41,630 nt of DNA from an uncultured Ruminiclostridium sp. GTDB taxonomy: Bacteria > Bacillota > Clostridia > DSM-8532. The position numbers and the translations under genes are program-made. Below, in pieces: positions 1-41,630 of the stretch (its first letter is position 1; each line of letters starts with the position of its first letter). The notes below the pieces were generated by a model. The model searched no databases and was not told where the DNA came from. It saw only the letters and a list, made by a program, of their open reading frames with translations. The stretch is from NCBI GenBank assembly GCA_964391395.1, contig CAYMLJ010000002.1:1-41630 (forward strand), written 5' to 3'.

Positions 1-26
1 CATCTATTACAGCACATATTAATAAA

Positions 27-53
27 TTGTTATGCTTGAGCTTATGGTATAAT
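27..53 (+). promoter_or_regulatory. Putative sigma-A promoter for rluB (extended -10)
   Basis: TGgTATAAT at 45-53, about 25 nt upstream of the rluB start. There is only a weak -35 (TTGTTA at 27-32, short spacer). Confidence 0.35.
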
Positions 54-78
54 ATCATTCAAAAAGAAAGTTAAATTA

Positions 79-804
79 ATGGAAGATAAAATAAGATTGC
101 AAAAATATATGGCTCAGTGTGGTGTTGCATCAAGACGACACGCCGAGGAACTGATACAGGCCGGTAGGGTCAAAGTAAACGGAGATATAGTCACCGAAAT
201 GGGCATTCGTGTATCGGAGCAGGATAGAGTCGAAGTTGACGGAAAACTTATAAAAAAAGAAAAAAAGCTTATATATATTATGCTGAATAAGCCATCAGGC
301 TATGTTTCCACCGTTTCTGACCCTGAGGGAAGAAAAACCGTTTTGGATCTTATTGATGGGGTAAATGAGCGTATTTATCCGGTAGGACGTCTTGATTATG
401 ACACTACCGGTTTAATTATCCTTACAAATGACGGGGATTTCGCTTTTCAAAATACTCACCCCGGACAGGAAACCAGAAAAACCTATATAGCAGAAGTATT
501 AGGCATGCCGTCTAACAAGGCACTGCAAGCTTTGAGAAAAGGCATAATGCTTGATGGCAAAATATCCGCTCCTGCCCAGGTTGAAATTGTGGATATAAAA
601 CCAAAAAGCACAGTATTAAAAATTATTATACATGAAGGCAGAAACAGGCAGGTTAAGCGTATGTGTGAAGCTGTAGAGCATCCTGTATTGCGGCTTAAGC
701 GAACAGCTGTCGGAAGCCTCACATTGGGTGATTTAAAACTCGGTGAGTGGAGGTATTTATCAACTAAAGAAGCTAAACAGATCAGGGGGAAGATAAATGG
801 ATAA
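79..804 (+). CDS. rluB: Pseudouridine synthase, RluB/RsuA family (N-terminal S4 domain)
   Basis: 241 aa. S4-like N-terminus (RLQKYMAQCGVASRR), the catalytic-region motif GRLDYDTTGL, and HEGRNRQVKRM near the C-terminus. Confidence 0.9.
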   Translation: MEDKIRLQKYMAQCGVASRRHAEELIQAGRVKVNGDIVTEMGIRVSEQDRVEVDGKLIKKEKKLIYIMLNKPSGYVSTVSDPEGRKTVLDLIDGVNERIYPVGRLDYDTTGLIILTNDGDFAFQNTHPGQETRKTYIAEVLGMPSNKALQALRKGIMLDGKISAPAQVEIVDIKPKSTVLKIIIHEGRNRQVKRMCEAVEHPVLRLKRTAVGSLTLGDLKLGEWRYLSTKEAKQIRGKING

Positions 805-1690
805 GCAACAAGGTCAGCAATGCAGGGTTAAATCAATCTTTTTTTATCTCAAAGAATCGTTAAAGTTTTATGATGTTGATAAACCCACTGTTGCACAAAT
901 AGTATTTATATTAATACTTGCAATTATGTTCGGGGGTTATATTATTGCAAGACCTTACACCGAGGATGTTTTTTTATACTATGAGCAAATAAGTGTAAGC
1001 CTCATGGAGCAGGTTGAAGCTAGGAGTGTTGATTTTTCCTTAATTAATATGGAAGTTGTTTACAAGATGCTTGAATCTACTATGATAGTATTGGCTATTT
1101 ATGCAGTAATAAAGGCTATTACCTATATTATTGCGACATATTACGGTGCATTTTATTTTTATAGCTTGACTGATCCGGATACTACAGCGGTTCAAAGAAC
1201 GGTAATGTTTCTTAAAAAGCTGGCTAAAATTATTATCTTCAATCTCATGTTCTACGGAATTTTTGCATTAATTGTTTTCCTAATATTTATGTTGACAGTA
1301 TTCATTGCCTTTTTCTTTCCCGCAATTATTTCCATTACAACTTTCTTACCTATTGTTGTTTTGGCTGTCGATATGCTGTTTATATTTAAGAACCTATTAA
1401 TTATTGAGTTCGATACCGGCATTTTCAAGAATTTTAAAGTGTCGCTTGATATAACCAAGGGATGCAAAAGAAAAGTAATCTTTAACGGACTTTGGCCTCA
1501 TTTTCTTGGTCTTATTTTGAGTACCTTTGCCATTGATGTGCAAAATCCAATTCTTGCCCTTTTTATAGTTGCATTCTTTGAGGTCATAGTACTTTTAATA
1601 TTCCATAGATTAACTTCTCTGATGTTTATAGACGCTGCTTCTCTTGAAAGAAAAGATAAAAAACCGGAAAAGAATAAAGATGTGGAATAA
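797..1690 (+). CDS. Hypothetical polytopic membrane protein
   Basis: 297-aa ORF with several long hydrophobic segments. Its start overlaps the rluB stop (ATGGATAA), which suggests translational coupling. I recognise no family. Confidence 0.7.
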   Translation: MDKQQGQQCRVKSIFFYLKESLKFYDVDKPTVAQIVFILILAIMFGGYIIARPYTEDVFLYYEQISVSLMEQVEARSVDFSLINMEVVYKMLESTMIVLAIYAVIKAITYIIATYYGAFYFYSLTDPDTTAVQRTVMFLKKLAKIIIFNLMFYGIFALIVFLIFMLTVFIAFFFPAIISITTFLPIVVLAVDMLFIFKNLLIIEFDTGIFKNFKVSLDITKGCKRKVIFNGLWPHFLGLILSTFAIDVQNPILALFIVAFFEVIVLLIFHRLTSLMFIDAASLERKDKKPEKNKDVE

Positions 1691-1713
1691 AAAAAGAGTA
1701 TTTATCAATTAAG

Positions 1714-1742
1714 TTGACACAATACATCAAAAACAATATAAT
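1714..1742 (+). promoter_or_regulatory. Sigma-A promoter upstream of glyA
   Basis: TTGACA (1714-1719), 17-nt spacer, TATAAT (1737-1742). Confidence 0.55.
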
Positions 1743-1814
1743 TTTTTTGTTGTAAAAAAATAATGTCCCCAAGTTTGCGAGTGGGGTTCTATTGATATAG
1801 GGAGGATAAATTAA

Positions 1815-3056
1815 ATGCTTAAGTACAGAGAAATAGAAAAAGCAGATTCTGAAGTAGCGGAAGCTATTTACAATGAGATTGAAAGGCAGTCCGATAAAAT
1901 CGAGCTCATTGCTTCCGAAAATTTTGTTAGCAAAGCTGTCTTGGAGGCTGCTGGGACTCCTTTGACAAATAAATATGCAGAAGGCTATCCGGGAAAACGT
2001 TATTACGGTGGGTGCGAGCATGTTGATGTAGTTGAATCCCTTGCTATCAGCAGAGCAAAAGAGCTTTTTGGTGCAGAACATGTGAATGTTCAACCTCATT
2101 CAGGTGCACAGGCTAATATGGCTGTTTTTTATGCGGTTCTTAAGCCCGGCGATGTTTTTATGGGCATGGATCTTGCTCACGGTGGCCATTTAAGCCATGG
2201 TATGGCTTTGAATATGTCAGGAAAGTATTTTAAACCCGTTCCTTATTGTGTAAAAGAATCCGATGGATTGATAGATTATGATGAATTACGTAAAACAGCC
2301 TTGGAAACAAAGCCAAAGATGATTGTTGCCGGGGCCAGTGCTTATTCAAGAACTATAGATTTCAAAGCATTCAAAGAAATTTGTGATGAAGTGGGCTGTT
2401 ACCTTATGGTGGATATGGCTCATATTGCTGGACTTGTTGCCGCAGGCATACACCCAAGCCCGGTACCTTATGCCGATTTTGTTACCACCACAACGCACAA
2501 AACCTTAAGAGGTCCAAGGGGTGGTATGGTTTTATGCAAAGAGAAATATGCTAAGGATATCGATCGTTCTGTATTTCCTGGCATACAAGGCGGCCCGTTA
2601 ATGCATGTTATAGCAGGAAAGGCTGTTTGTTTCAAGGAAGCTCTATCCCCGGAATTTAGGGAGTACCAGAAGCAGATTATAAAGAACGCAACAACATTGT
2701 CTCAAGCTCTTATTGAAAAAGGTTTTGAAATTGTATCCGGAGGTACCGACACTCATCTTATGCTGATCAATGTAACCAATAAGGGTATAACCGGAAAAGA
2801 CGCCCAATTGATGCTTGATGAGGTCATGATAACAGTTAATAAAAACGGAATTCCTTTCGATACCTTAAGTCCTGCTGTTTCAAGCGGTATACGAATCGGA
2901 ACACCGGCAGTTACCACCCGGGGTATGAAAGAAAAAGAAATGATTGAAATTGCTGAACTGATAAATATGACATTAAGCGGTGGTTTCGAAAGTAATAAGC
3001 AGGGGATAATAGAAAGAGTAGGTCAACTTACCGCACGTTTCCCACTATACAAATAG
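1815..3056 (+). CDS. glyA: Serine hydroxymethyltransferase
   Basis: 413 aa with canonical SHMT sequence ([39 protein letters not shown]). GGGAGG RBS upstream. Confidence 0.97.
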
Positions 3057-3078
3057 TAAACATGCCGAAAAGCAATGA

Positions 3079-3107
3079 TTGACAAAGCGGGATCAAGTGA
3101 GTATAAT
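3079..3107 (+). promoter_or_regulatory. Sigma-A promoter upstream of yceD-rpmF
   Basis: TTGACA (3079-3084), 17-nt spacer, TATAAT (3102-3107). Confidence 0.55.
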
Positions 3108-3162
3108 ATTTCATGTTGACCTTCTGGGAGCTTATATTCATGCTTTTTAGGAGGAATTAGAA

Positions 3163-3681
3163 TTGAAACTTGACATAACCTCAATCATAAAGGATAATGG
3201 CGGAACCATTAATATTCAGATGGAAGAAGCTTTAGAAGACTTAAGAACAAGCCTTGGTACGGTTTCTTTTACAAGTCCGGTCAATTTTTCCGGAAGAATA
3301 ACCAATAATAATGGTATGCTTAAGTTAAAGGGTCTAGCCAAAGTAAGCTATTCAACTGTTTGTGACAGATGTGTACAAAACATTGAGCGAGAGCTTATTA
3401 TCGATATTGATGAGGGTATCATTGAAAAGAAAAATACCGATGAAGAGATTGCCGAAATCTTTGAAGATGACAGATTTACATTTAGCGGCAACTCTCTTGA
3501 TTTAGACAGAATATTGGCAGACTGCATATTGACAAGTATTCCAATGACGCAAGTTTGCCGTGAGGATTGTTCGGGGTTATGTCCCGTATGCGGAGCAGAG
3601 ATTAGCGGAGAAGGTTGTAACTGCAAGGATAACGGTTCATCGGATTCGCGATTTGAAATATTAAAAGGATTTTTTGATTAA
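3163..3681 (+). CDS. yceD: YceD/DUF177 family protein (23S rRNA accumulation protein-like)
   Basis: 172 aa, TTG start after an AGGAGG RBS. C-terminal Cys cluster (CREDCSGLCPVCG...GCNC). Sits in the conserved position directly upstream of rpmF. Confidence 0.85.
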   Translation: MKLDITSIIKDNGGTINIQMEEALEDLRTSLGTVSFTSPVNFSGRITNNNGMLKLKGLAKVSYSTVCDRCVQNIERELIIDIDEGIIEKKNTDEEIAEIFEDDRFTFSGNSLDLDRILADCILTSIPMTQVCREDCSGLCPVCGAEISGEGCNCKDNGSSDSRFEILKGFFD

Positions 3682-3737
3682 TATTGCAATAACAGCAGGA
3701 ATGCTGATTATGCCAACACTGAACGGAGGTGTTACAA

Positions 3738-3923
3738 ATGGCGGTACCAAAAAATAAAGTGTCGAAGCAAAGAAAAAACAAGAGAAGAACCCACTACAAG
3801 CTTTCAGCGCCGAATCTGGTTGCATGTAAAAAGTGTCATGCACTCAAGCTTCCGCACGTAGTTTGTAAAGAATGTGGAACTTATGATGACAAGGAAGTAG
3901 TGAAGGTAGACGAAAAGAAGTAA
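3738..3923 (+). CDS. rpmF: 50S ribosomal protein L32
   Basis: The L32 N-terminus MAVPKNKVSKQRKNKRR and CxxC...CxxC zinc-ribbon cysteines. I prefer the ATG at 3738 (GGAGG 8 nt upstream) over the track's GTG at 3729. Confidence 0.95.
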   Translation: MAVPKNKVSKQRKNKRRTHYKLSAPNLVACKKCHALKLPHVVCKECGTYDDKEVVKVDEKK

Positions 3924-3958
3924 TCATCTCCGGAGCATTCCAACGACTCAAAAAGTAG

Positions 3959-3990
3959 TAGCAGCTTTATATAGCTGCTATTGTTTTTTT
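3959..3990 (+). terminator. Intrinsic terminator after rpmF
   Basis: TAGCAGCT (3959-3966) pairs with AGCTGCTA (3973-3980), followed by TTGTTTTTTT. Confidence 0.7.
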
Positions 3991-4004
3991 ACGAGGTTTT
4001 TATT

Positions 4005-5315
4005 ATGCATAAAATTGAGATATCAAGCATCCAGAAAGATAGCATAGCAGAAGAGCTGGGGATAGAGCCGGGCGATTTTTTAGTATCTATAAACGAACAA
4101 GAGATACATGATGTATTTGACTATAAATTCTATTGTGCCGATACGAAATTGACTCTTGAGATAGAGAAAAAAAATCGAGAAAACTGGCAGTATGAAATTG
4201 AAAAAGATGAGATGGAGGATTTGGGCATAGAATTTTGTACCTCTTTGCTGGACGAGGAAAAGTCCTGCCGCAATAAATGTATTTTTTGCTTTATAGATCA
4301 GCTCCCAAAAGGAATGCGCGATACTCTCTACTTTAAAGATGATGATGCCAGACTATCATTCTTATATGGCAACTATATTACAATGACTAACCTTTCTGAT
4401 GAAGAGATTGGCAGGATTATTCGTTATCGTATGTCTCCGGTTAACATATCGGTTCATACAACAAACCCGGAACTTCGAGTAAAGATGTTAAATAACCGTT
4501 TCGCGGGAGATATTCTTGAGAAGATAAAGCGTTTTACTTCAAATGGAATTATAGTAAATTGCCAGATAGTTCTCTGCCCCGGAATAAATGATGGCGATGA
4601 GCTTGACAGAACCATAAGAGAGCTTACTTCCCTTGCACCCGAGCTTCACAGTATTTCTGTGGTTCCGGTAGGTCTTACACGATTTAGAGATGACTTAGCA
4701 CAATTAACACCTTTTAACCAGGAAAGTGCCTTAAAAGTTGTTAATCAGGTTGAGGCATGGCAAGAGAAATTGTTAATAAAATTTGGCAGCCGATTAGTAT
4801 ATATAGCCGATGAGATTTATATAATGGCCGAAAAGCCGCTTCCCGACTATGAAGCCTACGAAGATTTTCCCCAGATTGAGAATGGTGTAGGGATGGTTTC
4901 CTCGTTATTATACGAGGCAAAAGAGGCCCTGGAAGAGCTTCAACTTGTCGGTGAAATTGAGAAAACTGTAAGTATTGCCACCGGAACATCGGTTTTTGAG
5001 CATTTTAAGAGAATCACCTCATATATTGAAGACAATATAAAAGGCTTAAAGATTAATGTTTATCCTGTCGAAAATACCTTTTTTGGCCCCGGTGTTACTG
5101 TAACCGGCCTTTTAACGAGTTGTGACCTTATTAGAGCGCTTATTAACAAAGACTTGGGTGATAAGCTTCTACTGTGCAAAAACATGTTCAGAGCGGGCAC
5201 AGACGTAATGCTTGATGATGTAACGGCTGGTGAACTGGAAGATAAGCTGGGAGTCGAAATTCAAATAGTTGATGCAGAAGGACACGCTTTTATAGATGCT
5301 CTTGTCCAAAGCTGA
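4005..5315 (+). CDS. DUF512-type radical SAM protein with N-terminal PDZ-like domain
   Basis: CRNKCIFC (CxxxCxxC) radical-SAM cluster motif with overall DUF512 family resemblance. I prefer the ATG at 4005 because the track's TTG at 3981 lies inside the rpmF terminator. Confidence 0.8.
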   Translation: MHKIEISSIQKDSIAEELGIEPGDFLVSINEQEIHDVFDYKFYCADTKLTLEIEKKNRENWQYEIEKDEMEDLGIEFCTSLLDEEKSCRNKCIFCFIDQLPKGMRDTLYFKDDDARLSFLYGNYITMTNLSDEEIGRIIRYRMSPVNISVHTTNPELRVKMLNNRFAGDILEKIKRFTSNGIIVNCQIVLCPGINDGDELDRTIRELTSLAPELHSISVVPVGLTRFRDDLAQLTPFNQESALKVVNQVEAWQEKLLIKFGSRLVYIADEIYIMAEKPLPDYEAYEDFPQIENGVGMVSSLLYEAKEALEELQLVGEIEKTVSIATGTSVFEHFKRITSYIEDNIKGLKINVYPVENTFFGPGVTVTGLLTSCDLIRALINKDLGDKLLLCKNMFRAGTDVMLDDVTAGELEDKLGVEIQIVDAEGHAFIDALVQS

Positions 5316-5405
5316 TACTTAATAAATAAATTCATAAAATCATTAACAATTTTGCGTCCTCGGGAATATACTTAATTGACAGGAGCTGGCACGGAGGTTA
5401 TGCAC

Positions 5406-5477
5406 ATGAGGATTATAGTGCTTAAGATGCCCGGATTCCTGGGAGGAATACTCAGGCGTTTGCTTAAAATCCATTAG
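5406..5477 (+). CDS. spoVM: Stage V sporulation protein M (23-aa micro-protein; not in ORF track)
   Basis: Translates to MRIIVLKMPGFLGGILRRLLKIH. This closely resembles B. subtilis SpoVM (MKFYTIKLPKFLGGIVRAMLGSFRKD). GGAGG lies 8 nt upstream, and the gene neighbours rpmB as in Bacillus. An in-frame ATG at 5400 is an alternative start. Confidence 0.65.
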   Translation: MRIIVLKMPGFLGGILRRLLKIH

Positions 5478-5545
5478 AATGGGCACGAAGAAAAAATAAG
5501 AAACGGATATGCCGATTGCATATCGCACACCTTGTTTAATTCACA

Positions 5546-5580
5546 ATAAAAAATGTGGCATTCAGCACGCCACATTTTTT
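5546..5580. terminator. Bidirectional intrinsic terminator (spoVM side and rpmB side)
   Basis: AAAAAATGTGGC ... GCCACATTTTTT. A 7-bp GC-containing stem (5552-5558 / 5568-5574) is flanked by an A-run and a T-run, so it has a U-tract on both strands. Confidence 0.8.
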
Positions 5581-5599
5581 ATTTAAACTTTCATTCTAA

Positions 5600-5788
5600 T
5601 TATACAGATTTAGCTATTTTACTGGAACGCAGGCATTTAGCACAAATGTGCATACTTTTTGAAACGCCTTCAACCTCAACTTTAACCTTTCTAATGTTAG
5701 GTTTCCAGACTTTATTACTTCTTCTGTGAGAGTGACTCACCTGTATACCAAAATGTTGACCTTTATCACATACTTCGCACTTTGCCAT
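5600..5788 (-). CDS. rpmB: 50S ribosomal protein L28
   Basis: 62 aa, MAKCEVCDKG...VSHSHRRSNKVWKPNI is canonical L28. GGGAGG RBS on the minus strand. Confidence 0.95.
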   Translation of the reverse strand: MAKCEVCDKGQHFGIQVSHSHRRSNKVWKPNIRKVKVEVEGVSKSMHICAKCLRSSKIAKSV

Positions 5789-6057
5789 TTGCTACACCTC
5801 CCTGCAATCCATATATATAAATGGATATATCTTAATAATCAATTCTTTAACAGCAAAAATCATTTTATCATAATATCGAATGTATTAGCAACTATTTTTA
5901 AAAATTAATCATATTTTGCATGAAATCTTATTCTCATATAGAAAACATTACTAATTTAGCATATTTCAATTGAATTCTTTAATTGAATACGGTTATTAAT
6001 GCAAAAAGCATATAAAACATACTAAAGCTTAATAAAAATTCAGTAATTATCCCATGA

Positions 6058-6087
6058 TTGACATGAAGCATTTGATACTGATATAAT
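6058..6087 (+). promoter_or_regulatory. Sigma-A promoter of the ilv-leu operon leader
   Basis: TTGACA (6058-6063), 18-nt spacer, TATAAT (6082-6087), with an extended -10 TG at 6079-6080. Confidence 0.6.
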
Positions 6088-6093
6088 ACTAGG

Positions 6094-6386
6094 AAATAAC
6101 TGAATAATCCCTGAATAAATGCAATGAAGGAGCAAGTTTTTCATTCAATAATCTTTTAAGAGAGCCAATGGTTGGTGTAAATTGGCAAGATTTATGGAAA
6201 CGGATCTCTCCCGAGCAGTTCTTCTGAAAACAAAGTAAGAGGAAACGGTCAGCCCCGTTACAGGCAAAGGTTTGTTTGAACCTAGTGAGGTCTTTATTGT
6301 GAGATAAAGATAAAATAGGGTGGTAACGCGTAGAGTATATCCCTCGTCCCTGTTGTATTATATAACGACGGTCCGAGGGTTTTTTG
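6094..6386 (+). promoter_or_regulatory. T-box leader (tRNA-sensing transcription attenuator) of the ilv-leu operon
   Basis: GA/K-turn-like ATGAAGGAG ... CTCCCGAG. AG bay AAGAGAG (6158-6164). Distal loop GGTTGGTGTAA (6170-6180). T-box sequence AATAGGGTGGTAACGCG (6314-6330). Terminator CCCTCG...CGAGGG followed by TTTTTT (6341-6386). Confidence 0.85.
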
Positions 6387-6455
6387 TATACATAAAATAG
6401 TTAAAAAAACCAAACCATGCAGGAATTAGTTAGCATATAAAATATTTAAAAAGGG

Positions 6456-8078
6456 GTGGAAGACGTGAAAGCATCCGATACAATTATTAAGAGTTTGCTC
6501 AATGAAAATGTTGATACTGTTTTTGGCTATCCCGGGGGACATATATTAGAGGTATATGAATCGCTAAGAAAGTCAAAAATTCATCACGTCTTGGTTCGCC
6601 AGGAACAAGCAGCTGCTCACAGCGCAAGCGGGTATGCCAGAGTTTCCGGCAAGGTGGGAGTATGTATCGCTACCTCAGGACCCGGAGCGACAAATTTAAT
6701 TACGGGTATCGCAACAGCTTATATGGATTCAATTCCTCTTGTTATAATTACAGGTCAGGTCAATTCCTCTAAAATAGGCCGAGACATGTTTCAAGAGGCA
6801 GATATTACAGGCGCGACCGAATCTTTTACTAAGCACAGTTATTTGGTTAAGAATGAAAAGGATTTGCCAAGAATCATAAAGGAAGCCTTTTACATTGCAT
6901 CTACAGGAAGGCCCGGACCTGTACTTATTGATATTCCCAGCGATATCCAGGCGGCAAAGGTTGAAAAACCAATTATTCCTGAATCTGTTGATATAAGAGG
7001 TTATAAACCAACTACCAAAGGACATGTGGGGCAGATAAAACGTGCCATTAAATCTATTTCCGAAAGTAAGCGCCCCCTTATTATAGCCGGGGGAGGAGTA
7101 ATTCTTTCTGATGCCAAAGGTGAGCTTTTGAATTTTGTTGAAAAAACCGGCATTCCATTAGTTCACACGCTGATGGGCAAAGGATCATTACCTAGCCATA
7201 ACAGCCATTATTTTGGAATGATTGGAAATCACGGATTTTCAGAAGCAAATCGTGCAGTAGGAAAAGCCGATTTATTAATAATTATCGGGGCAAGAGTCGC
7301 GGACAGAACATGGGGCAAAATTGCCGATAAAATACACGAGGGTATGCGATTAATTCATATAGATGTGGACCCGGCAGAAATCGGCAAAAATGTGGGAATC
7401 CAAATACCGCTTGTTGGCGATGCCAGAACAATACTTGCACAAATGGTTGAGAAGGCTGAAAAAGTAAATACCGATGAGTGGCTCAATGAGCTTAAAAGCT
7501 ATAAATGCGCTATAAATAGCAATAAATCCGGTTTGGTGAATCCTAAATGTGCAATTGAGGCAATCTCTAATAATTTGAACGATCAAGCTATTATGGTTGC
7601 AGACGTTGGACAGAATCAAATATGGGCTGCAAGGTATTTTGAAGACAAAATAGGTAGAACCTTTCTGACATCGGGTGGTTTAGGTACTATGGGTTACGGC
7701 TTACCGGCTGCGATAGGAGCGAAGATAGCCGCACCAAAACGACAGGTTGTAGCGGTTGTAGGAGACGGCGGTTTTCAGATGAGCCTCCAAGAGCTAGGCA
7801 CAATTTCACATAACAACTTAGGAATTATTATACTACTTTTTAACAACTCAAGGCTTGGTATGGTTAGAGAACTTCAGGACAGAGCCTATGGAAAAATCAA
7901 TGCGGTAGAACTGGACAGGAATCCTGATTTTATCAAGCTATGTGATGCATACAAAATTAAAGGTGTAAGAATTACAAATGATTCAGAATTGGAAGATGCA
8001 TTTAATAAAGCTATCAAGCATAAAGGCCCTTTTGTAGTGGAATGTGTGGTGGATCCCAACGAGAATACTTTATTATGA
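6456..8078 (+). CDS. ilvB: Acetolactate synthase (AHAS) large subunit
   Basis: 540 aa ThDP enzyme (GYPGG, ATSGPGATNL, GGLGTMGYGLPAAIGA, GDGGFQM). Followed directly by the small subunit. The real start may be the GTG at 6465, which has better RBS spacing. Confidence 0.93.
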   Translation: MEDVKASDTIIKSLLNENVDTVFGYPGGHILEVYESLRKSKIHHVLVRQEQAAAHSASGYARVSGKVGVCIATSGPGATNLITGIATAYMDSIPLVIITGQVNSSKIGRDMFQEADITGATESFTKHSYLVKNEKDLPRIIKEAFYIASTGRPGPVLIDIPSDIQAAKVEKPIIPESVDIRGYKPTTKGHVGQIKRAIKSISESKRPLIIAGGGVILSDAKGELLNFVEKTGIPLVHTLMGKGSLPSHNSHYFGMIGNHGFSEANRAVGKADLLIIIGARVADRTWGKIADKIHEGMRLIHIDVDPAEIGKNVGIQIPLVGDARTILAQMVEKAEKVNTDEWLNELKSYKCAINSNKSGLVNPKCAIEAISNNLNDQAIMVADVGQNQIWAARYFEDKIGRTFLTSGGLGTMGYGLPAAIGAKIAAPKRQVVAVVGDGGFQMSLQELGTISHNNLGIIILLFNNSRLGMVRELQDRAYGKINAVELDRNPDFIKLCDAYKIKGVRITNDSELEDAFNKAIKHKGPFVVECVVDPNENTLL

Positions 8079-8124
8079 TATATAGAATGGAAAAGAATTC
8101 TAAATAAAGCAGGGAGTGAAGTAA

Positions 8125-8640
8125 ATGAACAGACATGTTCTCTCGGTACTGGTTGAAAACCAGTCCGGCGTACTTAGTCGCGTATCCGGTCTATTCAGCC
8201 GAAGGGGCTATAATATTGACAGCCTGTCAGTTGGCGAAACAGAGGATCCAAAGGTATCCCGCATGACTATCGTTGTGCGTGGTGACGATTACATTCTTGA
8301 GCAAATTAAGAAACAACTTAATAAACTAATTGATGTAATCAAAATTGTTGAGCTTGACACACACAAATCAGTGTTTAGAGAGCTGGCTATGATTAAGGTT
8401 AATACAACAATGGATACTAGAGCTGCTGTTATAGAAATTGTATCTATCTTCAGAGCAAATATTGTTGATGTATCTAATGAAACTCTTACAGTTGAAATGA
8501 CAGGGGACGAATCAAAAATCGAAGCATTTATAAGTCTTATGGACAATTACGGAATCGCAGAAGTTGTTCGTACAGGACTTACCGCTATTGAAAGAGGAAG
8601 CAAACAAATTAAAAATCAAAGGAAATATGAGGAGGAATAA
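8125..8640 (+). CDS. ilvN: Acetolactate synthase small (regulatory, ACT-domain) subunit
   Basis: 171 aa, HVLSVLVENQSGVLSRVSGLFSRRGYNIDSL is the canonical IlvN/IlvH N-terminus. Confidence 0.93.
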   Translation: MNRHVLSVLVENQSGVLSRVSGLFSRRGYNIDSLSVGETEDPKVSRMTIVVRGDDYILEQIKKQLNKLIDVIKIVELDTHKSVFRELAMIKVNTTMDTRAAVIEIVSIFRANIVDVSNETLTVEMTGDESKIEAFISLMDNYGIAEVVRTGLTAIERGSKQIKNQRKYEEE

Positions 8641-9633
<993 letters not shown>

Positions 9634-9658
9634 CAAATAATTGCTCAGGAGGTTTAGT

Positions 9659-11200
9659 ATGTCCAGACAAATATATATTTTTGATACGACCTTAAGAGAT
9701 GGAGAGCAGTCCCCCGGATGCAGCATGAATCTCCAGGAAAAGATAGAGGTTGCTAAACAATTAGAGCGGATGAAGGTAGATGTTATAGAAGCCGGATTTG
9801 CAATTTCGTCTCCCGGCGATTTTCAGTCGGTTAAATCAATCGCCGACACTATAAAGGATTGTACTGTTGCAAGCTTATCCAGGGCTCTTCCGCAAGATAT
9901 TGACAGGTCGTGGGAAGCTATTAAGAATGCTGTTAGTCCGAGAATACACGTGTTTTTGGCAACATCACCAATCCATATGAAGCACAAATTGAGAATGTCA
10001 CCGGATGAAGTGTTAGAAAGAGCTAAAAATATGGTAGCCTATGCGAAAAAATATTGCTCGGATATAGAATTCTCGGCCGAGGATGCCACAAGAAGCCAAC
10101 CGGAATTCTTATATCAGGTTTTTGAAGCTGTAATAAATGCAGGTGCCACAGTAATTAATGTACCAGATACCGTAGGATATACTACACCGGAAGAGTTCTA
10201 TGAACTCATAAAAAATATAAAAGAAAACGTTAGTAATAGTGATAAAGCTAAGATTGCGGTGCATTGTCACAATGACCTCGGAATGGCCGTAGCCAATACC
10301 TTGGCAGCCGCAAGAGCCGGTGCTACCCAGCTTGAATGTACAATAAATGGTATAGGAGAAAGAGCGGGTAATGCAGCCGTAGAGGAAATTGTTATGGCAA
10401 TTAAAACGAGGCCATACTTTTACGATATGGATTTACGGCTGGATACTACTCAAATTTCCAGGTCTTCAAGGCTTATAAGCAGTATTACAGGTGTGCCTGT
10501 ACAGCCCAATAAGGCTATTGTAGGGGCAAATGCATTTGCCCACGAATCCGGGATTCACCAGCATGGAGTATTAGCGGAAAAAAGTACATACGAAATTATT
10601 ACCCCCGAATCAATAGGCCTTGCAAAAAATAATATGGTGCTCGGAAAGCACTCGGGAAGACATGCCTTTGAGGATAGACTGAAAACTTTGGGATATAACC
10701 TGGATAAAGAAGAGCTTGATGAAACCTTTAATAAGTTTAAAGTTCTGGCAGATAAGAAAAAAGTTGTACAGGATGCTGACTTAGAGGTGCTATTACAGCA
10801 TAAGGCCGTGGAAGTACCTGAGATTTATAAGCTTGATAGATTTGTAATAAATACGGGTAATACCATTACCGCTACAGCCTCTGTACGTCTTGTGAAACAA
10901 AACGGCGACAATTTGGTTATTGAGGAAGTTTCTACCGGAGATGGGCCAATAGACGCAGCATTTAAAGCTATTGAAAAAATTGCTGGGGTTACCTTTACAC
11001 TGGAGGACTATACTCTTAGGTCAGTAACCGAAGGGCAGGATGCACAGGGTGAGGCATATGTGAAAATACGATCAGGTGCAAGAATATATACCGGTAAGGG
11101 TGTCAGTACAGACGTGTTTGAGGCCAGTGTACTATCCTATGTGAATGCTATTAATAAAATGATTCACGAGGAAAAACTGGAAGAAGTATTACCGCAATAA
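9659..11200 (+). CDS. leuA: 2-isopropylmalate synthase
   Basis: IFDTTLRDGEQSPG, HCHNDLGMAVANTLAA and HESGIHQ motifs plus a C-terminal LeuA regulatory domain. I prefer the ATG at 9659 (AGGAGG RBS) over the track's 9641. Confidence 0.93.
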   Translation: MSRQIYIFDTTLRDGEQSPGCSMNLQEKIEVAKQLERMKVDVIEAGFAISSPGDFQSVKSIADTIKDCTVASLSRALPQDIDRSWEAIKNAVSPRIHVFLATSPIHMKHKLRMSPDEVLERAKNMVAYAKKYCSDIEFSAEDATRSQPEFLYQVFEAVINAGATVINVPDTVGYTTPEEFYELIKNIKENVSNSDKAKIAVHCHNDLGMAVANTLAAARAGATQLECTINGIGERAGNAAVEEIVMAIKTRPYFYDMDLRLDTTQISRSSRLISSITGVPVQPNKAIVGANAFAHESGIHQHGVLAEKSTYEIITPESIGLAKNNMVLGKHSGRHAFEDRLKTLGYNLDKEELDETFNKFKVLADKKKVVQDADLEVLLQHKAVEVPEIYKLDRFVINTGNTITATASVRLVKQNGDNLVIEEVSTGDGPIDAAFKAIEKIAGVTFTLEDYTLRSVTEGQDAQGEAYVKIRSGARIYTGKGVSTDVFEASVLSYVNAINKMIHEEKLEEVLPQ

Positions 11201-11230
11201 TTTAGTCTAGTATGAGAGGGTTGATGGAGA

Positions 11231-12820
11231 ATGAAAAAAGTAATTGACATATTTGATTCAACACTGCGAGACGGTGCACAGGCCGAGAGCATCTCATTCT
11301 CGGTTGAAGATAAGCTGAAGATTGTTAAGGCTCTTGACGACTTGGGAATTTCCTATATCGAAGCGGGAAACCCCGGTTCCAATCCCAAGGATATTGAGTT
11401 TTTTGAGAAAATGAGAGCCATTACCCTCAAATCGGCTAAGCTGACGGCGTTTGGAAGTACCAGAAGAAGGGATATTTCGGTAGAGGACGACAAAAATGTT
11501 CAGTCACTAATTGATGCGCATACTCCTGCTGTCGCAATATTCGGAAAATCATGGGATTTTCATGTGACTGAAATCATAAAAACAACTCTAGAAGAGAATG
11601 AAAAAATGGTTTTAGAGACCCTTGCCTTCTTTAAAAAGAAAGGTAAAGAAGTCATCTTCGATGCCGAGCATTTTTTTGACGGGTATAAAGCAAATCCGGA
11701 ATATGCTTTTAGAGTTTTAAAAGCGGCTGTTGAAGGCGGAGCCGATTGCTTGGTTTTATGCGATACTAACGGAGGTTGCTTTCCAAATACAGTTTATGAA
11801 GTTGTTAGGAAAGTAAAAGAGACATTTAAAGTTAAAGTGGGAATTCATGCACATAATGACTGCGGAATGGCAGTAGCAAACTCAATTATGGCCGTTGAAG
11901 CCGGTGCTGAACATGTTCAGGGAACATACATAGGTTTTGGAGAGAGATGTGGTAATGCAAACTTGAGCACTATTATTCCCAACCTGCAGATTAAAAAAGA
12001 CAGATACTGCATACCGGAAGATCAGTTAAAAAGTCTTACTTATACAGCAAGAAAAATAGCTGAAATAGCAAATATATCCCTCAATAAAAGGGAGCCGTAT
12101 GTAGGCAGCAGCGCCTTTGCCCATAAAGGCGGTATGCATATTGACGGTGTTTGCAAAGCATCAGCATCCTTTGAACATATTAATCCGGAACTTGTAGGAA
12201 ACAAACGCAGATTCCTTATGTCCGAAGTATCGGGAAGGAATACCATTTTGGAAAAGATTCGCGAATTGAACCCTGCAATTAATAAAGAATCAAGTGAGAC
12301 TGAGGCAATTATCAGTAGACTCAAAGAACTTGAGCATCAGGGATATCAATTTGAGGGGGCTGAAAGTACCTTCGAACTGGTTATAAGAAAACAGCTTGGC
12401 AAGTATAAACCTTTCTTTGAATTAGAGAAGTTTAAACTCATGACCGAACAACCAAACCGGTCAGGATCATCAGCATCAGCCCTGATAAAAGTGAAAGTGG
12501 ACGGAAAATCTGAGATAACTGCCGCCGAGGGAGACGGACCTGTTCATGCTTTGGACAGAGCCCTCAGGAAAGCATTGGAGGTATTCTACCCTGAGTTATC
12601 CCATGTCTACCTGACTGATTTTAAAGTGCGTGTTATAGATTCACAATCGGCAACAGCCGCCAAGGTTCGAGTTTTAATCGAATCTACCGACGGTGAAACA
12701 TCATGGACAACAGTGGGAGTATCCACCGACATTATAGAAGCAAGCTGGATTGCCCTTGTAGATTCGATAGAGTATAAGCTTTTAAAAGAGCTGGAAAAAA
12801 AGATAAAAGTATATGTATAA
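11231..12820 (+). CDS. cimA: (R)-citramalate synthase (LeuA paralogue, isoleucine pathway)
   Basis: 529 aa. [31 protein letters not shown] and HKGGMH motifs. The architecture is typical of the CimA clade. The assignment against a second LeuA is by family resemblance only. Confidence 0.8.
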
Positions 12821-12834
12821 AAGGAGGAAATAAT

Positions 12835-14094
12835 ATGGGAATGACGATGTCACAAAAAATTCTGGCAGCTCATACCGGTCTTGATAAATTAGTTCCCGGT
12901 CAATTAATAGAAGCCGATCTCGATTTGGTGCTGGGAAACGATATTACTTCTCCCGTAGCGGTTAACGAATTTAAAAAAACCGGTTTGGATAAGGTGTTCG
13001 ATACAAAAAAAATAGCTATAGTTCCCGACCATTTTACACCTAATAAAGATATAAAAGCAGCAGAGCAGTGTAAAATGATACGTGAATTCGCTTGCGAGAT
13101 GGAAATTGAGAATTACTTCGAAATCGGGGAAATGGGAATAGAGCATTGTCTAATACCGGAGAAAGGTCTTGCTGTACCCGGCGATTTGATTATCGGTGCT
13201 GATTCTCACACCTGTACCTACGGTGCACTTGGTGCTTTCTCAACAGGAGTGGGAAGTACCGATATGGCAGCAGGTATGGCAACCGGCAAAGCCTGGTTCA
13301 AGGTGCCGTCAGCATTAAAGTTCGTTTTAAAGGGTAAGCCACAAGGGTGGGTATCCGGCAAGGATGTTATTCTGCATATAATCGGTATGATAGGTGTTGA
13401 CGGAGCACTGTACAAATCTATGGAGTTTATGGGAGAGGGCCTTATTAACCTTTCTATGGATGATAGATTCACAATGGCAAACATGGCTATTGAGGCCGGT
13501 GCCAAAAACGGCATTTTTATGGTGGACGAACGCACTTTAGAATATGTAAAAGAGCATTCAACTAGGTCTTACAAGGTTTATGAACCCGACGATGATGCCG
13601 TTTATGAGAAAGTTTTTGAAATAGATTTAAGCACCATCAGACCCACCGTGGCATTTCCTCATTTACCTGATAATACCCGAACCATCGATGAGGTTGGAGA
13701 TGTAACTATTGATCAGGTTGTTATAGGCTCATGTACCAACGGACGCATGGAGGACTTAAGAGTAGCCGCAAAAATTCTTAAAGGTAAAAAGGTTAAGAAG
13801 GGAATCAGATGTATAGTATTCCCGGGCACTCAGAATATATATCTTCAAGCCCTAAAGGAAGGGCTGATTACAGACATTGTGGAAGCCGGAGCTGTATTTT
13901 CAACCCCTACCTGTGGTCCGTGCTTAGGCGGTCATATGGGTATTTTAGCAAAGGGAGAAAGGGCTGTTTCAACCACTAACCGTAATTTTGTGGGCCGTAT
14001 GGGTCATGTAGAGTCTGAGGTTTACCTTGCAAGCCCGGCGGTAGCAGCTGCCTCGGCATTAACCGGCAAAATCACAGACCCCGACGCAATTTGA
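12835..14094 (+). CDS. leuC: 3-isopropylmalate dehydratase large subunit (short, archaeal-type)
   Basis: 419 aa aconitase-family protein ([20 protein letters not shown] cluster ligands). AAGGAGG RBS. Confidence 0.93.
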
Positions 14095-14103
14095 ATGGGG
14101 CAA

Positions 14104-14135
14104 GGGGACAAGTACCTTGTCCCAGAATCGTCCCC
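14104..14135 (+). other. Stable hairpin with an alternative pairing in the leuC-leuD spacer
   Basis: GGGACAAG (14105-14112) pairs with CTTGTCCC (14116-14123) around a 3-nt loop. Downstream GTCCCC (14130-14135) can instead pair with GGGGAC (14104-14109). Confidence 0.5.
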
Positions 14136-14169
14136 TGTTGCCACACATTACAAAAATAAGGAGGCTGTT

Positions 14170-14652
14170 ATGAAAGCAAAAGGTAAAGTATTCAGATATC
14201 AGAATAATGTTGACACAGATGTCATAATCCCTGCCAGACACCTTAACACCAGTGACCCCAAGGAATTAGCAAGTCATTGTATGGAGGATATTGACAAGGA
14301 TTTTATAAAAAACGTTAAGGCTGGAGATATAATCGTAGCCGACAAAAATTTCGGATGCGGTTCATCCCGGGAGCATGCCCCTATAGCTATAAAGGCTTCA
14401 GGCATTTCATGCGTTATCGCTTCTTCATTTGCACGGATTTTCTTTAGAAATTCAATTAATATCGGCCTTCCTATATTGGAATGCGAAGAGGCCGTCAAGG
14501 GAACAGAGCAAGGAGATGAGCTTGATGTGGATTTTGATACGGGGACAATTCGAAATCTTACAAAAGGAACTACTTTCAACGCACAGCCGTTCCCCGAATT
14601 CATGCAAAGAATTATAGAGGCTGAGGGACTGATCAATTATATTAAGGAATGA
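14170..14652 (+). CDS. leuD: 3-isopropylmalate dehydratase small subunit
   Basis: 161 aa from the ATG at 14170 (AAGGAGG RBS 7 nt upstream). [11 protein letters not shown] motif. The track ORF's extra 25 codons cover the structured spacer. Confidence 0.9.
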
Positions 14653-14675
14653 GAATTAAGCAATAGGAGGCCCTT

Positions 14676-15755
14676 ATGAAATATAAGTTAGCCGTTATTC
14701 CCGGTGATGGGATCGGACCGGAAATTGTAAACCAGGGACTTGAAGTTTTGAATAGAGTTGGACAAATATATGGACATAAATTCGAATATAGAACTCTTTT
14801 AGCAGGCGGATGTGCCATTGATGTCACAGGAGAGCCGCTCCCAAAGGAAACAGTAGAAGTATGCAAGAAAAGCGATGCTGTAATTCTTGGAGCTGTAGGG
14901 GGCCAGAAATGGGACACTCTTCCCGGACATTTGCGGCCGGAACAGGCACTTCTAGGTCTAAGAGGCCAATTAGGATTATTCGCAAACCTTAGGCCTGCCG
15001 TAATATATAAGGAACTAAGAGACGCTTGTCCATTGAAGCCAGAGATTATCGGTGACAGTATCGATATCATGGTAGTCCGTGAACTTACCGGGGGAATCTA
15101 CTTTGGGCAAAGAGGTCGCCGTGAGGGTAAAAAGGGTCAGGAAGCCTTTGATACCGAAACATACAGTGTGGGTGAGGTTGAGAGAATAGCTAAAATTGCA
15201 TTTGAAATAGCAAAAAAGCGGAATAAAAAGGTCACTAGCATTGATAAGGCAAATATTCTTGAAAGCTCAAGATTATGGCGTGAAGTGGTAACAAATGTTT
15301 CAAAGGATTATCCGGAAATCAGCCTGGATCATTTATATGTAGATAACGCTGCTATGCAGCTTATCAGAGATCCCCGCCAGTTTGACGTTATTGTAACAAG
15401 TAATATGTTTGGCGATATTTTATCTGACGAGGCAAGTATGATAACCGGCTCTATCGGAATGCTACCCTCTGCGAGCCTCGATGAAAACAGTTTTGGTTTA
15501 TATGAACCTATACATGGTTCTGCTCCCGATATTGCCGGGCAGGACAAGGCAAATCCCATAGCCACAATCTTGTCCATCGCCATGCTGCTAAGATACACTC
15601 TAAATCTTGAAAAAGAAGCTCAGAATGTTGAAGATGCTGTTAATAAAGTACTTGAAGAGGGTTATAGAACAGGCGATATCATGAGCCCCGGAAAAACCCT
15701 TGCGGGCACAAATAAAATGGGAGAGCTTATTGTAGAAAGTTTGAGTAAATTATAA
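14676..15755 (+). CDS. leuB: 3-isopropylmalate dehydrogenase
   Basis: 359 aa, [10 protein letters not shown] and [26 protein letters not shown] motifs. Confidence 0.95.
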
Positions 15756-15782
15756 AATCTAAAAAATGAAAGGCGTGATAAA

Positions 15783-17444
15783 ATGCGTAGCAATTCTGTT
15801 AAAACCGGATTGGAAAGAGCACCACATAGATCATTATTTAAAGCTCTGGGATTAACTGATGAAGAAATGAAACGTCCGTTAATCGGTATTGTAAATGCTA
15901 AGAGCGAGGTTGTTCCGGGGCATATGCACCTTGATAAGGTCGCAGAGGCTGCAAAAGCCGGTGTCCGCATGGCTGGGGGCACACCTATGGAGTTCCCGTC
16001 TATAGGAGTCTGCGACGGGATAGCAATGGGCCATATAGGTATGCATTACTCATTGCCTTCTAGAGAGCTCATTGCAGACAGCCTGGAATCTATGGCTCTG
16101 GCACAAGGCTTTGATGGGTTAGTACTTATTCCAAATTGCGATAAAATTGTTCCCGGAATGCTTATGGGAGCAGCCCGTTTAAATATCCCCACTATTGTCT
16201 GTAGTGGTGGTGCCATGCTGGCCGGAAGGGTTAGTGGAAATGGTATAAGCCTTACCAATATGTTTGAGGCTGTAGGGGCTGTTCAGGCCGGTAAAATGAG
16301 TGAGGATGAGCTTAATAGCCTTGAAAACAGTGCATGTGCCAGCTGTGGATCCTGTTCGGGAATGTTTACCGCCAACAGTATGAACTGTCTGACAGAAGCA
16401 ATCGGCATGGCTTTGCCGGGTAATGGAACTATCCCTGCTGTTTATTCGGAGCGTTTACGCCTTGCAAAAATGACCGGGATGAAAATTATGGAGCTTGTAG
16501 AAAAAGATATCAAGCCCAGAGATGTTATAACGTCCGATGCTCTTCACAATGCTCTTTCGGTTGATATGGCATTAGGCTGCAGTACCAACAGCATGCTGCA
16601 TCTTCCGGCGATAGCATATGAAGCTGGTGTCCATTTTGACTTGGATTTGGCAAATAGTATAAGCGAAAAGACTCCTAACCTATGCAAGCTTGCTCCGGCC
16701 GGAAACCATTTTGTGGAGGATTTATATGCAGCCGGCGGCGTGAGTGCTGTTATGAAGGAGCTGTCTAAAAAAAGCTTATTAAAAGAAAATTGTCCAACGG
16801 TTACTGGCATGACAGTAGGTGAAAATATTGCAAATGTTGTTAATATGAATCCAAATGTAATCAGACCTATTGATAATCCTTATTCGGTAACAGGCGGAAT
16901 TGCGGTTCTTAAAGGCAATCTTGCTCCCGATGGAAGCGTGGTAAAAAGAAGTGCCGTGGCTGAAAAAATGCTGGTTCATGAAGGCCCGGCAAGAGTATTT
17001 GATTCAGAGGACGAGGTAATTAAAGCCATTTTAGACGGTGAAATAAAAAAGGGTGAGGTAGTTGTTATCCGTTATGAAGGCCCAAGAGGAGGACCGGGTA
17101 TGCGTGAGATGCTTATGCCGACTTCTGTTCTTGCAGGAATGGGCTTGGATGCCGATGTGGCTCTAATCACAGACGGACGTTTTAGCGGAGCAACCAGAGG
17201 CGCCTGTATCGGGCATGTATCACCGGAAGCTGCTGATGGTGGCCCAATCGCCCTAGTCAGAGACGGAGATATTATATCTATCGATATGAAGAAATGCAGC
17301 CTTAATCTTAAAGTTTCCGATGAGGAGCTTGAAAACAGAAGAAAGAACTGGGTTTGTCCATCGCCTAAGATTAAGACGGGATATCTTGCACGCTACTCAA
17401 AATTTGTTACATCAGCCAGCGAAGGCGCTGTAATGAAAGTATAG
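15783..17444 (+). CDS. ilvD: Dihydroxy-acid dehydratase
   Basis: 553 aa, [18 protein letters not shown] and [14 protein letters not shown] motifs. Confidence 0.96.
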
Positions 17445-17456
17445 GAGGATATAAAA

Positions 17457-19139
17457 TTGAAATTAAACGGAGCTGAAATTCTAGTTGAATGCCTGCTTGA
17501 GCAAGGTGTAGATACCGTATTTGGATTTCCCGGAGGAGCAGTTTTAAATATTTACGACGCTCTATATAAATATCAGGAAAAAATCCGCCATATATTAACC
17601 TCCCATGAACAAGGGGCCTCCCATGCAGCTGATGGTTATGCCAGAGCCTCGGGTAAGGTTGGTGTTTGTCTTGCTACCTCAGGACCGGGAGCTACCAATC
17701 TGGTTACGGGTATCGCTACCGCTTATATGGACTCGATTCCAATGGTGGCTATTACAGGTAATGTTGCACTGAACCTACTTGGTAAGGATAGCTTTCAAGA
17801 GGTAGATATTACGGGTATTACAATGCCTATTACCAAACATAACTTTATCGTGAAAGATGTAAATGACTTAGCCGATATTGTGAGGAAAGCCTTTAGAATT
17901 GCCAAAGAGGGCAGACCCGGACCTGTACTTATAGATATTCCAAAGGATATTACTGCCCAAAAGACCGAATATGTGAAAAAAGGAGCCGAAGTAATTGAAA
18001 GGTCTGTCGAGTATATAAATGATAATGCTGTTACAGGTGCCATAAAACTCTTAAACAACAGTGACAGACCAATAATATACGCAGGCGGGGGTGTATCTAC
18101 ATCAGATGCATGCGAAGAGCTTTTTGAACTGGTGGAAAAACTACGTGCCCCTGTCACATTAAGTCTTATGGGAATGGGAGCTTTCCCTGCAACCCATGAG
18201 CTTTATACAGGTATGGTAGGAATGCACGGAACAAAGGCTTCGAATATGGCAGTTACCGAATGTGATCTTCTTGTGGCAATAGGAGCCCGTTTCAGTGACC
18301 GCGTTATAAGCAAGCTTGAGCGCTTTGCACCCTGTGCAAAGATTCTTCATATTGATATTGATGCTGCAGAGGTCAATAAAAACATCAAATCTGAATGCCA
18401 TATAATAGGCGATGTAAAAAAAGTTCTCAGCCGTATAAACAAAAGTATTGAAACCCGTGATAGAAGCCAATGGCTTAGCTTTATAAAAGAATTGATAGAA
18501 AAATACCCGTTAAGCAAAGACTCGGAGGATTTGACTCCTCAATTTATACTGGACAAAATTTATGAAATTACTCAGGGAGATGCTATTTTATCAACCGAAG
18601 TCGGTCAGCATCAAATTTGGACAGCCCAATACTATAAGTTTACAAAGCCTCGTACACTTATAACCTCGGGTGGATTGGGTACAATGGGCTTTGGATTGGG
18701 AGCTTCAATGGGGGCTCAGATTGCAAGACCCGATAAAAGAGTATTTAATATTGCTGGCGACGGCAGCTTCAGAATGAATCTAAACGAGCTTGCCACAGCA
18801 GTAGAATATAACCTGCCTATTATTGTGGTAATTATGAATAATCATGCTTTAGGTATGGTAAGACAATGGCAGAATATGTTCTATGACAAGAGGTTTTCCC
18901 ATACAACATTGGATAGAGGAACTGATTTTGTCAAGCTAGCAGAAGCCTTTGGTGCATGCGGTTTTAATCTGACTAAAAAAGAGGACACCGAGAGAATAAT
19001 TACTGAAGCATTAAGCTTAAATCGTCCTGTAGTTATAAACTGCGAGATAGACAAGGATCTGAAGGTTTGGCCTATGGTTCCTCCCGGAGCAGCTTTAGAG
19101 GATGTTTTAGTCGGCGAATCGGATGTAATAAATAATTGA
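17457..19139 (+). CDS. ilvB: Second acetolactate synthase large-subunit paralogue (no adjacent small subunit)
   Basis: 560 aa, TTG start after a GGAGG RBS. It has the same ThDP motifs as the first copy (ATSGPGATNL, GGLGTMGFGLGASMGA, GDGSFRMN). Confidence 0.9.
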   Translation: MKLNGAEILVECLLEQGVDTVFGFPGGAVLNIYDALYKYQEKIRHILTSHEQGASHAADGYARASGKVGVCLATSGPGATNLVTGIATAYMDSIPMVAITGNVALNLLGKDSFQEVDITGITMPITKHNFIVKDVNDLADIVRKAFRIAKEGRPGPVLIDIPKDITAQKTEYVKKGAEVIERSVEYINDNAVTGAIKLLNNSDRPIIYAGGGVSTSDACEELFELVEKLRAPVTLSLMGMGAFPATHELYTGMVGMHGTKASNMAVTECDLLVAIGARFSDRVISKLERFAPCAKILHIDIDAAEVNKNIKSECHIIGDVKKVLSRINKSIETRDRSQWLSFIKELIEKYPLSKDSEDLTPQFILDKIYEITQGDAILSTEVGQHQIWTAQYYKFTKPRTLITSGGLGTMGFGLGASMGAQIARPDKRVFNIAGDGSFRMNLNELATAVEYNLPIIVVIMNNHALGMVRQWQNMFYDKRFSHTTLDRGTDFVKLAEAFGACGFNLTKKEDTERIITEALSLNRPVVINCEIDKDLKVWPMVPPGAALEDVLVGESDVINN

Positions 19140-19164
19140 CAAACATATTAAATCATCATAACAT
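19136..19164 (+). promoter_or_regulatory. Possible sigma-A promoter for the glmM leader
   Basis: TTGACA (19136-19141, overlapping the ilvB2 stop codon), 17-nt spacer, TAACAT (19159-19164). The -10 is imperfect. Confidence 0.35.
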
Positions 19165-19174
19165 ATTAATGTTG

Positions 19175-19245
19175 GGGGAGCGGCTTATACCGGATTGTGC
19201 TATCTTAATAAGGTAGAAGTTGCCGGTAGAGATCCGGTGTTCCCC
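19175..19245 (+). promoter_or_regulatory. Structured leader element upstream of glmM (unassigned class; candidate sensor domain)
   Basis: Closing helix GGGGAGC (19175-19181) / GTTCCCC (19239-19245). Helix ACCGGAT (19189-19195) / ATCCGGT (19232-19238). Apical hairpin CTATC / GGTAG (19200-19216). Confidence 0.4.
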
Positions 19246-19252
19246 ACTATCC

Positions 19253-19278
19253 GGGCTCTTTGAGGGGAGTCCTTTTTT
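19253..19278 (+). terminator. Intrinsic terminator 24 nt upstream of the glmM start (ilv operon terminator and/or glmM attenuator)
   Basis: GGGCTC (19253-19258) pairs with GAGTCC (19267-19272) with one G-U pair and an 8-nt loop, followed by T6 (19273-19278). Confidence 0.6.
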
Positions 19279-19301
19279 GTGTAACTAATGGAGGTTTTAA
19301 T

Positions 19302-20651
19302 ATGGGAAAACTATTTGGAACAGACGGTGTCAGAGGTGTTGCCAACACAGAATTAACAGGAGAAATCGCATATAATTTAGGTAGGGCGGGTGCCTATGTA
19401 TTAGCAAGCGAATCTTTACATATGCCCAGAATCCTGGTAGGTAAGGATACTCGTAGATCCGGAGATATGCTGGAAAAGGCTTTAGTTGCAGGAATTTGTT
19501 CGGCGGGAGCCGAAGCCGTATTGGCCGGGTTCATCCCGACTCCGGCAATAGCCCATTTAGTGCGTGAACATAGATTTGACGCGGGGGTTGTTATTTCGGC
19601 TTCGCATAATCCCGCCGAATTTAATGGAATTAAATTTTTTAATTCTGAGGGGTATAAGCTATCAGATGCAATGGAAGATAGGATTGAGGACATAATTTTA
19701 AATAATACCGAGACAATACCCAGTCCTCAAGGAATAGACGTAGGCATTACTTCTGAGCTTGTTACGGCTATAGATGACTATGTTGAATTTGCCACAAGTA
19801 CTATAAAAGGAAATTTTAAGGGTCTGAAAATAGCCATGGATTGTGCAAACGGTGCATCATATGTTACCTCACCAACGGCTGTCCGTAAGCTGGGCGCAGA
19901 GCTTTTAGTTATCAATAACGACCCTGACGGTCTAAATATAAATAAGGATTGCGGGTCAACCCATCTTAATATGCTAAAGAGTTTTACTAGGGAAAATGGC
20001 TGTGATATAGGGATAGCATTTGATGGTGACGCTGACAGAGTGCTTTTTATAGATGAAAATGGAGAGTTTGTGGATGGCGATAAGGTAATGGCTATAATCG
20101 GGCTTTACCTTAAAAAGAATAACCTTCTTAAGAACAATACTATCGTGGCTACAGTTATGAGTAATCTTGGCTTTGATATAATGGCCAGAGAAAACGGGAT
20201 TAATTTAGTTAAGACGTCTGTTGGAGACCGTTATGTTCTTGAAAAAATGCTTGAAGGAGACTATATTATCGGAGGAGAGCAATCCGGGCATATTATCATT
20301 CGTAATTTTAATACTACAGGAGATGGTCTTGTAACAGCATTGCAGCTTTTAGCCATAATGAAGGAGTCGGGTAAAAAGCTTTCTGAGTTGGCAAGTGTTA
20401 TGCAAATATTCCCCCAGGTTCTTAAAAACGCCAAGGTGAGTAATGGTAAAAAGTATAGCTACCTTGATGATGCTGTCATTGCAAAAAAATGTAGTGAACT
20501 GGAAGAAACCTTCCATGGAGAAGGTCGTGTTTTGATTAGGCCTTCAGGAACAGAGCCACTGGTAAGAGTAATGATAGAGGGTAGAGAACAAGAATACATT
20601 ACAAACAAAGCAATTGAACTGGTAAAGATTATCGAAGAGCGTCTAGCCTAG
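19302..20651 (+). CDS. glmM: Phosphoglucosamine mutase
   Basis: [13 protein letters not shown]-terminus, active-site [14 protein letters not shown], and GDADR. I prefer the ATG at 19302 (TGGAGG RBS) over the track's TTG at 19260, which lies inside the terminator. Confidence 0.95.
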
Positions 20652-20681
20652 CCTTTATTGGTTATAACATCAGGTTTTGCT

Positions 20682-20720
20682 GGCAGGAGTTTTTTAAAAT
20701 ATCCTGCCTTATTATTTTAA
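20682..20720 (+). terminator. Probable terminator after glmM
   Basis: GGCAGGA (20682-20688) pairs with TCCTGCC (20702-20708), followed by a T-rich tail. The loop is rather large (13 nt). Confidence 0.5.
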
Positions 20721-20809
20721 AGACTTGAATAGTCAGAATTAACCCATTAGAATATAATAGAAATGAAATGCAAAGTATCTGTCGGAAAGGAGCATTATTG
20801 TAAAGACAG

Positions 20810-20957
20810 AATAGCAAGCGCCGGGACTAAGATTAATCTTAGTTGACGAGGAGAGGGAGGTTATCGAAATATTCGGCGGAAACCCTCCGGTGACCCACCA
20901 TCGTAAAAACACCAACAAAGTCTGTCGGTGACGATAGAGACAGAAAGTGTTAAGTGG
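20810..20957 (+). promoter_or_regulatory. glmS ribozyme (GlcN6P-activated self-cleaving riboswitch)
   Basis: AGCGCCGGGACT...AGTTGACGAGGAGAGGGAGGTTATCGAAATATTCGGCGGAAACCCTCCGGTGAC...GGTGACGATAGAGACAG matches the conserved glmS ribozyme core. The predicted cleavage site is between A20817 and G20818. Confidence 0.9.
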
Positions 20958-21134
20958 ACTTATGCATTTCTTTTAATTCATAGTATTAATAATTTAATAT
21001 GACAACAAGAGCTGCTTATATAGAGCGGTTATGTTTGTTTCAGTAAGAGCACCAAAGATGGATATCAAATGAGATATTTGTATTTTTGATGGTCTTAAGA
21101 TCTTTACCTAAAAAAGTTTGGAGGAGTATTTTTT

Positions 21135-22961
21135 ATGTGCGGAATTGTTGGATATATAGGCGAAAGAGATGTTACACCTGTTCTTGTCAACGGACTTAAA
21201 AAGCTGGAATACAGAGGATATGATTCAGCAGGAATTGCCATACTTAATGACAATCAGATATCAGTTGTCAAAGCTAAGGGGCGCTTGACCAGCCTTGAAG
21301 AAAAGCTTTGCAATATAAAGCTAAACGGTCATTTGGGTATTGGCCATACCAGATGGGCAACCCACGGAGAGCCCAATGATATTAATTCTCATCCACACAT
21401 CAGCAATAATGGCAATATTGCAGTTGTACATAACGGAATTATTGAAAACTATATGCAGCTTAAAGGCTTTCTCACGGGAAAGGGATATGATTTTGTATCT
21501 GAGACAGATACAGAGGTTATTGCCCATCTGATAGATTATAATTACAAAGGGGACTTGCTTAAAGCGGTAATGAATACCATGAATGATGTTGAAGGTGCCT
21601 ATGCTCTTGGGGTAATTTGCTCTGAATATCCCGATAGATTTATAGCTGCAAGGAAAGACAGTCCCTTAATTGTCGGTTTAGGTGAAAAGGAGAACTTCAT
21701 AGCTTCGGATATCCCGGCAATTTTAGAATACACTCGAGATATTTATATTCTTGAGGATAAGGAAGTTGTAAGCATTACCTCAAATGGCGCGGAGATATTC
21801 AACCTCTTGGGAGAGAGGGTACATAGGGATGTATTTCATGTGGACTGGGACATAACATCGGCTGAAAAAGGCGGATATGAACACTTTATGATGAAGGAGA
21901 TTTGTGAGGAGCCGGGTGCAATTAAAGCGACATTAAGCCCAAGAATTCAGAATAATCAAATCATTTTGGACAAATTCAATATCCCCGATGAATTAATAAT
22001 AAATTGTGAAAAAATCAATATAATTGCTTGCGGAACGGCTTATCATGCAGGAGTTGTCGGTAAATACGTTATTGAAAAGCTTGCACGAACACCGGTTGAA
22101 GTGGATGTAGCCTCCGAATTTCGTTACCGTAATCCTATAATCAATGAAAGACAGCTTACCGTTGTTATCAGTCAATCGGGAGAGACTCTGGATACTCTTA
22201 TGGCTATGCGAGAGGCTAAGAAAAGAGGCTCAAGAATCATTGCCATTGTCAATATTGTGGGAAGCTCCATAGCAAGAGAAGCCGATGATGTTCTATATAC
22301 CTGGGCAGGGCCTGAAATAGCGGTAGCATCGACAAAGGCATATAATACCCAGCTCGCAGCGCTGTATCTTTTTGCGTTAAAACTTGCCAAGCAAAAAGGT
22401 GAGTTAAACGAAGAGACTTACCAAGATCATATCATTGAGCTTCAAAAGTTACCACAGCAGGTTGAGGCGGTTCTGGGAGAAAGAGAGTTAATTCAGAAGT
22501 TTGCTTATGAGCATTTTAATGCTAAAAGTGTATTTTTTATTGGCAGAAGTATGGATTATGCGCTTTCAATGGAGGGTTCTTTAAAGCTAAAAGAAATTTC
22601 CTACATACATTCGGAGGCCTATGCAGGCGGAGAATTGAAGCATGGCACCATTGCGTTAATTGAGGAGGGAACTTTGGTAATATGTCCTTTGACCCAGGAT
22701 TACTTGATTGATAAAATGATCAGCAATATCCGGGAAATAAAGGCCAGAGGTGCTGTTGTGTTAGCAATAACTACTAAAAATAAAGAAGAAGATATTAAAG
22801 AAATAGCAGATGCTGTCATAACAATACCGGACATGGATAACATCTTAGCACCGGCAGTAGCCGTTGCCCCGATGCAGCTTTTTGCGTATTATGTATCGGT
22901 AATGAAAGGAAACGATGTGGATAAGCCGAGAAATCTTGCAAAAAGTGTTACGGTGGAATAG
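21135..22961 (+). CDS. glmS: Glutamine--fructose-6-phosphate aminotransferase
   Basis: 608 aa, MCGIVGY N-terminal nucleophile, two SIS domains, C-terminal KSVTVE. Confidence 0.97.
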   Translation: MCGIVGYIGERDVTPVLVNGLKKLEYRGYDSAGIAILNDNQISVVKAKGRLTSLEEKLCNIKLNGHLGIGHTRWATHGEPNDINSHPHISNNGNIAVVHNGIIENYMQLKGFLTGKGYDFVSETDTEVIAHLIDYNYKGDLLKAVMNTMNDVEGAYALGVICSEYPDRFIAARKDSPLIVGLGEKENFIASDIPAILEYTRDIYILEDKEVVSITSNGAEIFNLLGERVHRDVFHVDWDITSAEKGGYEHFMMKEICEEPGAIKATLSPRIQNNQIILDKFNIPDELIINCEKINIIACGTAYHAGVVGKYVIEKLARTPVEVDVASEFRYRNPIINERQLTVVISQSGETLDTLMAMREAKKRGSRIIAIVNIVGSSIAREADDVLYTWAGPEIAVASTKAYNTQLAALYLFALKLAKQKGELNEETYQDHIIELQKLPQQVEAVLGERELIQKFAYEHFNAKSVFFIGRSMDYALSMEGSLKLKEISYIHSEAYAGGELKHGTIALIEEGTLVICPLTQDYLIDKMISNIREIKARGAVVLAITTKNKEEDIKEIADAVITIPDMDNILAPAVAVAPMQLFAYYVSVMKGNDVDKPRNLAKSVTVE

Positions 22962-23067
22962 TGTGTTAATAAATAAAATTTATATAGTGTTGTTAATTAA
23001 TTTATAGATGTGGTATGTTTAAATTAAGTGATTATTAATTTAGTTTATTTCGAAAGGAGTCATTACT

Positions 23068-23247
23068 ATGGCAGGAAAATTTGAAATTTATAAGGACAAA
23101 GCAGGGGAATTTCGTTTTAGATTAAAGGCATCTAATGGCCAAACAATCGCAACCGGCGAAGCATATACAACAAAAGCAGCTTGCTTAAATGGTATCGAAT
23201 CAGTCAAAAAGAATGCTCCAGATGCAGTTATTGTAGAAGTCGAATAA
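23068..23247 (+). CDS. YegP/DUF1508 (UPF0339) family small protein (59 aa; below ORF-track cutoff)
   Basis: MAGKFEIYKDKAGEFRFRLKASNGQTIATGEAYTTKAACLNGIESVKKNAPDAVIVEVE is the characteristic DUF1508 repeat signature. AAGGAG RBS at 23054-23059. A terminator follows. Confidence 0.8.
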   Translation: MAGKFEIYKDKAGEFRFRLKASNGQTIATGEAYTTKAACLNGIESVKKNAPDAVIVEVE

Positions 23248-23272
23248 GAAAAGTCAAGGCACATAACCTAGT

Positions 23273-23299
23273 AAGGCAGATTAGATATCTGCCTTTTTA
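23273..23299 (+). terminator. Intrinsic terminator after the yegP-like gene
   Basis: AAGGCAGAT (23273-23281) pairs with ATCTGCCTT (23287-23295), followed by TTTT. Confidence 0.7.
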
Positions 23300-23370
23300 T
23301 GTCGGAAATGTACTTTTAATTGGGAAACAGACTATATATATCAATAGGAATTATTTATCAGACGTGAATT

Positions 23371-24471
23371 ATGAACAGATTTCTTATTGTTATATTGACA
23401 TTATCATATTTTCCTTTTAAGATTTCTTCATTTCCGGTAGAAAATAATCAAAATAAAATTGAGATTAGAGCTACGCAAATTTCGTCGGAAGAACCCTTAT
23501 TCTTAATTGATTTAACATTAGTCAGCACTGAAGAAGCATCTTTGAAAGAACAGCCAGAAATTGAAACTATAACTCTATCTTTTACCGGCGATTGCACAAT
23601 TGGCACTGATGAAAGCTATACAGGCCATACTTTTGATAAAGTGTATAGCGATATAGATGAGCCGGCATACTTTTTTCAAGGTGTAAGCAGTGTATTTAAT
23701 AATGATGATTATACATTTATCAATCTTGAAGGAGTTTTTACAAACCAAACTAAGAAGGCAAAAAAAGAATTTCGTTACAGAGGGCCTCCCGAATACTGCG
23801 AGGTTTTAAAAAAAGGCAGCATAGAGGGTGTTACACTGGCAAATAATCATACTCTGGACTATTTGCAGAGCGGATATAACGAAACTGTAAAAACATTAAA
23901 TGAATGGGAAATTGATTTCACAAATGAAGATACATATCTTATTAAAGAAATAAAAGGTGCTAAAATAGGTTTTTTAGGATACAAAGGCTGGGCCAGTGAA
24001 AATAAGTCTAACCAGCTTTTGGTTAAGCATGTTAAAGAACTGCGGGAACAGGGGGTTAGCTTTATTATTGCAAATTATCATTGGGGCGATATGTATAGCT
24101 ACAAACCCAATACACAGCAAAAGAATATGGCCCGGTTCGCCGTTGATAATGGAGTGGATTTAGTTATAGGGCATCATCCTCATGTGCTACAGGGTATAGA
24201 GAATTATAAGGGGAAGAATATTGTTTACAGCTTGGGGAATTTTTGTTACGGAGGGAAAATGAATCCTCAGGATAAGGATACCATCATATTTCAGCAATTG
24301 ATTACTTTTGACGTAACAAAAAATGAAATTACCGGAACCGAATGTAGGATTATACCTGCAAGTATATCGTCACGCACAGATATAAACAATTTTCAGCCCA
24401 TTATTGCTGTGGAAGATGAGGCCGAACGTATTTTAAAGAAATATGAAGATTTAAGCAAAAAATTAGACTGA
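23371..24471 (+). CDS. CapA-family (PGA_cap metallophosphatase-like) secreted protein
   Basis: 366 aa with a hydrophobic N-terminus. LANNHTLDY, HWG and GHHPHVLQG motifs are typical of CapA/PgsA-like proteins. Confidence 0.8.
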   Translation: MNRFLIVILTLSYFPFKISSFPVENNQNKIEIRATQISSEEPLFLIDLTLVSTEEASLKEQPEIETITLSFTGDCTIGTDESYTGHTFDKVYSDIDEPAYFFQGVSSVFNNDDYTFINLEGVFTNQTKKAKKEFRYRGPPEYCEVLKKGSIEGVTLANNHTLDYLQSGYNETVKTLNEWEIDFTNEDTYLIKEIKGAKIGFLGYKGWASENKSNQLLVKHVKELREQGVSFIIANYHWGDMYSYKPNTQQKNMARFAVDNGVDLVIGHHPHVLQGIENYKGKNIVYSLGNFCYGGKMNPQDKDTIIFQQLITFDVTKNEITGTECRIIPASISSRTDINNFQPIIAVEDEAERILKKYEDLSKKLD

Positions 24472-25827
24472 TTATTTGTTTTCATAATACAATGTTACTT
24501 GCTCGGATATACTTCTAATAAAAGAGTTACCTGCTTTTTCTGTAGTATTTTGAGTAAAGACAACAAGAATAAATGGAGTCTTGGCATAAACAATTCCTGC
24601 GTCATTGTATATACCCCGGCCTGAATTTGTTCCCGTTTTATGTGCAATTGGGTACTTTGAAGAAATACGGTTGACTCCTACGGGAATGCGCGAGTTATAT
24701 ACATTCTTCAATAAGGCATCATTAAGTTCTTTCATGTAAAAATCGGAATCCTTGTTAATAAATATATTATAGAGTATTAATGCTGTATCCATAGGAGTTA
24801 AACGGGCACATCGCTTTGCCGTACCGTATTTATCAATATTATTTTTTTGGCTATAACCGATGGCTCCTGCCATTTCTCCATAAAGACGACTATTTTTTAT
24901 ACCCAAACGATTTAAAACTGCATTGCTAAGCGTATTGTCCACTATTCTTAAACATGCATTTGAGTAATTATTATCACTGTAGCTTATCATTGATTTTACC
25001 ATAGGCATAAGCTTGAACTTTCTTCCTGTTACTTTATCGTACCATTTCTTTTCTGTATCAAGTTCTCCGTTTCGCATCATGTCACAAAAAATGTAACCTT
25101 GATATAGCTTTATAACTGAAGCGCTGTTAAAGTATCCCTCGGGAACATTGTCAGTTTCATCTATTCGGGTAAGGCTTTCGTTTACGCCATAAGAATAATT
25201 TGTTTGAAGATCCATTATGAATAATCCGTATATACTGGATATCCCGGACACCTTTTCGGCCTTGCTAATAATATTATTCATATCATATCGAAAATTTTGG
25301 CCTTCGGGACTATCGACATTGTTTGGCGGCAGAATGTCAACTAAGGGGCCCAACGTTGCTGAGGGATTCAGTATAACAGAATTAGGGGTTGGAGCCGGAG
25401 GTAAAGGCGTAGGTGTAGATGACGGTGCAGGTGTAGGAGTAGTTAAAGGCGTAGGGGTAGGCGTCGCTACAGATGATGGCATAGGTGTAGCTGAAGGCGT
25501 AGAAGTAGGTGTAGTTGCAGCTGATGGTGCAGGTATAGGAGTAGGCGTGGCTACAGACGAGGGTGTAGGTGCAGCTGAGGGCGTAGGGGCAGGCGTAGGT
25601 GCAGCTGAGAACATAGCTGAAGGTGAAGGATTAGGGTATAAACTAGGAGTTAATGAAGTTCCAGGTATAGGTTTGGGTGTAGACTCCATTTCAGGTGGCA
25701 AGGCATAAGCATAAGCATAAGTAGGGCTGATAGCTTGTTCAACAAAAAGATTCCTATTGCTCAATCCACTTGATTTAATAATGGTAAGAAAAATGAGCAT
25801 TGTAGCAATAAGGATGCACCTTTTCAT
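24472..25827 (-). CDS. Secreted serine hydrolase, class A beta-lactamase / DD-peptidase-like, with Pro/Thr/Ser-rich linker
   Basis: 451 aa. Signal-like N-terminus and a PT-rich linker of about 100 aa. Then SxxK (SVIK), SDN (YSDN) and KTG (HKTGT) motifs in the correct order. Confidence 0.8.
   Translation of the reverse strand: MKRCILIATMLIFLTIIKSSGLSNRNLFVEQAISPTYAYAYALPPEMESTPKPIPGTSLTPSLYPNPSPSAMFSAAPTPAPTPSAAPTPSSVATPTPIPAPSAATTPTSTPSATPMPSSVATPTPTPLTTPTPAPSSTPTPLPPAPTPNSVILNPSATLGPLVDILPPNNVDSPEGQNFRYDMNNIISKAEKVSGISSIYGLFIMDLQTNYSYGVNESLTRIDETDNVPEGYFNSASVIKLYQGYIFCDMMRNGELDTEKKWYDKVTGRKFKLMPMVKSMISYSDNNYSNACLRIVDNTLSNAVLNRLGIKNSRLYGEMAGAIGYSQKNNIDKYGTAKRCARLTPMDTALILYNIFINKDSDFYMKELNDALLKNVYNSRIPVGVNRISSKYPIAHKTGTNSGRGIYNDAGIVYAKTPFILVVFTQNTTEKAGNSFIRSISEQVTLYYENK
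25378..25680 (-). repeat. Low-complexity, internally repetitive segment encoding the Pro/Thr/Ser/Ala linker
   Basis: Encodes repeated ATPTP / APTPS / PSSVATPTP units (aa about 50-150). On the + strand it reads as reiterated GGTGTAGG / GCAGCTGA units. Confidence 0.8.
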
Positions 25828-25896
25828 AGTACCCCTACTTTCATAACAGTATATTAGAAAGAGAGGCTTAAAATTAACAAAATATTAATTTGGTAA

Positions 25897-25990
25897 AAAT
25901 AGTGCAAACCTTGTCAGGATAAACAAATTTGCTAAAAAAATGAGTTTATAGATAATTAGCAGCAGAGGAACAAAAATTAATAAAAAAAGA
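25897..25990 (+). repeat. Copy A of an 80-95-nt promoter-like repeat module (partner at 28023-28120)
   Basis: ATAGTGCAAACCTT..GTCAGGATAAACAAATTTGCTAAAAAAATGAGTTTATAGATAATTAGCAGCAGAGGAACAA aligns by eye with copy B (identical 11-mer AAACAAATTTG, AGATAATTA, and other blocks). Confidence 0.6.
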
Positions 25991-26010
25991 GCCGCTTCTA
26001 AGAAGCGGTC
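25982..26010 (-). terminator. Intrinsic terminator of the lyxose isomerase-fructokinase unit
   Basis: On the minus strand: GACCGCTTC-TTA-GAAGCGGCTC followed by TTTTTTT. Confidence 0.75.
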
Positions 26011-26071
26011 TTACGTGTTATACATAAAATATTTGTTCCATCAGGGGCGCCTTTGCATACATAATACTTAT

Positions 26072-27039
26072 TTACCCCAACAGTTTTTTTACTTCATCTA
26101 GGCTGGGCATTGCAGGAATTGCGCCTCTTTTCCCCACACAGATGGTAGCTGCAGCATTGCTAAATCGGGCAAAATTAGCGACATTTTCTAATTTCAGCTC
26201 AGAGGGCTCCAAGCCACTTTCTATAAGACAATATAAAAATGATCCCCAAAAAGAATCGCCAGCACCAGTGGTATCAACTACTTTAGCTTCAAAAGTAGGA
26301 ACCGTAGCCATGCCATCCTTTGTACAGACAAGGGCACCGTTTTTGCCTAAAGTGACAGTAACACAAAAAATTCCCATCTTAATCAATTCAGCAGCAGCAT
26401 CTTCAGGACGCCGCATACCCGTGAGAAGCTCAGTTTCTTCATCGGAGATTTTTATGATATCGACAAGGGAAAGGATGGACCTCATTTGCTCAATTGCTTG
26501 TTCGCGGCTTATACATAGGGATGGACGGTAATTTGGGTCATATGAGATAATTGCCCCGGCTTTTTTAGCTTCAGCAATAGCATAGAGAGTAGCACTTCTG
26601 GACGGTTCATCAGTCATTGACAGAGATCCAATATGAAATATTGCTGTGTTTTGAAGTATTTGTTTGTTTACCTCAGATATCGAAAGCTGTGTATCCGCAC
26701 CGGGCTTTCTCGCAAAGCTGAAAGTGCGTTCACCGTTTTTTGATAGAGAAACAAATGCAAGTGTGGTGAAAACATCTTTCCCTATAACCATTCCGCTTGT
26801 GTCAACACCGGCATTTTTAAGAGTATCACGTAGAAATAAGCCATGCATGTCGTCGCCGACTTTCCCGATAAAAGAAGTTTTTTTCCAAGTTTGGCGGCGG
26901 TACAAAGGACATTTGCAACTGCACCACCAGGGTTTTGCTCAAAAAGGCGCATGCCTGCTTTAGAACTACCGCTTTCGGTGAAATCAATCAGGATTTCTCC
27001 CAGGGTAGCTATATCAAATTTCTCATTCATAAAATTCAT
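26072..27039 (-). pseudogene. scrK: Fructokinase (PfkB family), disrupted by a -1 frameshift in a homopolymer
   Basis: The N-terminal 51 aa (MNEKFDIATLGEILIDF...NPGGAVANVLCTAAKLGKK) are in one frame. The rest (TSFIGKVGDDMHG...DTTGAGDSFWG...) is in another. The switch occurs at the A7 run (T7 on the + strand, 26878-26884). An eighth A would restore GKKTSFIGKVGDD. Confidence 0.8.
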
Positions 27040-27719
27040 TCCTTTGCTTTTGGATATTCGTTACAGAGCAGATACAGCGGGGCTTCATCCTCCTCAATAT
27101 CAGGGAAACGGCCATGTTCTTCATAGAAACGATTGTCTGTGTTATCATCATTAACCATAGAGACCTCTCCTATCAGAACCGGGCCATATCCTTCTTCAGC
27201 CCAGAAAGAATGATATTGCCTCTTGGGAAGAGTGATACTCATGCCCGGGGTTAGACGGATAATAGTAGCGGCAGGAACTGTGCTGCAGCAGCCATCAAGA
27301 TTGACTATTACAGGTGTGTCCAGAATATCCCCATTATTGTCCGAATTCCAGACCTGAACCATTAGATTGCCGCCCCCTCGGTTAATAATATCCTCCATTT
27401 TATACCAGTGAAAATGATTAGGGCAGATTTGATTCTCTTTTGATACTAGTAGTTTCTCCGCATAGGGTTTTTCATATTTCTTATTATGCTGATTCCCATT
27501 TCTCAAAGTGAAAAGTACGAGACCAATTTCATCAAATTTGCCATGTCCGTAATCGGTAATGTCCCAGCCAAGCATATTGTCACGAATCTCATCACAATCA
27601 TGCCCGGTCTTCTCCCATTGTGAAGGGGTCCAGAATGCAAAAGGAGGAAGATTATATCCCATAGTTCGAATAAAAGATTCCATTTCCCGTAATATATGAT
27701 TGATTTCAGAACGTTTCAT
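27036..27719 (-). CDS. D-lyxose/D-mannose family sugar isomerase (cupin)
   Basis: 227 aa with strong resemblance to the YdaE/D-lyxose ketol-isomerase family (NHFHWYKMEDIINRGGG, QYHSFWAE). AGGAGG RBS. Its stop overlaps the fructokinase start (ATGA). Confidence 0.8.
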   Translation of the reverse strand: MKRSEINHILREMESFIRTMGYNLPPFAFWTPSQWEKTGHDCDEIRDNMLGWDITDYGHGKFDEIGLVLFTLRNGNQHNKKYEKPYAEKLLVSKENQICPNHFHWYKMEDIINRGGGNLMVQVWNSDNNGDILDTPVIVNLDGCCSTVPAATIIRLTPGMSITLPKRQYHSFWAEEGYGPVLIGEVSMVNDDNTDNRFYEEHGRFPDIEEDEAPLYLLCNEYPKAKE

Positions 27720-27858
27720 AGCATATTTCCTCCTGCATATGGTTTTTTATATCCATTACCATATCACATTTTTTTTAATATTAAAAGCTTTCTGGTCAAA
27801 AGCAGAAAAGCTACAAGAGACACTTCTTTTTAGCTATGGCATAAAAGACATACGTTTA

Positions 27859-27980
27859 CGAAGTATAAGGCATCATTGCCGGTATTGGGGACATAAAGCC
27901 CTTTGACATTAACGTTGCTGATATCATAGTGCCTATTCCTACAACCGAACCGATTGAAAGATCAATATTAATAATACGGC
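27859..27980 (-). pseudogene. Possible remnant of a sugar ABC-transporter permease (RbsC/BPD_transp_2-like)
   Basis: RIINIDLSIGSVVGIGTMISATLMSKGFMSPIPAMM resembles the conserved (I/V)ITGGIDLSVGS...G.NP core of RbsC-type permeases. Only about 40 aa are present, with no proper start or C-terminus. Confidence 0.3.
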
Positions 27981-28022
27981 TCAATCGTCCGATCTCTACA
28001 TAAAAAATCAAAAGGCTGCCGA

Positions 28023-28120
28023 AATAATGCAAACCTTTAATTGACAGGGTAAACAAATTTGGTACAATAAGTGAGTGTAGAGATAATTAACAGCGGAGGG
28101 ACAAGGTTGAAAAAGAATAG
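28023..28120 (+). repeat. Copy B of the promoter-like repeat module
   Basis: It contains TTGACA (28041-28046), a 16-nt spacer, TACAAT (28063-28068), GGAGGG (28095-28100) and a TTG at 28107. That TTG opens only a 16-codon ORF. Aligns with 25897-25990. Confidence 0.6.
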
Positions 28121-28209
28121 TAAATCACCTAATAAGATTAGAGGGCAAACCAAATAGACCACCATATGCTGGTCAAAAACTTGAAGATTGAAAATTGAAT
28201 ACGTTAAGG

Positions 28210-29457
28210 TTATGCAGTTGCTGACTTAATCCTGTAACCTTGAAATCTTGCCATTAATATAGCCTGCTCTATTGTAATTATTCTGTCGGCAGGAAGAGTA
28301 TCTGCGTTTCTGTAAAGTTCGGCATTGTATGATTCTTTTTTCTTTAACATGTTGTATAATGCTGTTAGAAGCATCCTTGCTATTGCAATGATTGCTTTCT
28401 TGTGGCCGCGGCGTTTTCTAAGACGAAGGTAGCGGTTGCGTATTTCTGGGTGCTTTTCACTCTTCACCACAGAGTTGGCGCATTGCACCAAAAGTGGCTT
28501 GATGTAGCATCCGGCTTTGGAAACCCGGACGGATTTTTTCTTCCCTGCACTTTCATTGTTGGTAGGGGTAAGACCTGCCCATGAGCATAAGTGTTTCGCC
28601 GAAGGAAAAGCCTCCATATTGACACCGATTTCTGAGATTATACTAATCGCAGAAAAGATGTTTTTAAACGATGGAGCGGTTAGGATTAGGTCGAGTTCTT
28701 GCTGATAGGGCTTGGCGAGCGCAAGAATCAGTTTTTCTAGCTCTTCTTTCCGGGATCCTAAGTCCTCGCAATGCTTTCTGACAATCTTTAATTTCCCAGC
28801 CTGTTCCGGTGTAATATAACCGTCAATGGCGAGTTCCAGTTCAGGAAGTTTATTCATCATGGAACCATGAATTAAAGGTTTAATGTCAAAAGAAGTATCC
28901 AGAGGATTTTCAAGAATCTTATCGAGAATTTTTTGAGAGCTTTTTCCAAAAGTATCCGACACAACGTTTCCCAACTGAATGTTGGAAACCGTGAGACAGT
29001 TTTGGAGTCGATTCTTTTCGCTGGACATAAAACAGGTTAGCTTGTAACGATAGCGCATAAGGTCACGTAGCTGACGAATATCGGCAGGGGGCATAAAGCT
29101 ACCGGCAACAAGATCATGCTTAAACAGGTCAGCAATCCATTTAGCATCCTTCTTGTCAGTCTTTTTACCACGGATAGCCTTAACATACTTAGGATGTGCA
29201 AGTACAATAAAACAGTCCTTTTCCAGGACGTTGTACACTGGGATCCAGTACTTACCAGTAGACTCCATACATACATCCTTGCAATTAGTTTCAAGTAGCC
29301 ATTGTAACAGCTCTTTCAAACCTTTCGTGTAGGTAGAAAAGCGATGGCTCTTGTAGGTAGTAATACCTTGATTATTAGTGGAAGCGATGCAGGCAACAAC
29401 AAAGGTTTTGTGAACATCAATCCCACAACAAATTTTGTACACGATTTTTAAAGCCAT
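28210..29457 (-). CDS. IS110-family transposase (DEDD_Tnp_IS110 + Transposase_20 domains)
   Basis: MALKIVYKICCGIDVHKTFVV N-terminus (the GIDVHK motif), a central ...DKKDAKWIADL..., and C-terminal SWAGLTPTNNESAGKKKS. I prefer the ATG at 29457 with an AAGGAG RBS. Confidence 0.9.
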   Translation of the reverse strand: MALKIVYKICCGIDVHKTFVVACIASTNNQGITTYKSHRFSTYTKGLKELLQWLLETNCKDVCMESTGKYWIPVYNVLEKDCFIVLAHPKYVKAIRGKKTDKKDAKWIADLFKHDLVAGSFMPPADIRQLRDLMRYRYKLTCFMSSEKNRLQNCLTVSNIQLGNVVSDTFGKSSQKILDKILENPLDTSFDIKPLIHGSMMNKLPELELAIDGYITPEQAGKLKIVRKHCEDLGSRKEELEKLILALAKPYQQELDLILTAPSFKNIFSAISIISEIGVNMEAFPSAKHLCSWAGLTPTNNESAGKKKSVRVSKAGCYIKPLLVQCANSVVKSEKHPEIRNRYLRLRKRRGHKKAIIAIARMLLTALYNMLKKKESYNAELYRNADTLPADRIITIEQAILMARFQGYRIKSATA

Positions 29458-29468
29458 AGGGACTCCTT

Positions 29469-29660
29469 TCCGAACTAGAAGTTCAAAAAAATTATAGGGA
29501 GAAACGGCATTGACTGAACGCCTAACATTTAAACGAGATTGTTTAAACAAAGATAAGGTTACGTACTCAAAGGTACACTTATTTGTGCTTGAAAAGGCGA
29601 TCTACACATATAAAAATACGGTCATCTGAAAAACAGACGGCCCACTCACCTCCCCGTGAT
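29469..29660 (-). ncRNA. Candidate IS110 bridge-RNA-type non-coding leader (hypothetical)
   Basis: The non-coding stretch 5' of the transposase contains several short hairpins on the minus strand (TTTAAAC/GTTTAAA, GTAC/GTAC, TCTG/CAGA). The assignment rests on position only. Confidence 0.3.
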
Positions 29661-29772
29661 TTGTAGTGTACCGGATATCCCTATGGGATCGATTATAAAG
29701 CAAACGAAGCTCAAAGGCACCAATTTCATTACGTTTTGTGCCTTGAGCGAAGCGAAAGGAATGGATATAAAA

Positions 29773-30330
29773 ATGAGAGAATACTATGAAATTAAAATTG
29801 CGGGATTGACAAGGCAGCTTCCTCTCTGCCCTATCAATAAAGATTTGTATATTGGAGCATTCATATTGTTTGGAGATGTTGAGCTTACTGTTGCATGTGC
29901 AGAAGAATTACTCAAAAAAGCTCCGGAGTATGATGTTATGATTACAGCCGAGAGTAAAGGTATCCCGCTTGTTTATGAAATGACGAAACAAGCAGGCTTG
30001 AATAAATATCTTTTGGCAAGGAAATCCGCCAAGCTTTATATGAAAGATGTTGTCAATGTTGAGGTGCAATCTATAACAACTGAAAAAAGGCAAGCACTTT
30101 TTATAGACAGAGATGATGCCGAATACATGAATGGGAAGAGAGTTCTGATTGTGGATGATGTTATAAGCACCGGTGAATCGGTCAAGGCTGTTGAAAAGCT
30201 TGTACAGGAATCAGGGGGCATAGTAGCCGGACGAATGACCATATTAGCCGAAGGCGACGCTAATAAAAGAGATGATATTATTTTCTTGGAACATCTGCCG
30301 CTTTTTGATAAAAATGGAGATGCGCTATAA
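29773..30330 (+). CDS. Type I phosphoribosyltransferase (Apt/Xpt-like)
   Basis: 185 aa from the ATG at 29773. PRPP-binding loop VLIVDDVISTGES. The upstream 39 codons of the track ORF look non-coding. Confidence 0.8.
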   Translation: MREYYEIKIAGLTRQLPLCPINKDLYIGAFILFGDVELTVACAEELLKKAPEYDVMITAESKGIPLVYEMTKQAGLNKYLLARKSAKLYMKDVVNVEVQSITTEKRQALFIDRDDAEYMNGKRVLIVDDVISTGESVKAVEKLVQESGGIVAGRMTILAEGDANKRDDIIFLEHLPLFDKNGDAL

Positions 30331-30345
30331 ATAAAACAACACTTT

Positions 30346-30368
30346 AGCCGCTTTAAATAGCGGCTTTT
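30346..30368. terminator. Shared hairpin between the convergent PRTase and TIR genes
   Basis: AGCCGCT (30346-30352) pairs with AGCGGCT (30359-30365). The U-tracts are short on both strands. Confidence 0.45.
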
Positions 30369-30430
30369 AGTATACCCTAATATTGAATTCAATGTTGATG
30401 TAAAAATAACTATCGAATCTCAGGGAGCTA

Positions 30431-33400
30431 TTAATTGATGAACATCTCAGCCTTTTCTTTTTCTGTAAGAGTTCTGCCGTTTAGTTGCCTGTTCGCTTCA
30501 TCCAGCAGCATTTGTGTTGTATAGTATGGCATAATATATAGCGTGGTAGAACCGCTTCCTGTTGTTATAGTAGTAGAAAAATCTTCATTTATATCAGAAA
30601 TATTTGCAGATGCAAGGGTCTTTAATGTGGCAGCATCAAGTATATGTGTATATGAAAGGCCTATTAGTGCTATTTTATCATTGTTTTTGCTGAATACCAC
30701 CTTTTTTAGCGGAGTTGGGAATTGCTCCTTTTCAATTGTTTTTATTAAATTACCGTTAATGGTATCAAATATTGAAATGCTTTCATCAACAAACTGAACG
30801 AATAATAGTTTTTTATCAGGGCTGAGAAGCAAAACAGATTCCTCGGCGATAAGATTATCCAGTGAAACTTTTTCATTAAAGGTATTTTCAATGTCATAAA
30901 TTTTTATACTTTTATTTTTGTATGAAAGTACACAGGTTTTCCCGTCATTACTAATAACACCGTTTGTAATGTCTTTGTCCTCAATATTGAAAATCATATT
31001 CTTTGACTTTATATCGATAATGCTTGCCATATTATTTATATTAATAAAGAATAGCTTATCATCACCTATAAAAGCGCAATAATCAATACTGCTATAATCA
31101 ATAACATCAATAATCTTTAAATCCGGAATAGAGTAAATCGTTATTTCTTCATATGAGGGTATAGCTAAAAGTGATAGGTCAATATTTGTACAAAAGTCAA
31201 AATAAGATTGTGACTGAATTTCAGATAAAACAGTAAAGTCAGAGGTTTTAATTGCTTTTAAGCTTCCTGATGTAAAAGCTACTAGGATTATACTATTCTC
31301 ATCAACAAATATAACTTTTGAAATAGTGTCGTTATAGTTTGCTGAGAGTAAAAGTTTATTATTTGTTAAATCCCAAAGGTAAAGCTCGCTGTTGTCATAT
31401 GTATAAGAAACAGCAAGCTTACCGTCTTGTGATAAAACAGCATTATGTATTGCTTTATTGTGGCCTTCCAGATGTTTAGTATTTTCATTGACTATAGGTT
31501 TATATATATATACTTTTTTTGAGTTCCATAATGAAAAAATAAGTTTACCCTTTGAATGAGCTACCTGATAAATTGATTCGTCCCGGCTTATGCGGTAATC
31601 AGTTATATCATTAGTAATGTTCATTAACCAAAATCTTATTGTTCCGTCGTAGGAGGATGAAATAATAATATCATTAATTATTTGATAATCGGACACTGAA
31701 TCACCATGGATAAATGTAGTTTCTATAACACCTGTTTTTATATCGACCACTTTAATTTTTTCGCCTTCCACCAAGGCCAGTTTTGTTGGATATGAGGAGA
31801 AGAATGTGGCTTTTTCGATATATGAATCCGGGAACATAATGGAAGATTTTTTACCATCGGGAGAAAATACTTCAAGGGAACCTTTTCCCGGATCAAGCAG
31901 ACCGAGTTCTTCACCAAAAAAGTTAGAAATAATGGCAAGAGAACCATCTTCAGAATAATCTATATCAGATATATTATCATAATTTGTTTTATATGTGTTA
32001 ATTAAAGAGTATGATTCCATATCAAACACGAAAGCCTTTCCGACAGAAGTGCCGACAGCAAGAAACTCACTGTTTTTACTAAAAGTCATGCATGATACGT
32101 ATTTAATCAGATCGGTTGAATCAGACGCAGTGGTCATTAAGCAATCAACATCAATAGTATTTAAAACGCTGCCGGAACTTACATCAACAAAGCTTATTTT
32201 CCCCAGGCTATAATAGGCAAGAATATTTTTATGTGCCGAATATGTCATATTTGATGCGTAATCGGTAATCTGCCATATAGAATTGCCATAGATATCCACA
32301 CAAGTGATGTAATTGTCATAATTCGATTCAGATAATGCTACGGCTATAATTGTGTTATTATCAATAAAAAGAATATCCCCATCCACAGGAAAGCCTTTAT
32401 TAGTAAACACTTTACCAAGCGGCTTTCCGTCTTCGATATTCCAAAAATAAATATAGCCGTTTTTACAGTTGGTCAATAATGTTTTGCCATCAGGGCTTAT
32501 ATCGAGGTAGTTAGCATCCATATCATGATCTAGTACTATATCTCCGTCAAAGTAGTAATCTGCTTCATAAACCGACAGTGCTTTTGACATTGCATATTCC
32601 GCTTCATGTACATAAGGCCTTTCAGGATTTGCCATATCCTTAGGAAGAGCTGCTTGTGCAGCTAAAATAGCTCTGTATCTATCCCCGCCTTCGAAATACC
32701 TGTTTGATATGTCAGCAAGATACCTTGATTGGCCTATTTGGGTTTCTTTTATTTGGGCTGTAATTTCTATGTTTTTCTGATTTATTTCATCAGATTTTTG
32801 ATTAATCTCTTCGGATTTCTTACTGATTTCCTGTGATTTCTGATTTATAATAAAGGCCTGATATGTACTAAAAGATCCAAAAGCTAAAAAAAATGCAGAT
32901 AATGATATGGAAGCTGTAAGCACAGCCTTTATCAATCTCTCCCTGTGACGTTGCTTAAGGTCATCATAGCTGCAATTAAGCATTGGCGAAAGTAGACGCA
33001 GAATCTCTGTTTTAAGCTTCTTAAACATCTCTTTTTCGGACACAGCCCTAATGTCTGCAGCTAGTGGCTCCACCTCAACGATGGATTCTATAATTGAACC
33101 ATCCTCCATAGTCTGGGTTTTGTTTATAAAACGCAGTTGTTCCGGAAAGGATTCATTTGGCTCGCCCTCGATTAGTAGTGCAAGGATTTTATTCTGACCA
33201 TGAAGCTTTTTAAAGGTCTCGATTTCTTTTAATACCCATTGAGACTGAGGTGTTCTGGGAGAGCAAATGACTATTAAATAATCAGAGGCCTCCAATGCTA
33301 TTGTAATATTTTCAGCAAGATTAGAAGATGTAGGCAATTCGTCCTGATCTCTAAAGACTCTGTTGATTCGCTTTTTGCCTGATGATTTTACAATACTTTT

Positions 33401-33505
33401 TGGTATTTTAAATGTCTCAAGTAACCGGTGAAGCCTTTCAGCAATGGCTTTATCGGGCTCTGTATGGCGATAACTGATAAAAGCATCATATTTGTATAAA
33501 TTCAT
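30431..33505 (-). CDS. TIR domain / single TM helix / coiled coil / tandem WD40-like beta-propeller protein
   Basis: 1024 aa. aa 4-125 have TIR hallmarks (YDAFISYRH, LIVICSP, W90xxxE94). aa 191-220 are hydrophobic (LIKAVLTASISLSAFFLAFGSFSTYQAFII), preceded by KQRHRER. aa 222-256 form five heptads. aa about 330-1000 hold many blade-like repeats (IYFWNI, GTIRFWL, LYLWDL, IKIYDI, ISIFDT). GAGGAA RBS. Confidence 0.85.
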   Translation of the reverse strand: MNLYKYDAFISYRHTEPDKAIAERLHRLLETFKIPKSIVKSSGKKRINRVFRDQDELPTSSNLAENITIALEASDYLIVICSPRTPQSQWVLKEIETFKKLHGQNKILALLIEGEPNESFPEQLRFINKTQTMEDGSIIESIVEVEPLAADIRAVSEKEMFKKLKTEILRLLSPMLNCSYDDLKQRHRERLIKAVLTASISLSAFFLAFGSFSTYQAFIINQKSQEISKKSEEINQKSDEINQKNIEITAQIKETQIGQSRYLADISNRYFEGGDRYRAILAAQAALPKDMANPERPYVHEAEYAMSKALSVYEADYYFDGDIVLDHDMDANYLDISPDGKTLLTNCKNGYIYFWNIEDGKPLGKVFTNKGFPVDGDILFIDNNTIIAVALSESNYDNYITCVDIYGNSIWQITDYASNMTYSAHKNILAYYSLGKISFVDVSSGSVLNTIDVDCLMTTASDSTDLIKYVSCMTFSKNSEFLAVGTSVGKAFVFDMESYSLINTYKTNYDNISDIDYSEDGSLAIISNFFGEELGLLDPGKGSLEVFSPDGKKSSIMFPDSYIEKATFFSSYPTKLALVEGEKIKVVDIKTGVIETTFIHGDSVSDYQIINDIIISSSYDGTIRFWLMNITNDITDYRISRDESIYQVAHSKGKLIFSLWNSKKVYIYKPIVNENTKHLEGHNKAIHNAVLSQDGKLAVSYTYDNSELYLWDLTNNKLLLSANYNDTISKVIFVDENSIILVAFTSGSLKAIKTSDFTVLSEIQSQSYFDFCTNIDLSLLAIPSYEEITIYSIPDLKIIDVIDYSSIDYCAFIGDDKLFFININNMASIIDIKSKNMIFNIEDKDITNGVISNDGKTCVLSYKNKSIKIYDIENTFNEKVSLDNLIAEESVLLLSPDKKLLFVQFVDESISIFDTINGNLIKTIEKEQFPTPLKKVVFSKNNDKIALIGLSYTHILDAATLKTLASANISDINEDFSTTITTGSGSTTLYIMPYYTTQMLLDEANRQLNGRTLTEKEKAEMFIN
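32738..32845 (-). repeat. Imperfect 21-nt tandem periodicity encoding the heptad segment of the TIR protein
   Basis: Encodes QKSQEIS/KKSEEIN/QKSDEIN/QKNIEIT/AQIKETQ. The + strand shows recurring ...GATTT units, several of them 21 nt apart. Confidence 0.6.
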
Positions 33506-33653
33506 CTTATTTCCTCATTATCCATATTAATAACAGATTAATGTTTAAAAATCTGTGTGTCAAGTATTGTATCTTGATTATTCCAACTAAACAATTATTA
33601 TGGTAACATAAACATAATTGACAAAATTAAATGCATGCAAAGGACAATGTTAT

Positions 33654-35144
33654 ATGACATTAAAAGAATTACTAAATTACGAAGAAATCACTATTCAATG
33701 CCACGACAACCCAGATGCAGATACTATCGCCTCAGGATTTGCCCTATATACTTTTTTTAAAGAGAACAAAAAGCAAGTTCGACTAATATACAGCGGCAGA
33801 GCTAAGATGACAAAATCTAATCTGGTAATCTTGGTAAAGGAATTATCTATACCTCTTGAATATGTAGATAATATTGAAGTTTCCGGGCTGCTGATAACTG
33901 TAGATTGCCAATATGGTGCAGGTAATGTAAAGAGATTTAAAGCTGATAATGTAGCAATAATAGACCATCACCAGCAAGAGATTACTGATGTTCCTCTAAG
34001 CGAAATAAGGTACTATTTAGGTAGCTGCTCAACACTGGTATGGCAGATGTTGGAGGAAGAAGGTTTCAAAGTTAATGAACACCCTAATGTTGCCACAGCA
34101 CTCTATTACGGATTGCTTATAGACACCAATGGCTTTACAGAGCTACATCATCCCTCCGATAGGGATATGAAAGATATTTTGGATCATGATTCCGAGCTTA
34201 TCCGAAAACATAAAAATTCAAATTTAACCATGCACGAGTTGGAGATAGCGGGAATAGCTCTACTAAGAAGCTCATACAATTCAGCCAATAGGTTTTCTAT
34301 TATAAAAACCCAACCATGCGATCCCAATATACTCGGGTTTATAAGCGATTTAGCTATTCAAGTTGATTCTATTGATGTATGTATTGTGTATCATGAAATA
34401 GAAACAGGAATAAAATTTTCTGTTCGCAGCTGTGTTAAAGAAATTATGGCCTCTGAGTTAGCAGAATATGTTTCTGAAGGAATCGGTTCAGGCGGAGGGC
34501 ACAATGACAAAGGCGGCGGTTTTATAAGCAAGAGTGAGTTTATTCGCCGATACCCTGCAATTAATGCTGACGAATACTTACTTACTCAACTGACAAAGTA
34601 TTTTGGCAGCTTCACAGTTATTGATTGTGCATTAGACAAGCCTGATATAACTACTATGGAAATATATAAGAAACGTCCTTTATTACAAGGGTATGTAAAA
34701 TGCACCGATGTATTTGAGAAGGGAACGCCAATAATAATAAGAACACTGCAATGTGACATGGATGATTTGATCTCTGATGATAATATTTATATTGTAATAG
34801 GAATAAAGGGAGATGTTCACCCTGTATCAAAGGATAAATTTCTTATGGGATATAAAATCATAGACGAGCCTTATGAGATTGAGACCCAATACTTTCCCCA
34901 TATTCGCAATAAAAATACAGGACGCATTGTTGACTTACAGCCTTATGCTAAAAAATGTGTATCTAACGGAGAGGTTAATATTTATGCAAAACCATTGTCA
35001 GAGACCGTAAAAGTATTTACCTTATGGGACAGGGATACATACATGCTTGGAAAGCCCGGCGATTATCTAGTAGTAAGGAAAGATGATGAGAATGATATTT
35101 ATACTATCCCTAAGGATATATTTGAAATTATGTATGAAAAATAG
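33654..35144 (+). CDS. DHH/DHHA1-family phosphoesterase with extra ~170-aa C-terminal region
   Basis: Motifs in order: HDNPDADT, ITVDC, IIDHHQ (DHH), LLIDTNGF and GGGH (DHHA1). I prefer the ATG at 33654 over the track's TTG at 33618. aa about 330-496 match nothing I recognise. Confidence 0.85.
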   Translation: MTLKELLNYEEITIQCHDNPDADTIASGFALYTFFKENKKQVRLIYSGRAKMTKSNLVILVKELSIPLEYVDNIEVSGLLITVDCQYGAGNVKRFKADNVAIIDHHQQEITDVPLSEIRYYLGSCSTLVWQMLEEEGFKVNEHPNVATALYYGLLIDTNGFTELHHPSDRDMKDILDHDSELIRKHKNSNLTMHELEIAGIALLRSSYNSANRFSIIKTQPCDPNILGFISDLAIQVDSIDVCIVYHEIETGIKFSVRSCVKEIMASELAEYVSEGIGSGGGHNDKGGGFISKSEFIRRYPAINADEYLLTQLTKYFGSFTVIDCALDKPDITTMEIYKKRPLLQGYVKCTDVFEKGTPIIIRTLQCDMDDLISDDNIYIVIGIKGDVHPVSKDKFLMGYKIIDEPYEIETQYFPHIRNKNTGRIVDLQPYAKKCVSNGEVNIYAKPLSETVKVFTLWDRDTYMLGKPGDYLVVRKDDENDIYTIPKDIFEIMYEK

Positions 35145-35146
35145 TA

Positions 35147-35180
35147 TTGCATTATTATACATTTATATGTATAATAATAC
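35147..35180 (+). promoter_or_regulatory. argF promoter overlapped by a 12-bp perfect inverted repeat (ARG-box-like operator)
   Basis: TTGCAT (35147-35152), 17-nt spacer, TATAAT (35170-35175). ATTATTATACAT (35151-35162), TTAT, ATGTATAATAAT (35167-35178). Each half resembles the TGAATAATTATTCA ARG-box consensus. Confidence 0.5.
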
Positions 35181-35209
35181 ACATCTTATTGAAAGCGGTG
35201 GTATTTAAG

Positions 35210-36130
35210 ATGAAGCATTTATTATGTTTAAGTCAATGGACCGGTGAAGAGATAAATGAAACCTTGAAACTGGCTGAAAAGCTTAAATTTGAAAATAAAA
35301 ACGGCATAAGACATAATCATCTTTTGAAGGGTAAATCTCTCGGTTTGATTTTCAGCAAGTCTTCCACCAGAACCAGAGTATCTTTCGAAGTCGGTATGTA
35401 TCAATTAGGCGGGTACTCCATGTTCTTAAGCTCAAATGATATTCAGCTTGGCAGAGGAGAAACTGTTCCTGATACGGCAAAGACTCTGTCCAGATATTTA
35501 GATGGAATTATGATAAGGACATATAAACAAAGCGATGTAGAAGAATTGGCTGCTTACGGGAGCATACCTATTATTAACGGTCTGACCGACAGCCAGCATC
35601 CCTGCCAAATTCTCGCCGATCTTCAAACAATCAAAGAATACAAGGGCGATCTTCGTGGGTTGAAATTAGCTTATGTAGGGGATGGCAATAATGTAGCCAA
35701 CTCACTTATGATAGGATGCGCTAAGGTAGGCATGAACATTTCGGTTGCTACGCCCAAAGGCTATGAATGCGATGAAGAATCTGTTAAGCTTGCAAAAGAT
35801 GCTGCGGCCGAAACAGGAGCCATTGTGATAAATGGTTATGATCCTATAGATGCAGTAAAAGATGCCGACGTGATTTATACCGATACATGGGTCAGTATGG
35901 GAATGGAATCGGAAAAAGAACAAAGACTCAAAATCTTTATGCCCTTTCAAGTAAATAAAGAGCTTATGCAAATGGCAAAGGATGATGCGATTTTTATGCA
36001 TTGTCTACCTGCCTACAGAGGCTATGAAGTAACCGTAGATGTTATTGACGGTCCTCAATCTGTTGTATTCGAAGAGGCCGAGAATAGGCTCCACGCTCAA
36101 AAATCTGTACTTGTAAAACTCATGGGGTGA
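35210..36130 (+). CDS. argF: Ornithine carbamoyltransferase
   Basis: 306 aa from the ATG at 35210. STRTRVSFE, HPCQ and HCLPA motifs. Confidence 0.93.
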   Translation: MKHLLCLSQWTGEEINETLKLAEKLKFENKNGIRHNHLLKGKSLGLIFSKSSTRTRVSFEVGMYQLGGYSMFLSSNDIQLGRGETVPDTAKTLSRYLDGIMIRTYKQSDVEELAAYGSIPIINGLTDSQHPCQILADLQTIKEYKGDLRGLKLAYVGDGNNVANSLMIGCAKVGMNISVATPKGYECDEESVKLAKDAAAETGAIVINGYDPIDAVKDADVIYTDTWVSMGMESEKEQRLKIFMPFQVNKELMQMAKDDAIFMHCLPAYRGYEVTVDVIDGPQSVVFEEAENRLHAQKSVLVKLMG

Positions 36131-36134
36131 TAAA

Positions 36135-36602
36135 ATGTCTAATCCGTTAATTATCAGGCGCGCGACCGCAGAGGATGCGCCTGCTGTTTTTTCTATAATC
36201 CAAAAGGCATTTAACGAATACAGCAGAATAACAGGTCAAACAAATCTGGAAGCCCTCTATGAAACTGTGGAGGATATTTTAAAGGAAATACAAACAAAGG
36301 TTGTTTTTATTGCTATCATTAATAATAATATAGTGGGAACGGTAAAGCTAGGTATTAAGGGTGATGAAGCATATCTTAGCAGATTCGCGGTAGACTATAA
36401 TAGTCAAAACACCGGAATAGGAAAATCCCTTATGAATGAAGTGGATACATATCTTAAGGAAATGGGTGTAACAAAGGTTACTCTTCATACATCTTCAAAG
36501 CATGATGTTCTTATGCGCTTCTATTATGGAATAGGCTTTTATGCGGAAGCCATTGAAACTGATAGAGGCTATTTAAGAGCACGTATGGTAAAAGAATATT
36601 GA
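36135..36602 (+). CDS. GNAT-family N-acetyltransferase
   Basis: 155 aa with an acetyl-CoA-binding-like QNTGIGKSLM segment and typical GNAT length and layout. Confidence 0.85.
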   Translation: MSNPLIIRRATAEDAPAVFSIIQKAFNEYSRITGQTNLEALYETVEDILKEIQTKVVFIAIINNNIVGTVKLGIKGDEAYLSRFAVDYNSQNTGIGKSLMNEVDTYLKEMGVTKVTLHTSSKHDVLMRFYYGIGFYAEAIETDRGYLRARMVKEY

Positions 36603-36656
36603 TAGACAGGGTAATAGACAGGGGACGGTTCTCTGTCTTACGGTTCTCTGTCTTAT
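36603..36656 (+). repeat. Tandem-plus-inverted repeat cluster (probable terminator) after the GNAT gene
   Basis: AGACAGGG occurs twice (36604-36611, 36616-36623), followed by CGGTTCTCTGTCTTA twice (36626-36640, 36641-36655). The inner pair forms a 9-10-bp stem with a CGG loop. Confidence 0.5.
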
Positions 36657-36808
36657 CGGCCACTTTATAATCTAAGAAAAGCTACCTGTCTGTTTGGTAG
36701 AATAAATTGGACAATTTTATATGCGCAATTTTTTACTATATGAAATAAAACCCAAATAAAGTATAATAGATACAACAACCATGCTTGTACAAACGAGGTA
36801 TATTAAGT

Positions 36809-38131
36809 ATGGCTTTAATAAAAAAAGTTGTCATAACGTGCTTAATCATGGCAGTTCTTGTCACGACCCTTGTGTCATGCAAATCTGTTGACAGAATAAA
36901 ACCCGTAAGTTTAACAGATGAAACTGAGGTCCCATCAAAAATTAATCTACGATTTATTAGTAGCTGGGGAGGTGTCGATACCAAAGCCGATCCTCTGCAG
37001 CAGGTACTAAACGGTTTTATGGAAGACAACCCCGATATCGAAGTTATTAATGAATCAATGTATGGAGAGGACTTTTTGCATAAGCTGAAAACTGATTTCG
37101 CATCAGGTTATAATCCCGATGTTTTTGGATTATGGCCGGGGTCGGATATCAGAGCTTTGGTTGAGGCCGGGAAGGTTGCGGATATAACATACCTGTTGGA
37201 GGAGGACAAGGCTTGGAAGGACACCTTCGGTGAAAACGAATGGCAGTTTACTACCTATAACGATAGGATCTATGGATTACCCCTTGAAATTATATATGAG
37301 TGTTTGTTTATAAACAGAGATATGTTTGTAAAATACAATGTCAAGGTACCCAGAACATATGGAGATTTAAAGCAGGCTGTAATTGATTTTAGGAAAAATG
37401 GAGTAATACCCATTGCCTATAATTCAACAGCCGAAGGAACCTATCTCTATCAGAATATTGTCGCACGTTTAGGTGGAAGAGAGAATGTGGAGAGACCGTT
37501 TATAAACGGAATTCCAAATAGTTGCTATGTTGAGGCTATGGAATATGTCAAAGAGCTTTACCAGATGGAAGCTTTCCCATCCGATGCATTCAAAATCAGC
37601 AGCAGGGAAAGGGATGACCTATTTATAAACAAAAAGGCCGCTATGATTGTTCAGGGATCATGGTTCATCGGCCGTTTTCCAGACGGTGATACAACTGTTG
37701 ATATTGTGCCGTTTCCCTATATCAGAGAAGGAGTCACCAGCGAATCTGCCCTGATATATGGTTTTGGATGCGGTTCCTTTCATATGAGCAAATCCGCATC
37801 TGTTGATGAGGCCCGAAATAATGCATCTATCAAGTTGTTAAAAGCTCTAACATCAAAAGAAAGCGCAGAGATTTTTGCCAAAAGAACAGGGATGTTAAGT
37901 AATGTTGACTCAGAAAGACTCAATACCTACAAAGGAAGGTTGAGAGTCAACGAAAAAGCGTTATTGAATGCTGCCGATGAATTGATTGGCCCACCCGACA
38001 GTTTTGTAGACAGATCAATATGGGAGGGTACTATTGTCGAGGAGTTTCCTTACGTGCTTGTCGGTGAGAAAACACCGGAACAGGTTTGGGATCAAGTTAA
38101 GGAAGAGTATAAGGCAAAGGGTCTGGAGTAG
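36809..38131 (+). CDS. Extracellular solute-binding lipoprotein (ABC family 1, sugar-type)
   Basis: Lipobox LVSC after a hydrophobic signal (MALIKKVVITCLIMAVLVTTLVSC), with SBP_bac_1-like sequence. I prefer the ATG at 36809. Confidence 0.85.
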   Translation: MALIKKVVITCLIMAVLVTTLVSCKSVDRIKPVSLTDETEVPSKINLRFISSWGGVDTKADPLQQVLNGFMEDNPDIEVINESMYGEDFLHKLKTDFASGYNPDVFGLWPGSDIRALVEAGKVADITYLLEEDKAWKDTFGENEWQFTTYNDRIYGLPLEIIYECLFINRDMFVKYNVKVPRTYGDLKQAVIDFRKNGVIPIAYNSTAEGTYLYQNIVARLGGRENVERPFINGIPNSCYVEAMEYVKELYQMEAFPSDAFKISSRERDDLFINKKAAMIVQGSWFIGRFPDGDTTVDIVPFPYIREGVTSESALIYGFGCGSFHMSKSASVDEARNNASIKLLKALTSKESAEIFAKRTGMLSNVDSERLNTYKGRLRVNEKALLNAADELIGPPDSFVDRSIWEGTIVEEFPYVLVGEKTPEQVWDQVKEEYKAKGLE

Positions 38132-38145
38132 TACCGGGAGAAGAT

Positions 38146-39972
38146 ATGAAAAGTATTAAGGGTAAACTGGCAAGAATATATAAAAACCTGTCAATTAAGA
38201 GGAAGATACTTCTTATTTTTTATATTCAGGTAACCATACCTCTTATCCTAATAGGGTTTATGAGTTATAAAATTTCCTCTGACATTATCTACAAAAAATC
38301 TGTAGAATATACCCAGAACATTCTTCACACAATTGAGCTGAGACTGAATGACTATGTAAATAACCTGATTATGGTTTCACAGGATTTTCTTTATGATAAA
38401 AAGATATATGATATAATCAGCAATAATAATACCTATATACCCCCCTTAATAGAATACGAAAACAAAACTGAAATAAACAACACACTGAAAAAAATTGTTT
38501 TTTCCAGAGAGGAAATACAATCAATATGTTTGATTTCGTCTAACGAAGAATTCTATTCGGCAGACAACAACAGCCGTAAGATAAGTATTAAAGAAGCAAT
38601 CAGTGATGTTAGAGAGGATATATATATTACGGCTCGCAGCAATATGGGGAAAGCGGTATGGTTTGCTGAAGCAAAGGACAAGTTGGCTGAAAACGTATAC
38701 TTTGCCAGAACTATATATAATAAGGATAATTTTAGGGAAATTGGTCTTATGGTAATTATGTTTAAAAAAGACCACCTCCTAACATTATTCAATGATTTGT
38801 CCACTGTTGATATTCCTAAGATTGCTGTTATATCATCGGCCAATGAGGTTATTGCCAGCCGGGATCAAAGCATTGATTACCTTTTTGAGCCTGAAATACA
38901 AAACATTATAACAGATTCTAGAGGAGCATTTATTGACAAAAAGGAGGAAGCGCTGGTTTCCTATGTCTCAATGCAGGAACCGTCGTGGCGGATTATTACT
39001 TATGTATCCTTAAACCAATTATATAGAGAAATAAATCTTTTAAGAAACTGGATAATTTTATTGAGCATACTCTCAGTTAGCCTTTTGTCGGTATTTGGTC
39101 TTTTCATATCGTTTGATCTTATTAGCCCTATAAACAGGCTTGTAAAAGGAATGAAAAAGATTCAAAAAGGACAGTGGGTAGTAAATATGGATGAGGACAG
39201 AGGGGATGAACTAGGTTTCTTAAGTAAGACCTTCAATGAAATGACAAAGGAAATCGACCACCTTGTTAATCGTATCTATAGAGAACAACTTACAAGGAAG
39301 GATGCTGAAATCAAAGCTCTCCAGTCTCAGATTAATCCGCATTTTCTTTTTAATACACTGGAGTCGATAAACTGGATGGCCCAACTGAATAATGTCCCTG
39401 AAATCAGTGAAACTGTTTCGGCTTTGTCTTCTCTGATGGAAATAAGTATAGGCAGGGACGATAGGCTGATAACTATTGAAGAGGAATTCACCTACATAGA
39501 TAATTATATTTTAATTCTAAAAAAGAGATTTGAGGATCGAATAACTCTCGAAAAGAATATTCAGAGCGAGGTTATGGATATTAAAATCCCCAGGTTGCTG
39601 ATACAGCCCCTCATTGAAAATGCGGTATACCATGGCTTGGAAAGGAGTAGAAATAAAGGAGTTATCAAGCTGAATGCTCAAATTTCAGGCGACGAAGTAT
39701 TAATTGAGGTGGTCGATAATGGATTGGGAATTGAGAAGGACGAGCTTGAAATAATTAATGATAAGCTTTCCATGGATAACGAGACATATTTTAGAAGTAT
39801 GGAGAGCAATGGCAAGAAAAGCATAGGTATTGAGAATGTCAACAGAAGGATTAAACTTCTGTATGGAGAGGAATATACATTAAGACTGGAAAGTGTTCCG
39901 GGCGAATATACCAAAGTAATTGTACATATTCCTTATTCAAAATCTGATTCAAGGAGGGATCCGGGTGTTTAA
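38146..39972 (+). CDS. Sensor histidine kinase, YesM-like (two TM segments, HAMP, His_kinase, HATPase_c)
   Basis: 608 aa. QINPHFLFNTL H-box of the PF06580 type, LIQPLIENAVYHG and DNGLGI ATPase motifs. There is a sensor domain of about 270 aa between two hydrophobic segments. Confidence 0.9.
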   Translation: MKSIKGKLARIYKNLSIKRKILLIFYIQVTIPLILIGFMSYKISSDIIYKKSVEYTQNILHTIELRLNDYVNNLIMVSQDFLYDKKIYDIISNNNTYIPPLIEYENKTEINNTLKKIVFSREEIQSICLISSNEEFYSADNNSRKISIKEAISDVREDIYITARSNMGKAVWFAEAKDKLAENVYFARTIYNKDNFREIGLMVIMFKKDHLLTLFNDLSTVDIPKIAVISSANEVIASRDQSIDYLFEPEIQNIITDSRGAFIDKKEEALVSYVSMQEPSWRIITYVSLNQLYREINLLRNWIILLSILSVSLLSVFGLFISFDLISPINRLVKGMKKIQKGQWVVNMDEDRGDELGFLSKTFNEMTKEIDHLVNRIYREQLTRKDAEIKALQSQINPHFLFNTLESINWMAQLNNVPEISETVSALSSLMEISIGRDDRLITIEEEFTYIDNYILILKKRFEDRITLEKNIQSEVMDIKIPRLLIQPLIENAVYHGLERSRNKGVIKLNAQISGDEVLIEVVDNGLGIEKDELEIINDKLSMDNETYFRSMESNGKKSIGIENVNRRIKLLYGEEYTLRLESVPGEYTKVIVHIPYSKSDSRRDPGV

Positions 39973-41593
39973 AGTAATTATAATAGATGATGAGCCTATC
40001 ATCAGAAAAGGGTTAAGAAATATAATCGACTGGAAGCAGTATGATTGCGAAATCTGCGCCGAAGCTGCTGACGGTGTTGAAGGTGCTGAATTGATAAGGT
40101 CCCATTGCCCGGATATTGTTTTTACAGACATAAAAATGCCTGAAGTAGATGGACTTTCCATGATAAAGGAAATCAAGGATAATGTCGCTGACAGTAAGAT
40201 TATAATACTCACAGGGTACAGGGATTTTGACTATGCTCAAGAAGCAATTAAACTCGGGGCATTTGACTTTATTTTAAAACCCTCGAAAATAGAAGAACTT
40301 ATCGATGTTGTAAAAAGAGCTATTAAGGAGCTTAAATTTCAGCGGGACAGGACCGAAGAGATAGAAAAGCTTAAGGAGCTATACAAGCAAAACCTTCCGG
40401 TACTGAGAGAAAGACTTCTTTTTGATGTTCTAAGTGGAATTAATACGAATGAAGAACTGATAAAAGCAAAAATGTCGCTTTTTGGGCTAGAGGTTGCCAA
40501 TTTTACACTTCTAGTAGTAGAAAATGATAGTGATACCGGTGAAAATAATGAACGTGATGATCCGTATAGCTCCCATCTTTACCAGTTTGGGATAATCAAT
40601 ACCTTTGAAGAAACGGTTTCAGAGGATTTCAAGATAATTAGCGTAACTCTTGACGACAAAAGAATAGCATTTATTGTAAAGCATCCTGATTCACGTGGTA
40701 GTCATATTGATTTGATACAGAAAAAGTGTACATATCTTCAGGATATTATTGCTAATTGTTTTTGCTTTACCATAACAATAGGAATAAGCTCGGAAGGTCA
40801 TGGAGCCATGCAGCTTTCAACAAAGTTGAAAGAATGTATGGAGGCTTTGGAGCATAAGTTCTATATTGGGAATAACTCTATCATCTGCTATAAGGACCTT
40901 CATTCCTTTTTCAGAAGCGAAGATACCTCGCTTCTTGAAAATTATAAAAAGTTACTATCAGACGGTATTAAATCCGGTAATGAGATACTTGTAAATAAGA
41001 GACTCAAAGATATAACCGATTATATTGACTGTTGTGCCGGCAGTATTAACAGGGACAGCCTCAAAAATTTCTACTGTGCAACGGTAACTTTAATCAATAA
41101 CATTAGGGTTTCTGTGGGTGTGGAGAATAACCCCAAAGGGTTGCTAAGTAAGGATATCAGCAGCTTAATAAGGATGATTGAAAAATCCGACAACTTAAAA
41201 GAGCTTAATGTTATATTGGAGGAAATTGCACTTAGTGTGGTTTCCAAAGTAAATATTTATAACAATAGAGGTATTAAACTGATTATGCAAAGAGCCATGG
41301 AGTTTATTGATGAGAATTACAATGAACAGATAAGCCTAAATGAAATAGCCGAACACACATTTGTTAGCACCTATTACATAAGTAGACTTTTTAAAAAAGA
41401 ATTGGGTAAAAATTTTGTCGATTATTTAAATGAAATACGGATCACAAAGGCAAAGGAACTACTAAAGGATCTACGGTTCAAAACTTATGAGGTAGCTGAA
41501 CTGGTGGGAATATCCGATGCTCATTATTTTTCAAAGCTATTTAAAAAGTATGAGGGTATAACGCCCTCAGAATATAGGGATACAGTTAGGTAA
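39965..41593 (+). CDS. Response regulator with AraC-type HTH output, YesN-like
   Basis: Receiver domain (IIIDDEP, DIVFTDIKMP, ILTGY) plus a C-terminal AraC HTH (ISRLFKKELG...GITPSEYR). A GTG start at 39965 overlaps the kinase stop by 8 nt, with a GGAGGG RBS. Confidence 0.9.
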   Translation: MFKVIIIDDEPIIRKGLRNIIDWKQYDCEICAEAADGVEGAELIRSHCPDIVFTDIKMPEVDGLSMIKEIKDNVADSKIIILTGYRDFDYAQEAIKLGAFDFILKPSKIEELIDVVKRAIKELKFQRDRTEEIEKLKELYKQNLPVLRERLLFDVLSGINTNEELIKAKMSLFGLEVANFTLLVVENDSDTGENNERDDPYSSHLYQFGIINTFEETVSEDFKIISVTLDDKRIAFIVKHPDSRGSHIDLIQKKCTYLQDIIANCFCFTITIGISSEGHGAMQLSTKLKECMEALEHKFYIGNNSIICYKDLHSFFRSEDTSLLENYKKLLSDGIKSGNEILVNKRLKDITDYIDCCAGSINRDSLKNFYCATVTLINNIRVSVGVENNPKGLLSKDISSLIRMIEKSDNLKELNVILEEIALSVVSKVNIYNNRGIKLIMQRAMEFIDENYNEQISLNEIAEHTFVSTYYISRLFKKELGKNFVDYLNEIRITKAKELLKDLRFKTYEVAELVGISDAHYFSKLFKKYEGITPSEYRDTVR

Positions 41594-41630
41594 TCCCGAT
41601 TAACTCGACAAGTGTCAAGGGGACGGTCCC

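Follow-up and report, generated by a model that had tools for sequence, protein, structure and literature searches.

A candidate two-gene transmembrane TIR signalling module in Clostridia, pairing a predicted TIR/beta-propeller receptor with a DHH/DHHA1 phosphodiesterase

The window, a 41,630-nucleotide stretch of DNA from an uncultured Ruminiclostridium sp., carries a divergent gene pair to which we give an even chance of being a two-gene transmembrane TIR signalling module. Relatives of the TIR gene occur in hundreds of species of Clostridia and are usually paired with the gene of a nucleotide phosphodiesterase; the pair is probably an undescribed system that relays extracellular signals into the cell. 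We found no publication describing this pairing. The proposal is built on the domain content, conservation pattern, predicted folds, gene linkage and fusions established below. The features are listed in Table 1.

Table 1. Coordinates of the TIR gene, its partner, and neighbouring sites in the window.
Feature	Position	Strand	Basis and remarks
TIR / TM / coiled-coil / double-WD40 gene, 1024 aa	30431..33505	-	ORF and translation, Pfam, AlphaFold2; stop codon included
TIR domain, aa 1-125	33131..33505	-	Pfam TIR_2; invariant motifs; Glu94 codon 33224-33226
Juxtamembrane module, aa 126-190	32936..33130	-	three-stranded sheet with EPLxADxR, then two helices ending DDLKQRHRER
Predicted TM helix, aa 191-222	32840..32935	-	hydropathy; conserved F209-G210 (FGSFS) small-residue motif
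Helical stalk / coiled coil, aa 223-272	32690..32839	-	AlphaFold2 helix 227-272; five heptads
Helical cap before propellers, aa 273-315	32561..32689	-	GDR, ALP, PERPY motifs
Two seven-bladed WD40 propellers, aa 316-992	30530..32560	-	Pfam, AlphaFold2, Foldseek; presumed sensor
C-terminal helical tail, aa 993-1024	30434..30529	-	AlphaFold2 helices 997-1007, 1015-1020
Divergent intergenic region, TIR/DHH genes	33506..33653	.	back-to-back promoter-like sites; consensus matches only
DHH/DHHA1 phosphoesterase, 496 aa, PGDYG-like C-domain	33654..35144	+	Pfam, AlphaFold2, Foldseek, adjacency
Partner C-terminal domain, ~181 aa, beta-rich, PGDYG-like	34599..35141	+	rare; domain contexts
Terminator-like hairpin, convergent 3' ends of PRT and TIR genes	30346..30365	+	consensus match only

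Domain architecture of the TIR protein

The TIR gene is an intact ORF that starts with ATG; the sequence-only reading had recognized it without giving its strand, which is minus. The domain order that had been proposed, namely TIR, juxtamembrane segment, one TM helix, coiled coil, and double propeller, was borne out by Pfam, hydropathy, and an AlphaFold2 model (pLDDT 88.3, pTM 0.72): the TIR domain is followed by a juxtamembrane module, a hydrophobic helix, a heptad stalk, two seven-bladed WD40 propellers, and a C-terminal tail. Pfam and the model revealed no NTPase domain in the protein and, as had been claimed, domain searches detected no STAND, SIR2, cyclase, SAVED, or Argonaute domain in it or in its neighbours in the window. 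A homology search yielded 2618 protein clusters, with relatives encoded in at least 523 species genomes. Paralogues occur in tandem (the pair at L002) or several per genome (L004 and L006 in one assembly, P0028 and P0029 on one contig).

Pfam TIR_2 matched residues 9-130 (E=4.6e-11, 43.7 bits versus a cut-off of 28), and ThsB_TIR (34 bits) and TIR likewise exceeded their cut-offs. The motifs YDAFISYRH, LIVICSP, and W90-V-L-K-E94, noted before, are all present. FISYRH, FRD, and other TIR motifs are invariant in a 72-sequence alignment; the retention of E94 in 72/72 homologues, together with the TIR_2 match, upholds the earlier assignment of a TIR fold with a catalytic-type glutamate. HMMER alignments pair E94 with the glutamate of the plant/TLR 'S-x-W-C-x-x-E-L' helix, and the best PDB sequence matches are the TIR domains of TLR1 and TLR6. 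Judged by these motifs, the domain looks enzymatic and may cleave NAD+.

The juxtamembrane segment had been picked out by eye and is real. Specifically, its columns E146, P147, L148, A150, D151, and R153 are invariant (E146-P-L-x-A-D-x-R153), and DDLKQRHRER is nearly so among the aligned homologues. AlphaFold2 places strands at residues 126-132, 138-144, and 148-151, and a helix at 157-176.

All five heptads claimed for the stalk were found: KSQEISK, KSEEINQ, KSDEINQ, KNIEITA, and QIKETQI. At the DNA level they correspond to a 21-bp tandem repeat, 32774-32848 (3.6 copies, Tandem Repeats Finder), and stalk lengths in the family step by 7 residues: 59, 66, 73, 80, 87, and 94. We counted these whole-heptad steps in favour of a stalk that would preserve its register and transmit a signal. 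The cap has predicted helices at 276-286 and 300-310, conserved residues G274, D275, R276, L287, P288, and P297, and a median identity of 51%. In the C-terminal part, Pfam gave WD40 and beta-propeller matches, and the AlphaFold2 model has ~56 strands over residues 319-992, equivalent to two seven-bladed propellers; about two had been predicted. The best Foldseek matches were tandem WD40 proteins, such as Apaf-1, Utp21, and Aip1 (E about 1e-28). The tail retains P993, L1000, A1004, and L1008 at a median identity of 53%.

Median identities over the family fall from 65% in the TIR domain and 58% in the juxtamembrane module, which are among the most conserved parts of the protein, to 17-20% in the fast-evolving propellers. 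This gradient fits a presumed division of labour in which the propellers are the sensor and the conserved TIR domain is the effector.

Membrane helix and predicted topology

A single hydrophobic helix had been placed at residues 191-220; hydropathy and Hessa analyses likewise found one segment, at residues 191-222. Its best 19-mer has a Kyte-Doolittle value of 1.95, and its position-independent Hessa sum is +1.2 kcal/mol versus +7.6 for the next-best segment in the protein. The segment is moderately hydrophobic and rich in Ser and Thr. A hydrophobic segment occupies the same position in 116/120 homologues, with F209 invariant and G210 at least 90% conserved.

Topology was judged by hydropathy and charge bias and by inspection for a signal peptide, which the translated 1024-residue protein lacks at its N terminus. 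The excess of positive charge said to lie on the N-terminal side of the helix holds for the family, whose 15-residue flanks contain 5.0 K/R on the N-side versus 3.0 on the C-side (N-side excess in 96 homologues, deficit in 5). In the window protein, the same flanks contain 4 versus 4, and the bias is local only (RHRERLIK). Cysteine is not depleted past the helix (1.12% versus 1.47%). In sister TIR proteins of the same clusters there is likewise a single TM segment, with different domains on its C-terminal side. N-in/C-out is the most economical prediction because there is no signal peptide, a putatively NAD-using domain of 190 residues precedes the sole TM helix, and the family shows a positive-inside bias. 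A cytoplasmic TIR domain with propellers outside the membrane, as first proposed, fits all of this computational evidence.

The DHH/DHHA1 partner

The sequence-only reading found no partner in the window and described a single-gene sensor-effector. The first statement fails on the conserved DHH gene that diverges from the TIR gene, and the second is not supported by the linkage described below. A mechanical ORF call starts the partner at TTG 33618; homologues favour ATG 33654. Pfam detected DHH (E=1.8e-16) and, weakly, DHHA1, and the DHH and GGGH catalytic motifs are all invariant in 48 sequences. The AlphaFold2 model (pLDDT 91.3) matched the TM1595 pApA phosphodiesterase, NrnA/Pde2, GdpP, Rv2837c, and DhhP in Foldseek (E about 1e-17); the best structural matches are thus pApA, c-di-NMP, and nanoRNA phosphodiesterases. 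The partner is well conserved: identity is 50% or more in its top 120 homologues and averages 57% over alignment columns. We know of no DHH enzyme that acts on ADP-ribose-type TIR products. There is, however, a reported precedent for a DHH-DHHA1 enzyme that breaks down the second messenger of type III CRISPR (Zhao et al. 2020, cited in PMC7824862).

The C-terminal domain of the partner gave no PDB match and only weak PGDYG matches. It is rare, with 330 representatives among 1.84 billion proteins, and occurs in fusions with TIR+DHH, class III cyclases, GGDEF, and an extra PGDYG domain; these fusion variants adjoin TIR genes. From such contexts, the domain appears to travel with nucleotide-signalling enzymes and TIR genes.

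Linkage of the two genes

A gene for a DHH/DHHA1 phosphoesterase of ~500 residues was found at 57/75 homologous TIR loci, or 57/71 (80%) of those with adequate flanks, and was directly adjacent to the TIR gene in 49. It lies upstream or downstream of the TIR gene, on the same or the opposite strand, giving four orientation/order classes, and the pair persists across lineages while the flanking genes differ. In Blautia, the two genes overlap by 20 nt, and protein P0380 is a natural fusion of TIR, DHH, and the C-domain. Further partner architectures are TIR-linked as well. One locus (L095) encodes a cyclase with a DHHA1-like region and the C-domain, overlapping a TIR gene. Another (L096) has a degenerate DHH (DRR) with the C-domain and GGDEF, divergent from a true TIR-EPLAAD-TM-propeller gene. 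A third (L097) has DHH, C-domain, and PGDYG, followed by two TIR genes.

The linkage has exceptions on both sides. At 14 well-flanked loci, no DHH gene accompanies the TIR gene; some of these are second paralogues in a genome whose other copy has it (L006 versus L004). The DHH gene is not exclusive to TIR receptors: when loci were sampled by DHH alone, 5/10 had no TIR gene nearby and 2/10 had nSTAND1-CHASE2 clusters in its place. It also adjoins DUF4062-nSTAND1-CHASE2 and TIR-trypsin clusters. The lineage to which the window belongs has a fixed DHH gene and a TIR gene that is present, absent (L082), or replaced by a gerABC operon (L083), so that part of the adjacency seen there could be due to a slot with variable insertions.

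Genomic context and regulatory sites

The TIR gene had been assigned to an accessory stretch next to an IS110 element. Its variable presence in close relatives agrees with the word accessory; the IS110 element sits in another inserted block of 5 kb, at 24472-29550 between PGA_cap and PRT, that close relatives lack. The gene had also been called more AT-rich than its surroundings, which is true, albeit weakly: its GC is 0.342 and GC3 0.295, versus 0.398 +/- 0.030 and 0.351 +/- 0.030 for the other 29 ORFs, with the deficit lying chiefly in the part that encodes the propellers.

The suggestion of a defence island did not hold. Among 142 flanking proteins, GlnRS, PurH, MgsA, and similar proteins dominate, and no PADLOC model matched more than 4. 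In the window, PADLOC matches were weak and confined to the TIR domain (ThsB, E=1.3e-4). The homologues thus lie largely in housekeeping contexts, a finding that the sequence-only reading had listed as counting against its own proposal. In Lachnospiraceae, long-range purH-DHH-TIR-glnS synteny is conserved.

Between the divergent genes, consensus searches matched promoter-like sites on the minus strand (33624 to 33597, TTGTCA/16/CATAAT, 10/12) and on the plus strand (33574 to 33601, 9/12), and both genes have an RBS-like AGGA. The hairpin beyond the 3' end of the TIR gene has a 7-pair stem with 5 G-C pairs and a T run after it.

Proposed mechanism and alternatives

In the module we propose, the TIR gene encodes a single-pass N-in/C-out membrane receptor, with the TIR domain and juxtamembrane module in the cytoplasm, one TM helix, the register-preserving stalk and cap, and, outside the membrane, the double propeller. 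The second gene would encode a cytoplasmic NrnA/Pde2/GdpP-type DHH/DHHA1 phosphodiesterase with the rare PGDYG-like C-domain. A ligand or envelope event at the propellers would alter how the stalk and TM helices pack or oligomerise, assembling the TIR domains into an active, NAD+-cleaving form. These would produce an ADP-ribose-type nucleotide, which the DHH/DHHA1-C-domain protein may bind and hydrolyse, resetting or shaping the signal. Where a degenerate DHH is fused to GGDEF or a class III cyclase, binding could be relayed into c-di-GMP or cNMP synthesis. Inferred in this scheme are the membrane orientation of the protein, NAD+ cleavage by the TIR domain, the nature of its nucleotide product, the way in which information flows, and what triggers the system.

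Bacterial TIR systems that have been characterised mostly serve in defence, and the pair might be an anti-phage system of the Thoeris type, acting by abortive infection. In that case the membrane TIR protein would detect phage attack at the envelope and make an NAD-derived signal that turns on a nuclease activity of the DHH/DHHA1-C-domain protein, the effector, or else the TIR domain would simply deplete NAD+. The hypervariable propellers, the multiple paralogues, the presence, absence, or replacement of the TIR gene at a fixed slot, its slightly low GC3, and the occurrence of DHH beside nSTAND1-CHASE2 and TIR-trypsin clusters that resemble conflict systems would all suit such a role. However, the flanks lack a defence-island signature, the synteny in Lachnospiraceae is long-range, and PADLOC matches were weak and TIR-only. 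The DHH protein is also unusually conserved for a defence effector, its gene persists where the TIR gene is absent, and its fusions to GGDEF and cyclase outputs point to signalling rather than killing. On balance, we consider the anti-phage explanation unlikely.

An autonomous sensor-effector, in which coiled-coil clustering switches on the TIR NADase and DHH is functionally unrelated, would draw on the presence of sensor, transmission, and effector parts in one chain, the 14 DHH-less loci, and the persistence of DHH without TIR. It seems improbable given 80% adjacency in several gene orders across distant Clostridia, the overlapping genes, the TIR-DHH-C-domain fusion, four further TIR-linked partner architectures, and the paralogous nature of some DHH-less loci. 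We think it just as improbable that the TIR domain is a non-catalytic scaffold that recruits or allosterically regulates the phosphodiesterase by protein contact, letting an envelope signal tune the turnover of a housekeeping nucleotide (pApA, c-di-AMP, or nanoRNA). The partner's nearest folds are indeed pApA and c-di-AMP phosphodiesterases, its strong conservation and occasional stand-alone occurrence would suit a housekeeping enzyme, and the invariant EPLxADxR surface could be a docking site. Yet E94 and S-x-W-x-x-x-E are invariant in 72/72 sequences, as expected of an active TIR NADase, and degenerate DHH-GGDEF/cyclase proteins are still TIR-adjacent, which a diffusible ligand accommodates more easily than docking. 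Finally, the protein might not span the membrane: the hydrophobic helix would lie buried at the centre of an oligomeric stalk in the cytoplasm, with propellers that sense an intracellular ligand, in an Apaf-1-like manner without the NTPase. The Ser/Thr/Gly-rich segment with its Hessa sum slightly above zero, low AlphaFold2 confidence at 213-228, undepleted cysteine, and the typically intracellular location of WD40 proteins, with Apaf-1 among the best fold matches, lean this way. Against it stand an uncharged stretch of ~29-32 residues, kept in position in 116/120 homologues and far more hydrophobic than any other, with an Arg/Lys-rich motif on one side only, and the single-TM sister proteins with other C-terminal domains. 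We regard a non-membrane protein as very unlikely.

Comparison with known systems

As in Thoeris, a TIR protein, here matching Pfam ThsB_TIR, is coupled genetically to a second protein expected to bind the NAD-derived TIR nucleotide. ThsB is soluble, whereas the protein described here is a predicted membrane receptor with a large propeller ectodomain; its partner is DHH/DHHA1-PGDYG-like rather than SIR2-SLOG or Macro-TM, and the locus lies outside defence islands.

The partner shares all DHH and GGGH motifs and the two-lobe fold of the stand-alone DHH/DHHA1 phosphodiesterases (NrnA/Pde2, TM1595, the GdpP catalytic domain, Rv2837c/CnpB, and DhhP). For the erasure of a defence second messenger by a DHH-DHHA1 enzyme, there is a precedent in type III CRISPR, whose ring nuclease of this kind is membrane-associated. 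Our putative phosphodiesterase differs from these enzymes in its extra C-domain of ~180 residues and in its genetic linkage to TIR genes.

TIR-STAND proteins (plant TNLs, bacterial Avs/bNACHT-TIR) and Apaf-1 also couple an effector domain to repeat sensors, and the tandem seven-bladed propellers resemble those of Apaf-1. In the present protein, which has no NTPase, oligomerisation would come from the TM helix and coiled coil, and the sensor is predicted to be extracytoplasmic.

The Toll-like receptor logic seen by the sequence-only reading stands for the layout: like Toll-like/IL-1 receptors, the protein would have a repeat ectodomain joined through one TM helix to a TIR domain in the cytoplasm, and its closest PDB sequences are TLR domains. 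The analogy is topological only. The polarity is reversed, with an N-terminal TIR domain and a C-terminal ectodomain (a type II membrane protein), the ectodomain consists of WD40 propellers rather than LRR or Ig domains, and the TIR domain, which retains the catalytic-type Glu, is a predicted enzyme, in contrast to the scaffolding TIR domains of TLRs. We found no evidence for common descent of TLRs and this architecture.

Single-pass bacterial receptors with beta-propeller ectodomains exist, such as the Ser/Thr kinase PknD, as do receptor-type nucleotide cyclases. In these, as in the predicted receptor, one TM helix connects an enzymatic domain in the cytoplasm to an extracytoplasmic sensor; they differ in that the output here is a TIR domain, not a kinase or a cyclase.

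Architecture of the TIR protein

The TIR gene is an unbroken ORF of 1024 codons with an ATG start. Its product belongs to the TIR superfamily, as its scores against Pfam profiles exceeded the curated cut-offs: 43.7 bits for TIR_2 (E = 4.6e-11; cut-off 28), 34.3 bits for ThsB_TIR (cut-off 21.2) and 30.1 bits for TIR (cut-off 21.3). Residue E94 was invariant in 72 of 72 aligned homologues, as was S88, and W90 was conserved in at least 90%. In HMMER alignments with solved TIR domains, E94 paired with the Glu of 'SSWCLDEL' in AT1G72930 and of 'SEWCHYEL' in TLRs. In NADase TIR domains, the catalytic Glu occupies this position of the plant/TLR 'W-C-x-x-E-L' helix. E94 thus occupies that position in a W-x-x-x-E context, and NADase activity is predicted from the alignment. 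The motif E146-P-L-x-A-D-x-R153 was likewise invariant (72/72 sequences).

An alignment of 72 family sequences was used as the input for an AlphaFold2 model of the protein (mean pLDDT 88.3, pTM 0.72), the elements of which are listed in the table. WD40 and many other beta-propeller models of Pfam matched the C-terminal part. A Foldseek search of the PDB returned the tandem WD40 proteins Apaf-1, Utp21, Aip1 and COPB2 at E ~1e-28. Based on Pfam, AlphaFold2 and Foldseek, this part is a WD40/beta-propeller region, modelled as repeated four-stranded blades forming closed propellers. The TIR domain, juxtamembrane segment, hydrophobic helix, heptads and propellers described in the sequence-only reading were all recovered using Pfam, AlphaFold2, Foldseek and hydropathy.

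Positions of features in the window, in the TIR protein and in loci from other genomes
Feature	Position	Strand	Description
Window (nt)
Inserted block	24472-29550		Beta-lactamase-like gene, PfkB sugar kinase, D-lyxose isomerase, IS110-family transposase
PRT gene	29656-30330	+	Convergent with TIR gene
TIR gene	30431-33505	-	1024-aa TIR protein
Tandem repeat	32774-32848		21-bp repeat encoding the stalk heptads
F209-G210 codons	32876-32881		Middle of predicted TM helix
DHH gene	33654-35144	+	496-aa partner; ORF from 33618, likely start ATG 33654
C-domain	34599-35141	+	Last ~180 partner residues, beta-rich
TIR protein (aa)
TIR_2 match	9-130		Pfam
Three-stranded sheet	126-151		Follows TIR fold (AlphaFold2 model)
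Helices	157-176 and 180-218		AlphaFold2 model
Hydrophobic segment	191-222		Predicted TM helix
Long helix	227-272		AlphaFold2 model
Short helical cap	276-310		AlphaFold2 model
WD40 and propeller matches	~327-913		Pfam
Two seven-bladed propellers	319-992		~56 beta-strands, 14 blades (AlphaFold2 model)
Two terminal helices	After propellers		AlphaFold2 model
Other loci (nt)
L002, tandem TIR-TM-WD40 paralogues	6763-9882 and 9983-13069		Occupy the slot before the DHH gene
L082, slot	5829-6001		Empty, 172 bp
L083, slot	2266-5905		gerAA/gerAB/gerAC-like spore germinant receptor operon
L085, TIR cluster	8001-17503		Defluviitalea saccharophila CP121687
L087, nSTAND1-CHASE2 cluster	9874-17464		Methylomusa anaerophila
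L092, nSTAND1-CHASE2 cluster	1-6957

Predicted membrane helix and stalk

The protein contained a single strongly hydrophobic segment, whose best 19-mer had a Kyte-Doolittle value of 1.95. Its position-independent Hessa sum was +1.2 kcal/mol, as compared with +7.6 kcal/mol for the next-best segment of the protein. A hydrophobic segment was found at the same position in 116 of 120 homologues. In the family, the 15 residues preceding the helix contained a mean of 5.0 K/R and the 15 following it, 3.0; the N-terminal flank carried an excess in 96 proteins and a deficit in 5. In the window protein, the two 15-residue flanks contained equal numbers of K/R. Cysteine content (1.12% vs 1.47%) was uninformative as an indicator of export. 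Hydropathy, conservation, the family-wide K/R bias and the lack of a signal peptide together support a predicted single-pass topology, N-terminus in and C-terminus out. Within the helix, F209 was invariant and G210 was conserved in at least 90% of a 72-sequence alignment (FGSFS/FGGF motif), which suggests that the two residues form a specific helix-helix packing interface.

The five heptads that had been reported after the helix were present in the translated stalk. Stalk length was taken as the distance separating DDLxQR in the juxtamembrane module from GDR in the cap, and 90 of 94 proteins had a value of 59, 66, 73, 80, 87 or 94 residues. As the steps are exactly seven residues, the stalk changes length by whole heptads, as expected if its register must be preserved for coupling between the ectodomain and the TM helix.

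The receptor family

A search at E <1e-5 yielded 2618 homologous clusters, nearly all annotated as TIR plus WD40, with members of ~1000 aa. Relatives were encoded in at least 523 species-level reference genomes, chiefly of Lachnospiraceae and other Clostridia with few outliers. The closest, from Ruminiclostridium and Clostridiaceae MAGs, were 84% and 73% identical. Median identity to the window protein was 65% for the TIR domain, 58% for the juxtamembrane module, 47% for the TM helix, 36% for the stalk, 51% for the helical cap, 17-20% for the propellers and 53% for the C-terminal tail.

Several genomes carried more than one TIR-TM-WD40 paralogue, and the propellers of these paralogues diverge: the tandem pair of L002; L004 and L006, two loci of one assembly; and the proteins P0028 and P0029, encoded on one 45-kb contig. 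Paralogues of one genome apparently share a single DHH gene. A shorter subclass of ~830-880 aa was also observed (L089, L093 and ~13 more loci), in which the DHH gene was always immediately upstream on the same strand; its conserved neighbourhood in Lachnospiraceae was purH-DHH-TIR-glnS-DUF2225-MocR.

Linkage of the TIR and DHH genes

Neighbours were surveyed by clustering crude gene calls from 80 homologous loci. A cluster of ~505-aa proteins occurred within five genes of the TIR gene in 55 of 75 loci, and the divergent upstream gene of the window encodes a full-length homologue of 54 of these 55 proteins (45-84% identity). In a recount using tblastn, the DHH gene was present in 57 of 75 loci, or 57 of 71 excluding truncated ones, and it was directly adjacent to the TIR gene in 49. 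It could be upstream of the TIR gene or downstream of it, and shared its strand more often than not; in Blautia, the pair has a 20-nt overlap. Some loci without a partner contain second paralogues from genomes in which the other copy has a DHH gene (L006 vs L004). The pair was flanked by OTCase/GNAT and PRT genes in the window lineage, by purH and glnS in many Lachnospiraceae, and by a LysM hydrolase gene with additional TIR and trypsin genes in Defluviitalea. The TIR-DHH pair is the sole constant amid these lineage-specific flanking genes.

Ten loci were selected using the DHH protein alone. Three contained a TIR-TM-propeller gene, two an nSTAND1-CHASE2 cluster, and five neither. The two proteins are not equally dependent on each other: the receptor is usually accompanied by a DHH protein, whereas the DHH protein needs no such receptor.

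The nSTAND1-CHASE2 loci (L087, L092) represent another membrane-sensor cluster beside a DHH-C-domain gene. They encode a ~1020-aa DUF4062-nSTAND1-CHASE2 protein, a propeller/Calx-beta/integrin-beta-like or TPR protein, and small secreted proteins; in one, the TIR-like DUF4062 N-terminus scored 23 bits, slightly under the Pfam cut-off. In the L085 cluster, the DHH gene was accompanied by genes for LOR/tubby-like (162 aa), TIR-trypsin (778 aa), TIR-TM-WD40 (984 aa) and trypsin-like (303 aa) proteins, and by one for a further TIR protein that has a TM segment. This cluster thus brings together several kinds of TIR-TM-ectodomain protein.

The partner protein and its C-terminal domain

The partner matched the Pfam DHH profile with 61 bits. 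Among 48 partner sequences, D21, D23, D84, D104-H105-H106, D157 and G280-G-G-H283 were invariant or nearly so. Its AlphaFold2 model (pLDDT 91.3, pTM 0.86) matched, over ~345 columns at E ~1e-17, the TM1595 pApA phosphodiesterase, NrnA/Pde2, the GdpP catalytic domain, Rv2837c and DhhP in Foldseek. Based on DHH motifs I-IV, the DHHA1 GGGH motif and the modelled two-lobe fold, the partner, which carries a PGDYG-like C-terminal extension, is a DHH/DHHA1 phosphoesterase; catalysis is predicted. According to the citation of Zhao et al. 2020 in PMC7824862, a DHH-DHHA1 enzyme degrades a defence second messenger in type III CRISPR.

The C-domain was harder to place. No PDB sequence reached an E-value under 0.8 in a profile search, and full-length Foldseek matches were dominated by the DHH core, giving no convincing identity for the C-domain. 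The Pfam PGDYG profile (PF14083) did not match the window partner and weakly matched 4 of 14 homologues (best E 0.022). In an exhaustive search using the domain alone, it was found in only 330 proteins among 1.84 billion representatives. Commonly, these are DHH proteins of ~500 aa; an extended form carries a bona fide PGDYG domain (E = 4e-28) after DHH-DHHA1-C-domain. Fusions were also detected: a 689-aa protein (P0380) combines TIR_2, DHH and C-domain; seven proteins of 750-836 aa join a class III adenylate/guanylate cyclase to a DHHA1-like remnant and the C-domain; and P0261 contains a degenerate DHH (DHH to DRR), the C-domain and GGDEF. All C-domain proteins examined were tied to DHH, a class III cyclase, GGDEF or TIR.

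The genomic context of three divergent forms was looked up, and all three adjoin TIR genes. In L095, a 302-aa TIR gene overlaps a cyclase fusion by 29 nt. In L097, the gene for the PGDYG-extended form precedes two TIR genes, the first of which encodes a TIR-TM protein. In L096, the GGDEF fusion is divergent from a 932-aa member of the receptor family (TIR, EPLAAD, DDLKQR, TM helix and propeller), an arrangement that matches the window. Neighbourhood, overlap and fusion are therefore in agreement: TIR domains function jointly with the DHH/DHHA1-C-domain unit. As linkage to TIR persists both in the GGDEF fusion, whose DHH histidines are lost, and in the cyclase fusions, which retain a DHHA1-like remnant only, the evidence suggests that the unit binds a nucleotide made by the TIR domain, which an active DHH domain would hydrolyze and an inactive one would sense.

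Genomic context and the variable slot

The sequence-only reading had placed the TIR gene in an accessory stretch beside an IS110 element and raised defence islands as a possible context of its homologues. For 72 loci, we compared the nearest neighbours other than DHH and TIR genes (142 in all) with PADLOC and Pfam. Housekeeping genes dominated, including glutaminyl-tRNA synthetase (12 loci), PurH (8 loci), MgsA, aldolases, tryptophan synthase, RsmF and GreA. Every PADLOC model matched four or fewer of the 142 neighbours, and the matches were scattered. A defence-island context was ruled out on these grounds.

Close relatives have the order PGA_cap, PRT, a slot, DHH, OTCase and GNAT. In the window, a block of ~5 kb separates PGA_cap from PRT, genes that are adjacent in L001, L002, L082 and L083. 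The IS110 element lies in this separate insertion and is thus unrelated to the TIR gene, so the IS-associated stretch is this block and an IS110-borne TIR segment was ruled out.

Four of the close relatives (L081-L084) were found by scanning metagenome contigs with one DHH protein. The slot holds one TIR-TM-WD40 gene in the window and L001 and two in L002, is empty in L082, and contains the germinant receptor operon in L083 (and likely L084). In this lineage, the TIR gene is therefore variably present and the DHH gene fixed, and in L083 one membrane receptor gene has been swapped for another beside the fixed DHH gene. Variable presence fits the slightly low GC3 of the TIR gene (0.295 vs 0.351 ± 0.030). 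The AT-richness judged by eye was borne out insofar as GC and GC3 were ~1.9 SD under the window mean; a strong compositional anomaly was ruled out, as GC3 was similar in the DHH gene and several others. The PRT gene matched the adenine-PRT subfamily PRK07322 (215 bits, above the cut-off) and, weakly, the PADLOC ShosT model. As its synteny extends to L082 and L083, which lack the TIR gene, the PRT gene probably does not belong to the module and was set aside as a candidate component.

A candidate transmembrane signalling module

We put at about even the chance that the TIR and DHH genes constitute a two-gene transmembrane signalling module. In such a module, the TIR domain and juxtamembrane module would be cytoplasmic and would be connected by the single TM helix to an extracytoplasmic region made up of the stalk with its whole-heptad lengths, the cap, and the double propeller, which is diversifying. 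Binding of a ligand would change how the stalk and TM helices pack, allowing the TIR domains to assemble into an active, NAD+-cleaving form, and the partner would hydrolyze or sense what they produce.

Chief among the rival readings is an anti-phage system of the Thoeris type in which the DHH protein is the effector. The hypervariable propellers, the receptor paralogy and the presence/absence polymorphism of the TIR gene are consistent with such a system, but the housekeeping contexts, the strongly conserved partner and the fusions to GGDEF and cyclase domains argue against it, and we consider it unlikely. The autonomous sensor-effector gene originally proposed is at odds with a DHH partner that adjoins the TIR gene in most homologous loci and appears very unlikely. 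Set beside an invariant E94, a TIR domain serving as a scaffold only is similarly improbable. Least probable is a fully cytoplasmic TIR protein, given the hydropathy and charge bias of the family.

The two-gene module may be part of a broader scheme, which we advance tentatively and as a whole. Gut and rumen Clostridia may possess an outside-in second-messenger pathway in which TM TIR receptors, whose extracellular propellers evolve fast, make an NAD-derived nucleotide through their cytoplasmic TIR domains that the DHH/DHHA1-PGDYG-like module reads and erases; in some lineages, that module may instead drive c-di-GMP or cNMP synthesis; and TIR chemistry may serve ordinary transmembrane signalling rather than, or besides, abortive phage defence. 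If true, this pathway would be previously unrecognised and would act in bacteria as a functional counterpart of TLR-type receptors. It would join TIR-derived nucleotides to classical second-messenger networks, give a function to the uncharacterised PGDYG-like domain family, and offer a tractable bacterial model of how ectodomain engagement is relayed through a single TM helix and coiled coil to TIR activation. Were the locus a defence system, two of its components, the DHH partner and the extracytoplasmic sensor, would be new all the same. The receptor family is widespread and partly vertically inherited among Lachnospiraceae and related Clostridia, major gut and rumen commensals in which its abundance is itself notable, and it is wired to a phosphodiesterase module otherwise fused to GGDEF and cyclase outputs.

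Comparison with known systems

Described Thoeris ThsA-type effectors (SIR2-SLOG, Macro-TM and others) were found neither among the window neighbours nor among the 142 flanking proteins. TIR-STAND, Avs and bNACHT proteins have a central NTPase; in contrast, Pfam detected no P-loop or STAND (NACHT/NB-ARC) match in the TIR protein, whose residues 126-315 are modelled as a small sheet and helices. The window contained no CD-NTase, pyrimidine cyclase or Argonaute partner of the CBASS, Pycsar or SPARTA type, and the relevant PADLOC matches of the TIR protein and its neighbours were TIR-only, at E 1.7e-7 or weaker. These searches agree with the absence of such partners noted by eye. As the defining partner domains were sought and not found, the TIR gene lies outside Thoeris, TIR-STAND/Avs, CBASS, Pycsar and SPARTA. 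A full-text literature search returned nothing on the TIR-TM-WD40 architecture as a system, on TIR-DHH pairing or on the PGDYG domain.

The proposed analogy to animal TLRs holds for the predicted inside/outside logic, and only in that general sense. TLRs are type I proteins with an N-terminal LRR ectodomain, a TM helix and a C-terminal TIR domain, whereas this protein has the opposite order and WD40 in place of LRR. The locus probably represents a form of TIR-based nucleotide signalling, in which its predicted extracytoplasmic sensor and DHH partner are new. To our knowledge, all characterised bacterial TIR systems sense intracellular events, mostly in abortive phage defence; with its sensor outside the membrane, this family would depart from them.
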